64,000 bases of DNA from an uncultured cyanobacterium (GTDB lineage: Bacteria > Cyanobacteriota > Cyanobacteriia > Cyanobacteriales > CAWUOF01): contig CAVUSO010000001.1 of assembly GCA_963744145.1 (NCBI GenBank), positions 672,001 through 736,000 of the forward strand. The letters are read 5' to 3'. A program made the translations under genes and the position numbers. The first letter of the stretch is position 1; each line of letters starts with the position of its first letter. Positions 1 through 64,000 of the stretch are shown in pieces. The notes beneath the pieces are model-generated. The model was given only the letters and a program-made list of their open reading frames with translations. It was not told the origin of the DNA and made no database searches.

Positions 1-48
1 AAATTCTTGGTTGATTTAGATATCGATCAGTTGCTCATTAGCGTGTTC

Positions 49-2133
49 CTATATGGCACTAAACAAAACTACCAAACCCAGAACACCACCAAAGACGATT
101 AAGGCATAGAATTGGACTCGACCAGTTTCGATGTATTTCAAACCCTCACCACTGAGCAAGGTAACTAATCCAGTCAGGTTAACCGCACCATCGACAATTC
201 GGTAATCAACTTCCATTACTTGTCGGGCTAAACGACGACTACCCTGAACAAACAGAGCCTCATAGATTTCGTCGAAGTACCATTTGTTCCGGGAGAATTT
301 ATATAAAACCGGAATTTTGGCAGCGATCGCGGCTGGATCAATCTTCTTACTCCCATACATCAGCACAGCTACAGTAATCCCAATCAAAGCAATTCCGACG
401 GAACTACCACCCATAATTAGGAATTCTGTCAAATTAAATTCTTCTGCTTTTGCCAATAATTCAACAGCATTTTCACTGGCTGGATGAATAAATTCTTCAA
501 AATAATTATTGAAGGGCATTCCGACCAAACCAATCAACAAGGAGGGAACTGCCAAAATCATCAAGGGTAAGGTCATGGTTAAAGGAGATTCATGGGGAAC
601 CTCACTATGATGACCATGGTGATCATGACTGTGGTCTTCCTGAGCTGCTACGCTCAATTCCTGAGCGTGCATCGCTCCTGGACCAAATACTGGTTCTGGT
701 TCCGCTATTTGACCACTTTCAGCTAGTAATAAGTTGCGGATCTGAGTATCCTGACCTCGAAATTGACCTTCAAAGGTGCTGATGTACATCCGGAACATAT
801 AAAATGCGGTAATCCCAGCCGTCAGCCAGCCAATGATCCAGAGAGCGGGATTAGCATTAAATACGGAACCTAAGATTTCATCTTTAGACCAGAATCCAGC
901 AAAAGGAGGTATTCCACAAATCGCTAAGGTGCCAATTAAAAAGGTAAAAGCGGTAATGGGCATATATTTGCGGAGACCACCCATCAGACGCATATCCTGA
1001 GCTAAAATCGGTTCGTGACCAACTACTCCCTCCATCCCATGAATGACTGAACCAGAACAGAGGAAGAGCATCGCTTTGAAGTAAGCATGAGTCATGAGGT
1101 GAAATAATCCAGCCGTATAAGCACCTACTCCCATGGCCATTACCATATATCCTAATTGGGAGATCGTGGAATAGGCTAAACCTTTTTTAATGTCGTTTTG
1201 GGTAATCGCGATCGTTGCTCCCAGAAAAGCCGTAAAAGCACCAGTCCAAGCAATCACATTCATTGCAATGGGGATGTTTTCAAAGACTGGATACATCCGT
1301 GCAATCAGGAAAACTCCTGCTGCTACCATTGTTGCTGCATGGATTAAAGCTGAAATTGGTGTTGGACCTTCCATCGCGTCTGGCAGCCAAACGTGCAAGG
1401 GAAATTGGGCAGATTTAGCTACTGGTCCTAAAAATACTAAAACCGCAAATACCGCAACTAACCCAGCACTAATAGCACCGGATTCTACCAGTTGCTGTAA
1501 GCGATCGCCCATTTCGGTAAATTCAAAGCTACCCGTAGCCCAGTAAATCCCCAGCATCCCCAGCAATAATCCAAAGTCTCCCACCCGGTTGGTCACAAAT
1601 GCTTTTTGACAAGCATCTGCGGCTGATTTCCGGTCATACCAGAACCCGATCAGTAAGTAAGAACACATCCCGACCAGTTCCCAGAAAATATAGACCTGGA
1701 CTAAGTTTGGGCTAATTACTAGACCCAACATCGAGGAGCTAAATAAGCTCAGGTAAGCATAAAAACGCACATACCCAGGATCGTGAGCCATGTAACCATC
1801 GGTGTAGATCATCACCAAAAAGGCTACTGTGGTCACAACTACTAACATCAGGGCGGTCAGATGGTCAACAGTATAGCCCATGGTCAAGTGAAAATTCCCT
1901 GCTGCTGCCCATTCAAACATCTGGGTATAGGGTGGATGTCCATTAACTTGACTCCACAGCAGAGCAAAGGAAAAAGTCATTGCTATCCCCAATAACGTTA
2001 CGACTAATACAGCATTTCCTTGTCGTAAATTATTGGTTGCCTGGTTGTAGGAGATTAGTCCTAATCCAACTAGGAGTGCCCCGACCAATGGTAGCACGGG
2101 AATTAGCCATGCGTACTGATATATAGTTTCCAT
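49..2133 (-). CDS. ndhF1: NAD(P)H-quinone oxidoreductase (NDH-1) subunit 5
   Basis: 694 aa polytopic membrane protein with KSAQFPLHVWLPDAMEGPTPISALIHAATMV and AYSTISQLGYM motifs of NuoL/NdhF. Confidence 0.96.
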   Translation of the reverse strand: METIYQYAWLIPVLPLVGALLVGLGLISYNQATNNLRQGNAVLVVTLLGIAMTFSFALLWSQVNGHPPYTQMFEWAAAGNFHLTMGYTVDHLTALMLVVVTTVAFLVMIYTDGYMAHDPGYVRFYAYLSLFSSSMLGLVISPNLVQVYIFWELVGMCSYLLIGFWYDRKSAADACQKAFVTNRVGDFGLLLGMLGIYWATGSFEFTEMGDRLQQLVESGAISAGLVAVFAVLVFLGPVAKSAQFPLHVWLPDAMEGPTPISALIHAATMVAAGVFLIARMYPVFENIPIAMNVIAWTGAFTAFLGATIAITQNDIKKGLAYSTISQLGYMVMAMGVGAYTAGLFHLMTHAYFKAMLFLCSGSVIHGMEGVVGHEPILAQDMRLMGGLRKYMPITAFTFLIGTLAICGIPPFAGFWSKDEILGSVFNANPALWIIGWLTAGITAFYMFRMYISTFEGQFRGQDTQIRNLLLAESGQIAEPEPVFGPGAMHAQELSVAAQEDHSHDHHGHHSEVPHESPLTMTLPLMILAVPSLLIGLVGMPFNNYFEEFIHPASENAVELLAKAEEFNLTEFLIMGGSSVGIALIGITVAVLMYGSKKIDPAAIAAKIPVLYKFSRNKWYFDEIYEALFVQGSRRLARQVMEVDYRIVDGAVNLTGLVTLLSGEGLKYIETGRVQFYALIVFGGVLGLVVLFSAI

Positions 2134-2324
2134 TAGTTACGCCTAATTTATCTAACTTTTTTGGCAAAACCGTTTACATTCTGACATATACTTTGGGTAA
2201 AAATAGATCCCGTGCTGATTTCCCTGTTTTCTTGAGTCAACTTAAAACTGCAATTTACCCTTTTGATCGGGTTAATTGCTTCGTTTATCAGTGAGATTAT
2301 GGTTGGTGCCTTTCCTGATCTAAA

Positions 2325-2452
2325 TTAGACAAGAAAGCAAAAGTCCTTATTGATCTATGTTATTGACAGGCAAGATGCCTGTCCCACAAAAGTTATTGAT
2401 TCTGGTGGGACAGGCATCTTGCCTGTCCTATTTATTTTTGCAAGAGGTCTAT
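2325..2452. repeat. REP-doublet/MITE-like element, family 1
   Basis: 23-bp inverted repeat GACAGGCAAGATGCCTGTCCCAC (2365-2387) / GTGGGACAGGCATCTTGCCTGTC (2405-2427); related copies at 15417-15542 and 53541-53566. Confidence 0.85.
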
Positions 2453-2658
2453 TAATTTAGAATAATCAACAGCAATATTTTTCTCAAATAGAAAATCTTC
2501 CGAAAAACCTGGACTAAATCAACGGATCGGCAACTAATTTTGTTTTTTTCAATTGAGGGGAAAATCAGGGAAAACTAACTTAATGCTGATTCTTCCTGGT
2601 TTTCCCACTCTCTATTTTTCTTGTTTGACGCTTGAGTATTAGTCCCAGGTCAGAATGG

Positions 2659-3021
2659 TTATTTACTACCAACCATTTGTTTCTGGTTAGTAATTACTTG
2701 TTCTGCGATCGCGGTGATGATTGCTTTTTGCAAATCGTCCCGTCTTTGCAATCCTTCAATCCGATGCAACACCTTACCACCAGCAAAGATAATGAGAGTA
2801 GGTAGGGTAGTTAATCGATAGGTAGTAGCTAGTTTTAAACTTTCATCAGCATTAATTTTCACTACTTTGAGCCGATCTGCCTGATCTATTTCTAGTCGGG
2901 TTAACAGGGGGTTAATTATCCGACATAGCCCACACCAAGGTGCCCAAAAATGGGCGATTACGGGGGTTGGGGCTTCTAAAACTTCTTTTGTAAAAGTGCG
3001 TTCGGTTACAGACAACACCAT
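2659..3021 (-). CDS. trxC: Thioredoxin, cyanobacterial TrxC type
   Basis: WCGLC active site in a thioredoxin-like sequence; start moved to ATG 3021 (MVLSVTERTF). Confidence 0.85.
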   Translation of the reverse strand: MVLSVTERTFTKEVLEAPTPVIAHFWAPWCGLCRIINPLLTRLEIDQADRLKVVKINADESLKLATTYRLTTLPTLIIFAGGKVLHRIEGLQRRDDLQKAIITAIAEQVITNQKQMVGSK

Positions 3022-3134
3022 TGTCCCTCTGGATTGATAACCTTTTGGATATCCAATTGGGATCATGCTACACCGATTTGGGATCAAATAAACACATAAT
3101 TTTGAGATTTCATCAACAATTTATTTCCTGTTCC

Positions 3135-3849
3135 TTACCAACCAACTTGGGCAGTTGCAACGATTAAGAGTGGGTGAGACCACCATAACAGCCCGACAAA
3201 AATAGCTACACCCAAATAAGCTGGGCGCATAAATTCTTGCCATCTAAAAGTTTGTCGTCCTTGGAGAATAGCTAGAAACGGTATAATCGAAGTCCGAGCT
3301 TTAACCGCTAAAAATTCTTCCCCATAACGAGATTCTAGACGGCGATCGCCATGCCAAACTCCAAATAAATGGTGTAAAATTAGGCCAAGAGAAGTAACTA
3401 GAGTAAAAGTTGTCCCTAACCAAAGAGTATGGGCTATACACCAGAGCAGTTGACCAACCATCTGGGGATGACGACAAATCCGAATAATACCCGTTTCATA
3501 GAGATGGACTTGGGGTTTTTGGACCGCAGCAATTTCCAGCAGGTTAAAAGTAGCTGGGTAAAGAAATAAAAAAGAAATTGCGGAGATAATCCAGACTAAA
3601 GATTGTACTCCCGGAAGATTCTTGGACTTGCCAAAGTTGCTCACCGTCATAACGATGATTAAAAAAATAAATGATTAAGACAGTAGCTAGGGGAATACTT
3701 ACGAGGGCAAAGAAAATTCGATACAGTCTTGGGCCGACTTTGGCTTCGCTCCAGGGACGCAATGCGGCTAACCCACTATGAGCGATCGCAAAACTTAACA
3801 ATAGACCTAGCATGACGAAATGACTAGGAGTCAGATGGGTGAATGACAT
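3135..3849 (-). pseudogene. NnrU family / zeta-carotene isomerase (Z-ISO)-like protein, frameshifted
   Basis: Two overlapping ORFs join as QLWQVQ / NLPGVQSL if one base near 3621 is removed; HSGLA, RHPQMVG and HHLFGVWHGD motifs; may be a sequencing error. Confidence 0.85.
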
Positions 3850-4084
3850 ATCAGCTCGACAACGAAATTAGCTTGCATTAACTTTTTGTTTCCAGAAAAG
3901 ATCGAATCAACATACTTATTGCACAAAGTTTCGGTAGACTTTTCTTGAAAATCCATTTCATAAGTAAAGTAAATATTAATACCACTTTTACCCCAAAGTG
4001 TGAGCAACAAGTCTGTCACCCTCCCTGAGCTGTGACTGAGGGGACAATAACTCTGATCATGCTATTTTCTTTTGGTTTAGCAGT

Positions 4085-5092
4085 ATGTCTGACCTTCCTT
4101 TCACTTTAGATCAGTTACGCATCCTCAAAGCGATCGCTGCGGAGGGGAGTTTTAAGCGGGCCGCCGACAGCTTATATGTGTCCCAACCAGCAGTGAGTTT
4201 ACAGGTTCAAAACCTGGAAAGACAGTTAGATGTACCATTATTTGATCGCGGGGGACGTCGAGCGCAATTAACTGAAGCCGGACATTTATTACTCAATTAT
4301 GGTGAAAAAATTCTGACCCTTTGTCAAGAAACTTGTCGAGCGATCGAAGATTTGCAAAATATCCAAGGTGGGACATTAATTGTCGGTGCTTCTCAAACTA
4401 CGGGTACTTATTTATTACCACGGTTAATTGGCTTATTTCGCCAGCGTTATCCAGATGTATCCGTCCAGTTACATGTTCATTCGACCCGTCGGACAGCTTG
4501 GAGTGTGGCTAATGGTCAAATTGACCTAGCGATTATTGGTGGGGAAGTACCCTCAGAATTGCAAGATTCCTTAGAAATAATTCCTTATGCAGAAGATGAA
4601 CTGGCATTATTGTTACCAATTCTTCACCCTTTAGCGAAAACTGATACGATCCAAAAAGAGGATTTGTATAAGCTGCAATTTATCGCCCTAGACTCCCAAT
4701 CGACGATTCGCAAAGTGATTGACCAAGTTCTATCTCGGTCAGGAATTGATCCACGTCGGCTCAAAGTCGAGATGGAGCTTAATTCGATTGAAGCAATTAA
4801 AAATGCGGTTCAATCTGGATTAGGAGCAGCTTTTGTTTCGATTTCTGCGATCGAAAAAGAGTTGCAAATGGGGATCATCCATCGGGCCAAAATTGACGAA
4901 GTAGTAGTGAAACGAATGTTATCAGTCATCATCAATCCCAATCGTTATCGCTCGAAAGCAGCAGAAGCGTTTAATCGAGAAATTTTACCGTTATTTGCCA
5001 CTCAGAACTATCAAAATTCCGAAAGTACATCAGAGCAATCTGAGTTAGTCACTTTACATCCGGTTGTTGCTAATCCTGCGGAAATTGATTAA
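4085..5092 (+). CDS. rbcR: LysR-family regulator, RbcR/Ycf30 type
   Basis: N-terminus [40 protein letters not shown] typical of Ycf30. Confidence 0.88.
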
Positions 5093-5100
5093 TAAATTTT

Positions 5101-6471
5101 ATGGATGTTTACTGCACTCGTCCAGGTTGTCCAAAACCTGTTAATACCTTTGTTGATCTTGATGACAGCACCATTCTCAAGACGGTGCAGCAGAAATATT
5201 GTATCACCTGCGGGATGCCACTGATTTTAATTGGTCGTTATTTAACGATCCGACTGTTGGGACAGGGGGGATTTGGCGCTGCTTATCTAGCTCGCGATCG
5301 CTATACACCAGCCATGCGTTCCTGTGTGGTAAAAGTATTTCAACCTGCGGGTGATCTAACTCCTGATCAATTAGCGATCGCGCAAAATTTATTTGAAAGA
5401 GAAGCGACAGTTTTAGAAGAGTTGGGCAATAAAAGCTCGCAAATTCCTAATTTATTAGCTTTTTTTCCCTTAGAAGTTCCCAGTATGACTCCGGGAAAAT
5501 TAGAACAGTTTTTTTATTTAGTTCAGGAATTTATTGATGGTCAAACTTTAGAAGAAGAATTGACGAGCAAGGGCAAATTTTCGGAAGCGGAAGTTTTAGT
5601 AATGCTGAGGGAAATTCTCAATGTGCTGGAATTTGTCCACCAAAATGGTGTCATTCACCGAGATATCAAACTTTCTAATATTATGCGCGATCGGCATGGG
5701 CATTTTTATTTGTTAGATTTTGGTGCAGTCAAACAAGTAACTAAAGCTCCAGCAGTGGGGGGAAATCAAAGGTCAACTGGTATTTATTCCATGGGATTTG
5801 CACCTCCGGAACAAATGTCTGGTGGTCAAGTTTATCCTTCTACAGATTTATATGCTTTAGCGGTTACTTGTATTTGTTTACTGACTGGTAAAGAACCCAA
5901 GGAATTATTTGATTCCTATACTAATCAATGGAATTGGCGATCGCACATTCCTGGAGTGAGTGAGCAATTAGCCCAAGTGCTTGACAAAATGTTATTAAGT
6001 ACCCCCAGTCAACGCTTTGATTCTGCTGCTCAAGTACGAGATCAGCTTTTTTCTCCTGTTCCACTTATTAAACCTAATCCTTTACCTGCAACTATTGTAC
6101 AGAATGTGGCTGCTACTCCCCCAGTTTTTTCCCTGGTTAAGTTGTTAAGTGGAGCAGCATTTGTGGGTTTTGAGGGTGGTTTACTGTTTATTGCTTTGGG
6201 AAGTATATTACAATCACCTCTCATCAGTATGGGGATTTTGGGATTAGTTTTAGGTGGATTGATCTTTGCTCAATCTCGTCGGGTGATCAAAGGTAAAGAT
6301 TTACCAATAATTGCCGGAATTACTTTGGCAATTATTGTTTTTTGTCCACCTTTGCACAGTGGGTTTGAGTTAGTCTATGTGATCATTATAGCAGTTTTAG
6401 CTGGATTAGGAGCGATCGCGATTACCGCACTATTTCGATTGATTTACAATTTTCTTTCTAATATTATTTAA
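5101..6471 (+). CDS. Ser/Thr protein kinase with N-terminal 4-Cys region and C-terminal TM helices
   Basis: CTRPGC...CITCG prefix, GQGGFG, HRDIK, DFG, PPE motifs. Confidence 0.93.
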   Translation: MDVYCTRPGCPKPVNTFVDLDDSTILKTVQQKYCITCGMPLILIGRYLTIRLLGQGGFGAAYLARDRYTPAMRSCVVKVFQPAGDLTPDQLAIAQNLFEREATVLEELGNKSSQIPNLLAFFPLEVPSMTPGKLEQFFYLVQEFIDGQTLEEELTSKGKFSEAEVLVMLREILNVLEFVHQNGVIHRDIKLSNIMRDRHGHFYLLDFGAVKQVTKAPAVGGNQRSTGIYSMGFAPPEQMSGGQVYPSTDLYALAVTCICLLTGKEPKELFDSYTNQWNWRSHIPGVSEQLAQVLDKMLLSTPSQRFDSAAQVRDQLFSPVPLIKPNPLPATIVQNVAATPPVFSLVKLLSGAAFVGFEGGLLFIALGSILQSPLISMGILGLVLGGLIFAQSRRVIKGKDLPIIAGITLAIIVFCPPLHSGFELVYVIIIAVLAGLGAIAITALFRLIYNFLSNII

Positions 6472-6551
6472 GCCCACCAATACTCCATCAACTGGACAAG
6501 GGCTGATTGAAAAAGCTAGTTTTGTCAAAATCCGTTAATCTAATTAAATTT

Positions 6552-7577
6552 ATGTCACAAAAAAAAGAAACTATTGTTTTAGGTTTGACGATTTTAATCA
6601 CAACTATCTTAGTTGGTAGTGGTGGGTGGTGGTTGATGAATCGTTCTGGTGTTAATCTCAATCAGAAATTAAGCAATAGCCAAAAAACAGCTAATATCGA
6701 AAGTTTTGCGAAAGTACCTGATATACCATCGGGATTATTTAGTTATGGGGGTAGTACCACTTCGGCCCCAATTCGGCGCGATATAGACCCGATCATTCAA
6801 GATGTTTGGCCCAATTTTAAATTGCGTTATACTGCACCGATTACAGATATTCCAGGTTCAGGGACTGGGATTAAAATGTTATTAGATAATCAGCTAACTT
6901 TTTCCCAGTCTTCTCGGAGTATTAACCAGGAGGAATACCAAGCAGCTAAACAAAAGGGATTTACTCTGAAAGAAATTGCGATCGCGATTGATGGGATTGT
7001 CTTAGTTGTTAATCCTCAGTTAAATATTCCTGGTTTAACCTTAGCCCAGATTAAGGATATTTATACTGGCAAAATTACTAACTGGAATGAATTAGGCGGT
7101 CCCAACCAAATTATTATTCCTTATACTCGTAGTATCGAAGGATCAGGGACAAGCGCGTTTTTTGCAGAAAATGTTTTAGGAAATGAAAAATTTGGGAATA
7201 ACGTGGAGTTAGTTTCCCGAACCACTGAAGCTTTGACAAAGGTGGGAGAAAATTTAGGTGGAATCTATTATGCTTCTGCTCCGGAAGTTGTGACCCAATG
7301 TAGTGTTAAACCTTTACCAGTTGGTCGTAAACTGGAGGAAATGGTTGCTCCTTATCAAAAACCGTTAATTCTACCGGATCAATGTCCTCATCAAACCAAT
7401 AAAATTAATCAAGAGGTATTTCAAAATGGCAATTATCCTCTGACGCGACGGTTATTTGTCATTGTTAAGGAAAATGGTCAAATTGACCAGCTAGCTGGAG
7501 AAAGCTATGGGAAACTAATGTTGACAACCCAGGGACAAGAGCTAGTTGAAAAAGCTGGTTTTGTCAGAATACGTTAA
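6552..7577 (+). CDS. PstS-family phosphate-binding protein with N-terminal membrane anchor
   Basis: GGSTT, GSGTGI, SSR, AIDGI, SGT motifs; start set at ATG 6552. Confidence 0.88.
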   Translation: MSQKKETIVLGLTILITTILVGSGGWWLMNRSGVNLNQKLSNSQKTANIESFAKVPDIPSGLFSYGGSTTSAPIRRDIDPIIQDVWPNFKLRYTAPITDIPGSGTGIKMLLDNQLTFSQSSRSINQEEYQAAKQKGFTLKEIAIAIDGIVLVVNPQLNIPGLTLAQIKDIYTGKITNWNELGGPNQIIIPYTRSIEGSGTSAFFAENVLGNEKFGNNVELVSRTTEALTKVGENLGGIYYASAPEVVTQCSVKPLPVGRKLEEMVAPYQKPLILPDQCPHQTNKINQEVFQNGNYPLTRRLFVIVKENGQIDQLAGESYGKLMLTTQGQELVEKAGFVRIR

Positions 7578-8105
7578 TAAATTGATCAATTAAAGTTTAA
7601 CTGATGGCAGTAGGTACTTATCTGGGGAAAATCTAGCCAATCTTGCTAGATCAATAGATCCGAGAGCCGAAAATGTGGTACAATATAATTTTTTTAAAAT
7701 CTGAGATTTACCCAAATATCAGATCAGATCAAAACTTTTGTCATCAAGCTCAATTTTTACTTCTGGTTTTTATCTGTGATAAATGTATGCAAATTAGGAT
7801 AGTCTAGACTAGGTAATAATAAAAATTGTTAACAAATAGGGGAATTCTTCCAATTCTTGAGGGAAAATAGAATTGATAGTTGAACCGCGACCGTCAAAAT
7901 GCCTAGATTGATTACAGTTAAAGGAGGAATCGCGAGCAATTAAAGATTAATATGTTAGTTATTTGGGTATATAGTAAAAAAAGGTTTTAATTTTGACGTA
8001 AGTAGTGTTCCCAGAAAAATCATAAATATGGCAAAAGGTTAGTAGGGTAGCGTGAGGTTAGAGCTACCAAAATTTGTAATAATCATTTTCAAGAGCTGTA
8101 AATGA

Positions 8106-11100
8106 ATGAACCCAAATACATATCCAAATAAAATAGTATTAAATTTGACTTGGCCAACTTTATCTACTTTGCTACAAACCATCCAAATTGCACTGAACTC
8201 AAGTGGGTGGTTACGGGCAATCTTAGTAGTGGGGGAAAATTTGGAATTGTGCCAGAGTTTAGCACAAATCTGGGAAGAAGCGGCCAAAAAAATCCTGACT
8301 CAACTAGAAGTAAGTCACCCAGAGCGACGGTTGATCGGATTAAATCCGTTAGAACCAGAAGCGACCTTATTGCATGGCCAAAAACCAACCGTGATTACTA
8401 TTAATGGGATATCAGCCAGTTTAGTAGCGATCAGTTCTCGGTTTAATATATGGATAAGTTTAGATCCAGATTTAAAAAATACAAAAATTAATTATCAACC
8501 AGAGCATCGGGCCGAAAACTGGACGGAAGCATTTTGTGCTTGGCCATTAAATGTATCTTTAATATTTGATCCAATTACGATCGCGGATTTACTAAAAATT
8601 CCTCAAGTTTCTTCTGCTTTACCTTACTGTTGCGACCTAGAAGCATCAGAGTTGCGAAATGATGATCGGATTTTACGTCAATTTTGGCTACAATTAATGC
8701 AGCTGATTCAATTTGATGCAGCGCAGGAGATCATCCCTGCGAGTCCAAGTACCTCGATCGCCAAACCAGAGCTGTTAGAAACGAAAAATCAGCATTCCCA
8801 TTTATCTTCATCAATTGCCGAAGATCATCTCCTCCAAGCATCACCAATTGGGATCATCTATGAAGGATTAGATGGCAGTATTCTCAGAGCAAATCGAGTT
8901 TTTTGTCAGATGATTGGCTATACTGAAAGCCAACTACGGCATTTAGATTGTCGAGCCATTTCCCATCCAGAGGACTTTGTTACTGATCTGAGAATCATCC
9001 AACAGATGCTTGATGGTGGCATAACTCAACAAACTAGACGTAAACGCTACATTTGCCGGAATGGTTCCCAGGTTTGGACAGAAGTAACCATGTCATTAGT
9101 CGGAGAAAGTGCCGCTGAAGATAGTTGTTATTTATTAACATTTGTGCGAGATATTAGTCTCACCACAACCGTAGAGCAGGAAATTCAAGATCGTCGAGCG
9201 CGAGAAGAACTGCTCAAAGAAATCGTCGTGAAAATACGTGCTACCAATGATTTACCGACGATCCTCCGGATCGCAGTAAATCGACTGAGAAAAGCTCTCA
9301 ATACCCATCGAGTGTTAGCATATCAATTTAATCCTGACTATAGCGGCGCTTGTGTGGCTGAAGATGTGGATATTAGTTATCAGTCCATGATGGGACAAGC
9401 ATTTTCCTCAGAATGTATTCCACCACCATATATAGAAGCTTATCGTCGGGGACGGTTGTGGAGTGTAGCCGATACTCATGTTTTATCCCTGGCTTCCTGT
9501 CATAAAGAAATGCTCGATCTAATCAATGTACGGAGCATGATTGCGGTGGCAATTCAATATGCTGAGGAAGGTACGGATTTAGGAACAGGAAAGTTATGGG
9601 GTTTGTTAGTAATACATCATTGTCAAACTCCGAGAGCTTGGACAGAAGATGAAAAACAATTGGTGGGTACGGTAGCAAATCAAATGGCGATCGCGATTGC
9701 CCAAGCTACATTAGTAAAACGATTACAAGCTTATACTCAAGATTTAGAAAATTCTGTCAAAGAACGGACTTGTTCATTAGAGCGATCGCTAAAATTTGAA
9801 CAATTAATCCGAAGTTTAACAGAAACTCTTGCCCTCACCCAAGATGAAGATTTAGTGGTAAAAGCTACCGTAGAAGGGTTAGTCCAAACCCTGTTAGTTG
9901 ATGGTTGTTATGCGGGATTTTTTAATGCTCAGAAAAAGATTTTTGAAGTTACCCATGAATATGGCTTAGGGATGATTGGTTTATCTCTAATTGGTCAACC
10001 ATTTCCCTTTCCTAATTATCCTGAGCAATGTTTTCATACTCTCCAATCTGGGGAGATTTATCTCCAAACAGAAACCTCCGTGGGAGAATGGGAAAAAAGC
10101 GAGAATATCCAGACTAAAGAAGGGATCGCAATGAGGCAAAATGGTCATCATGGATCATTAACCTTTCCCTCACCAGCACTACTGAAGTCTGGTTTATCAG
10201 TACGTTCTCACCCTAGCAACAGGGATCTAGGACAAAACTCAGTTTTAATTTGTCCAATTTTCGATAATCAAGAATTAATGGGAGCGATATGTATATTTCA
10301 AAATCAGCCCCGACAATTTGATCCCAATGAAGTCAAACTACTCAAACAAGTAGCAAATCAATGTGCGATCGCGATTCGTCAATCGCGTCTTTATCAACAA
10401 GAACATTCTGCTCGTCTGAGTGCCGAATATTTTCGTTCATTTTTGGAACAATCTAACGATATTTTTGTCGAATATGACTCCCATTTGCGTTATTTATCAA
10501 TTAATCTTGCTGGTGCAGAAATTTTAGGAAAACTCCCAGCAGAAGTAATTGGGAAAACCAATCGAGAGCTATTAGGACATAATGCTGATGTGATTGAACC
10601 CTTAATTCGTCAAGCTTTTAATACTGGTGAAAAAGTTTTTGCCAATCACGAAATTAATTTACCAATGGGAACTAAAACTTTTGAAGTTGTTTACACCCCA
10701 ATTAAAACATCTAACGGCAATATTCAGCGTGTAATTGGAGTAGGTCGAGACGTAACTGAAATTAGAAAACAATGGCAACTTTTACAAGCTCAAAATTATC
10801 AATTGGCAGAACTTAACCGACTGAAAGAGGAATTTATTGCTACTACCAGTCATGAATTACGCACTCCTTTAACAGCGATTCTAGGGTTTTCCAGTGTTTT
10901 AATTGAACAAACATTTGGTCCACTCAATCAGAAACAAAAAGATTATATAGAACGCATTCATACTAGCGGTGAACATTTATTAGAATTAATTAATGATATT
11001 CTCGATTTATCTCGAATAGAAGCAGATCGGTTAGAATTAGAACCACAACTAATTTTTATTAGTGATATTTGTGAAAGTGTGATTAGTTTATTACAAGAAC

Positions 11101-11576
11101 GAGCAGTAAATCAAGGTTTGACGCTTCAGCTTGATGTCGAGCCAGATTTGGAATATATCGTCGCTGATCCCAGAAGATTGAAGCAAATGTTGTTAAATTT
11201 ATTAACTAATGCAGTTAAGTTTACTCAAGAAGGAACCGTAGGATTAAAAATATATTGTTCTCATAACAGTACAATTTTGAATTTTCAAGTTTGGGATACG
11301 GGAATCGGTATTAATGAAGCTGATCAACAGCGTCTTTTTGCACCTTTCTCCCAAATTGATTCATCTTTATCGCGCAAATATCAAGGAACTGGATTAGGAT
11401 TAGCCATTACTCGCAAATTAGCTGAACTTCATGGTGGTTCTATTAGTTTAGACTCTTGCCCAGGTAAAGGTTCCAGTTTTACTATTTCTTTACCTTTGCA
11501 TCGCAGTTCCCTGATGTCAATGAATCTAAACAATCAGTACGAATGGCAACGTTTTTCCGAATTTAAAAATGAATAG
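8106..11576 (+). CDS. PAS-GAF-GAF-PAS sensor histidine kinase; first GAF cyanobacteriochrome-like
   Basis: HPED PAS motif, LWGLLVIHHC GAF motif, SHELRTPL H-box, NAVKFT, DTGIG and GTGLGL boxes. Confidence 0.92.
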   Translation: MNPNTYPNKIVLNLTWPTLSTLLQTIQIALNSSGWLRAILVVGENLELCQSLAQIWEEAAKKILTQLEVSHPERRLIGLNPLEPEATLLHGQKPTVITINGISASLVAISSRFNIWISLDPDLKNTKINYQPEHRAENWTEAFCAWPLNVSLIFDPITIADLLKIPQVSSALPYCCDLEASELRNDDRILRQFWLQLMQLIQFDAAQEIIPASPSTSIAKPELLETKNQHSHLSSSIAEDHLLQASPIGIIYEGLDGSILRANRVFCQMIGYTESQLRHLDCRAISHPEDFVTDLRIIQQMLDGGITQQTRRKRYICRNGSQVWTEVTMSLVGESAAEDSCYLLTFVRDISLTTTVEQEIQDRRAREELLKEIVVKIRATNDLPTILRIAVNRLRKALNTHRVLAYQFNPDYSGACVAEDVDISYQSMMGQAFSSECIPPPYIEAYRRGRLWSVADTHVLSLASCHKEMLDLINVRSMIAVAIQYAEEGTDLGTGKLWGLLVIHHCQTPRAWTEDEKQLVGTVANQMAIAIAQATLVKRLQAYTQDLENSVKERTCSLERSLKFEQLIRSLTETLALTQDEDLVVKATVEGLVQTLLVDGCYAGFFNAQKKIFEVTHEYGLGMIGLSLIGQPFPFPNYPEQCFHTLQSGEIYLQTETSVGEWEKSENIQTKEGIAMRQNGHHGSLTFPSPALLKSGLSVRSHPSNRDLGQNSVLICPIFDNQELMGAICIFQNQPRQFDPNEVKLLKQVANQCAIAIRQSRLYQQEHSARLSAEYFRSFLEQSNDIFVEYDSHLRYLSINLAGAEILGKLPAEVIGKTNRELLGHNADVIEPLIRQAFNTGEKVFANHEINLPMGTKTFEVVYTPIKTSNGNIQRVIGVGRDVTEIRKQWQLLQAQNYQLAELNRLKEEFIATTSHELRTPLTAILGFSSVLIEQTFGPLNQKQKDYIERIHTSGEHLLELINDILDLSRIEADRLELEPQLIFISDICESVISLLQERAVNQGLTLQLDVEPDLEYIVADPRRLKQMLLNLLTNAVKFTQEGTVGLKIYCSHNSTILNFQVWDTGIGINEADQQRLFAPFSQIDSSLSRKYQGTGLGLAITRKLAELHGGSISLDSCPGKGSSFTISLPLHRSSLMSMNLNNQYEWQRFSEFKNE

Positions 11577-12300
11577 TTATTCTGGCTCAATTTCTAACTT
11601 GCCGATAATTTTGGGCAAATTAACAGACATTGGTAAACAGATGTGATGATCTGATTGAGTGCTGATTAATCCTAATATTCGCAATCTACCCATTAAACGG
11701 GTGACTGTTACTCGAGTAGAACCAATAGCACTACCAATTTGAGCATGAGTGAGAGACCAGGGTAGACAGTAACCATCGTCACAAGGAATGCCAAATTCGC
11801 CAATTAATAAGGTGAGAAATCCTAACAAACGATCAATAGTGCGGCGCTGTCCCAAGGTACTGAGCCAGAGCAGTTTACGTTGATGTTGATAGCGAAATGC
11901 TGCTAATACTTCACTACGGAAATGGGGCCAATTGTCTGAAATCTTGCCAGTACATCCAGAGGACTGAGGTCTGATCAATATGAGCATAACTGGCTAGTGT
12001 AAAAGGTGGCTGAGTGATGATTTCAAAGGGTTCACCAGGACCAATAAAGCCCAAAAAAGATTCCTCAGTCTGGATCGGAGCTAAGGATGATGCGGAATTT
12101 GGAGTGGTCGCATCATGGTTAGATGTGGCTACTAATCTGACTGCACCCCGTTGAACTAAATAAAGTAACCCCGCACGAGTGGGGATTTTTTCATCTTTCT
12201 GAAAATCTCGACATCGGTAGTGTGATTCTGCCCAGTCTAAAATTGGTTGCCAAGTTAAAAAGGGTCGGGTTGCCTCTGCTAATGAGGAAATAGAATACAT
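11577..12300 (-). pseudogene. Crp/Fnr family transcription regulator, frameshifted
   Basis: MYWQD and DNWPHFR frames join if one base near 11938 is removed; C-terminal HTH THAQIGSAIGSTRVTVTRL. Confidence 0.85.
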
Positions 12301-12555
12301 AAAAATCGACAGATGAAGATAGCTCGAAATTTGCCTGAGATCCCAATTGACCGTTCGTTAATTAGGTTGGATTTTAGTTCTCCCTAAAACTCATTTATAT
12401 TCAGGATGATCTAGATCAACTATATAGAATAAATGCTTAAGAATAACCTGGTTGTTTCTCAGCATTTCTGCTGGATCAAGTTTTTACACTTAAAAGTCCC
12501 ATCGTCAGATTGAGAAAAATTAACAAGATCAAGCAAAACTTAGAGATGGTAGATC

Positions 12556-13398
12556 GTGAATTTAGGTTTAGTTAAATTAGATCAGCTCGGAATTAAACAA
12601 TTGCTGCGCCAGGGGTTGATGGCGGAATTAAGTTTGGCTCAGGATCAATTAAAATTATTTATGCCTGAGACGATGGTGATTCCCTTACTTAGAGCCAAAG
12701 ATGAGCAAAGAGTGTTTTATATCAGTGCGATCGCTTATAAATTAGCTCAACTCGATCAGATCCCTACCCAGGAAGTGGCAATTAGGTTAGCGACTCATTT
12801 GTCTGATTTATCGATAATTTCCCCAGATGGAAGACTGGAGTTAGAATTTGCAGTTGAGGTGGTTGGTCCGGGTTGGATTCACTTCCAGTTAAGCGATCGC
12901 AGTTTGGCTGATTGGTTACAAGGGATCATCCAGGGGGTTTGGTCAGTCAAGGGACAGTTACCAGATGCGATCGGGGTTTCTGAGAGTTTATTTCTGAGCC
13001 AATATGCTCATGCTCGTTGCTGTTCTTTGTTACGTTTAGCTCAAAGAGAAAGAATTATTGCCCTTGACCCAGCACCAGTGATCCCTTGGTTAAACTCTCG
13101 CGGACAATTACAATTACAAAAACCAGCAGAGTTAAAATTAATTGTCCAGCTAGTAGATCTCCTTGATGTTGTTTGCTGTCCTACTCGTGCGATCGGAACT
13201 CAGGATTTGATCAAATTAGCTAATACTTTGAGTCGATCCTTTACAGAATTTCATCGTTATTGTCAAATTTGGGGTGAAGTCCAGCAGATCAACCCGCAGA
13301 TATCGATAGTCCGACTTGGGTTGGTCATGGTTACCCAAAAAATTTTGCAGTTAATTTTAGAAACTTTTTTAGGTGTTTACAGTCCAGAGGAACTCTAA
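12556..13398 (+). CDS. ArgRS-like N-terminal plus DALR anticodon-binding domain protein, no catalytic core
   Basis: GPGWIHF and QYAHARCCSLLR motifs; no HIGH/KMSKS seen; start uncertain. Confidence 0.8.
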   Translation: MNLGLVKLDQLGIKQLLRQGLMAELSLAQDQLKLFMPETMVIPLLRAKDEQRVFYISAIAYKLAQLDQIPTQEVAIRLATHLSDLSIISPDGRLELEFAVEVVGPGWIHFQLSDRSLADWLQGIIQGVWSVKGQLPDAIGVSESLFLSQYAHARCCSLLRLAQRERIIALDPAPVIPWLNSRGQLQLQKPAELKLIVQLVDLLDVVCCPTRAIGTQDLIKLANTLSRSFTEFHRYCQIWGEVQQINPQISIVRLGLVMVTQKILQLILETFLGVYSPEEL

Positions 13399-13475
13399 CC
13401 CAGCTTGATTAGTCTTGATTATTCAAGGGTTAGTCGAGTTTTACTAATCAATTAGACAAAAAAAATTAATAATAC

Positions 13476-13504
13476 TTGACAAATTCCAGATGAAGCGATA
13501 TATT
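13476..13504 (+). promoter_or_regulatory. sigma70-type promoter of the Yfr2 sRNA
   Basis: TTGACA (13476-13481), 17 nt, TATATT (13499-13504), 6 nt before GTGTGAGGAG. Confidence 0.8.
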
Positions 13505-13510
13505 TTACCT

Positions 13511-13572
13511 GTGTGAGGAGCGAACCAGTAAGAACACCGAGACGAAACACGGCCAGTCGTCGGTGTTCTTTC
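13511..13572 (+). ncRNA. yfr2: Yfr2-family cyanobacterial sRNA
   Basis: 5' GTGTGAGGAG, perfect 11-bp stem AAGAACACCGA/TCGGTGTTCTT enclosing GAAACA, good promoter immediately upstream. Confidence 0.8.
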
Positions 13573-13584
13573 TGATGTATAACC

Positions 13585-14457
13585 TTAGAAAATGAATTTT
13601 TTGATCGCTGTAACCACTCCATCTTGTTCAACTTCTGGTGCTACCCATTGAGAAAAAGCTTTGACTGGTTCTGGAGCATTTCCCATCGCGACACCAATTC
13701 CAGCATATTCAAGCATTTCCACATCGTTAAAATTATCACCAATGACCATCACATTAGCCGCTTGTAACCCTAATATTTCCTCAGCTAAATAACGCACTGC
13801 TGTTCCTTTATTGACTAAAGGATTAGTAGCTTCAAAAAAATTAGCCACAGAAGTAGTGAGATATAATTCTGCTGGGGTGTAGCGTTGACGTAGAGTCCCA
13901 ATCAGATGGTCAATTATAGCAATATCATCACTAAGGGCTAAGATTTTGGTGGGTTCAGTAGTTAAAACTTGACGTAGATCACCAACGGGAATGGGTTGAA
14001 TCCCGGAACGTTGAGCATAAAGTTCAGTTTCTGGGGTTAATTCCCGAACATATAATTCCTCATTGATATAAAAGTGGACAGAAAGAGCAGAACGAAGTTC
14101 AGGTTGCTCGAAATAGTCTAACAGTTGTAAAGCCGCAGGGATGGAAACTGGTAGGTGACGATAAATTTGTTCGGTGGTAGGATCTTTAATCAGCGCTCCC
14201 TGGTAGGAAATGAGGGGAAGAATGGAATTGATTTCTTGATGAAAGCGCAAAGCAGAACGGTACATTCTCCCAGTCGCGATCGCAACCGGTATTCCCTTAG
14301 CTTGAACAGCTTGGATTGCTTGTTTTACTGGTTGACTAATCTCGTTTGATTCTCCTACGATAGTACCATCAATATCTAGCACTAGGAGTTGAATATTGCT
14401 CGATGTGCTAATCGAGTGAGTAGCTGAGGTTGATTGACCGATCGGTGTTGGCTGCAT
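13585..14457 (-). CDS. Cof-type HAD-IIB hydrolase
   Basis: DIDGT, ATGR, KG, GDNFND, AMGNA motifs. Confidence 0.93.
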   Translation of the reverse strand: MQPTPIGQSTSATHSISTSSNIQLLVLDIDGTIVGESNEISQPVKQAIQAVQAKGIPVAIATGRMYRSALRFHQEINSILPLISYQGALIKDPTTEQIYRHLPVSIPAALQLLDYFEQPELRSALSVHFYINEELYVRELTPETELYAQRSGIQPIPVGDLRQVLTTEPTKILALSDDIAIIDHLIGTLRQRYTPAELYLTTSVANFFEATNPLVNKGTAVRYLAEEILGLQAANVMVIGDNFNDVEMLEYAGIGVAMGNAPEPVKAFSQWVAPEVEQDGVVTAIKKFIF

Positions 14458-14548
14458 GATTTAATTAGGTAAGTCGGTAGTTAGACAAACAAGGTCATTA
14501 AGATTAGCTGCTCAGACACAATAATTTTCTCATAACCAAGATACTACG

Positions 14549-15397
14549 TTGAAGATCAAAGAAAATCTGCATCATCATCTCATTCAGATCGTGCGCGATC
14601 GCGATCCTTACCTGTCATCTGCTGGTCATTTCTATGTCCAGGAATATATTCGTCAAGAACTACAACAATGGGGAGAAGTTATTAATCACGAATTTCAGTT
14701 CAGGGGGACGACCCATTACAATCTTGTGTTGGATTTACCTACAGCTAATCCGCTTAATAAAAAGAAATTAGCACCGATTTTGATTGGGGCTCATTACGAT
14801 GCTGTCCCAGGGACACCGGGAGCAGATGATAATGCAACTGGGGTAGCAGTATTGTTGGAATTAGCAAGAGAATTTGCTACTAATCCAGTGAAATATCCCC
14901 TCCGATTGGTAGCTTTTGACTTAGAAGAATTGGGATTGTTAGGTAGTGCTGCTTATGCTCAGGATTTGCGGCAGCAAGGACAACCTTTGTCAATGATGTT
15001 ATCTTTAGAAATGCTGGGATATTGCGCTCGATCTGCTCATTCCCAAAGTTATCCACCAGGACTAGAATCTTTTTACCCAAACTCCGGAGATTTTATCGCT
15101 TTGGTAGGGAATTTACAGACAATTCCCAGGATGATCGGTCTAAGTCGTGATCTGAAGGAATCAGGAACCCCTTGTGAATGGTTACCAGTACCCCTAGGAG
15201 GTTCGACTATTCCTTATACCAGACTTAGTGATCATGCTCCTTTTTGGGATCATGGTTATCCAGCAATGATGGTAACTGATACGGCTTTTTTACGCAATCC
15301 CCATTATCATCAAAACAGCGATCGCATTGATACCCTTGATTTAGATTTTCTGACGAGTGTTTGTCAAGGATTGATCTTGGGAATTAATCGTTGGTAG
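14549..15397 (+). CDS. M28 family metallopeptidase
   Basis: GAHYD, GADDNATG, EE, SDH, YH motifs. Confidence 0.9.
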   Translation: MKIKENLHHHLIQIVRDRDPYLSSAGHFYVQEYIRQELQQWGEVINHEFQFRGTTHYNLVLDLPTANPLNKKKLAPILIGAHYDAVPGTPGADDNATGVAVLLELAREFATNPVKYPLRLVAFDLEELGLLGSAAYAQDLRQQGQPLSMMLSLEMLGYCARSAHSQSYPPGLESFYPNSGDFIALVGNLQTIPRMIGLSRDLKESGTPCEWLPVPLGGSTIPYTRLSDHAPFWDHGYPAMMVTDTAFLRNPHYHQNSDRIDTLDLDFLTSVCQGLILGINRW

Positions 15398-15416
15398 GGA
15401 GATTAATTTTGATCAT

Positions 15417-15684
15417 TAGACAAGAAAGAAAAAGTCCTGATTGATCTATTTATTGACAGGCAAGATGCCTGTCCCACCAGAATAAATAACTTTTGTGGGA
15501 CAGGCATCTTGCCTGTCCTATTTATTGTTGCTTTCTTGTCTATTAGAGCAAAGCATTTGTGGGACAGGCATCTTGCCTGTCCTATTTATTGTTGCTTTCT
15601 TGTCTATTAGAGCAAAGCATTTGTGGGACAGGCATCTTGCCTGTCCTATTTATTGTTGCTTTCTTGTCTATTAGAGCAAAGCAT
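15417..15684. repeat. Family 1 MITE/REP doublet with its right half present as three 64-bp tandem units
   Basis: Terminal inverted repeats TAGACAAGAAAG / CTTTCTTGTCTA; identical 64-bp units starting at 15493, 15557, 15621. Confidence 0.92.
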
Positions 15685-17697
15685 ATACTTTAGCTTCCCA
15701 AGGGAAAATCGCTTCTTTACCAACTTTATTACCAGGAACTATTCGTTCTTGAGTAATTTCTTTCCATTGCTTACCGATCGGTGTTAATGGCCAATTTGTC
15801 ACTATATATTCTGCGCCATGACTCTGGGGATTAGGAGTGCTATAATCGGAAAAATTAGCCACGACAACTACTAATTTATCTCCCTCACCTCTTTGCCAAG
15901 CTAACACTCGTTTACCACCATTCAAATCAACATGAATAAACTTGGTATCATTTACAGCTAAAGCATCAGAATTGGTACGAAAGCGAACTAATCTAGATAC
16001 ATACTTGAAGATCCGTTGACGCCAATCATCTTTTAGGCGACTATAATTAACAGGATCAATTTGTTTATTCATCTCTCCTTGTTTGGGCTGGTTGATATCT
16101 AAATCCATTTGATCTGCAAATTCATCACCAGCTAAAATCATGGGAATCCCAACCGCAGTTAATAAGCAAACAAAAGCTAATTTAATCCGCGGTTCTGCAT
16201 AGATGACACCATTGTTAATTAAGTAGTTGAAAAAGCGTTCGTTTCCAAAACCACCAACATCGTGAGAAGTTAAGTAATTGACAGCTTGGGTCCCATCGGT
16301 AAAACCTAAATTGCGACAGTCGATTAATTTACGAACACTCCATTCAAAACTCGAATCACCTAAAGCAGTTTTACCTAAAATTACTTGACGAATAATCTGT
16401 TTAAATTTTTCATTCCATAATCCATCTAAACGATTTTGTTTGATTAGAGCTAGGGGAACACTTAATTCTTCTCCTACTACTAGAAAGCGATCACTACTAC
16501 CTCCCCGTTCTTTCCAGAATCTCATGGGCAAAATCTTTAAATTCTTGCAAAAAGTCATAGTTAGCAATATTATTAACACTATCTAGACGCAAACCATCGA
16601 CTCGATAGTAGGTTAACCAATGAGCAATATAAGTTTTTAGATATTCCCGAGCAGGAACAAAGGATGATTTTTGTCCGGTGATCGGATGATAACCATTGAC
16701 CCAGAAATTGTATTTAAACAAATCTCCACCAAATCCATCTCGATGTTTTTCTTCCGGATCTCCACTGCCAACTTTAACATAAAAATCAAAAAAATTAATA
16801 TTGTGGTAAGGATTATTGCGGGAAAAAGCCATGACTACATCGAGAAAAAAGCGTAATCCATTTTGATGACAAGCTTTAATTAAATTAACTAAATTATTAG
16901 TAGCATTAGAGGGTTGAGATGCGGGTACTCCTGGTGGACGACCGAGATAGAAACTAGCTGAAAAATAGTTAGCAGTTCCATATCCCCAGGTGAGATCATC
17001 ATCACTATCTGCTGGAGGTAAAAGTTCGAGGGCATTAATTCCTAATTCTAGTAAATGAGCGCGATTATTTAAAGTAGTAACCGTGGGAAAACTAGGAGGA
17101 TTTTGGTTAGATATTAATAAAGCTAATACATCTTGAAATGTGCCATTACCTATTTCTGTAGTTCCGGTTGAGCGACTATGACTCCAACGAGTTGGTAATT
17201 CATAAATGACTAATCGATTATTTGGCGATCGGGATGGTAAAGGAGGATCACCTTGCCAATTGACGGTTTTTCCATCAGCATCACAAGGTATCAATTCACC
17301 ATTTTTATATAGCACAACACTGGCTGGATCGAAACTAGGAAATCCACCAAAGACAAAAGGGATTGGTGCAGAAAAACGTCGGTCAACTGTCCAAGCGATC
17401 GGATCGGTACAGTAGACAACTTCGATGAAACTCAAGATATTATAGGCGTCAGTATTGTGGACTTTAAACCAGTAAAAATAGACTTGTCCATTATTAAGCT
17501 TACATTTTTTAGCTTCTACCTGCCAAAGTTCTGGAAAATCTGGACATTGTTCCAAAGGAATTTCCCGAATTTTTTTTAAGTTGAGGGACTTAGATTTTGC
17601 TAATTGTGCTAGGTAAAGAGTTGGTTGAGGATAATTTTTACCTGGACAGCCATAAAATAAAATGAGTTTTCTTGCGATTTAATAAATCAACAGCCAT
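15671..17697 (-). pseudogene. GH13 alpha-amylase-family glycoside hydrolase with two frameshifts
   Basis: WGYG, RLDSV, VGEE, TSHD catalytic regions; reading from ATG 17697 (MAVDLLNRKKTHFILW) needs single-base corrections near 17650 and 16520. Confidence 0.85.
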
Positions 17698-17779
17698 AAC
17701 TGAACTTCCCCTGAGTGAACATAAGTCTATATTACATTATTTTTTCCTATAAAAAATTTTGGCTTGAGCTAAATGATTG

Positions 17780-17901
17780 ACCTAACCCCCCAACCCCCTT
17801 CCCTAAGAGGGAAAGGGGAGTAATTAAGATGGTTAAATTAATGGGAGATTTATTGGATTTATTCTGCTCCCCTTTCCTTTTAGGAGAGGGGTTGGGGGAG
17901 A
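17780..17901. repeat. REP-like doublet, C-rich/G-rich family
   Basis: CCCCCAACCCCCTTCCCTAAGAGGGAAAGGGGAG ... CTCCCCTTTCCTTTTAGGAGAGGGGTTGGGGG in inverted arrangement. Confidence 0.75.
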
Positions 17902-17962
17902 GTTCAAACAACTTTTATGGTACAATTAAACGGCATTAGTATTGATAGTGGATATTTCAAAT

Positions 17963-19813
17963 ATGCAAGACAACAATAATAATTTATTCGGGCAAGTTTA
18001 TTTTATCAGACATGGGGAAAGCACTAGCAATGAACGTAATATTTTTGCAGGGGTTTTAGATGTTCCACTTACTCCCTACGGTGAATTACAAGCACATCGT
18101 GCAGGAATCGATCTACAAACAAAGGGGATCAAGTTTGATGTAGTATATGTTTCCCATCTGAAACGTGCAAGACAAACCTGTGAAATAGTTCTTGCTACCA
18201 GTCAAACTCTTAAATCAGCAGATATTCCGATTCAGATTGACTATCGAATTAGTGAGCGATCACAAGGTATTTTTACCAACCGAAATAAAAATCTAGTTCG
18301 TTTAACTCTTGGTTATGAAAGTTTTGAAGAACTATTACATTCATATAATGAATTACCTCCCAATGGGGAAAAAATTGCTCAAGTTTATGCTCGGGTAGTG
18401 GCTTTTTATGAAGAGCGAATTATCCCCCATTTAGAACGAGGAGAAAATGTTTTAGTAGTCTGCCATGAATATATATTAGAACCTTTGTCAGTTTATTTAA
18501 GCGGTTTACCAGCAACTGCATATAAACGTCTAAAACTTCCTAATGCTAAAGCACTAAGTTGTGAAGACTTAATCAAATTTCGTGATTATGAATCTAGTCA
18601 AGGGGCAGAATTACGGAAAAAGATTAATGATCTTTTAACTATGTGGGCTATTCCCTTATATGCGATCGCATTTTTGCTTGGTAGTTTAGTAAAAGTAGTG
18701 AGTAGATCAGCAGAAATACCATCAAATATATTTATAGCAATAACCGTTACTGGTCTGGCTATTGCCACGTTTTATACTTATCTAAGTATTGATTTTCAAG
18801 AGAGTAAAGAACAAGTTAATCCTAAGATTAAGTATATAGTTTATTTCTGGATGTTAGCTCGATATTTAATCGGATTATTATTGATATTTTCTGGAATTTT
18901 AGATCAGAACTATGAAGATTTGGATAAAATTTTATGGGTAATTTTTTGGATGATGCCACCTGCATTAACATCCCCAGTTTTATCTCTTCTATGGGGTGGC
19001 AATCTTTATCCAGCTGCGATATTGTCAAGAACATTGTCGATGATTGCTCCCTTAGCACTAATTGCGATCTTGAGCATGGCGAAATTACCAATTAGTGTTA
19101 AAAGTCTGAACTTTTTTTATTTGATTCTAGTATTGGGATTAGCGATCCCAGCATTAATAGCTCAATTATGGCGTTCCCAATCTCCTGTTCAATCACATCA
19201 TCATAGTAACGAATGGAAATTTATCGGAGTGATGGCGATCGGGTTAATTAATATTGCGATCGGATTTCAATTTACCAAATCAACATTAATTTCGGATATA
19301 TTCTTATCAGTTGATCCTCGTGGTTCAGGAGCTTGTTTGAAGCAGCTAATCATCGCAATTATTATATTTCTCCTGCTCCGGATCTTAGCTATGTTAACTG
19401 CGATCGTTTCTAAACGCTGGCTCAATGCAGCGGAAGCACAGGATATTTATATACTGCTGACCAATCCAAATTTTCTACTTTGGGCTGCTCTGTTCAGTGG
19501 AGTAACTATTGATAATGGCAATCTAACATCTTTAAACTATCAAGTTTTTTGGGCAGCTATGGGATTCTATTGTCTGCCATTTTTTGATCAGTTATTTATC
19601 GTGAATCACTATAGCAGTGACTTATTACGAGAAACGTTAAAGCTATCTCAAATCGCCATGGAAGATGTCAAGAAAATTTTCCTTCAATCCTATAGTAATC
19701 AAGAAATTAATAAAGATGAGTTCGTGGAGTTTTTAGGTAAAATGGAAGATGTTACATTAGGTGAGCGTACTCCTGAAGAACTGAGAAGACATATTGCTGA
19801 TTATTACCTTTAA
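17963..19813 (+). CDS. Histidine phosphatase (PGM-like) fused to a multi-TM transporter-like domain
   Basis: IRHGES, R, ER and VCH motifs, then many hydrophobic segments including PPALTSPVLSLLWGGN; C-terminus possibly truncated. Confidence 0.8.
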   Translation: MQDNNNNLFGQVYFIRHGESTSNERNIFAGVLDVPLTPYGELQAHRAGIDLQTKGIKFDVVYVSHLKRARQTCEIVLATSQTLKSADIPIQIDYRISERSQGIFTNRNKNLVRLTLGYESFEELLHSYNELPPNGEKIAQVYARVVAFYEERIIPHLERGENVLVVCHEYILEPLSVYLSGLPATAYKRLKLPNAKALSCEDLIKFRDYESSQGAELRKKINDLLTMWAIPLYAIAFLLGSLVKVVSRSAEIPSNIFIAITVTGLAIATFYTYLSIDFQESKEQVNPKIKYIVYFWMLARYLIGLLLIFSGILDQNYEDLDKILWVIFWMMPPALTSPVLSLLWGGNLYPAAILSRTLSMIAPLALIAILSMAKLPISVKSLNFFYLILVLGLAIPALIAQLWRSQSPVQSHHHSNEWKFIGVMAIGLINIAIGFQFTKSTLISDIFLSVDPRGSGACLKQLIIAIIIFLLLRILAMLTAIVSKRWLNAAEAQDIYILLTNPNFLLWAALFSGVTIDNGNLTSLNYQVFWAAMGFYCLPFFDQLFIVNHYSSDLLRETLKLSQIAMEDVKKIFLQSYSNQEINKDEFVEFLGKMEDVTLGERTPEELRRHIADYYL

Positions 19814-19827
19814 AAATACTGACTATA

Positions 19828-20025
19828 CCTGTAAGTAATAAATTTCCCGAATCAATCCCACCATCGCAACCACAACATTTCCTGATTTTGATACCTACCT
19901 TGCCATAATCCTAACTCTACATTTAAAGGGTCAATTACATAGCGACCACAAGGATTAGGAGCTAACTGCTGATACATTTTATTGATCAGTCGATAGACTT
20001 CTAGTTTCCCTGTTTTAATTTCATA
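19828..20025 (-). pseudogene. Uma2-family endonuclease C-terminal remnant
   Basis: Minus strand reads YEIKTGKLEVYRLINKMYQQLAPNPCGRYVIDPLNVELGLWQGRYQNQEMLWLRWWD*; no start or N-terminal part. Confidence 0.75.
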
Positions 20026-20060
20026 TAGGTCATACTCATGCTGACAGATTGTAGGTTATA

Positions 20061-20517
20061 TATACAGCGGATTCTATGTTGATGAAGTACAGTAAGATTT
20101 GGCGTGAATGGCGATCAGTTAAAGTCTATTGTGATTGATCTGTGTTGGTTGGGCGGGTTTTTGATGGTGATCTGTTTGGAGCAAAATTAATTGGTGAACC
20201 CGCCCCTACAAATCCTGCTTGATTGTGAGCATAAATTCATCGACCAGACATTTTTATGAGCGAAATTCATCTTGAATTTCAGGTTTTTTGGTAAATCAGA
20301 CCAGATCCGAATCGGTTTATCACCTGTAGGGGCGGGTTCACCGATGAATCAGCCACATACAAATAACCCTTGTGCCGAGCGCAGTCGAGGTATTAATGAA
20401 CCCGCCCTGCCCCACAGATCACCGGGCTGAACTCACCCCATCCACATCTCAGACAACAATGTCTCGACTACGCTCGACACAAGTGGTATACTTCACCAAC
20501 CTGGAATAAGCTGTATA
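20061..20517. mobile_element. 457-bp MITE/REPIN-like element, family 2
   Basis: Imperfect ~31-bp terminal inverted repeats (TATACAGCGGATTCTATGTTGATGAAGTACA / TATACTTCACCAACCTGGAATAAGCTGTATA), internal GTAGGGGCGGGTTCACC REPs; homologous copy at 53504-53900. Confidence 0.82.
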
Positions 20518-20639
20518 TGTGCTAATATTTTGAGCGATAAAGAACAATCTCAATTATCCTTATTATCAATTGCGAAGTTTAACTGAACTGGATTGAACTA
20601 TAAACAGATTCAGAATCAACTATTAAAAAATCTAATCAG

Positions 20640-22529
20640 ATGACATTTATTTTCAGCGAATTTCAACCCATTGCCGCGATCGCGACCACTCCTAACAGCT
20701 ACCAAAGATTAGCATTGGTCTGTCACTCTCTAGATATTCCCCTCTGGATACCCCCAGCTTTAGCCGATCGCGCTAGGAATGCTAAAATTTATCAAGGTTC
20801 TCTCAAAGATCACATAGCTTTTCTTTGGCAAAATCATCGCAGTTTTATATTTTGTTTAGCGACTGGTGCTGTAGTCCGGTTAATTGCACCTTTATTACAA
20901 GATAAATCCCATGATCCAGCAGTAATCGTCATTGATGAAAATGCCAAGTTTGTGATTAGTTTATGTAGTGGACATCAAGGAAAAGCTGATCAATTTGCCC
21001 GACTAATTGCTTTAAAATTAGGAGCCACACCGATTCTCACTGGTGCAGCTAATAGCTTAAATTTACCAGGGATTGATATTTTTGGGTTACCATTTGGATG
21101 GAAAAGAGGTTTAGGAGATTGGACAGGAGTAAGTGCGGCGATCGCTCGTGGTGAATCAGTCCAAGTAATTCAAGAAGTAGGGTCAACTCTGTGGCAAAAT
21201 CATCTACCTCTATCCCATCCTTTTACTTTTGGATTTCCAGAATATCCTAGTCCTGATCACCAAGAACTAATTTCACCTCAAGCAAGAATTTGGATTAGTG
21301 CTACTCAACGACAATTTGCCCTAAAATCAGAATTCCCAAAAGTCCAATGGCACCCCAGAGTTTTGTGGATAGGAATTGGTTGTGAACGGGGAACTTCTCA
21401 AATAGTAATTGCTCAAGCAATTAAACAAATCTGTCAGAGTAATCATTTGGCTGAAGATGCGATCGCTGGGATTGCGACCATTGATATTAAAGCTGATGAA
21501 GTCGGATTAATCGAATTATGTCGCGATCGCGATTATGCTTTCTTAACTTTTCCGGCTGAAGTTTTACGCCATATCCCAGTTCCCAATCCTTCCCCTATTG
21601 TAGCAGCAGAAGTCGGCACTCCTAGTGTAGCAGAAGCTGCGGCTTTAGCTGCGGCTAAATGTGCAGAATTGTTAGTTTCTAAGCAAATCTTTAGACTGGA
21701 AAATCAATCAGGAGCGGTAACGATCGCGATCGCGCAAGCGGAACAAGAATATATTGGACATTCTGGTAAATTATTATTGGTTGGTACAGGACCAGGAAAT
21801 TTAGATCAAATGACCCCAGCAGCACAAATTGCGATTAGTAGTGCTGATGTGATTATTGGGTATTCTTTATATATAGATTTAATCTCCCCATTAATCCATC
21901 CAGGACAAATAATCGAAGCTTTACCAATTACCCAAGAAAGACAACGAGCAGAAAGAGCGATCGAATTAGCGCAATGGGGTTTAACAGTCGCGGTGATTTC
22001 TTCGGGAGATTGTGGTATTTATGGAATGGCTGGATTAGTGTTAGAGCAACTACAACAATTAGATTGGGATGGGAAAACACCGCAAGTACAAGTATTTCCA
22101 GGAATTAGTGCTTTACAATCAGCAGCATCACGAGTAGGGGCACCTTTAATGCACGATTTTTGTGCAATTAGTTTAAGCGATTTATTAACACCCTGGGAAA
22201 TAATTGAAAAACGTCTAATTGCCGCAGCAACAGCAGATTTTGTGGTAGCAATTTATAATCCGCGATCGCAAACCCGGATTCAACAAATCGCGATCGCTCA
22301 AACTATTTTTCTCCAACATCGTCCGGCTCAAACTCCAGTAGCGATCGTTCATTCTGCTTATCGAGAGGATGAACAAATTACTCTCTCTACCCTTGACAAA
22401 TTCTTAGAAATACCCATTGATATGTTAACTACAGTAATCATTGGTAATCACAGCACTTGTATTTATCAAAATTGGATGATTACACCGCGAGGATATTTAG
22501 GTTTTCAGCCAAAAGAGGAAATAAATTAG
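20640..22529 (+). CDS. cobJ: CbiG / precorrin-3B C17-methyltransferase fusion (cobalamin synthesis)
   Basis: DPAVIVID, SGHQG, GIGCERG, PSVAEAAAL (CbiG) then VGTGPG, SSGDCGIYGM, HDFCAISLSDLLTPW, MITPRGY (CobJ/CbiH). Confidence 0.93.
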   Translation: MTFIFSEFQPIAAIATTPNSYQRLALVCHSLDIPLWIPPALADRARNAKIYQGSLKDHIAFLWQNHRSFIFCLATGAVVRLIAPLLQDKSHDPAVIVIDENAKFVISLCSGHQGKADQFARLIALKLGATPILTGAANSLNLPGIDIFGLPFGWKRGLGDWTGVSAAIARGESVQVIQEVGSTLWQNHLPLSHPFTFGFPEYPSPDHQELISPQARIWISATQRQFALKSEFPKVQWHPRVLWIGIGCERGTSQIVIAQAIKQICQSNHLAEDAIAGIATIDIKADEVGLIELCRDRDYAFLTFPAEVLRHIPVPNPSPIVAAEVGTPSVAEAAALAAAKCAELLVSKQIFRLENQSGAVTIAIAQAEQEYIGHSGKLLLVGTGPGNLDQMTPAAQIAISSADVIIGYSLYIDLISPLIHPGQIIEALPITQERQRAERAIELAQWGLTVAVISSGDCGIYGMAGLVLEQLQQLDWDGKTPQVQVFPGISALQSAASRVGAPLMHDFCAISLSDLLTPWEIIEKRLIAAATADFVVAIYNPRSQTRIQQIAIAQTIFLQHRPAQTPVAIVHSAYREDEQITLSTLDKFLEIPIDMLTTVIIGNHSTCIYQNWMITPRGYLGFQPKEEIN

Positions 22530-22546
22530 TCTATGTTCGGAGTTTG

Positions 22547-22617
22547 ATCTGTGGGTGGGGGTGGGTTTTTATAATTAATGGGTAAATTGCTAAAATCTGG
22601 GTGAACCCACCCCTACA
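22547..22617. repeat. GTAG-type REP doublet
   Basis: GGGTGGGTTT ... GAACCCACCCCTACA; similar to the interior of family 2 and to 42625-42697. Confidence 0.65.
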
Positions 22618-22697
22618 GCGATCGGCAAATTGAGGATAAAATTGATCGGAAAATATGTGATTAAATTGGTAGGAGCATTAACTTACTACTAGATCCC

Positions 22698-24134
22698 ATG
22701 ACTAATCATTCCTCGGCTGATACTCCCCCCATAATTCCCCAAAGTGAAAAACTCAGTTTCTGGACTAAACTATCTTTTGGAGTCGGTGATTTAGGAACTG
22801 CTATTTCCGCTAATATCTTTGTTTTTTATCTATCCATTTTTCTCACCAATGTTGCTGGAATGAGTGCGCTAACTGCGGGAAGTGTGCGATTAGTCAGCGG
22901 ACTTTGGGATGCGATCAATGACCCAATTATCGGAATATTGACTGATAAAACTAATTCTCCCTGGGGACGACGCTATCCTTGGATGATCTTTGGTGCAATT
23001 CCTTTAGGAATTTTCTTCTTCTGTCATTGGTTAGTCCCACCATTACAGGGAGGAGCTTTATTTGGCTACTATGTTGTCATTACGATGCTATTCAATACCG
23101 CTTTTAGTTGTGTTAATTTACCCTACACTGCACTCACCCCAGAATTAACTCAAGATTACAATGAACGCACCAGTTTGAATAGTTTTCGTTTTACCTTCTC
23201 TATTGGCGGTAGTATTATTTCTTTAATCTTTGCAGGAATTATCTTTGCTACTGTTAAAAATGAAGTTCAACAATATCTAATCTTAGGTGCAATTGGTGCA
23301 GTTTTTTGCATCGTTTGCCCCTATTTGTGCATCTGGGGAACTCGCGATCGCGTATTAGCGTTTGAGAAAAAGGTAGAACCAGAGAGTTCCGAATCATTAG
23401 GTTATTTTCAACAGTTACGAGTGCTATTCCAGAATCGTCCTTTTTTATTTGTGACTGGGATTTATCTATTTTCTTGGTTAGGAGTTCAAGTTACAGCTAC
23501 TATTATTCCTTACTTTGTCACCGATTGGATGAAACTGCAAGCAAAAGATTCTGCTCAAGTAGCTTTAGCCGTACAAGGGACAGCGTTGTTAATGTTATTT
23601 GTCTGGAAACAAGTCAGCGATCGCTATGGTAAAAAAATAGTTTATTTTATGGGGATGATCCTCTGGATTATCGCTCAAGCTGGATTATTTTTCATTCAAC
23701 CTAATCAAATTGGACTACTATATTGCTTGGGAATAGTTGCAGGATTTGGGGTATCTACTGCTTATTTGATTCCCTGGTCAATGATTCCCGATGTGATCGA
23801 CTTAGATGAATTACAAACCGGACAACGTCGAGAAGGGATATTTTATGGGTTTATGATTTTGTTGCAAAAAGTTGGTTTAGCCCTAGGGTTATATTTAGTA
23901 GGATTAGCTCTAGAACGTGCTGGTTTTATTCCTCGAACTGGAGGAGAACAAGTCATCCAACCATCCTCAGCACTGCTAGCAATTCGTTTAGCAATTGGAC
24001 CATTACCAACTATCTGTCTAATTGGTGGTTTAGTTATGGCTTATTTTTATCCAATTAGCCGTGAAGTCCATGCAGAAATTTTGCTCAAACTCGAAGAACG
24101 TAAGCAAAATCATCATCAAGCAAGCTCCGATTGA
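22698..24134 (+). CDS. MFS transporter, GPH (MelB-like) family
   Basis: WDAINDPIIGILTDKT, WGRRYPW, PYTALTPEL, RREGIFYG motifs. Confidence 0.92.
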   Translation: MTNHSSADTPPIIPQSEKLSFWTKLSFGVGDLGTAISANIFVFYLSIFLTNVAGMSALTAGSVRLVSGLWDAINDPIIGILTDKTNSPWGRRYPWMIFGAIPLGIFFFCHWLVPPLQGGALFGYYVVITMLFNTAFSCVNLPYTALTPELTQDYNERTSLNSFRFTFSIGGSIISLIFAGIIFATVKNEVQQYLILGAIGAVFCIVCPYLCIWGTRDRVLAFEKKVEPESSESLGYFQQLRVLFQNRPFLFVTGIYLFSWLGVQVTATIIPYFVTDWMKLQAKDSAQVALAVQGTALLMLFVWKQVSDRYGKKIVYFMGMILWIIAQAGLFFIQPNQIGLLYCLGIVAGFGVSTAYLIPWSMIPDVIDLDELQTGQRREGIFYGFMILLQKVGLALGLYLVGLALERAGFIPRTGGEQVIQPSSALLAIRLAIGPLPTICLIGGLVMAYFYPISREVHAEILLKLEERKQNHHQASSD

Positions 24135-24463
24135 TTCTAACCAGTACCTGTAGGGGCGAAGCATTCGGGCGACAATTTATTACTTAAATCCATTAACATT
24201 ATATCCGAATGCTTCGCCCAGTTCTGTGCCGATAGCTCTCAGATTGATTCTAACCAGTACCTGTAGGGGCGAAGCATTCGGGCGACAATTTATTACTTAA
24301 ATCCATTAATATTATATCCGAATGCTTCGCCCAGTTCTGTGCCGATAGCTCTCAGATTGATTCTCACCAGTACCTGTAGGGGCGAAGCATTCGGGCGACA
24401 ATTTATTGCTTAAATCCATTAATATTATATCCGAATGCTTCGCCCAGTCTGCGCCGATAGCTC
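24129..24463. repeat. Three 113-bp tandem repeats, each holding a GTAG REP doublet
   Basis: Units start at 24129, 24242, 24355; each has GGGCGAAGCATTCGG ... CCGAATGCTTCGCCC. Confidence 0.93.
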
Positions 24464-24523
24464 CCAAAAAATCTTAACTGAATGTATTTTAATATCTAGT
24501 TGATCTGTTGGCTGCATAGATTG

Positions 24524-24643
24524 AGGGCAAAGCATTTCGGTAATATTATCCTTCCCTTCGACTACGCCCTTCGACTCCGCTCAGGGTAAACTCAGGGTAA
24601 ACGTTTAAGCCATCATTTATGCGCCGAAATGCTTTGCCCCTAC
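24524..24643. repeat. REP doublet carrying a self-nested 24-nt element
   Basis: GGGCAAAGCATTTCGG ... CCGAAATGCTTTGCCCCTACA enclosing CCCTTCGACTACG[CCCTTCGACTCCGCTCAGGGTAAA]CTCAGGGTAAA. Confidence 0.85.
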
Positions 24644-24664
24644 AGTTAAATGAACCGTATTGTT

Positions 24665-25480
24665 TTATGCTTCTGATTGGGGAATAGGAAAAATCTCCCC
24701 AGCTAAATAAGCATCAAAATGTTGTTGAAAGTAAAGCCAAGAACTCATATCATCTGTATCTAATTTAGCCAATGGTGCATTTTTATACAAAGGTAGACGA
24801 GTATTGATTTCATTTTGCATAAATTCCGGTAATTCATGTAAACCGCTAATTTTTCTACCAGTAGCACTATAAATAAGATAACCAGCTCGATTTCCCATTT
24901 TCATCCAGGGTAACCAAGGACCGATTCTATCCCAACTTAGCAGTAATTTAGACACAGAAATTAAATCTGGGTTCTCAATTTCTTCAGTCGGAACTGTGAG
25001 TTTAAATAATTCCGCAGCTTGATAGATGGGATTTGGACTATATTCGCTAAATTTAGCATCTTGACCAAGGGGGTTAGGGTAAGTGGGAAATAAATCAAAC
25101 ACAAATGTGGTATTTTCCCCATCGACTCGGGCTGGAAAAACACCTTTAAAATAACCTTGAACAGGATTATTAGCAACATGGATTACAGGTAAAATTTCTT
25201 CTGTCCAAGGGTTTTGCCATTTGTGAATGATTTCACCAGTCTTCGGATCAAGATAGTAATTTAATTCTCTTGATGTAAAATCCCATCCTCCCTCTGGATC
25301 AGCAATACATCTACCAACGCTTAATCCTAATATTTGAAACAGGAGCTTTCTTTTTTCCCCTGGAATAACCGCATAAATTGAACCTGCCCATGATAAAAAT
25401 GTTGAAGTACCATCTAGAGAACTGCGAACTTTTACCCAGTCTTTAGCATCAAATTCTTTGATTGACCCAACCATTGACAA
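24665..25480 (-). CDS. DUF1838-like protein
   Basis: SRELNYYLDPKTGEI, WQNPWT, HVANNPV, PWLPWMKMG motifs recalled for this family. Confidence 0.75.
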   Translation of the reverse strand: MSMVGSIKEFDAKDWVKVRSSLDGTSTFLSWAGSIYAVIPGEKRKLLFQILGLSVGRCIADPEGGWDFTSRELNYYLDPKTGEIIHKWQNPWTEEILPVIHVANNPVQGYFKGVFPARVDGENTTFVFDLFPTYPNPLGQDAKFSEYSPNPIYQAAELFKLTVPTEEIENPDLISVSKLLLSWDRIGPWLPWMKMGNRAGYLIYSATGRKISGLHELPEFMQNEINTRLPLYKNAPLAKLDTDDMSSWLYFQQHFDAYLAGEIFPIPQSEA

Positions 25481-25501
25481 ACTCCTCCAAATAGGTGATT
25501 A

Positions 25502-26377
25502 TTAATTATCTTTGTTTTCAGTAAACTGTTGTTCAATTTGCCGATATTTGGGAACACCTATAAGTTGCTCGAATTCTTGGAAACTAACAAAATTTTCAAA
25601 CCCAATAGTTGTTCCCTGATCTTTTAATTGACGGAAACAAGCTGTCATAATATGAGTAGTTGCGAGTAATCCAGATAGCGGGAAAAATACGATCTTAAAA
25701 CCTAGTTGCTGTAATTCGGTAGCCGAAATTTGTGGAGTTTTTCCACCTTCAACAATATTAGCGACTAATGGTATATCGGGAAAAGCAGTCGCGATCGCTT
25801 TTAGTTCCTCAACCGATTGGGGAGCTTCGACAAAAAGTACATCTGCTCCTGCTCCTAGATAAGCTTTACCTCGACGAATTGCTTCTGTTAAACCCAAGGG
25901 GGCTCGAGCATCGGTACGACTAATAATTACCAAACCACTATCACCACGAGCTTGAACTGCTGCTTGAATTTTTCCGACTTGTTCTGTCATAGAAATAACT
26001 CGTTTACCCTCAAAATGACCGCATTTTTTTGGCCATTCTTGGTCTTCCAGAATTACTCCCGCTAATCCTAATTGTACTGCATCTTTGATAATCCGAATCA
26101 CATTTAAGGCATTACCATAACCTGTATCTAGATCCGCAATTAGAGGGATATTAATTGACTGAGCAATTCGTCCGACACTATAAAGCATTTCTGTGGCAGT
26201 CAGAAAACCATAATCGGGCAATCCTAATGTAGAAGCAGCAATTCCAAATCCACTTGTAGCTGTTACTTCAAACCCGATCTGTTCTACTAATTTAGCAGCT
26301 AAACAGTCATAAACTCCGGGAATAATCAAGATTTCAGGGCGATCGAGTAACTGTCGTAGTTTTTGGGGATGATTCAT
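25502..26377 (-). CDS. Isocitrate lyase / PEP mutase superfamily C-C lyase
   Basis: ADLDTGYG, EDQEWPKKCGH, RTDA, ANIVEGGKTP motifs. Confidence 0.92.
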   Translation of the reverse strand: MNHPQKLRQLLDRPEILIIPGVYDCLAAKLVEQIGFEVTATSGFGIAASTLGLPDYGFLTATEMLYSVGRIAQSINIPLIADLDTGYGNALNVIRIIKDAVQLGLAGVILEDQEWPKKCGHFEGKRVISMTEQVGKIQAAVQARGDSGLVIISRTDARAPLGLTEAIRRGKAYLGAGADVLFVEAPQSVEELKAIATAFPDIPLVANIVEGGKTPQISATELQQLGFKIVFFPLSGLLATTHIMTACFRQLKDQGTTIGFENFVSFQEFEQLIGVPKYRQIEQQFTENKDN

Positions 26378-26416
26378 ATATACAAAAGAACTATTGGATC
26401 TAAGTTATTAACCAAG

Positions 26417-26507
26417 TGTCAATTTGCTATTGACGAGTTGGGATACTGATGTTTTAATGATATCAAAATTTGGCGATCGCCAGCAGAAAATATCAAAAAA
26501 TATAGCT
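26417..26507 (+). repeat. Direct repeat A, copy 1, with putative promoter and HIP1
   Basis: 80/91 identical to 28663-28753 by hand alignment; TTGACG-17nt-TTTAAT with TGn extension. Confidence 0.88.
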
Positions 26508-26645
26508 CATCTAAAGATATAATTATATAATCCGATCTTTAGATAATCTTTTTTTATTGAAAGGATTATATATCATCGGTTGTTAGAGTGTAACCGCAGG
26601 CTAGACTGAAATTTAAAATTGGGTAACTAAGCAGGAGTGAGTAGA

Positions 26646-27710
26646 ATGGTTACAAAAATAGCCCTCTTTAATCATAAAGGTGGAGTTAGCAAGACTACAA
26701 CTACATTTAACCTTGGTTGGATACTTGCTGACAAAGGGAAAAAAGTGATTCTTGTGGATGCTGACCCACAATGTAACCTAACTGGCATGGCGTTGGGAGA
26801 GGGAACGGAGGATAATGAAGCCAGAATAGAAAAAATCTTCAATACACACTCAAATATCAAAATAGGTCTAGCGCCAGCTTTTGAATCGCAACCAAAAGCT
26901 ATTGAGGCAGTGGACTGTATTCCGATTAAAGGTCGAGAGGGATTATTTTTACTACCTGGTCATGTGGGCTTTGCAGAATATGAAGTAACCCTAGGTATTG
27001 CCCAAGAACTCAGTGCCTCAATTCAAGCTCTCAAAAATTTACCAGGTTCTATTACAGATTTGTTGGAAAAAACTGCCAAGAAGTTTGATGCGGATTACAT
27101 ATTGATTGATATGAGTCCAAGTTTGGGAGCAATCAACCAGAATTTATTGATGACTAGCGACTTTTTTATAGTGCCGACGACTGCTGATTTCTTTTCCGTA
27201 ATGGCAATTGATTCTTTAGCAAAAGTATTGCCAAAATGGTATGCCTGGGCAAAGGCAGCTAGTTCACTTCCAATCCTGAAAGATGCTGCCTATCCATTTC
27301 CTGATGTCACTCTGCGCTTTTTAGGGATTATTATTCAGAATTACCGAATCATTGGTGGCAAAGAAACTGCTGCTTTTGAAACTTGGATTCAGAAAATAGA
27401 GGAAAATGTTTCCTCTAAATTGGTGCCAATTCTACGTGAGCATAATATGATGCTGCCCAATCAAGTTTATGACCAACAGGGTATTAATCAAAATTTTTGT
27501 CTAACAAAAATTTCCAACTTTAATAGCCTAATTCCGCGCTCTCAAGAGTATGGAACTCCAATTTACGATCTGACCCCTCAGCAATTAGGGCAGGTAGGAA
27601 AAGTATTGGAAAATAACCAGAAAAAGCAAGCTGAGTTTCGAGAGATATTTTCAGACCTTGCAGATAAAATTATCGGATTAACATCTGCTGCCTATGCTGT
27701 CTGCGCTTAA
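26646..27710 (+). CDS. ParA/Soj-family ATPase
   Basis: Deviant Walker A KGGVSKTT, DADPQCNLT, ILIDMSP; AGGAG upstream; no parB next to it. Confidence 0.9.
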   Translation: MVTKIALFNHKGGVSKTTTTFNLGWILADKGKKVILVDADPQCNLTGMALGEGTEDNEARIEKIFNTHSNIKIGLAPAFESQPKAIEAVDCIPIKGREGLFLLPGHVGFAEYEVTLGIAQELSASIQALKNLPGSITDLLEKTAKKFDADYILIDMSPSLGAINQNLLMTSDFFIVPTTADFFSVMAIDSLAKVLPKWYAWAKAASSLPILKDAAYPFPDVTLRFLGIIIQNYRIIGGKETAAFETWIQKIEENVSSKLVPILREHNMMLPNQVYDQQGINQNFCLTKISNFNSLIPRSQEYGTPIYDLTPQQLGQVGKVLENNQKKQAEFREIFSDLADKIIGLTSAAYAVCA

Positions 27711-28443
27711 TCAATTCCAAATCAGTATTGCTCGTGTTCGAGACTTGATTTCTATTCATAATTCTGTCAAAGCTCAGTCTACTCCGGTCTTAGATTTGTC
27801 AGATATTTTGAGAGCTGCTTTAGTTCTGGCGGTGAGTGCTTTGGATTATTATGTGCATGAAGTTGTAATATTAGGAATAATAGAGATTCATAGAGGACAA
27901 CGTTCTGAGCCTAATCCTCCGCCCAACAGTTCTCAATCCGCATTTTCTCGTTTTCAAGTTTCATTGGGTGGCGCAAGACAAGAAAGATTAATAGCTATAG
28001 ATATTGCTTCTTGGCTAGAGAATGAAATCCAACAAAGTCAAGGTTACTCATTTTTACAACAGTCCTATACAGTCTCAGCTTTACTTCCATTGATATCAAG
28101 TAGTATTCACAACAGATTAAACAATACCTCTTGGCTAGAAGATGAAGTTCGCGATCGCCTTGGATACCAGAGTTTTCAGCAACCGGAAAAAATAGCTGAT
28201 GCGATTAGGCTGATTTCAGATCAGAAATTGTGGGATGAGGTGGCAGTGAAACTGGGCAAATCTGCAAAAGATGTTAAGCAACAACTCAGTGTAATTGTTG
28301 ATCGAAGAAACAAAATTGCCCATGAAGCTGATATAGATCCGACTTTTGGGATCGGAAATCGTTGGAACATTGATGAAAGTCAAGTTAACGATGCAGTTAA
28401 TTTTATTGAGCAAGTTGTTGAGAGCATTCATCAAGTTATTTAA
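27694..28443 (+). CDS. HEPN-domain protein, putative RNase
   Basis: DILRAALVLAVSALDYYVHE helix and RNKIAH (RxxxxH) motif; overlaps the ParA gene by 17 nt. Confidence 0.85.
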   Translation: MLSALNQFQISIARVRDLISIHNSVKAQSTPVLDLSDILRAALVLAVSALDYYVHEVVILGIIEIHRGQRSEPNPPPNSSQSAFSRFQVSLGGARQERLIAIDIASWLENEIQQSQGYSFLQQSYTVSALLPLISSSIHNRLNNTSWLEDEVRDRLGYQSFQQPEKIADAIRLISDQKLWDEVAVKLGKSAKDVKQQLSVIVDRRNKIAHEADIDPTFGIGNRWNIDESQVNDAVNFIEQVVESIHQVI

Positions 28444-28662
28444 GTGTATATGCAAATAATCTAAGCCGTCGATGGAGTGGATAAACAGAAGATATTGGTG
28501 GGGATACAAAAGTTATCTACCGATGGTGACTTGCTTTCCGAATGGCGGTTGAAACGCAAGAGGAACATATTACTGAAACTGTGAATTCTGGATCAGACGA
28601 AATTGATTAGGGTAGGGTGGCAACTTCTGGACTTTCTTTGGTGGTTGCGGTGGGTATTCTGT

Positions 28663-28753
28663 TGTCAATTTGGTCTTGACGAGTTTGGATAATGATGTTT
28701 TAATGATATCAAGATTTGGCGATCGCTCAAAGAAAATATTAAAGAATATAGCT
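28663..28753 (+). repeat. Direct repeat A, copy 2
   Basis: 80/91 identical to 26417-26507. Confidence 0.88.
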
Positions 28754-29107
28754 GGCAGATAAATCATATTTATATAATCTTTTTTTTTATATAATCTTTT
28801 TATATTTAAAGAAGATTCAAAAATGAGGATAGAAACTGCTATATTAAGAAATGTTGAAGAATTGTCTAAATCTGTCAAATAGGCAGTTTTTAACTATACA
28901 AATCTTAGAAAGGATATCAAGTGTATGGGGCGACTCTAGAAATAGCTGAAATGCCTTCTGTATAATGATTTTGGTGAAACCTGTGGAAAAGCGTAAATTT
29001 ACCGATTAAATACTTGCGGTTTTATGTGTTGCAATGATATGTGAAATTGTCCTTGCTCTACAATTAATAGTTAGACTCTAATTTCAGGAAAGTTTAGTGA
29101 AAAATTT

Positions 29108-30220
29108 ATGAACACATCCTCACATATTTTAAAGCTAATTATGTCAGGCAACATAAATGTTCCGGCAATGATTAACGCTATTATTCGAGCGACGCTTGAA
29201 GCCAGAGAAAACGCTAAAGACCCTAGTTTAATATTCCGTCAAATACATATTTTTCATACAGAGCAATCTCTACAAGCTATGATGGCAAAGTCTAATTCTT
29301 GGCAGTCGGACATTGACTGTCTAACTCAAAGTTTAACAGCGTTATTACCAGTTGGCTTTGATTTAGAGCATCTACAAACTTCTCTACTCTCTGGAATTAA
29401 CTCACGATTATTGGGAGAAGTGACAGGAGAATCATATAATTATCGCCATTCTGTATTTTCATCCTCGGCTGGTGTTGAAGAAATGGCAAATATTCTACTC
29501 AGCATTATACAAGGTGCTGATCTAGAAAATAAAACTCTTGGAAACAAACTTAATGATATATATAGTTTTGCTAAAAATAATCCTAAATATTTTATTAATA
29601 CAAAAGTTTTAGAACATCTTAATCGTTGAATAGCAGAAGTTCGTAATGATGTGGTACACCCAACATCTGGAATTGAAAGAGACAAAGAAACAACAGCAAT
29701 TCAGTCATATCTTTCATCACAGCTTTCTGTTGCTTTTCTTCAGTTTACCATCAAGGCATTGTCTGTTTTCTTGGATGAGCAAGGAAAACTTCTTGATGTT
29801 TTGGTACTTGAAGCAGCAGAAGATGATCAAAGTTTATTTTATTTTGGGTTTGATGGAGATGCCACGGGAGATTATTTGGAAATAGCTTTTGGCGATTTAG
29901 CTCAAGATGAGTCTGAAGTTTTGAGTAGAAGTGAAAAACTTCGAGAAGCAATCAAAAAATTAAAGACTGTAATATTTAAAGAAACAAAAAATAATAAGTC
30001 TGTTCTTTTTGCTGAAGGTGACAACATATTATTTAAAGCCCCATATAACCAAGCTTTACTAAATAAATTACAACAAATTTATACTGATGAAACAGGTCTC
30101 AATTGCAGTATTGGTTATGGAAGTACGTTACGAGAAGCTGCGATAGCTATGCGGCTAGCAAAGGGAAAAGAAGGCAATAGTATCGTTGGTGTGGCAGTGA
30201 AAAGTAATTACACGGAGTAA
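29108..30220 (+). pseudogene. CARF-like / HEPN / mCpol (minimal CRISPR polymerase) fusion interrupted by an in-frame TGA
   Basis: ORFs 29108-29629 and 29651-30220 share a frame; read-through gives 370 aa with RNDVVH, FDGDATG, AEGDNIL and CSIGYGSTLREAAIAMRLAK. Confidence 0.8.
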
Positions 30221-30288
30221 TCCTAATTTCTGGCAAAGCTGGTTTAACAAGCAATACATTTAGAATTATTCTAGCGTTGCACGCACTG

Positions 30289-30358
30289 AATATGTCAACC
30301 ATTAGACAAACACATGATTGCTATAGGATAGCGATCGCCCACAGCTACTCCTGGTGGT
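30289..30358 (+). repeat. Direct repeat B, copy 1, contains HIP1
   Basis: 62/70 identical to 36897-36966 by hand alignment. Confidence 0.88.
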
Positions 30359-30508
30359 AGCATTTGATCTATATATGCCAATTCATCTGTTGTCAGTTCT
30401 ATGTCAACACTTTTGACATTTCATTGCTGCAAACCAAAGATACCCGATTTCTAGGATTACTCAATTGTTGTTCTCATCATCTATTTTAGAGCAACTTACT
30501 AAGATTTC

Positions 30509-31020
30509 TCAGGTTTTAGCAGCCATACTCACTTTTTCCTTTCGCCATTTTTCTGCACTTTGTTTAACCGCTTCTATTTCCTCAAAATCTACCCGGATCA
30601 CAGCCGTTTCAAATTCTACACCCAAAACTGTGCTAACTTCGAGTATTTCTACAAAACTTGCACATTGGTAATCTGTATCCTCATACTGCCTAACTTGCTT
30701 TTCTTCAATTCCTAGTATCTGAGCTAGTTCTTGCTGACTGATTTTGGCTGCTATCCTAGCTTTAATTAAAGCATCTGGCAACTTATTTATGCTCTCAACT
30801 TTAATGTGAATTGGCTGAGTTGTATCACAATTAATCATTTTTTATATTCAGCAATTTCTGACTTTAATTCGTCAACTTGACTTTGATACGAGTCTCGATG
30901 AAGTTGCCAACGCAGTTGGTCAGCTTTCAAGTTTTCATTATTATCTAATTCCGCTACAGACTTTTCAAATCGCTGTAACCAATCTAAAGAGTTCTGGTAT
31001 TGTTGCTCATTTTTTATCAT
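30509..31020 (-). pseudogene. Xre/HTH antitoxin-like regulator, frameshifted
   Basis: MIKNEQQY...EIAEYKK and MINCD...LIKARIAAKISQQELAQILG join if one A is added to the A6 run near 30840. Confidence 0.8.
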
Positions 31021-31170
31021 GGGTCCCACCTTTGTAAATCTATTGCAATAATTCCTTTGCGTGTATTTTTCATTGGATCAAATTGAAAAAAGTCTATGTA
31101 AGTTATACCCGCGTCATTAGCTGGGTAATTGGATGGAAAAAACTCCCCCCTGTATTTATTTTTTTGTTCC
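31017..31170 (-). pseudogene. 3' remnant of a DUF6932-like putative toxin gene
   Basis: Reads EQKNKYRGEFFPSNYPANDAGITYIDFFQFDPMKNTRKGIIAIDLQRWDP*; its TGA overlaps the Xre ATG (ATGA). Confidence 0.65.
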
Positions 31171-31197
31171 CCAAGTCGCAGACCCCGTTAGCTAGAC

Positions 31198-34100
31198 CTA
31201 TCTATGATGAATAGGTATCTCGATCGCTATCTCCGTGCCCTTTCCAATGGTTGAATTACAGGTTAATTGACCGTCATGTTTTTTGATAATAGCATAGCTG
31301 ACTGATAAACCTAACCCTGTGCCACTTCCCACAGCTTTAGTGGTAAAGAATGGATCAAATATACGGGATTGAATCTCTGGAGGAATACCCATCCCATTAT
31401 CCGCGATCGCAATTCTGACTCGGTCTTTTCCGATTACCTCAGTCTGAATCCGAATTAACGGATCTTTACCAGGTTGACTAATTTCTTCGATCGCATCAAT
31501 CCCATTACTGATAATATTTAGAAATACTTGATTTAACTGACTAGCATAACAAGTGACATTCGGCAAGTCTCCATACTCTTTAATAACTTGGATTGCTGGT
31601 CGTCCACCATCGCGGTTTAAGCGGTTTTGTAAAATTAGTAAAGTGCTATCAATCCCGGAATGTAAATCTACCTCTTTCATCTCCGATTCATCTAAGCGGG
31701 AAAAATTTCGCAAACTCAGGATAATTTGGCTAATGCGATCGCTTCCTGCTTTCATTGATTGAAGAATATTAGTTGCATCTGACCAGATAAATTCGAGTTC
31801 AATTTCTTGGATTTTGGCTTGAATTACTGGATTGGTTTCTGGATATTCCTGCTGATAAAGCTCTAGTAAACTTAGCAAATTCTTGATATAATTTTCCGTA
31901 TGTTTAATATTCCCACTAATAAACGTCACTGGATTGTTAATTTCATGAGCTATCCCCGCTACCAATTGACCCAAAGATGACATCTTCTCACTCTGAATTA
32001 ATTGTGCTTGAGTTTGTTGTAAATTAATCAAAGTTTGCTCTAAATCAAAAGCTTTTTGGTTTAAAGCTTCAGTTTTTCTAGCTACTTCGGATTCTAGAGT
32101 TTGAGAATAACTCTCAATTTGTTTATACAGACGAGCATTTTGAATAGATATGGCGGCTTGAGCTGCAAGCAATTGAAGAATATTTACCCGTTCGCTGGTA
32201 AATGCTCCCACGGTTAAGTTATTTTCTAAGTACAAAATCCCCATTACTTTGCCTCGTTTACTAATCGGAATACCTAACGCTGATTTAGGTTGATAAGTAA
32301 TCACATAGCGATCGTGAGCAAATTGCGGTGTGGTACTTAAGTTATCAAACACAGCCGTTTCTTGAGTCCGAGCCACAGTATAAATCAAACTATGGGGAAT
32401 TTCCTGGTATTGTTCGAGGGAAATTTCTAAGATATTCGTGTGCTTTTTGGCAGTTTGAGCAACCACAAACCATTGTTCATCTTGACGCAGAACTAAACAA
32501 CCGATTTGTGCCCCAGCATGAGCGATCGCAATATTCATCAAGGTTGCTAATAGTTGATCTAATTCAATTTCTTGTGAGATCGCTTGTGCTGCTCTCATCA
32601 CTCCGGGAAAGTCTAACCATAAATTATCGGTGCTAGTGGTGCTAATTAAGCCTCTCATTAGGGTTGAGTTGACGGTTACTCCATGAGTAATCATATTGCC
32701 ATCATGTTGAAGAATAGTATTCAGTAATTCTGGATATTTTTGTTCTAAATGAGCAACTTTAGCCTTGGCACCCCAACGAGCATAACAGTAGTACGCTTCT
32801 TGCATATATTTTGTGGCGAATTTTTCTTGACCCACAGCAAGATAGAATTTGGCTGCTAGCTCATTAGCTAAGGCTTCTTCTTGGATATATTGATTTTTTT
32901 TCGCGATGGCGATCGCGCGATTATAATGATCGATCGCTTCATGGTTTTTTCCTAATACTCGATACTTTTCAGCTCTGAGCAAATCAACCTTATGTTGGTG
33001 ATTCATTGGTGCATAGTGCGCCCAATATTGCTGGAGCTGTAATTCATTTTGTGCTACTCGCTCTAATATTTCTACGGCTGGATCTAAATCAAGATTTAAC
33101 TGTGCCAGAGCAATTAAAGAATCGTAGAAATAAAACGCAGGTTCACCAACAGTTCCGGCACCAGCCCTTAAATATTTTCTACATTCAATCCTGTAGAGTT
33201 TAGCTAGCTCAATTTCCTCAAACCAGAAGCAAAGGGTCAGTTTATGCAAATAGAAGAAATACAGCCCATATAAGTCCTTACCAGCTAGTAACCCATGTAG
33301 AAATTCTGTCTCTTGAAAACAGTTTTCTCCTGACAAAACACAGGGATTTTCTCCAAAACCCAGCAAATTTAAAATAGTTTGCCAACATATTCGGCAGTAA
33401 TTGCTTGTTGTTAACAGGTTCAATTTAACCAATTGATTGCAGTATGCTTTAGCATCTTGCTCCAAGAATACCAGGTCTTGACTAGACCAAAAAGAATTGA
33501 TACAAAAGATTTGTGCTGCATATCCCGCATAGCCCAGGTTGCCAACTTCTAGACTGGTTATGTAAGCATCTTGTAAGACAGATAAAGTTTCTTTAATATG
33601 TAATTTACGATGTAAAATAAACATTCCTAGCACATGTAATATTTGCGACTTGATCGTTTTATTTTCTAGTTTTGAGTTAACTCGGAGTGCTAACTGTCCA
33701 AATTGTGTTCCTCGATCGATATCTTGTAAGGTATTGCACAACATCATGCCATAGGAAACATAGCTATAAGCTGTCATAGATGTGTTTCCATACTGAATAG
33801 ATAGATTGACGGACAAAGAAGTTAACAAGGGATATAAATATGATCCAGTCACTAGAGCAGAGGGCACCATACTATTAGCAACCTGAACGATCACCAATTT
33901 GGTTTGATCTGTCATTATTGGTAGATCTACAAATTCTGCAATCTGTCTGTCTCCAATTAGTCTCCTGATTTCCTCCGTTACCTGCTCAAGGGATGTACTT
34001 GATTCAGTTAATATTATTCCCAGCTGTTCGAGAAACTGTTGACCGATCGCGAGTGCTTCGACTAGCTGATTGCGAGCAGCATTAGCTTGAATTCTCAATC

Positions 34101-36630
34101 GATAAATATTGACTTGTTCAAGTAAAGAGTGTGTCTGATGAGTGACAGTTTTAATCAACTCTTCCATTTGCTGAAAATCGCCGCACAAATAAGCCACCTC
34201 AGCTGCTGCTTCATGGAAAGCTAAGGTCATTTCATATTGCTGTTGCCAAGCATTTTCTCCCAACAGCGACAATCCCACTAAAGCATATTCACGCGCTGCT
34301 TGATAAGCTGTTGCTGTTCTAGCTTTACGACAAGCTATAAGATTGAGTTCGACTAATTCATTTCGCTCAGTTTGTTTGGTAATTAAAGAAATTCCATAGT
34401 TTAATTGGTTGACTAGTTCAAAAATACGTTCTTCTCTTTCTTCTGAAGAAATTTGTTGTAATAGGAGTTGTCCAATCTGGTAATGAGTATGCTGTTTTTG
34501 CTCATCAGGAATCAAAGAATAACTTGCTTGTTGAACACGGTCGTGCAAAAATCGATAAGTGGGATTAACTGAGTCTGGGAAAGCTTCTTCACTCTCTGTT
34601 TGGGTAAAAAACTTATAGATTTTGGTAGTGGGAATTACTAAATTTTCCTGTAATGCTTTCCATAAAAGTCTAGCCGTAATTACCGCAGATTTCTCACTGA
34701 CAATTACCAAGGTATTCAAATCAAATTCGGCTCCAATACAAGCCGCTAATTTGAGGATATTCTGAGTTTCTGTCGGCAATTTCTGCAATTGCAAAGCCAT
34801 GAACTCCATAACATTATCGGTAATTGCTAGGGCTTTAACTTGAGCAATGTCACATTGCCAATGTCTACTTTTCCCATCAAAGGTAATTAGCTGATCCTGA
34901 TGTAATGCTTTGAGAAACTGGGTCGCAAAGAAGGGATTCCCATTAGTTTTTTGATAGATTAATTTGGTCAAAGGTTCTGCTAGGGATAAGGTACAATTCA
35001 GGGTATCTGCTACTAACCAATTTACATCTGATTCGCTTAATGATGGCAAAGTAATTGAATTGACTGTTACTCCATTTTTGCTGATCTCATCCACTGTCAA
35101 AATAAATGGATGTACGCTGGAAACTTCATTATCTCGATAGGCTCCTAATATTAATAAATATCTTTTATCTTGAACTAATAATTTTAGCAAATTTAGCGAA
35201 GCTGAATCCGCCCATTGCAAATCATCCAAAAAAATTACTAAGGGATGTTTAGCATTAATAAACACTTGCACAAACTTTTGCATGAGTAAATTAAAGCGAT
35301 TTTGGGCAGCACTTCCTGATAGTTCCGGTGCTTTTGGCTGTTTACCAATGATGTTTTCTAGTTCAGGAATTACGTCAATTAAAACTTGTCCGTTGTCTCC
35401 TAATGCTACTAAAATCTCAGTTTTCCATATTTGGAGTTGGAGATTTGATTCGGACAGCAATTGTCTCATTAAGTCGCGGAAAGCTTGCACAAATGCACTG
35501 AAGGGAAGGTTACGTTGAAATTGATCATATTTACCTTTAATAAAATAACCTCGTTGTCGCACAATCGGTTTATGCACTTCATTCACAACTGCGGTTTTCC
35601 CAATTCCTGAAAAACCTGCTACTAGCATAATTTCGGTGCTACCTGTGCAGACTCTTTCAAAGGCTGCTAATAGTTGGGTAACTTCTGTTTCCCTACCGTA
35701 GAGTTTTTCTGGAATGGTAAAGCGATCGCTAATATCTCGCTTACCAATTTCAAAATATTCGATCTTACCTGTTGCTACTAATTGTGCTAAACAAATTTCT
35801 AAATCCTGCTTTAATCCCAAGGCACTTTGATAGCGATCTTCCGCATTTTTTGCCATTAGTTTGCTGACAATTTCCGACAAGACTAAGGGAATTTTTGAAT
35901 TAATTTGATGGATAGGAGTCGCTTGTTTGGCTAGATGACAATGCACTAATTCCATTGCATCTTCTGAATCAAATGGTAATACTCCTATCAACAATTCATA
36001 AAATGTGATCCCAAGTGAATAAAAATCACTTCGATAGTCAATCCCTCGATTCATTCTCCCGGTTTGTTCTGGAGAGATATAAGTTAATGTTCCTTCTAAA
36101 ACTTTGGGATTCTCAATTTCTTGAGTTTCTCGTGGCAGCAGGGAAGCAATACTGAAGTCAATTAGTTTGACTTTTTTACTAGCTGGGTTAATTAATATAT
36201 TAGCAGGTTTAATGTCTTTATGAATGATTCTATTTTGGTAAAGATAGTTGAGAATATCTGCGAGTTGAATGGCAATATTAAAAAATTCTATTAATGGTAA
36301 CGATGTATGTTTTTGGTTCTGCTCTATCCCGATCTTTAGATAATCAGACAGCGAAATTCCCTGAAAATCTTCCATCACTAAGATATAGCTATTGCGATAT
36401 GGCTCTAAAGTCAGGGTTTTGATAATGTGAGTGAAGCTAATGTTTTTAGCAATGGTATATTGGTTACAAAACTGGACTATTTCGTTAAAAGTAGGATATT
36501 CATTTCGCAATAATTTAATTACTACAGGTGCTTGATCACTTTCCCTTAGTCCTCGATATACTATAGTGCGAGTACCTAGATAAAGTTGCTCGGTAATCTG
36601 GTAACCTAATATACTTAAAATTGTATTCAT
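31198..36630 (-). CDS. Ser/Thr kinase - AAA ATPase - GAF - histidine kinase hybrid
   Basis: HKDIKPAN, SPEQTGR, GFSGIGKT, DDLQWAD, LYLENN, AHEINNP, GTGLGL motifs; 1810 aa. Confidence 0.95.
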   Translation of the reverse strand: MNTILSILGYQITEQLYLGTRTIVYRGLRESDQAPVVIKLLRNEYPTFNEIVQFCNQYTIAKNISFTHIIKTLTLEPYRNSYILVMEDFQGISLSDYLKIGIEQNQKHTSLPLIEFFNIAIQLADILNYLYQNRIIHKDIKPANILINPASKKVKLIDFSIASLLPRETQEIENPKVLEGTLTYISPEQTGRMNRGIDYRSDFYSLGITFYELLIGVLPFDSEDAMELVHCHLAKQATPIHQINSKIPLVLSEIVSKLMAKNAEDRYQSALGLKQDLEICLAQLVATGKIEYFEIGKRDISDRFTIPEKLYGRETEVTQLLAAFERVCTGSTEIMLVAGFSGIGKTAVVNEVHKPIVRQRGYFIKGKYDQFQRNLPFSAFVQAFRDLMRQLLSESNLQLQIWKTEILVALGDNGQVLIDVIPELENIIGKQPKAPELSGSAAQNRFNLLMQKFVQVFINAKHPLVIFLDDLQWADSASLNLLKLLVQDKRYLLILGAYRDNEVSSVHPFILTVDEISKNGVTVNSITLPSLSESDVNWLVADTLNCTLSLAEPLTKLIYQKTNGNPFFATQFLKALHQDQLITFDGKSRHWQCDIAQVKALAITDNVMEFMALQLQKLPTETQNILKLAACIGAEFDLNTLVIVSEKSAVITARLLWKALQENLVIPTTKIYKFFTQTESEEAFPDSVNPTYRFLHDRVQQASYSLIPDEQKQHTHYQIGQLLLQQISSEEREERIFELVNQLNYGISLITKQTERNELVELNLIACRKARTATAYQAAREYALVGLSLLGENAWQQQYEMTLAFHEAAAEVAYLCGDFQQMEELIKTVTHQTHSLLEQVNIYRLRIQANAARNQLVEALAIGQQFLEQLGIILTESSTSLEQVTEEIRRLIGDRQIAEFVDLPIMTDQTKLVIVQVANSMVPSALVTGSYLYPLLTSLSVNLSIQYGNTSMTAYSYVSYGMMLCNTLQDIDRGTQFGQLALRVNSKLENKTIKSQILHVLGMFILHRKLHIKETLSVLQDAYITSLEVGNLGYAGYAAQIFCINSFWSSQDLVFLEQDAKAYCNQLVKLNLLTTSNYCRICWQTILNLLGFGENPCVLSGENCFQETEFLHGLLAGKDLYGLYFFYLHKLTLCFWFEEIELAKLYRIECRKYLRAGAGTVGEPAFYFYDSLIALAQLNLDLDPAVEILERVAQNELQLQQYWAHYAPMNHQHKVDLLRAEKYRVLGKNHEAIDHYNRAIAIAKKNQYIQEEALANELAAKFYLAVGQEKFATKYMQEAYYCYARWGAKAKVAHLEQKYPELLNTILQHDGNMITHGVTVNSTLMRGLISTTSTDNLWLDFPGVMRAAQAISQEIELDQLLATLMNIAIAHAGAQIGCLVLRQDEQWFVVAQTAKKHTNILEISLEQYQEIPHSLIYTVARTQETAVFDNLSTTPQFAHDRYVITYQPKSALGIPISKRGKVMGILYLENNLTVGAFTSERVNILQLLAAQAAISIQNARLYKQIESYSQTLESEVARKTEALNQKAFDLEQTLINLQQTQAQLIQSEKMSSLGQLVAGIAHEINNPVTFISGNIKHTENYIKNLLSLLELYQQEYPETNPVIQAKIQEIELEFIWSDATNILQSMKAGSDRISQIILSLRNFSRLDESEMKEVDLHSGIDSTLLILQNRLNRDGGRPAIQVIKEYGDLPNVTCYASQLNQVFLNIISNGIDAIEEISQPGKDPLIRIQTEVIGKDRVRIAIADNGMGIPPEIQSRIFDPFFTTKAVGSGTGLGLSVSYAIIKKHDGQLTCNSTIGKGTEIAIEIPIHHR

Positions 36631-36896
36631 AATCTAGTTATTGTGACAATTTGACTAATTAGCAAGTTTAACCTTAGAAAAAATATGTGAATAATTTGTG
36701 AATTTAAAGAAAAATTTATAACCTGAACTTTCCCCTATATAAGTGAGTATAGTTAACCTAAATGAAACGTGAAACAAATTGTATCCGTATTTATAGGAGC
36801 GAAGCAGGTTGAATCCCTGTCCAGTCGTTCCACCGGAATGTCTCTACGCTTGGATTGGGATATATTTAATCTATTAACTCAGGATCAACTATCAAA

Positions 36897-36966
36897 AATA
36901 TGTCAACTATTAGACAAACGCATGATTACTGTAGGATAGCGATCGCCCACTACTATTTCTGGTGGT
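36897..36966 (+). repeat. Direct repeat B, copy 2
   Basis: 62/70 identical to 30289-30358. Confidence 0.88.
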
Positions 36967-37127
36967 GTCAATGAATAGACACCCCTACACAACCTAGTTA
37001 GATTGCTGATATGCTTGGGCCAATCTTTCCGAACTGCCTTGATTTCATATATACTGTTAATCGCAATTAATCTAGATCCTATAGTCAACCTATTGTCATC
37101 GAATCGGGAACCAGAGAAAAAGTTTAA

Positions 37128-38174
37128 ATGACACAATCGATCTCCAACTCACTAGAATCATTCCGAGTCTTAGCACTCCAGATTACCTGCTATGCAGTTA
37201 ATCAAGCTCGCGATCGCCAAGAAGCTCGCATAATTATGCAAGAAGCGATCGCTAGATTATCTCAACAAATCGCTGCTAGTATTGCGTTTATTGGTTCTGA
37301 CTGTAAATTAATAGTCTTACCAGAATATTTTCTCACTGGTTTTCCCATGAGAGAATCTCTAGCTGGTTGGGGAGAAAAAGCTGGGTTAGAAATGGATGGT
37401 CCTGAATATGAAGCTCTTGGTAAAATATCCCAGCAACAGCAAATATTTTTAGCTGGAAATGCTTACGAAACTGATCCAAATTTTCCGGGGTTATATTTCC
37501 AAACTTGCTTTGTCATTGATCCAAGTGGTTCAATTATTTTGCGCTATCGACGATTAAATTCTCTCTTTGCACCAACACCCGGTGATGTCTGGGATAAATA
37601 TCTTGAATGCTATGGATTGGAGGGAGTTTTTCCCGTAGCTAAAACTGCGATCGGTAATTTAGCTGCGATCGCATCTGAAGAAATTTTATATCCAGAAGTA
37701 GCCAGATGTTTAGCGATGCGAGGAGCAGAAATTTTTCTCCATTCTACCTCAGAAGTCTATGGGAAAGAGCGATTGCCTAAAGAAGCTGCCAAAATTTCTC
37801 GTGCTGTCGAAAATATGGCATATATTGTATCAGCGAATACAGCAGGAATCGCTAATATTCCGATACCAATAGCTTCGGCTGATGGTGGTTCTAAAATTAT
37901 TGACTATCGCGGTTTAGTTTTGGCTGAAACTGCTACTGGAGAAAGTATGGCAGCATTTGCAGAAATTGATCTATTAGCTTTAAGAAGATATCGTCGTCGT
38001 CCGGGATTAAATAATCTTCTCGCTCGACAACGGTTTGAATTATATGCAGAAAGTTATCGTCAGTTTCAATTTTATCCACCTAATAGTATGAGTAAGGGTG
38101 ATGTAGATCGAAAACACTTTCTCCAAACTCAGCAAGAAACTATTGAACGTTTATCTAAACTGGGGATAATTTAA
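37128..38174 (+). CDS. Nitrilase-superfamily carbon-nitrogen hydrolase
   Basis: LPEYF, YRR, IASEEILYPE, RAVEN motifs. Confidence 0.88.
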   Translation: MTQSISNSLESFRVLALQITCYAVNQARDRQEARIIMQEAIARLSQQIAASIAFIGSDCKLIVLPEYFLTGFPMRESLAGWGEKAGLEMDGPEYEALGKISQQQQIFLAGNAYETDPNFPGLYFQTCFVIDPSGSIILRYRRLNSLFAPTPGDVWDKYLECYGLEGVFPVAKTAIGNLAAIASEEILYPEVARCLAMRGAEIFLHSTSEVYGKERLPKEAAKISRAVENMAYIVSANTAGIANIPIPIASADGGSKIIDYRGLVLAETATGESMAAFAEIDLLALRRYRRRPGLNNLLARQRFELYAESYRQFQFYPPNSMSKGDVDRKHFLQTQQETIERLSKLGII

Positions 38175-38177
38175 AAT

Positions 38178-39596
38178 ATGACGGCAAAAATTGATGTTCG
38201 CAATCCGAGAACTGGAAAAATTGATTATGAGATTACCCCACCAAATCAAAAGGAATTAGCGGAACAATGCGATCGCTTACGTCAAAATCAAATTAATTGG
38301 CACCACCAAGGATTAGTAGGACGTATTCAAGTCATCCAAGCTTGGAGACAAATTTTATTAGATCATCAAGAAGAGCTGATTAAAGCTTTAGTAACTGACA
38401 CGGGTAGACTGTCCGTATCAATTCTGGAAGTTGAATCATTTATTGCTAGTTTAGAACGGTGGTGTCGGTTAGCACCAGAATTATTAAAAGAAGAATCAAA
38501 AATAACCACAGTGCCATTTATTAAACTCCAAAGTAAAACTGTTCCTTATAGTTTAGTAGGGATAATCAGTCCTTGGAATTTTCCTCTATTGCTGTCTACT
38601 ATTGATACTATACCAGCTTTATTAGCGGGATGTGCTGTCATAGTAAAACCCAGTGAGATTACTCCCCGTTTTATCCAACCACTCCGTCAAACTATTGCGG
38701 CAATTCCGGAATTAGCAAATATATTAACTTATGTAGAAGGTGCGGGAGATACAGGTGCAGATTTAATTGAATATGTTGATTTAGTATGTTTTACGGGTAG
38801 TGTGACAACTGGAAAAAAAGTAGCAGCAGCAGCAGCTAAACGTTTGATTCCAGCTTGTTTAGAATTAGGAGGTAAAGATCCAGCAATAGTATTAGCATCA
38901 GCAGATTTAGAATTAGCAACCTCAGCCATATTGTGGGGGTCGGTTGTTAATACTGGTCAATCCTGTCTTTCGATCGAGCGGATTTATGTAGCTGAGTCTA
39001 TTTTTGAAAATTTTATCACAGAATTGGTCAAAAAAGCACAGAAATTAAAATTAGCTTATCCGACTCTTGAAAGTGGGGAAATTGGTCCGATAATTGCCGA
39101 AAGTCAAGCCCAGATTATTGCTGACCATTTGGATGATGCAGTTGCAAAAAAAGCAGTTATTAGATGTGGAGGTAAAATTAAACAATTAGACGGAGGATTA
39201 TGGTGTGAACCGACGGTACTGACCGAAGTAAATCATACCATGAAAGTGATGCAATCGGAAACTTTTGGACCATTGATGCCGGTGATGAGATTTGGTAATG
39301 TGGAAGAAGCAATTAATTTAGCCAATGACTCTATCTATGGACTCAGTGCTGCTGTTTTTGCTGGTACGGAAACAGAAGCGATCGCAGTAGGAGAAAAAAT
39401 AGATGTAGGTGCCATTAGCATTAATGATGCAGCATTAACAGCGATTATCCATGAAGGAGAAAAAAATGCCTTTAAATTTTCTGGGATAGGAGGTTCGCGG
39501 ATGGGAGGAGCAGCTTTAAAAAGATTTATGCGAAAAAAAGCTTTTTTAATTAAAACTGAGTCTATTTCTGATCCCTGGTGGTTTATAATCAAATAA
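38178..39596 (+). CDS. Aldehyde dehydrogenase
   Basis: PWNFP, KPSE, FTGS, LELGGKD, GQSC, ETFGP motifs. Confidence 0.95.
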   Translation: MTAKIDVRNPRTGKIDYEITPPNQKELAEQCDRLRQNQINWHHQGLVGRIQVIQAWRQILLDHQEELIKALVTDTGRLSVSILEVESFIASLERWCRLAPELLKEESKITTVPFIKLQSKTVPYSLVGIISPWNFPLLLSTIDTIPALLAGCAVIVKPSEITPRFIQPLRQTIAAIPELANILTYVEGAGDTGADLIEYVDLVCFTGSVTTGKKVAAAAAKRLIPACLELGGKDPAIVLASADLELATSAILWGSVVNTGQSCLSIERIYVAESIFENFITELVKKAQKLKLAYPTLESGEIGPIIAESQAQIIADHLDDAVAKKAVIRCGGKIKQLDGGLWCEPTVLTEVNHTMKVMQSETFGPLMPVMRFGNVEEAINLANDSIYGLSAAVFAGTETEAIAVGEKIDVGAISINDAALTAIIHEGEKNAFKFSGIGGSRMGGAALKRFMRKKAFLIKTESISDPWWFIIK

Positions 39597-39612
39597 ATTA
39601 AGGAGATACACC

Positions 39613-40062
39613 ATGTCTATTCGTACTGAAATGCCCTTACTTGCCCGACATGAAGGAGATTGGTTAGGTACATATATTCTGATCGATATCAGAGGTAACA
39701 TCATCGATCAACATAAATCTCATTTAACTTGTCAATTTCCGGAAGATGGTTCCCATGACTATTATCAGATTAATCGCTATATCTGGGATGATGATAAAAA
39801 AGAAGAAATTCATTTTCCCGGCACTTACAAAGATCAAAAACTTTGGTTTGATATGGAACGCATAAAAGGATATGCTTGGGAAATAGACCCCATGACCATT
39901 ATTCTGACTTGGACTTATAAAATTATCCCAGATCAATATTTATATGAAATGATTCAGCTTAGTCCCTGTGGTAACTATCGTAGTCGGACTTGGCACTGGT
40001 TTAAAAACAATAAAGTTTATCAGCGCACATTAATTCAAGAAGAACGGATGCAATCACAATAA
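39613..40062 (+). CDS. Small beta-barrel protein, DUF3598-like
   Basis: HEGDWLGTY N-terminus (GxW), RSRTWHWF, RTLIQE; RBS AAGGAG; in operon. Confidence 0.6.
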   Translation: MSIRTEMPLLARHEGDWLGTYILIDIRGNIIDQHKSHLTCQFPEDGSHDYYQINRYIWDDDKKEEIHFPGTYKDQKLWFDMERIKGYAWEIDPMTIILTWTYKIIPDQYLYEMIQLSPCGNYRSRTWHWFKNNKVYQRTLIQEERMQSQ

Positions 40063-40067
40063 ACAAG

Positions 40068-41087
40068 ATGGTAAATTTGGAAAGATTAACAACCTATCGA
40101 AAACTAATTGCTAAACAGTTTAGTCAAGACTTTAAATCAGCGATCGCAATTGTCGAAGTTAATCTAATTAAACCTGCTGCTCATGAAATAGTAATTCAGA
40201 ATAAGTTTGCGGGAATAAATGCTGGTTTTGATACCTTAATTACTCAAGGTAAAGTACCTTATATACAGCTAACTCCACCTTTTGATTTAGGAGTAGAAGC
40301 TGTCGGAGAAATAGTAGCACTTGGAGATCAGGTTACTCATCTTCATATTGGTGATCCGGTAGCTACTACTATTCGTGGTGGAGGTTATCGCGAATATCAA
40401 GTTATTGATGTTAATTTAGTGGTAAAAATTCCTCAAGCAACTCCAGAAGTTTTAACAATTATGCCCACTGGGGTTTCATCTTTAGTTGCGTTAGAACAAG
40501 TAGGAGAGATGAAAAGTCAAGAAATTGTGTTAGTCACAGCTGCTGCTGGAGGAACGGGACATATTGCAGTACAAATAGCGAAATTAGCAGGAAATCATGT
40601 AATAGGGGTCTGTGGTGGGGAAGCAAAATCAGCATTACTTCAACAACTTGGTTGCGATCGGGTGATTAACTATAAAGTTGAAAATTTAGATCAAGTGCTT
40701 CAGCAAGAATATCCCCAAGGAATTAATTTAATATTTGAGTGTGTGGGTAAAAATATCTTTGATATCTGTGTCAATCACTTAGCTCCTCGGGGACGTTTAA
40801 TTGTAATGGGATTTATCTCTGATTATACTGATCAGTTAGAACAAGTATATCAACCAAGGATTTATAGTAAATTATTATGGAAAGCTGCATCAATTCGTGG
40901 TTTTTTGATGCCCATTTATTCCGAATATATCCCAGCAGCTCGCGATCGCTTGTTAAATCTTTTTCATACAGGTAAAATCAAAGTAATCGTTGATCCCACA
41001 GAATTTCGGGGTCTTGAATCTATCCCTGATGCTGTTGAATATCTCCTGAATGGTAAAAATTATGGCAAAGTAGTAGTTAGATTTTAA
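40068..41087 (+). CDS. NADPH-dependent MDR oxidoreductase (prostaglandin reductase-like)
   Basis: GVEAVG, TAAAGGTG, GKVVV motifs. Confidence 0.88.
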   Translation: MVNLERLTTYRKLIAKQFSQDFKSAIAIVEVNLIKPAAHEIVIQNKFAGINAGFDTLITQGKVPYIQLTPPFDLGVEAVGEIVALGDQVTHLHIGDPVATTIRGGGYREYQVIDVNLVVKIPQATPEVLTIMPTGVSSLVALEQVGEMKSQEIVLVTAAAGGTGHIAVQIAKLAGNHVIGVCGGEAKSALLQQLGCDRVINYKVENLDQVLQQEYPQGINLIFECVGKNIFDICVNHLAPRGRLIVMGFISDYTDQLEQVYQPRIYSKLLWKAASIRGFLMPIYSEYIPAARDRLLNLFHTGKIKVIVDPTEFRGLESIPDAVEYLLNGKNYGKVVVRF

Positions 41088-41390
41088 GCAATCATCAATT
41101 TGACAAAATCTAACAATACAATATTTCTCTGATCACCAGGGTAATTGCATCTCAAATACTCTTGACCGATGCTTCTTCGATCATCAACTCACTCTGACAT
41201 CTAGATTAAGTGGAATTTTATAGTTAATTGCTTGTATCACATATATGTATTTTTGTCAATGCTGGGCATCACACATAAATAATACTCTAGTCACAGATTA
41301 ATAAATCTACATACAATAATATTAAGTTACGTACAAATAAAAATTAGTACGTTGAATTTTGATTAATTTAGGTTCAATGGGTGCATTTTT

Positions 41391-41990
41391 ATGGAAAATA
41401 ACGAAAATAGTCCAGGGAAAAATAGCAATTCAAGCATTGTAAAACCTTCAATCCTGAAAATTATCAAATTCTTTACCAAAGTAGGAGCTACAGCTTTTGG
41501 TGGTGGAGTACCTGTACACTTATGCGATAATTTCTTGAGAAACAAATGGTTAAATGAACAAGAGTGTTTAGAGGCACTTAATCTATGTCAAACTTTGCCA
41601 GGTGCTACTAGCGTTAATCTAGCCACATTTATTGGATGGCGTTTTCAAGGTTTGATTGGAGCTTTAGTTTCTCCTTTTGTTTTGTTATTACCAGGGGCTA
41701 TAATTATCCTCATAGTATCAAATATTTTGGCTGTATTACCCCAACAAACTATTATTGAAGGAGCGCTCTCCGCCACAGCAGCGGCCTCAATTGGGATGTG
41801 GTTAGGAACAGCAATTAGATTTGCATTATCACTGAAGCAGAAGCAATTTTCATTAATAATTACCTTAATCACATTTGTGTTTGTAGGGATTTATCGATTA
41901 CCAGTTCCTTTGATTATCTTATCTACAGGACTGATTGTTTTTATTTGGAATAAATTGCAGAAGGTAGAAGTAAATGAACGTACTAATTGA
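41391..41990 (+). CDS. Short-chain chromate transporter, N half
   Basis: AFGGG and QTLPGATS motifs. Confidence 0.85.
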   Translation: MENNENSPGKNSNSSIVKPSILKIIKFFTKVGATAFGGGVPVHLCDNFLRNKWLNEQECLEALNLCQTLPGATSVNLATFIGWRFQGLIGALVSPFVLLLPGAIIILIVSNILAVLPQQTIIEGALSATAAASIGMWLGTAIRFALSLKQKQFSLIITLITFVFVGIYRLPVPLIILSTGLIVFIWNKLQKVEVNERTN

Positions 41991-42510
41991 CTTGTTTTTT
42001 AATTTCATGTACATAGCATTGTTAAGTTTTGGTAATGCTATGGCAACTATTCCAGAAATAGAAAAATTGATTACACTCCATAATTGGATGGATCATAAGA
42101 CCTATGCTGAAATCTACGCATTAGGCCAATTAGTACCTGGTTCAAATATGCTTCATATTCTTCTAATTGGGAATCATGTAGCTGGTTTACCAGGTGCGAT
42201 CGCGGTGGGGATGGGAATGTTTTTGCCTACTTCTTTATTAGTGTATGGAATTGCCAGATTCATAAAAATTTCCAATTCTCCGGCATGGCTTAATAATTTT
42301 AATACGGTGCTAAACCCTATTACTATTGGTATACTCTTTGCTATTGCCTGGAATCTCAGCCAAGGGTTTTTCAATAATATTTTCCTGGTTGTTGTTTGTG
42401 GTGTTACTGTTTTATTAACGACAAAGCGTTTACTTTCTTCTGCTTGGATCGTATTGTTAGCAGCTTTTATCGGTGCTTTACAAGCTTACATATTTTTTGA
42501 TCCAGTCTGA
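41974..42510 (+). CDS. Short-chain chromate transporter, C half
   Basis: SFG, GQLVPG, FLP motifs; overlaps the partner gene. Confidence 0.85.
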   Translation: MNVLIDLFFNFMYIALLSFGNAMATIPEIEKLITLHNWMDHKTYAEIYALGQLVPGSNMLHILLIGNHVAGLPGAIAVGMGMFLPTSLLVYGIARFIKISNSPAWLNNFNTVLNPITIGILFAIAWNLSQGFFNNIFLVVVCGVTVLLTTKRLLSSAWIVLLAAFIGALQAYIFFDPV

Positions 42511-42528
42511 CAATTATTTTGAAAGGTT

Positions 42529-42564
42529 AAAAAAGCTGAGAAAGTTTAATTTCTCGGCTTTTTT
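42529..42564. terminator. Bidirectional intrinsic terminator
   Basis: AAAAAAGCTGAGAAA-loop-TTTCTCGGCTTTTTT between convergent genes. Confidence 0.75.
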
Positions 42565-42724
42565 GAGCTAATCCCAATTTACTCGGTCAGATATATTAAA
42601 TCTAAGATTGAATTGTTGACGATTGATCTGTGGGTGAGAGTGGGTTTTTATAATTAGTTGGTAGCGCTGCGAGTTACTGGTGAAACCGCTCATACCACAA
42701 TATCTTTAACTGAACCCTATTGAA

Positions 42725-45700
42725 TTATACACCTTCCATTTGTTCATCTGTAAGTTCATATAACTGTTGCAATTTCCGCAATTTATCTTCATCAGGTTGC
42801 CAAAAACCCCGTCCATTTGCTTCTAACATCCGTCCCACAATATTCCGAAATGCTTCAGGATTTGCTGTTCGTAATTTTTGAGCTATATCTGAATCGAAAG
42901 CATAGGTATCAGCAGCTTGATCATATACCCATGTATCAGTAAAATTAGCAGTACCACCCCACCCAATTAATGCTGTCATCCGTTGGGATATTTCATAAGC
43001 ACCTCCACTACCTTGATTGACCATTGACTGAGCCCATTTTGGATTAAGGAGTTTCGTCCGATATTCGATTCTGAGTAAATCTTCTAAATTTCGAGGTGTA
43101 GTATCTTTAGAAAAGCTTTCCACAAAACTAGCTGTTACTTTTTTACCACTTTGTTTTTGAGCTGCTAGTTTTAATCCCCCAGTATTCCCATAGTATTCTT
43201 GAATATCTGTTAATCCATATTCGACGGAATCTATCTCTTGGACGATCCGATCGCATTGATTCAATAACTCATTCAAAACTTCTGGTCTAGCTTGACCTTG
43301 ATCTTCCCTCCCATAACTAAACACATTGCGATCGCTCCAAGTTTTCGCTAATTCATCCCCAGATTCCCAATTACTATCGACTACTCGATCATTTACTAAA
43401 GAGCCAAAATCACCAGCAGGATTAGAAAATAAACGAGCTGATGGATTACTTACTCCCTGCGATCGCAATTTTAAACTATGTTTCCGAATAAAATTTTGCT
43501 CTTCTGGTTCATCTACTTCAGCAGCACGTTGAAATAAATCATCAAGTAATTCAATCATATTGACAAAGCTATCTCGAAAAATCCCGGAAAGATTGGCTAA
43601 AATATCAATCCGAGGATGTCCAATTTCTGCTAAAGGTTTTAATTCATAACGCACAATTCGTCCTGTTCCTTCTTTAACAGGTTCTGCTCCGACCAATTCT
43701 AATAAAATCCCAATAGATTCTCCCTTAGTTTTAATTATATCTAAACCCCATAACATCACTGCTACTGTTTCCGGATATTTACCTTGTTCTTGAAGATGCT
43801 GATTAATAATCTTCTGACCAATTTCCTTTCCTCTTTCATAAGCACCAGGACTAGGAATTCGATAGGGATCTAAAGCATGAATATTTCTTCCTGTTGGTAA
43901 TACCCCGATTCCATCTCGTAACAAATCACCTCCTGGTGCTGGGGGAATATATTCTCCATTTAATCCTCGTAATAGATTGGTCAATTCATCGGTATTTTGG
44001 GCTAGTAAATTACGAATTTGTTGAGATAATTCTGGTTCTACTAGAGAATTATTATTACTAAAATAAGCATCTAAATAGGATTCCATTTCCTCTGCTGTCG
44101 GGATTTCTCCTAAAACGTGCAATCCTGATGAAAATAAACGTTGCTCTAAAATTTGCAAATATTCATATAATTTGACTAAATAAGTATCGAAAACCTGATT
44201 GCTAAATAGTCGCAAGTTTTCTACAGTAAAAGCAATACCTAATTTTTTAGCATCAGTAAATGGACAATCTGCATCTAATCCAGTATCTAAAATCTTTTTC
44301 GCGATCGCTTCTTTCAAAATATAATTTTTTTCCCGATCCTCCCGATATTCCCCAATCAAATCTCGTAAAGTTACTAATTCCTTATATAACCCAGCTCGAC
44401 TATAAGGTGGTACATTATGAGAAATAATTACTCCATAACCTCGACGTTTAGCTAAAATCGATTCCGAAGGATTATTAGCAGCATATATATACAAATTAGG
44501 CAAATTACCTAATAAAATATCTGACCAAGAATAACCCGTATTTCCTAAAGGAGATCCCGGTAACCATTCTACTGTACCGTGCATCCCAAAATGAACTATA
44601 GCATCAGCTTGAAAATCATGTTGGAGCCATTCATAAAATGCAGCATATTGAGGATGCGGTGTCAAGTCCCTCGCAAACATTAAACGCATTGGATCACCTG
44701 CAATTCCTAAAGGTGGTTGAACAGCAATCCAAATATTACCTAGTTGTATTCCACCTAGATTAAATTCATCAACATAAGTTTTAATCCCTGTTCCCGTCAG
44801 CGATTTCCATTGTTTTTCAATGCGGGTAGTTAGTAAATAACCTAGCCATTTTTCTAAGGTTTTTACATTCACCTTCGTACTTGAATGGTGATGATGATCT
44901 TCATCTGCTTCCTTTACCATCCGAATTAATTCTTCACCATCTTCAGGAATATTCCCGACAGTATAACCTTCAGCTTTCAGAGCATGGAGGAAATTTAATA
45001 GCGATCGCGGTACATTTAATAATGCTGCTGTACCCGTTGCTCCATATCCTGGTGGAAATCCATATAAAATTACGGCAATTTGGCGATCGCTTACTGGTTT
45101 TTGGTGTAATTTAATCCAATTCTTTAAACGTTCTACTAACCGCTTAACTCGCTCAGGAACTAAATAAATATCTTCTCCAACTAAACCACCTAAAGGAATT
45201 GTATCAATGGCACCATCTAATTCTGGTAAAGCATATAATACCACACTTTGTAATCCTCCGATTCCTTGTCTTGTCCAAGAATAAATATCCTGAATTAACA
45301 AAGGTGCTGCTACTAGATAAGGTACATTTTTAGCACTAAGAATTGTTTTAGCAACTTCAACTTGACGACCAGCTTCCATTGAACCAGCTGGACCACCAAC
45401 TAAAGGAAATCCAATCGTAGAGACGATCGCATCGACTGTAATTGCTTCTGGAGATAAAGAAGGAATTTTGACTTGATTTTGTTGTCTTTGTTGAATTTCA
45501 CTCCTAGTCGTCATCCAATCTCTTACAGCTACATGACCTTCCACCCCATTAATAAATATCGGTACAGGAATTAATCCTCCTTTTTCAAAATCAGAAATCA
45601 ATTGGGAAATATAAGGTTGTTTGGTAATAACGTGCTTACGGTATAGTAAAATGCCGACAACGGGCAAATGTTTCAGATGACTTTTTTTCTCTTGATACCA

Positions 45701-46363
45701 TTCCCAATAGTCCCGAGGTGAGGTAAAATATCCTTGATAATCAGGATGTAATAATCCCAAATTAGGAGTTTCAATCGGTGCAGGAATATCGCCAATTTTC
45801 AGACCTAAATATTTTTCCGCAATGATCCAAAACATCGCAGCAATATTATCCACTCCCCCAGCATTCCAATAACCATAAATAATTAACCAATTCCGCAGGT
45901 CTTGTACCTTTTCTCCGGGAATAAATTTTAATAATTTCGGTCCGATTTTTAAAAAACTAATATAACCAGCTAATTTATCTTCTTCCCTCCCATTGCTAAA
46001 CTTATCTAAAATAAATTTAACTGGTTTGGGCATTCCTTTCGGGCGATCGCCAATTTTAAATTTCCCAATTTGAGTCAGACTAATTAATTCTAAGGCTGAT
46101 TCAAAAACTAACCGAATTGGGATTGCCGAAACGCGATCGCGCAACCACAGAATCTGATCATAATCAAATAGTAAACTCCCAAAAAAAACCTCCGCACCAA
46201 CTAGTGCGGTTTCCACGCTGGCTCGTTTGCTACTCAGATCGCGATCGCTAAATACCCGAATATCTAACTCTGGACAACGGCAAGTAGCCAACTGAGCAGC
46301 TTGGCGGTATAATTCAGCATTAAAAGATTCAAACCCAGCCATCAAAACAATTCGCTTCATCAT
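42725..46363 (-). CDS. bchH: Magnesium chelatase subunit H, BchH-like paralogue
   Basis: GFPLVGGPA, HFGMHGTVEWLPG, LPTGRNIHALDP, RTKLLNPKW motifs. Confidence 0.9.
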   Translation of the reverse strand: MMKRIVLMAGFESFNAELYRQAAQLATCRCPELDIRVFSDRDLSSKRASVETALVGAEVFFGSLLFDYDQILWLRDRVSAIPIRLVFESALELISLTQIGKFKIGDRPKGMPKPVKFILDKFSNGREEDKLAGYISFLKIGPKLLKFIPGEKVQDLRNWLIIYGYWNAGGVDNIAAMFWIIAEKYLGLKIGDIPAPIETPNLGLLHPDYQGYFTSPRDYWEWYQEKKSHLKHLPVVGILLYRKHVITKQPYISQLISDFEKGGLIPVPIFINGVEGHVAVRDWMTTRSEIQQRQQNQVKIPSLSPEAITVDAIVSTIGFPLVGGPAGSMEAGRQVEVAKTILSAKNVPYLVAAPLLIQDIYSWTRQGIGGLQSVVLYALPELDGAIDTIPLGGLVGEDIYLVPERVKRLVERLKNWIKLHQKPVSDRQIAVILYGFPPGYGATGTAALLNVPRSLLNFLHALKAEGYTVGNIPEDGEELIRMVKEADEDHHHHSSTKVNVKTLEKWLGYLLTTRIEKQWKSLTGTGIKTYVDEFNLGGIQLGNIWIAVQPPLGIAGDPMRLMFARDLTPHPQYAAFYEWLQHDFQADAIVHFGMHGTVEWLPGSPLGNTGYSWSDILLGNLPNLYIYAANNPSESILAKRRGYGVIISHNVPPYSRAGLYKELVTLRDLIGEYREDREKNYILKEAIAKKILDTGLDADCPFTDAKKLGIAFTVENLRLFSNQVFDTYLVKLYEYLQILEQRLFSSGLHVLGEIPTAEEMESYLDAYFSNNNSLVEPELSQQIRNLLAQNTDELTNLLRGLNGEYIPPAPGGDLLRDGIGVLPTGRNIHALDPYRIPSPGAYERGKEIGQKIINQHLQEQGKYPETVAVMLWGLDIIKTKGESIGILLELVGAEPVKEGTGRIVRYELKPLAEIGHPRIDILANLSGIFRDSFVNMIELLDDLFQRAAEVDEPEEQNFIRKHSLKLRSQGVSNPSARLFSNPAGDFGSLVNDRVVDSNWESGDELAKTWSDRNVFSYGREDQGQARPEVLNELLNQCDRIVQEIDSVEYGLTDIQEYYGNTGGLKLAAQKQSGKKVTASFVESFSKDTTPRNLEDLLRIEYRTKLLNPKWAQSMVNQGSGGAYEISQRMTALIGWGGTANFTDTWVYDQAADTYAFDSDIAQKLRTANPEAFRNIVGRMLEANGRGFWQPDEDKLRKLQQLYELTDEQMEGV

Positions 46364-46435
46364 TTAACCAAGACAAAAAGATATATGATCAAATTACCGT
46401 AGCTTGTCTACTGGATATCGTTTAATTAAATAATC

Positions 46436-46771
46436 ATGGCCGAAATTCAGTTTATTAAGGGAATGACCGAAGAAGTAGTACCAAATGTTCGCCTGACCCG
46501 TTCACGGGATGGTAGTAATGGGACTGCTACGTTTGAGTTTCAACAACCAAAGGCACTCAGTAATGAAGTTAAGCAAGATATTACTGGAATGTATCTCATT
46601 GATGAAGAAGGGGAGCTGACAACTAGAGAAGTCAACGCCAAATTTGTCAATGGTAAACCAGAAGCGATCGAAGCTATTTACCTGATTAAATCTCCGGAAG
46701 AGTGGGACAGGTTTATGCGCTTCATGAATCGGTATGCTCAGGAGAATGGTCTAGGATTTAATCAGGCATAA
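46436..46771 (+). CDS. psb28: Photosystem II assembly factor Psb28
   Basis: [27 protein letters not shown] motifs. Confidence 0.96.
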
Positions 46772-46804
46772 TTTATTAGCTAGTCTGTACTATGCTAAAC
46801 CTCT

Positions 46805-47317
46805 ATGGTGTACTTTCCTCATCCTGATGCTTCAGTTATGACAGTGAATTGTGCTGTCATAACTGTTAGTGATACCCGTTCCCTCGAAACCGATCGAAGT
46901 GGTCAACTGATTCAACAGTTACTGCTAAATTCAGGTCACTACGTGGGAGCGTATGCTATCATTAAAGATGATCTAGCCCAAATCCAGACCCAGTTAGAGA
47001 TCCTGTGTCAAAATTCGGATCTGGGTGCTGTGATTTTTAATGGAGGAACTGGGATTGCCCCGAGAGATACTACTTATGAAGCGATCGCTGCTTTGCTAGA
47101 AAAAACCTTACCTGGATTTGGGGAAATCTTTAGATTTTTAAGCTATCAAGAAATTGGTTCACGAGCGATCGCATCTCGCGCGATCGCGGGGATTTATCAA
47201 TCTAAATTAATTTTCTCTCTGCCCGGATCTACCGGTGCAGTTAAACTGGCATTAGAAAAATTGATCTTACCGGAAATAGTGCATTTAATTAGCCAACTGC
47301 GGACGACATCGACTTAA
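46805..47317 (+). CDS. MogA/MoaB molybdenum cofactor biosynthesis protein
   Basis: TVSDTR, GGTGIAPRD, LPGFGE, LPGS motifs. Confidence 0.93.
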   Translation: MVYFPHPDASVMTVNCAVITVSDTRSLETDRSGQLIQQLLLNSGHYVGAYAIIKDDLAQIQTQLEILCQNSDLGAVIFNGGTGIAPRDTTYEAIAALLEKTLPGFGEIFRFLSYQEIGSRAIASRAIAGIYQSKLIFSLPGSTGAVKLALEKLILPEIVHLISQLRTTST

Positions 47318-47375
47318 AAACAAGTTCATGGTTCATTAGCAGCAATAACGAACCATAAACAAACTAGACCAAAGA

Positions 47376-48671
47376 TCAGTTGGTCCCTAAGGAATGAGTA
47401 GGATTTTCGGATTTGAGGGTAGCGATCGCCTGAGCATACTGGGGATCTTGCAGAGTGGCAATCAACTTTGGATTTGCTGCTAATATTTGCTGTTGCTCCT
47501 CAGTCAAACCTACCTCGACATCGGGAGTAATTCCTTTGTGGCTAATATCAGTGCCATTGGGAGTATAGTAATGAGCGATCGTCACTGACACTCCAGAGCC
47601 ATCAGAGAGAGGATGAACTGATTGGACTAAAGCTTTGCCAAAAGTTTTCGTCCCAATAATTTTAGCACGTCCATTATCTTTCATCGCGCCTGCTAAAATT
47701 TCACTAGCGCTAGCAGAGTGAGCATCAACCAGAATTGCTAAAGGTAGATTGGTAATTGAGGTGCGATTCGCAGTGAGATCCTCTTTGTTCCCTTGACGAT
47801 CGATAGTACGGACAATTGAACCTGTATCAATCCACATCCGGGCAATTTCAATACTTGCTTGTAATAGTCCACCAGGATTACCCCGTAGATCTAATACATA
47901 ACCAGCTACATTCTGGTCACCCAGATCCTTGATTGCACGACGCATTTGATCCGCAGCATGGGAACTAAACTCTCGTAAATAGATATAGCCAATGCGTTGA
48001 TTACCTTCTTGTTTGAGCGAAGCAGTCACGGTTTCTAGTTCAATCCGTTCACGCTTCAAGGTTTGATCAAAATCATTACTATGATCACGACCAATCCGCA
48101 GAGTCACATTTGTGCCTAATGGACCACGGATTAATTGAGCCGCAGCTTCTACACTTAAACCGGTCGTGGACTTACCATCGATCGCCAAAATTCGATCTCC
48201 TTTTTTAATTCCAGCTTTAATAGCAGGAGAATTATCAATTGGTCTGACGACGGTCAGCATCTGAGTTTTTTCATCTAATTCTAATTGCAGCCCAACTCCA
48301 GAAAGTTCTCCGGAGGTTTGGTTAGTTAAGGATTCATACTGTTTCGGATCAAGAAAACGAGTGTAGGGGTCTCCTAATTGCTTCAGTGCGGCTCGCAATG
48401 CGTCATAAGCTTGCTCTCGTGAAGCATAATTCTTATCTAACAGACTAGTTCTGGTAGTTCGCCAATCAACGTGATTGAATGTGCCATCTACATATTCACG
48501 GTTAACTATTTGCCATGCTTCATCCAAAACTGTTTTCGGACTATCCTGTAGGGCAGCACGAACTGAACTGGTATACAGTGGACCTAATACCGTTAGGGTA
48601 GCAGTAGTAGCGATTGCACCGCCAAGGAAGGCAACTTGAAGTGGACTAAAGCGTTTTGGGGATCGGTTCAT
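47376..48671 (-). CDS. ctpB: C-terminal processing protease (S41A, PDZ)
   Basis: DPYTRF, DLRGNPGG, SASASEI, TFGK motifs; paralogue name is tentative. Confidence 0.88.
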   Translation of the reverse strand: MNRSPKRFSPLQVAFLGGAIATTATLTVLGPLYTSSVRAALQDSPKTVLDEAWQIVNREYVDGTFNHVDWRTTRTSLLDKNYASREQAYDALRAALKQLGDPYTRFLDPKQYESLTNQTSGELSGVGLQLELDEKTQMLTVVRPIDNSPAIKAGIKKGDRILAIDGKSTTGLSVEAAAQLIRGPLGTNVTLRIGRDHSNDFDQTLKRERIELETVTASLKQEGNQRIGYIYLREFSSHAADQMRRAIKDLGDQNVAGYVLDLRGNPGGLLQASIEIARMWIDTGSIVRTIDRQGNKEDLTANRTSITNLPLAILVDAHSASASEILAGAMKDNGRAKIIGTKTFGKALVQSVHPLSDGSGVSVTIAHYYTPNGTDISHKGITPDVEVGLTEEQQQILAANPKLIATLQDPQYAQAIATLKSENPTHSLGTN

Positions 48672-49131
48672 TGATGGTTGGCAAGTGAGGTTGATATCGA
48701 CAGTTGAATCTTTAATTGATACTTTAGTAAGTTAAAAACTGAACCAATGCACCCACTCTAAATTCCGTTCAGGAACTGGGTATTTAATCAGTTTTTTTTA
48801 ACAATTGCAGAATGCCCCTTGATGATTCGGACTCCTAATCGGGTCATATTTACTTCCAAGCAACTGATTTTAATTTAGCTGGCCAACTTATGGGCTTGTC
48901 TAAACTATGTGACAGTTACCTCCCCGTCCTTAACTAGAAGAGCCAGAGGCATAGATTGGGTTGAGCAAAATGACTGACTAGCGAGTGCTTGTAAGATTAC
49001 TACTTGTTAGTCTAACCAAATTCCATTAAATTAGCTCAGTAAGGAGAGAAAAATTCATTAAAAATTTATCCTAGCTTAATTAGGCTATAATTCAATTAAA
49101 GATTCTGGACAGCTATTTGTAAGGATTTTGT

Positions 49132-49932
49132 GTGATTACCCTGACATCTCCTGCTGTAATATTACCAAAAAAGTCATTGGGTTTGCTAGCAAATTTGGGC
49201 ATTGCCATTCTAGCTTTGACGGGAGTGATCACGATGCAATGGACTAAATTACAGCAAAAATCATTATCCAATCTCACTCCCCAACAAGCTGAACAACAAG
49301 AATCCATCCGTCTTAGATTACTCAGTCGCTCTCCTAGCTTGGGTTTTGGTAATTTAATTGCGGATTGGACATTTTTGGGTTTTGTCCAATATTTTGGGGA
49401 TAATGATGCCAGAAAGCAAACGGGCTATTATTTGAGTGTTGACTACTTTGACCTAGTAACTAAATTAGATCCTCATTTTATTGAAGTTTACCCTGTTTTT
49501 TCCACAGCTGTTTCCTTTTATTTGGGTAAACCAGAAACAACAATCAAGTTTATTGATCGCAGTTTAGTTGTTTCATCCCGATTAATTCCCAAATCCTATG
49601 TATTGTGGGTATACAAGGGTCTAGATCAATTATTATTGTTAGGTGATATTCCTGGGGCAATTAAATCCTATGAAATGGCAGCTAAATGGTTACAAGGAAC
49701 ACCAGATGAAAACCTAGCCAAATATTTTCAACTATCCGCAAACTTTCTGAAAAAAAATCCTCATAGTATATCTGTGCGGTTTTTAGCATGGAATGAGATT
49801 TACCAGCAAGCTATAGATCAAAAAACCAAAGAACGGGCTAAACAAGAAATGCTGAAGTTGGGTGCTCAAATTGAAATGACTCAAGATGGAGAAATTCGCT
49901 TTGTTCTACCACCAGCACTCATGGAAAAATAG
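49132..49932 (+). CDS. Hypothetical membrane-anchored helical protein
   Basis: 266 aa ORF with N-terminal TM segment and GFGNLIADWTFLGFVQYFGD; start uncertain. Confidence 0.7.
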   Translation: MITLTSPAVILPKKSLGLLANLGIAILALTGVITMQWTKLQQKSLSNLTPQQAEQQESIRLRLLSRSPSLGFGNLIADWTFLGFVQYFGDNDARKQTGYYLSVDYFDLVTKLDPHFIEVYPVFSTAVSFYLGKPETTIKFIDRSLVVSSRLIPKSYVLWVYKGLDQLLLLGDIPGAIKSYEMAAKWLQGTPDENLAKYFQLSANFLKKNPHSISVRFLAWNEIYQQAIDQKTKERAKQEMLKLGAQIEMTQDGEIRFVLPPALMEK

Positions 49933-50008
49933 TTGGCTCGACGACCTGGAAGTAAAGACTAGATTTGATCGCGCTTTACTCCCAGAATAGAAAGAATCAG
50001 CCAAGATC

Positions 50009-50989
<981 letters not shown>

Positions 50990-51075
50990 GAGTTTTTGCC
51001 TCAATTTAGTTGTTGATATTGTACCATAACTGAGACAATAATATTCCCATATACCCTGGTTTTTTCAGAATATTT

Positions 51076-53460
51076 TTAAAATGGTAAATCAGCCAAAGTT
51101 GATAAATTTTCATTAAAAGTTGTGCGAGTAGCGATCGCTTGAATTGTCTCTAGATCAACTTGATAAAAATATTGTCGTCGAAATTGTTCTTCAATAATTG
51201 CCAAGGAAAATTGTTTTTCTAGTTCAGCCAAATCAGAATTTTGCTCAGAATTATTTTTAGTCAAATTCACTTGAAATCTAAATCTTCGGTCTTGAAAACT
51301 AATGTGAAAACCTAAAGATTTTAAAATTTGAAAACCTAATTCTAGGGTGCGATCGCTAATTCCGAGTTTTTGGAGTAATTGATAACGAGTTGCTTTTGTT
51401 CCAGTGCGACTCAGATATTTAGCAAGTCCAACTAACTGTTTACCAATTTCTGATGGAGGTACTAATTTAGGTGGTGCAAAAGCGATCGCAATTTTCTTTT
51501 GTTGATGAATTGCTTGACGAAACCATACTTGTAATTCATCCCAACTAGTAGGACATTCTTCAATAATTATCAAGTCATCTGGAAAATTTTTCTCAACTTC
51601 TGTCATAGTTCTTCCATCGATAATCCAATCTAATTGCGGAGAACTTCCCACTGATGTTAGAGAACATTGTCTGACCGTAATTAAACGTACTTCATGGCGA
51701 TTTTTATAAGTATTATAGTCAAGCTCAACAATAGCATCACAACGACCTGAAGGAATTTCATCTTTGTAATGTCCCCACCAAAGTCCAGGAAAACCTTTAT
51801 TAGTAGAATCATCCCGAATCATAAAATCACTTTTAATATAGTCAACTTTTTTACCAGTTAAATCCTGATCTTTCTGGTGCCAGCATTTTTCAAACCAGCA
51901 ATTTTGCAGTAAAATCTTGGGGACAGGATTACCCATTCCGCAAGGTTCGAGTAATTTTAACTCTCGAAATAAATCTTGTCCTAATTCTTGCACAGTACAA
52001 ACTAAATCAGCTTTGACAATCATTGCTAAATTAACACTATCCATTCCTATTTGTTGGCGCAATTGTCGATTTAATGCTTCCGTAAATAGGTTAATATTTT
52101 CCACGGGTAAACTTAACCCAGCCGCAAAGGGATGTCCACCAAAACGATGTAATAAATGAGCTTGGGTTTTAACTAATTGATATAGATCAATTTGACTAAC
52201 TGATCGAGCCGAACCTCGGGCTAATAATTGTCCTGATTCGGAAGCAGTATTTTCAATACTTAATAAAATGGTCGGACGACCGTATTCTTGAGCAATTTGA
52301 CCCGCAACTAAGCCTAAAACACCAACGGACCACTCAATTTCTTGAAGCACAATTACACTGGTAGTCGATAAGTCTAATTGTTTTAATTGAGCTAATGCTT
52401 GTTGAGCGACATCTTTTTGTAATGATTTGCGACGAGTATTAGCTAATTCGGTTTCTAATGCTAATTTTTCAGCCAGTTGGAGATGAGGACTGGTGAGTAA
52501 TTCCACACAAAAAGCAGCATTACCATAAATCCGACTCACTGCGTTAATTCGTGGACCAATTCCAAAGGAAATATCCGTCGGGCGATCGCCATTTCTCCGG
52601 GCTAATTCTAATAACTTTCCTACTCCTGGACGTTGTCGCATCGTTGGTAATTTTTTAAAATCTTCCTGTAATTTAGCAATTCCTTTTTGGGCTAAATACC
52701 GACAATCACCAGTAAGTTTAACTAAATCTGCAATTAAACCGATCGCCACTAAATCTAATAAATTTTCTACCGATTCCTGGGGAATATCTGGCATGATTTC
52801 ATAAAGAGCTTCTACTAATTTATAGGCGACCGCAACACCAGCAAGATGATATAGTTGATGATCAGTAGGTAAATAGCGAGGGTTAATAATTGCTACCACC
52901 GATGGACGCTGATCTGGTAAGGTATGATGATCAGTAACAATAATGTCTATTCCTAACCGATGAGCATATTCAATTTCACTCAAACTGGTACTACCAGTAT
53001 CACAAGTAACGATTAAACTACAACCTTGTTTAACTAAATTGTCTATTCCGGAATTATTAAGACCGTGAGATTCAGTGATCCGATTAGGAATATAATAGAT
53101 TAACTGAGTATTTTGGTGAAAAAACTGTCCTAATCCATCCCAAAGCACTGATGTCGCAGTCACCCCATCCGCATCAAAATCTCCCCAAATTGCAACTTTT
53201 TCACCAATTTCATAAGCTGTTTGTAAGCGTTTTACAGCCCATTCCATTTCTTGTCCAAACGCAAAGGGACTAGCGGGTTGATATAATTCGGAATTTAAAA
53301 ATCCTTCTAGTTGTTGTCGATCTTGAATTCCCCGTTGAGCTAATAGTTGGGCTGCATAATGTCCGGGTAAATCAGGTGCATAGTGGTTAATTACTTCGAG
53401 AAACCACTCAGGTAGATCGATTTTTGACTCTATTTGCCATTTTTGGGCGATTTCAGACAT
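51076..53460 (-). CDS. recJ: Single-stranded-DNA exonuclease RecJ
   Basis: GDFDADG, TDHH, GSARS, FGGHPFAAG, EPCGMGNP motifs. Confidence 0.93.
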   Translation of the reverse strand: MSEIAQKWQIESKIDLPEWFLEVINHYAPDLPGHYAAQLLAQRGIQDRQQLEGFLNSELYQPASPFAFGQEMEWAVKRLQTAYEIGEKVAIWGDFDADGVTATSVLWDGLGQFFHQNTQLIYYIPNRITESHGLNNSGIDNLVKQGCSLIVTCDTGSTSLSEIEYAHRLGIDIIVTDHHTLPDQRPSVVAIINPRYLPTDHQLYHLAGVAVAYKLVEALYEIMPDIPQESVENLLDLVAIGLIADLVKLTGDCRYLAQKGIAKLQEDFKKLPTMRQRPGVGKLLELARRNGDRPTDISFGIGPRINAVSRIYGNAAFCVELLTSPHLQLAEKLALETELANTRRKSLQKDVAQQALAQLKQLDLSTTSVIVLQEIEWSVGVLGLVAGQIAQEYGRPTILLSIENTASESGQLLARGSARSVSQIDLYQLVKTQAHLLHRFGGHPFAAGLSLPVENINLFTEALNRQLRQQIGMDSVNLAMIVKADLVCTVQELGQDLFRELKLLEPCGMGNPVPKILLQNCWFEKCWHQKDQDLTGKKVDYIKSDFMIRDDSTNKGFPGLWWGHYKDEIPSGRCDAIVELDYNTYKNRHEVRLITVRQCSLTSVGSSPQLDWIIDGRTMTEVEKNFPDDLIIIEECPTSWDELQVWFRQAIHQQKKIAIAFAPPKLVPPSEIGKQLVGLAKYLSRTGTKATRYQLLQKLGISDRTLELGFQILKSLGFHISFQDRRFRFQVNLTKNNSEQNSDLAELEKQFSLAIIEEQFRRQYFYQVDLETIQAIATRTTFNENLSTLADLPF

Positions 53461-53503
53461 TTTTGGTTTTTTCTTGATCTTGACAAATTGCTTGGATTAT
53501 GAT

Positions 53504-53900
53504 TATACAGCGGATTTTATATTGATGAAGTACAGGAAAATTGTGGGACAGGCATCTTGCCTGTCCGATCAATTCATCAGTTAAAGTTGATTGTGATTGA
53601 TCTGTGTTGGTTGGGCGGGTTTTTGATGGTGATCGATTTGATGCAAAATTAATTGGTGAACCCGCCCCTACAAATCCTGGTTAATTGTGATCATAAATTC
53701 ATCGACCATCGATTTTGATGATCTAATTTAATCTTGATTGTCTGGGTTTAGTTACCGCCCAACCGAGCAGATTTGATGAATCTGACGAGCAGAAAATCTG
53801 TTTAAGCATCGGCAATTAGATCCCTCGTAGGGGCGGGTTCACCGATGAATTTGCCACACACAAATAACCTTGATGAACCCGCCCAACCCCACAGATCACC
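53504..53900. mobile_element. Family 2 MITE/REPIN-like copy lacking the right end and carrying a family 1 REP
   Basis: Colinear with 20061-20423; extra TTGTGGGACAGGCATCTTGCCTGTCC at 53541-53566. Confidence 0.8.
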
Positions 53901-53961
53901 TGAATGAACCCTTGTGTCGGCGATCGATGCAGAGGGCACAAAGGTATAGAAGTAATAAATG

Positions 53962-53991
53962 TTGACATCTTATAGAAAAAGTGCGTATAAT
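53962..53991 (+). promoter_or_regulatory. Consensus sigma70 promoter
   Basis: TTGACA-18nt-TATAAT upstream of the NYN remnant and rnc. Confidence 0.7.
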
Positions 53992-54022
53992 ATCGTATGC
54001 AGGAAAAACTAGCTTAAAACCT

Positions 54023-54349
54023 ATGCGTTTTGGTTGTTGTGTCAGACAGAAGATTTTTCAATCTATCGAAAAGTTTCATGTTTACCTTCTGACTGGAATT
54101 TGCCCCTTGTGAATTTCTCGGTCATTTGGTTCTCAAGAAGCTTCTTGGGAGATTATCAAATCTTCTCCTTGACACTGATCCCAAAAGGGCTTTACCAAGT
54201 GTGTTACGGGAAAAGTAAAAATTTACTACAATGACGAATCGGAAAATCAAGTTTCACGAAAAAATGCTTTAATTAGTCCTGCTTTGCAGTGGATTAATGT
54301 TCCCTGTCCTCTAAAAAATAGTGCTGACAATCGATTATATCTTTTTTGA
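54023..54349 (+). pseudogene. Degraded NYN-domain-like gene upstream of rnc
   Basis: One frame reads KIYYNDESENQVSRKNALISPALQWINVPCPLKNSADNRL, bounded by stops; KNSAD is a NYN-like motif. Confidence 0.55.
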
Positions 54350-54454
54350 TAAAATTCTCAGATTTTATTGCTCCTGCGGTTTGCCCATACGTTAAACCAA
54401 CAATAATAGTTGGAAAATATCCATTCAATTAATCAAACAATCGGAAAACCAGAA

Positions 54455-55135
54455 ATGATCCTGCCCGAATTCAAAAATGAGAAATTATTACGTCAAGCAC
54501 TTACCCATCGCTCCTATATCAACGAAAACCCTGGTGAATGTGAAAATAATGAACGGTTAGAATTTTTAGGTGATGCTTTACTAAATTTTATTAGTGGGGA
54601 GTATCTCTATAAACTGCATAAAGATTTAGGAGAAGATGAATTAACCAGGAGGAGATCAGCGTTAGTAGATGAAAAACAGTTAGCCAAGTTTGCGATCGAA
54701 ATTGGGTTAGATTTCAAAATGCGTCTTGGTAAAGGTGCGATTCGAGACGGTGGTTTTACTAATCCTAATTTACTCAGTAGTACCCTGGAAGCTTTTGTTG
54801 GTGCTTATTATCTGGATCATAATTCAGATATTGAACCTGTACGTAACTTTGTGGAAAAATTATTTGCTTCAGTTCCTGATATTGTAGTTGAACTTCGTTC
54901 TAGTATTGATTCTAAAAATAAGTTTCAGGAATGGGTCCAGGCAAATATTGGTCCGACTCCACCTAAATATGTTACAGACCAAATCGGTGGTTTAGATCAT
55001 GCTCCTGAATTTCAGGCTAAGGTGTTGGTTAATGAAAAAAAATACGGTGAAGGAAAAGGTCGCAGTAAAAAAGATGCGGAAAAACGTGCTGCTGAAGATG
55101 CGATCGCGAAGTTAAAAAGAAAAGGATTACTATGA
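54455..55135 (+). CDS. rnc: Ribonuclease III
   Basis: ALTHRS, NERLEFLGDA, EAFVGA, dsRBD SKKDAEKRAA; start set at ATG 54455. Confidence 0.95.
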   Translation: MILPEFKNEKLLRQALTHRSYINENPGECENNERLEFLGDALLNFISGEYLYKLHKDLGEDELTRRRSALVDEKQLAKFAIEIGLDFKMRLGKGAIRDGGFTNPNLLSSTLEAFVGAYYLDHNSDIEPVRNFVEKLFASVPDIVVELRSSIDSKNKFQEWVQANIGPTPPKYVTDQIGGLDHAPEFQAKVLVNEKKYGEGKGRSKKDAEKRAAEDAIAKLKRKGLL

Positions 55136-55191
55136 TTTTGGAGATGCTCCGACGGGCGATTTTCCTGATCCAGTTGCGACAGTAAGTTGGT

Positions 55192-56871
55192 TCAATGCTG
55201 GATTCTTAATATGTCGAATTTTAACAAATATACCAGAGTGCGCTGAAGACGAGCGATCGCGATGGGGTTTTTGTCGGTTAACAGATTCAGGATCGCACCG
55301 ACTGTCAGAGAACCATTTTTCGCGATCGCCACAATTATCTCATCGATTATTACCTCTGATGTTCTGCGATCGTCTCCCCAATTAGAAATCCAAATTTTCC
55401 GGATTTTCTCTACATTTGCAGGTTTTGCCATTGTCCCTAATCCTAACACCATTTCTGTCCTTAAGGTTTGAGTTGAATAATTAGCAAAAGTTCGATAAGG
55501 TGTATCACAAAAAGGATAAGCAGGTTTTTCCCCAGTTAAAGGTACAGATAGATCAGCTCTAGCTCGTAATTCGGCTAATTCTTCCCATAAAGCTTCATAA
55601 CTGGCAATAATAACTTGCCAATCATAAATTTCTCTAGCTCGTTTCCGTCCGTTTTCTCCTAAACGCTGTCTTAATTCTTGATTACTAATTAAAGTTGCTA
55701 ATGCTTGGGCACAAGCATCAACATCAACTGCGGTTGACATTGATGTATAACCAACATAATTTCCATACTGCCAGGTGTCATTAAAATAACTGAAAGCGAA
55801 ATCAAATCCTGCTTCTGGTGGAGGAATTATAGTGGGAATTCTAAATCCATCAATCCCATCGCGGACAGAATCCTGATATCCATCCCAATCAGAAACAATT
55901 ACAGGTAATCCTGCTGACATTGCTTCAATTGGTGTGATCCCGAATGTTTCTTGGATGTTGTCTGATAAAGAAATAAAAATATCAACTCCACTCCAGATTG
56001 AAGTCCGGATTTCTGGTTTACGTCCATCAATAAAAATATGATTAGCTGAAGGACAAAAAACTTTTGCTGCTGCTTTAAATACCATTTCATCGGTTTGATT
56101 TTTAAACCAACCAGCTTGAATTAGGTGAACTTTAGCTCCTGTTGCTTGTACTGCTTGTTCTAGTGCTAAATACATCGGTACTGGATGAGCTTTTGCATAA
56201 AAATTCAGTCTTCCCACATACAAAATAACTACATCTTCTGGTGATATTCCTAGTTCTTTTTGGATTTGACTACGGATATTGTTAGACTTTATTCCTTGAT
56301 CAAAAATATCACAATCTATCCCCAAAGGAATAACTGGAAGTTGAAAATTGATCTGAGGTTTTCCCCCCATCCTTTCTGCTAAATATTCAGCCCAATTATC
56401 TAAAACATTTTTCATCACATTTTTAGCAGCAACTGAGGTACAAATTAGTGCATCCCAAGCTTGAGATGGAGCAATAATCAGGTCTCCAATATCTTTGAGT
56501 AAGGTATGGGGTGATATGGTATGATTTATCCCACAGATACTATAATATCTTTGATTAGTAAATCGACGTTGCCAAAGTAAAGATGCGAAAACTGGATCTC
56601 CTTTATAAATAGTACCAGCTTGAGCTAAACCATTGATATTTTCTGGTGTTAACCATCGCACTTTCTGGGGATATTTTACCCAAGGTTGAATCCGATCGCA
56701 AAATTCTGAAAAAGTTTGCTGTTCTCCTGTATAACAATATAAATGTTCCGCTGTTCCATACTCGACTAAACCTTTGAGAAATCCCGCACTAGCAATATGT
56801 CTTCCATACAGGTTGTTAATGCTAGTATCATAATCTTCGCGTCGATAGAAAATTGCAGCAGTTTTATTCAT
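55192..56871 (-). CDS. GT4 glycosyltransferase, paralogue 3
   Basis: DNIQETFGITPIEAM, SDWDGY motifs. Confidence 0.9.
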   Translation of the reverse strand: MNKTAAIFYRREDYDTSINNLYGRHIASAGFLKGLVEYGTAEHLYCYTGEQQTFSEFCDRIQPWVKYPQKVRWLTPENINGLAQAGTIYKGDPVFASLLWQRRFTNQRYYSICGINHTISPHTLLKDIGDLIIAPSQAWDALICTSVAAKNVMKNVLDNWAEYLAERMGGKPQINFQLPVIPLGIDCDIFDQGIKSNNIRSQIQKELGISPEDVVILYVGRLNFYAKAHPVPMYLALEQAVQATGAKVHLIQAGWFKNQTDEMVFKAAAKVFCPSANHIFIDGRKPEIRTSIWSGVDIFISLSDNIQETFGITPIEAMSAGLPVIVSDWDGYQDSVRDGIDGFRIPTIIPPPEAGFDFAFSYFNDTWQYGNYVGYTSMSTAVDVDACAQALATLISNQELRQRLGENGRKRAREIYDWQVIIASYEALWEELAELRARADLSVPLTGEKPAYPFCDTPYRTFANYSTQTLRTEMVLGLGTMAKPANVEKIRKIWISNWGDDRRTSEVIIDEIIVAIAKNGSLTVGAILNLLTDKNPIAIARLQRTLVYLLKFDILRIQH

Positions 56872-56878
56872 AATTGCT

Positions 56879-58557
56879 CTAATTAGATTTAATCCGGAGG
56901 ATATTAAATTTTAATAAATATACTAAACTCCGTTGGAGACATTTAATTTCCCCAGGATTATGTCCATAGGATTGCAGAATTTCTCCCACAGATAGCGAAC
57001 CTGATAAAGCGATCGCTTGGATAATTTCCTGTAACCGATATACAGGTATTCTGTGATCACTACCAAATTCGGTGATCCAGATTTGTTGTAATTCATTTAA
57101 TTTTACCGATGCTAATGTTGTGACCAATTCTAAAATTACATTGTCTGTTAAAGTTTGAGTCGCATAATGGGAAAAAATCCGAAAAGGATCATCTCCTAAA
57201 GGATAAGGTGCTTTACCAGAAGACACAGGTGCAAATATTTCCTGAGTAGCTCTAATTTCTGCCAAATCTTGCCATAATTGCTCATATATCGGAATAACTA
57301 CTTGCCAATCATATACTTGTTGAACGCGTTTTCGTCCAGATTCTCCCATCTTTTGTCTTAACTCTCGATCGCTAATTAATGTAATTAATGCTCTAGCACA
57401 TTGCTCAATATCAACAGCACATCCCATCGCACTCAAAGCACTATAATTAGCAAAACTTGCTCGTTCTGGTACATATTTTAAAGCTAATTCTAATCCAGCT
57501 TCAACTGGAGGTATAGTCGTGGGAATTCTAAATCCATCAATTCCATCACGAATCGATTCTTTATACCCATTCCAATCCGAGACAATTACAGGTAAACCAG
57601 CAGCCATTGCTTCTATAGGTGTTAACCCAAAACTTTCTTGAATATTATCAGATAAAGATATAAAAATGTCACCAATTGACCAGATTTCTAATAATTTTTC
57701 CCTGGGAGGAGTAGGTATGGTAATCGTATTAATTGATGGTGCAAATATTTTAGCAATCTCCACGAAAGAAATTTCTTCTCGATGATTTTGGATACCTCCT
57801 GCTTGGACTAAATGAATTTTTATCTTACTTAATTGTGCAGCTTTTTCTAAAGCTATATACATTGGTACTGGATGAGCTTTATCTATAAAAGTCAACCGAC
57901 CAATATATAAAACTACAATATCATTAGGAGCAATTTCCCATTCTTGACGGAGCAGAAAGCGGGTTTTTGCTCGAGCATCTCCTTGCGGAAAATCATGATA
58001 ATCTACACCCAAAGGAATGATTGGTAAATTAATTTTTGTGGCCGTTTCCTCCCCATAATTTCTTCTAAATAATCTGCCCAATTTTCTAGTAACGTTTCGG
58101 TAGCTTTTTTGACCGCAACGCTAGTACAAATTAGCGCATCCCAAGGTTGAATCGGTGCAAGTAATAAATTCCCAATTGTGGTCATTGCTTGTTGGGTGGA
58201 AATTGTATGAGTAATACCACAAATACTAAAAGCTCTTTGATCAATAAATCGTCTGGGCCATGCAAAATAATTTAATCCTGGATCACCAATGTATATGGTT
58301 CCAGCTTGAGCAATAAAGCGCAGATCATTAGCAGGTAACCAACGAACTTTACGGGGACGTTTTACCCAAGGTTGAATCAATTCACAAAAATCAGAAAAGT
58401 CTTGTTGTGTTCCTGCATAACAATATAAACGTTCTCCCCTTCCATACTTAACCAAACTCTTGAGAAAACCTCCCCCCGCTGCTTTCCGACCAGCAGGTTG
58501 TTCAGAATTATTATTATAAGACTCACGCACATATCGGATCGCCGCAGTATTATTCAT
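56879..58557 (-). pseudogene. GT4 glycosyltransferase, paralogue 2, frameshifted
   Basis: MGRKRPQ and INLPIIPLG join by adding one A in the A5 run near 58035, restoring the spacing seen in both paralogues. Confidence 0.85.
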
Positions 58558-58558
58558 A

Positions 58559-60265
58559 TTAATTATTGGCTATTTCCAGGATATTAAATTTTAAAAGATA
58601 AACCAGCGATCGGATTAAATTATCTCTCTCTTGGGGATGATTTGCATAGTGGTTGCAAATAGTTTCTACTGATAATCCCCCTGCTTGATTAATAGCAACT
58701 AAAATCTCATTCAGGGTCGCGATCGGTGTTCTGCTAATACCACCAAATCTAACTAACCAAACTTGTCCAAGAGTATCTAAAGCTTGTGCTGTTGACATCT
58801 GACCAGTTTTCAGCATGATCTGCTGGTGTAAAACTTGATGAGAATAATGGGTGAACATCCGGAAAGGATCATCACAAAAAGGGATAGGTGGTCTACCCGC
58901 ATCAAGGGGTACAGACAGAGGAGCAGTAGCACGAATTTCGGCTAATTCTTGCCATAATTGTTCATAAGTAGTAATCACAACTTGCCAATCATAAACTGCT
59001 CTAGCACGTTGACGTCCATTTTCTCCCATTTTTTGTCTCAGCTCAGGATTAGTAAGTAAAATCGCCAAAGCTCTTGTACAAGCAGGAATATCAACAGATG
59101 TCACCATAGCAGTAAAAGCACTGTAAGTAATATAATTAATTCTGTCAGCCCAATAACTTTCAGCTAAATCGACACAAGCACCGGGATCAGGAATAATTGT
59201 GGGAATTTTAAACCCATCCACTCCATCACGAACAGATTCTTGATACCCATTCCAATCAGAAACAATTACAGGTAATCCTGATGACATTGCTTCAATCGGT
59301 GTTAATCCAAAAGTTTCTTGAGTATTGTCTGCTAAAGAGATAAAAATATCACCTACCGACCAAATATCAGAACGAATTTCGGGTTTGCGTCCATCTAAAA
59401 AAATCAGATTGACTGATGGACATAAAAGGTTAGCTGCTGTTTGAAAACGCTCTTCATCTTCTTGACTTTCAAACCAACCAGCTAGAATAAAATGTAAAGG
59501 CGATCGCCCGTCTTGCTTCACTAATCCAGTTGCTTGAGCTGCTGCTTCGATCGCCATATACATCGGTACTGGATGAGCTTTAGCATAAAAATTCAATCGT
59601 CCGACATATAAAATAACTAGATCATCCGCAGCAATTCCTAGTTCCTGACGTAAGCGATCGCGAGTTTCCATCTTCTGATCAGCATGATCAAAAGCATCAC
59701 AATCTACTCCCAAGGGAATAATTGGTAAATTGATGGGAATTTTCGTTCTCGACCCAAACCGTTGCGCCAAATATTCTGCCCAATTACCTAAAACATTTTC
59801 CAGCCCAGTTTTCACAGCTTTAGAAGTACAAATTAACGCATCCCAAGGTTGAACAGGTGCAATTAACATCTCACACATTACTTCCATTGGCCCTTTAGTT
59901 GAGATTGTATGAGTCACTCCACACACACTATAAGCTCGCTGATCACCAAATCGACGTTGCCAAACCAAAGGAGTAATCACCGGATCAGCTCGATAAAGAG
60001 TACCAGCAATGGCAATTTTTTCTGGTGTAGAGGTAGAGATCCATTCTACAGCTCGTGGGTGGTCTTGATTGACCCAAGGTTGAATCAGTTGACAAAATTC
60101 ATCAAACTCTTCAGTAGTGGAAGCATAACAATAAAGAAATTCCGATGTTCCATGCTGGACTAAACCTTTAAGAAAACCTTCTCCTGCGGCTTGACGACCC
60201 ACAAGTCTTTGTCCACTTGTGTCATAAGCATCCCGTTTGTATAAAATTGCTGCTGTTTTACCCAT
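58559..60265 (-). CDS. GT4 glycosyltransferase, paralogue 1
   Basis: GRQAAGEGFL, KAHPVPMY, ETFGLTPIEAM motifs. Confidence 0.9.
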   Translation of the reverse strand: MGKTAAILYKRDAYDTSGQRLVGRQAAGEGFLKGLVQHGTSEFLYCYASTTEEFDEFCQLIQPWVNQDHPRAVEWISTSTPEKIAIAGTLYRADPVITPLVWQRRFGDQRAYSVCGVTHTISTKGPMEVMCEMLIAPVQPWDALICTSKAVKTGLENVLGNWAEYLAQRFGSRTKIPINLPIIPLGVDCDAFDHADQKMETRDRLRQELGIAADDLVILYVGRLNFYAKAHPVPMYMAIEAAAQATGLVKQDGRSPLHFILAGWFESQEDEERFQTAANLLCPSVNLIFLDGRKPEIRSDIWSVGDIFISLADNTQETFGLTPIEAMSSGLPVIVSDWNGYQESVRDGVDGFKIPTIIPDPGACVDLAESYWADRINYITYSAFTAMVTSVDIPACTRALAILLTNPELRQKMGENGRQRARAVYDWQVVITTYEQLWQELAEIRATAPLSVPLDAGRPPIPFCDDPFRMFTHYSHQVLHQQIMLKTGQMSTAQALDTLGQVWLVRFGGISRTPIATLNEILVAINQAGGLSVETICNHYANHPQERDNLIRSLVYLLKFNILEIANN

Positions 60266-60392
60266 TGCCAAAGGAGATTAGTGCGGAAACACGCTTTATA
60301 AATCTGAATAACTTTCGTAGCATAGCTCAATCTGCTCGTATAATATCAATACTGAAAAACTAAACAAACCTATCCACTATTGACCAGGAGCC

Positions 60393-60641
60393 ATGAGTAT
60401 ATATAACCCTTCTTTACGTGAAGAACCTCGCTCACAGAGAGCAGGGGTAATCCCCTTAAAACAAGAAGACTCTATTTTAGATTGGTTAGAAGCAACCGGA
60501 CGTTTGCTATCACGAGATGATCCCGAACATAATTACCAAGAAGACGAAGAAGAGATTTCCGAACTAATCGTCGATGATGGTCCCTACGATGATGATGATG
60601 ACGATTTAGTTGAAGAAGATGTAGACCTCATTCCAGACTAG
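60393..60641 (+). CDS. DUF3134-like small acidic protein
   Basis: NPSLREEPR, SILDWLEATGRL; RBS AGGAG. Confidence 0.8.
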   Translation: MSIYNPSLREEPRSQRAGVIPLKQEDSILDWLEATGRLLSRDDPEHNYQEDEEEISELIVDDGPYDDDDDDLVEEDVDLIPD

Positions 60642-60726
60642 CCCCCACTATTGGCCACCATTTGAGCGCAAATTTATTCCCATCTGAACATCTGGTCAAA
60701 AATATTTTCATCAGAGAAAAAAATCC

Positions 60727-61821
60727 GTGGATAGTAAACTAACAACTAGCAAAACAACATACCTATCAGGAACCAATATCTTAGTGGTTCTAGGAACTTT
60801 ACTAATTGTAGCAGCGATCGGTTTGGATCTAAATGCTGGTCGATTGACTAACTTCAACCCTTCTTTAACTATACCATTAGTAATTAGCGCTGTAGCTACT
60901 GCGGTCATTGGTTATGTTGCTGTACCCATACTCCAAAAACTAAAAACGGGACAAATTATTCGGGAAGACGGACCGCAGAGTCACTTAAAAAAAGCTGGGA
61001 CTCCCACCATGGGAGGAATATTTGTTGTACCAGTCGGAATCGCGATCGCCCTATTAGGGTCGGGATTTTCTCCCCAAGTAATCGCTATTTCTACCTTAAC
61101 GTTAGCATACGGAATCATCGGTTGGATTGATGACTGGCAAATTCTGGTGCGTAAATCCAATAAAGGCATTTCACCACGATTAAAATTAGGCTTACAAATT
61201 GGATTTGCTGGATTATTTTGTCTGTGGTTATCATGGAGTCAACCAGAGAGTATTACTAACATCGATTTACCAATGGGTTTATCCTTACCATTAGGATGGT
61301 TTTTTTGGATTTTTGCGGGATTTTTATTAGTAGCAGAAAGCAATGCTACCAATTTGACCGATGGTTTAGATGGTTTAGCAGGAGGATTAGGAGCGATCGC
61401 TCTGTTTGGATTAGGAGCTTTAATTGCGCCAAGTTCCCCAGAATTAATGATTTTCTGTGCGAGTTTAAGTGGTAGTTATTTAGGGTTTTTGACTCATAAC
61501 CGTAATCCTGCGCTGGTGTTTATGGGAGATACGGGTTCCCTAGCACTAGGAGGAGCTTTAGCTGGGGTAGCTTTACTGAGTAATAGTATTTGGAGTTTAT
61601 TTCTAGTGAGTGGGATTTTCTTTGTGGAAACTATCTCAGTCATTGCTCAAGTCAGTTATTACAAAGCTACAAAAGGACCGGATGGAGTTGGTAAACGGTT
61701 GTTGAGGATGGCACCTTTACACCATCATTTAGAACTATCGGGATGGACTGAAATCAAAATTGTCGCCGTATTTTATCTGATCAATGGAGTGTTAGATTTA
61801 GTGAGTTTCAGCATTCATTAA
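60727..61821 (+). CDS. mraY: Phospho-N-acetylmuramoyl-pentapeptide transferase
   Basis: KAGTPTMGG, NLTDGLDGL, FMGDTGS, MAPLHHHLE motifs. Confidence 0.96.
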   Translation: MDSKLTTSKTTYLSGTNILVVLGTLLIVAAIGLDLNAGRLTNFNPSLTIPLVISAVATAVIGYVAVPILQKLKTGQIIREDGPQSHLKKAGTPTMGGIFVVPVGIAIALLGSGFSPQVIAISTLTLAYGIIGWIDDWQILVRKSNKGISPRLKLGLQIGFAGLFCLWLSWSQPESITNIDLPMGLSLPLGWFFWIFAGFLLVAESNATNLTDGLDGLAGGLGAIALFGLGALIAPSSPELMIFCASLSGSYLGFLTHNRNPALVFMGDTGSLALGGALAGVALLSNSIWSLFLVSGIFFVETISVIAQVSYYKATKGPDGVGKRLLRMAPLHHHLELSGWTEIKIVAVFYLINGVLDLVSFSIH

Positions 61822-61933
61822 ATCCAACCATCTCAGCCAGTCTGATGAATAGTTTGCAAAATCTGGAAAACTGTCGATACTAAGAATGAACTGTTAGGTT
61901 TATTTTGCTCAGATAAGTGGCAACTTTTAGACA

Positions 61934-63265
61934 ATGTCTCCAACTAGCGAACTTCTAATTCTGCTCCTGCTCATTTTCGGCAACGCTCTTTTTGTGATGT
62001 CGGAAATGGCGATCATTTCCTCCCGCAAAGTCCGATTACAACAATTAGCCAATCATGGTAGTATCAAAGCGCGTGCTGCTTTAGAATTGGCCAATGCCCC
62101 GAATCAATTTTTGCCGACGGTGCAAATCGGAATTACGTTGATGGCGATTATATCTGGTGCTTTTGGTGAAAATGTATTAGCTCGACAAATCGAACCAATT
62201 GTCAGCCTGATTCCGGGATTGGAAAAGTACATAAGTATGAGTACAGTTTCATCAGGAATTGCCATTGTAATTATTACATATTTAACTCTAATTATTGGCG
62301 AATTGGTGCCGAAAAGATTAGCATTAAATAATCCAGAACCAATTGCTATGAATGTGGCAATTCCCTTGGGAATGTTAGCGAAAATCACCGCACCGATTGT
62401 GAAATTATTGAGTACCTCAACCGAAATCAGCCTCAGAATTTTAGGGATCAGACCTTCTAATGAACCACAAGTCACTGAAGAAGAAATTAAGGTTTTAATT
62501 GAGCAAGGTACGGAGGAGGGAACTTTTGAAGAAGCAGAACAGGATATGGTAGAACGGGTGTTTCGGTTGGGCGATCGCCGGGTGGGCGCATTGATGACAC
62601 CTCGTCCTGATATTGTCTGGCTCGATTTAGAAGATCCATGGGAAACTAATAAACAAAAAATGATCGATAGTGGTTATTCCCGATTTCCTGTATGTCAGGG
62701 GGGGTTAGATACAGTTTTAGGAGTTATAACTGTCACTGATTTATTAAGTAGCTGTTTGAATAATCAACCGATCGATATGACAGTTTCTTTACGTCGTCCT
62801 TTGTTTGTACCAGAAAGTACGCGCGGTTTTAAAGTATTGGAATCATTTAAACAATCTAGTACCCATCTTTCTTTAGTGGTAGATGAATACGGAATTATTC
62901 AAGGGTTAGTGACTCTGAACGATATTTTCGTGGAAATTGTGGGTGATTTGCCTATGATTGATGAGGATGATGAACCTCAAGCTGTGCAACGAGAAGATGG
63001 CTCTTGGCTATTAGATGGAATGTTACCAGTTGAAGAGTTTTTTGAATTATTTAACCTCGAAGAATTGCCAAAAGAACAACGAGGTAACTATCATACAATG
63101 GGTGGTTTTATCATTACTCATTTGGGTCGTATTCCCGCACCTACTGATCATTTTGATTGGGAGAGTTGGCGCTTTGAGGTAATTAGTATGGATGGTAATC
63201 GAGTTGATCAGGTATTGGTCATATCTATACCTTTAGATTCTTCAGATTCTACCAGTGCTGATTAA
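61934..63265 (+). CDS. Hemolysin/CNNM-family protein (TM, CBS pair, CorC_HlyC)
   Basis: VQIGIT, GELVPK, MTPR, SRFPV, VDEYG motifs. Confidence 0.93.
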   Translation: MSPTSELLILLLLIFGNALFVMSEMAIISSRKVRLQQLANHGSIKARAALELANAPNQFLPTVQIGITLMAIISGAFGENVLARQIEPIVSLIPGLEKYISMSTVSSGIAIVIITYLTLIIGELVPKRLALNNPEPIAMNVAIPLGMLAKITAPIVKLLSTSTEISLRILGIRPSNEPQVTEEEIKVLIEQGTEEGTFEEAEQDMVERVFRLGDRRVGALMTPRPDIVWLDLEDPWETNKQKMIDSGYSRFPVCQGGLDTVLGVITVTDLLSSCLNNQPIDMTVSLRRPLFVPESTRGFKVLESFKQSSTHLSLVVDEYGIIQGLVTLNDIFVEIVGDLPMIDEDDEPQAVQREDGSWLLDGMLPVEEFFELFNLEELPKEQRGNYHTMGGFIITHLGRIPAPTDHFDWESWRFEVISMDGNRVDQVLVISIPLDSSDSTSAD

Positions 63266-63299
63266 GGTTTTGATCAGTTTTTACAATCTTTGTTCAAAA

Positions 63300-64000
63300 A
63301 TGATAAAAAAGCTACTCGAGTTTTATCAGACAATTAGGTTGCTTCGCAAGTATATATTGAGCGCAGTAAGCATAGCTTTGTTAATCATCTTAATTCCTGA
63401 TCAGCTCAATAGTACCCCAGTGAATCATATCTCGGGGGATCATTTGGTCGCGATCGGTAAAAATGATCACATCCAATTGCAAAAATATGCTCAAAGTTTG
63501 GTTGATCAAGGAAATGAATTATTAGAACAAGGAAAAGCAGCGGAAGCATTAGACATTTGGAAACAAGCTCAATCAGTCTACCAAAAGTTAGCTGATTCCG
63601 AAGGTATTATTAAAAGTCAAATCAATCAGAGTATGGCTTTACAAAGTCTAGGTCAATACCGACATGCTTGTGTGGAATTACTCACCCCATTACATCTGAA
63701 TTATCAAGATCATTTACTATGTAAACAACCATCAGAAACAGACCTATTGAGTCAAGAAAAAATTGAGGTATTAAAAAAATCTCTCTGGTCTGAAAAACCT
63801 TCATTAATGCAACTAACTGGATTGCAAATATTAGGTGATCTTTTGAGATTGATTGGCAATTTAGAAGAATCACAAGAAATATTAAACCAAAGTTTAATGA
63901 TGGCTATTCAATTACAATCTCCCTCAAAAATAAGTGCTAACTTTCTCAGTTTAGGTAATGATGAACGAGATTTGTATACAATTCAAAAAGATTTATATTA
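63300..64000 (+). CDS. TPR-like protein, probably CHAT-domain family; 5' part only
   Basis: Open frame from ATG 63300 with a hydrophobic leader, QGKAAEALDIWKQA and INQSMALQSLGQYRHAC; runs off the window and is not in the ORF track. Confidence 0.7.
   Translation, partial: MIKKLLEFYQTIRLLRKYILSAVSIALLIILIPDQLNSTPVNHISGDHLVAIGKNDHIQLQKYAQSLVDQGNELLEQGKAAEALDIWKQAQSVYQKLADSEGIIKSQINQSMALQSLGQYRHACVELLTPLHLNYQDHLLCKQPSETDLLSQEKIEVLKKSLWSEKPSLMQLTGLQILGDLLRLIGNLEESQEILNQSLMMAIQLQSPSKISANFLSLGNDERDLYTIQKDLY

Follow-up and report, generated by a model that had tools for sequence, protein, structure and literature searches.

A probable, recently inactivated copy of a CARF-HEPN-mCpol gene in a cyanobacterial chromosome

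Two adjacent open reading frames of a cyanobacterial chromosome lie in one frame with a single TGA between them, which raises the question of whether they are one functional gene hidden by a stop codon, two genes, or the remains of a gene. The window, i.e., the whole stretch of 64,000 nucleotides analyzed here, is a segment of that chromosome with 38.4% G+C, and NdhF, Psb28, a CobN/Mg-chelatase-family protein and a DUF3134 protein are encoded among its genes. On the + strand, an ATG at 29108 opens an ORF of 173 codons which ends at the TGA of 29627-29629, and the frame runs on to a TAA at 30218-30220. The initial annotation had placed the ORFs 29108..29629 and 29651..30220 in one frame with this TGA between them, and the frame check agreed. 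Our translation also gave the 370 residues it had reported for the read-through product. The segments that had attracted attention were all found where it had located them, namely KLIMSGN, AMINAII, and QIHIFHTEQS in the N-terminal segment, RNDVVH at 29642-29659, and FDGDATG, AEGDN, and, near the C-terminus, SIGYGSTLREA.

The C-terminal domain had been read from its motifs as an mCpol (minimal CRISPR polymerase) palm, and this assignment was correct. The palm occupies 29840..30190 (+), with FDGDATG at 29849-29869 and AEGDN at 30011-30025. The Pfam family PF18182 matched it with an E-value of 8.5e-29, over aa 71-187 of the translation of 29630-30217; the part 5' of the TGA had no Pfam match. A profile of the family also matched the OptS sequence of 9mnr (E 3.9e-6), and the models built for the window copy and its closest relative superposed on mCpol structures with TM values of 0.73-0.81 in Foldseek. 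Moreover, the PADLOC model CARF_HEPN_mCpol matched the read-through translation in two stretches (E 3.4e-128), the larger of which joins aa 69-364 to profile positions 180-470 of 471. Judged from the sequence, the set of motifs together with the Pfam and PADLOC matches is far beyond chance.

The read-through translation, with an X at the stop, was compared with 5.8 billion clustered proteins. This search returned 83 relatives, 63 of which are 476-545 aa long. The best of them, P0001, has 508 aa and is 79% identical. Its AlphaFold2 model, made from a 62-sequence alignment, had a mean pLDDT of 84.3 and consists of a Rossmann-like alpha/beta domain in residues 1-176, a purely helical domain in residues 181-351, and a palm in residues 363-497. 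When this model was compared with the PDB by Foldseek, Csm6 came first (6tug, E 1.2e-7; 8pe3 and 5fsh), followed by Csx1 (6qzt). CARF ring nucleases and Cad1-CARF were matched with a TM to target of 0.53-0.59, and the OptS mCpol (9pd0/9mnr) with a TM to target of 0.73-0.77 and an rmsd of ~3 Å. The PADLOC model CARF_HEPN_mCpol matched P0001 over profile positions 2-469 of 471 (E 1.8e-190). The match of Pfam Cas_APE2256 to the CARF part (E 3e-4 to 0.13) was below the cut-off, and those of Pfam Cas10-Cmr2_palm2 were sub-threshold. The intact relatives are CARF, HEPN, and mCpol domains in one chain of ~500 aa. They are rare, since a profile search among 1.84 billion representatives gave 370 matches at E <= 1e-3 and 66 at E <= 1e-30.

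Conservation was counted in 39 full-length representatives, whose identity goes down to 21%, and is given in P0001 numbering. D116 of the CARF loop was conserved in 39/39 and G120 in 37/39, while the palm motifs D382-G383-D384 and G437-D438 were each present in 39/39. Position 439 of the palm is D in 28 and N in 10 of these proteins, and the clade of the window has N. The RNDVVH of the window had been taken for a HEPN motif, and the corresponding R311, N312, and H316 were each conserved in 38/39. The homologues are single genes with this conserved R-N-x3-H rather than pairs of separate genes.

Set against these relatives, the window copy carries two independent lesions that disable the gene, an internal deletion of ~134 codons and a TGA in place of a conserved Leu. 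In pairwise and multiple alignments, window aa 1-66 correspond to P0001 aa 1-66 and window aa 69-370 to P0001 aa 201-500, and the window is the only row with a gap at alignment columns 93-241. Because the equivalent of aa 67-200 is missing, the N-terminal segment is only a CARF stump of 66 residues (codons 1-66, 29108..29305, +), which is 77% identical to P0001 aa 1-66 by BLASTP/tblastn. The deletion junction follows at codons 67-68 (Ser-Asp, 29306..29311, +). The N-terminal part of the HEPN domain (window aa 69-173, 29312..29626, +) aligns with P0001 aa 201-305 and with positions 180-283 of the 471 in the PADLOC profile. The nonsense codon at 29627..29629 (+) stands five codons 5' of the HEPN catalytic motif, in a column that is Leu in 27/27 aligned homologues. 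Beyond it lies the C-terminal part of the HEPN domain (29630..29764, +), including R-N-x3-H, whose R179, N180, and H184 are invariant in the multiple alignment. A residual ORF of 189 aa (P0084, recorded on a 7.63-Mb contig) runs from a GTG at 29651 to the TAA (29651..30220, +) and holds the last HEPN helices, the linker, and the complete mCpol.

According to the P0001 model, the missing stretch contains four of the six Rossmann-like strands and the D-x-T-G-G loop with its invariant D116, as well as the first helix of the HEPN domain. The deletion takes 39 of the 105 columns that are conserved at >=90% in 27 homologues. In the AlphaFold model of the read-through product, the stump has strand-helix-strand-helix only (E8-13, H18-36, E43-49, H52-60). 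The mean pLDDT of this model was 86.0, a confidence which mostly reflects the alignment of intact relatives. Foldseek matched it to OptS (9pd0/9mnr) and to the mCpol 9nwn with TM values of 0.78-0.81, as expected from the initial annotation. The 50 best listed PDB matches were palm or Cas10-type structures, with no Csm6, Csx1, or CARF among them. The Csm6/Csx1-like CARF and HEPN fold is thus seen in the model of intact P0001 and not in that of the window read-through.

The idea of a fusion hidden by one stop codon must be given up for this locus, as the gene has also lost its CARF core and the first helix of its HEPN domain through a second lesion. The CARF-like N-terminus proposed for it exists in the intact homologues, as the P0001 model shows, and is reduced to the stump in the window. 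In the same way, a synthase, a sensor, and an RNase do share one chain in the intact homologues (11 loci, one ORF of 496-533 aa each), and they do not in the window. There, the TGA break and the deletion leave no full-length match to the family profile in one ORF of ~500 aa. The CARF core with its D-x-T-G-G loop is deleted; the HEPN R-N-x3-H is present, but 3' of the nonsense codon; and the D-G-D and G-D-[DN] motifs of the mCpol are present. No full-length protein is possible, and a read-through product would still be without a sensor. The region 29108-30220 is very probably a recently inactivated copy, i.e., a pseudogene, of a stand-alone chromosomal CARF-HEPN-mCpol gene. The locus is better annotated as such than as two genes or a hidden fusion, and it is of little importance in itself.

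A functional single-chain protein that needs only read-through or recoding of the TGA at 29627-29629 is very improbable, even though the two ORFs are in frame and the retained catalytic motifs are all intact. With the CARF core deleted (homologue aa 67-200, including D116), read-through would not restore the sensor, and neither CARF nor Csm6 nor Csx1 was among the 50 best listed matches of the model. The column of the stop is never Cys, Sec, or Trp in the 27 homologues. TGA is an ordinary stop in the genome of the window, where it ends 6 of the 37 Pfam-supported genes, and no Rfam match, so no SECIS model, was found anywhere in the window. Recoding or selenocysteine insertion at the TGA was rejected on these grounds, and also because the in-frame stops of relatives lie elsewhere (near aa 356 in locus L003; near aa 239 and 366 in L015).

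A second copy of the lesion came from an independent assembly. The protein P0085 (109 aa) matches window aa 69-173 with 100% identity and has the same end, ...EHLNR, at the same stop. Its N-terminus, MAVG, fits the junction DNA of the window with one base fewer. Judged from the P0085 protein, the two copies seem to differ by an indel of 1 nt at the junction, and the two sides of the junction in P0085 appear to be out of frame, which also speaks against read-through. P0085 bears as well on the view that the gene is intact in the organism and was broken by sequencing or assembly. Single-base errors can create stops, and nothing more specific favors that view. An in-frame gap of 134 codons is no base-calling error, however, and P0085 starts directly behind the junction seen in the window and terminates where the window ORF does. 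An artefact is therefore very improbable, and assembly error was rejected on the agreement of P0085 with the window at both the junction and the stop.

The comparison of retained positions indicates that the decay of this pseudogene is recent: its conserved columns are kept, its identity per domain is undiminished, and its terminal branch is short. Of the 66 conserved columns that the window copy retains, two deviate, namely T172N and the stop, compared with 0-3 of ~106 in intact controls. In the HEPN domain, its identity to P0001/P0002 was 126/150, whereas P0001 and P0002 shared 115/151; for the linker and mCpol, the values were 111/148 and 101/149, respectively. In a quick tree of the window, the 11 intact loci, and 11 database proteins (23 rows, with the disrupted loci omitted), the terminal branch was 0.093 for the window, 0.16 for P0001, and 0.13 for P0002. 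By these three measures, the retained parts gave no sign of relaxed constraint, so that a residual role of the 189-aa ORF is compatible with the sequence.

Such a role could be that of an exapted remnant: the ORF from GTG 29651 would still be expressed as an orphan mCpol cyclase whose product serves another sensor or system. Its mCpol domain is complete, both deviations from the conserved columns lie 5' of it, and its model superposes on OptS as noted above. Furthermore, stand-alone mCpols of ~120-130 aa are described as active enzymes in passages of PMC12657230 and PMC12657218. Nevertheless, an orphan cyclase is unlikely. Pfam (E <= 1e-5) gave no match to CARF, SAVED, or another known nucleotide-sensor family among the neighbor ORFs and 40 other ORFs of the window. 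The GTG start would fall inside a HEPN helix, and promoter-like matches in 28400-30600 were at chance level (13 found versus 8.8 ± 3.1 in shuffles). Recent decay would leave the conserved residues just as intact, and C-terminal fragments of similar size (P0088 of Coleofasciculus, 172 aa, and P0094 of Brasilonema) are by-products of different lesions. If it were true, the decay of defence genes would be a source of free-standing mCpol enzymes.

Inactivation is common in the family to which this pseudogene belongs. One genome per GTDB species was scanned, and 23 loci were obtained, mostly in filamentous cyanobacteria, with others in Nitrospirota, Chloroflexota, Vulcanimicrobiota, and Bacteroidota. 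As L014 is truncated at the end of its contig, 22 loci are informative. Eleven of the 22 are intact, with a single ORF of 496-533 aa (L001, L002, L004, L006-L012, and L017). In the other 11, the gene is broken by stops, by frameshifts, by deletions, or by a transposase ORF that abuts it. The lesions differ from locus to locus. L003 has the one stop already mentioned, L005 a frameshift near aa 445, L013 a break at aa 467, and L016 a frameshift. L015 combines its two stops with a Gly-to-Cys change in the D-G-D motif, and L018 has lost aa 180-312, with a frameshift. L019 begins at aa 113 and adjoins a DUF772 transposase ORF, L020 and L021 have several frameshifts each, L022 has two, and only aa 322-508 remain of L023. 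A protein of Okeania (P0049, 334 aa) has yet a different internal deletion. The six isolate genomes comprise two intact and four disrupted copies; the remaining loci are from MAGs, where some of the frameshifts could be assembly errors. The unusually high frequency of decay (11/22) may reflect an autoimmune burden that comes with tethering a cyclase to its own RNase.

The surroundings of these genes have little in common. The window locus is flanked by a ParA-like ATPase, a RiboL-PSP HEPN protein, an Xre HTH protein, and small ORFs, and the window contains no tRNA gene and no second CARF-HEPN-mCpol copy. All-against-all BLASTP of 167 neighbor ORFs of the 23 loci and 8 of the window showed no conserved partner gene beyond the synteny of Okeania and Dapis. 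The flanks of the 11 intact loci were heterogeneous in Pfam (41 ORFs), with Uma2, DUF433, HicB/PIN, IS fragments, and housekeeping genes. P0001 had no tblastn match in 72,556 plasmid and 50,697 phage records. The absence of cas genes noted by the initial annotation holds for the window, whose scanned ORFs had no Pfam match to a cas gene, and for 10 of the 11 intact loci. It fails for L007, which lies inside a complete type III-B cassette, directly 5' of cmr2. The gene order there is Cas4, Cas2, Cas1, a Cas_NE0113 protein, the CARF-HEPN-mCpol gene, Cmr2, Cmr3, RAMPs, Cmr5, and a Card1-like CARF protein.

CARF and HEPN domains act as dimers in Csm6/Csx1. The mCpol also dimerises and thereby forms its active site, according to a passage of PMC12657230. 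Since all three domains are dimeric, the likely unit of the intact protein is a homodimer. In this homodimer, the paired palms would make a cyclic oligoadenylate from ATP, and the CARF pair would bind it. Binding would switch the Csm6-like HEPN RNase, and the switch could bring about growth arrest on infection.

The direction of this switch is less clear, and a passage of PMC12657218 leaves the polarity to be seen for fusions to HEPN RNases. We lean somewhat toward activation of the RNase by the nucleotide, which is the logic of Csm6, and favor it over inhibition of the Panoptes type for three reasons. Firstly, the sensor-effector half resembles Csm6/Csx1, which published work describes as activated by cyclic oligoadenylate; all CARF-HEPN structures that resemble the P0001 model are enzymes of this kind. 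Secondly, the CARF-HEPN frame is still open in L003, L005, and L013 although the cyclase is lost or truncated, which should be harmful if the nucleotide were an inhibitor; this argument comprises three loci, two of them MAGs, in which the frameshift or stop could be an assembly error. Thirdly, the L007 copy is operonic with Cas10, whose products act as activators in type III-B systems.

The inverse logic is a real possibility, if the less probable one. The tethered cyclase would make the nucleotide constantly and so keep the HEPN RNase off, and depletion of the nucleotide by a phage sponge or ring nuclease would free the RNase. According to passages of PMC13577387 and PMC13712596, both characterised mCpol systems, Panoptes types I and II, signal by inhibition, and a CARF-containing effector is held inactive by cA3. 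In addition, without such inhibition, a separate off-state would be needed for a cyclase that shares a chain with its sensor. Against these points stand the three reasons given above for activation, and the passage of PMC12657218, which does not decide for inhibition.

The CARF-HEPN-mCpol architecture is not new, as it is already a PADLOC-DB model (CARF_HEPN_mCpol, PDLC01967, in v2.0.0 of 2023) and is in print. An mCpol fused to a Csx1-family RNase is named as a potential single-protein defence in a passage of PMC13577387, which cites Makarova et al. (2020), and mCpol fusions to HEPN RNases are noted in a passage of PMC12657218. No functional study of a CARF-HEPN-mCpol fusion was found in the literature searched, which excluded most subscription journals. 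The window copy belongs to the PDLC01967 family, as its 79% identical closest protein does, but with the CARF core gone (roughly profile positions 60-180) and the nonsense codon in place, it is a dead member.

The first ~350 residues of an intact homologue are like Csm6/Csx1 (6tug, 8pe3, 5fsh, and 6qzt; E 1e-7 to 5e-5), and the R-N-x3-H is shared. The family differs by its own C-terminal cyclase, and the similarity of the CARF sequences is weak. Moreover, Csm6/Csx1 are ancillary to type III systems, whereas the family is usually not beside cas genes. The same cyclase domain is found in Panoptes type I (OptS mCpol and OptE 2TM-beta) and type II (mCpol and CARF-TM), the latter of which also pairs an mCpol with a CARF sensor. 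However, Panoptes consists of two genes in an operon, one of them for a membrane effector, while cyclase, sensor, and RNase are here in one soluble chain. No such operon was seen at the window locus by Pfam of the neighbors, and no neighbor family is conserved across the related loci. A further difference from Panoptes is the family motif, which is G-D-N in the clade of the window and G-D-D in most of the family. The palm of Cas10 (Csm1/Cmr2) is homologous, as indicated by the sub-threshold Cas10-Cmr2_palm2 matches and by Foldseek matches to Csm1/Cmr2, but the family has a single palm of ~115 residues, without an HD domain, a second palm in the chain, or a crRNA complex.

It is the family, a rare single chain of cyclic-nucleotide synthase, CARF sensor, and HEPN RNase, that is of interest, and it makes a good experimental target: as cited above, it has been flagged as a possible one-protein immune system, with the direction of its signal left open. 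For the design of such experiments, it matters that approximately half of the genomic copies are broken and that several of the broken copies have lost only the cyclase. The intact alleles from isolates are L004 of Microcoleus vaginatus HSN003 and L008 of Kamptonema sp. UHCC 0994.

The inactivated CARF-HEPN-mCpol fusion gene (29108..30220, + strand) is directly preceded by a two-gene cassette on the same strand (26637-28443). The first gene (26637..27710) encodes a ParA-like ATPase (AAA_31, E 1.6e-31), and the second (27694..28443) encodes a HEPN protein of the RiboL-PSP type (E 4.6e-15) carrying the motif RRNKIAH. The two genes overlap by 17 nt. 'ParA-effector systems' with a HEPN RNase are described in a preprint (10.64898/2026.10.19.760177), and the cassette fits that description. 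When the neighbouring ORFs of 23 loci were compared by all-against-all BLASTP, no linkage of the ParA-HEPN cassette to the mCpol gene was found in other genomes.

The cassette is flanked by the two copies, each about 150 nt long, of a direct repeat (26417-26565 and 28663-28811). The copies share a 91-nt core with 88% identity, which contains the palindrome GCGATCGC. A 20-nt core of the repeat occurs at only these two sites within the window, compared with a chance expectation of 0.04. These results suggest that the cassette arrived by insertion or that a duplicated site marks its borders. The second copy is overlapped by a 102-aa ORF (28570..28878, - strand), which showed no family match and is probably spurious.

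Downstream of the mCpol pseudogene, a toxin-antitoxin-like gene pair was observed on the - strand (30509-31029). It consists of a 64-aa ORF (30835..31029), for which no family match was found, and a gene for an Xre-type HTH protein of 109 aa (30509..30838; HTH_3, E 1.1e-4) with weak matches to NCBIfam antitoxin families; the two overlap by 4 nt. Together, the ParA-HEPN pair, the mCpol pseudogene and this pair form a small defence-island-like patch amid housekeeping genes. In addition, an 1810-aa multidomain protein (31198-36630, - strand) combines Ser/Thr kinase, AAA_16 ATPase, GAF and histidine kinase domains. Its kinase domain matches the PD-T4-6 models of PADLOC (E 4.8e-51), which probably reflects generic kinase similarity instead of pointing to a defence role.

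In P0036, a 419-aa relative of the fusion protein from a short metagenomic contig, a DUF5615/PIN-like N-terminus (E 4.4e-12) replaces the CARF domain and is fused to the same HEPN-mCpol body as in the CARF-HEPN-mCpol relatives; this protein is a domain-swap variant, or else its contig is chimeric. CRISPR linkage was seen at one of the 11 intact loci, L007 from an Anaerolineae MAG, where a complete type III-B CRISPR-Cas cassette (6118-18992) encloses the intact CARF-HEPN-mCpol gene (9547-11061), with cmr2 directly downstream.
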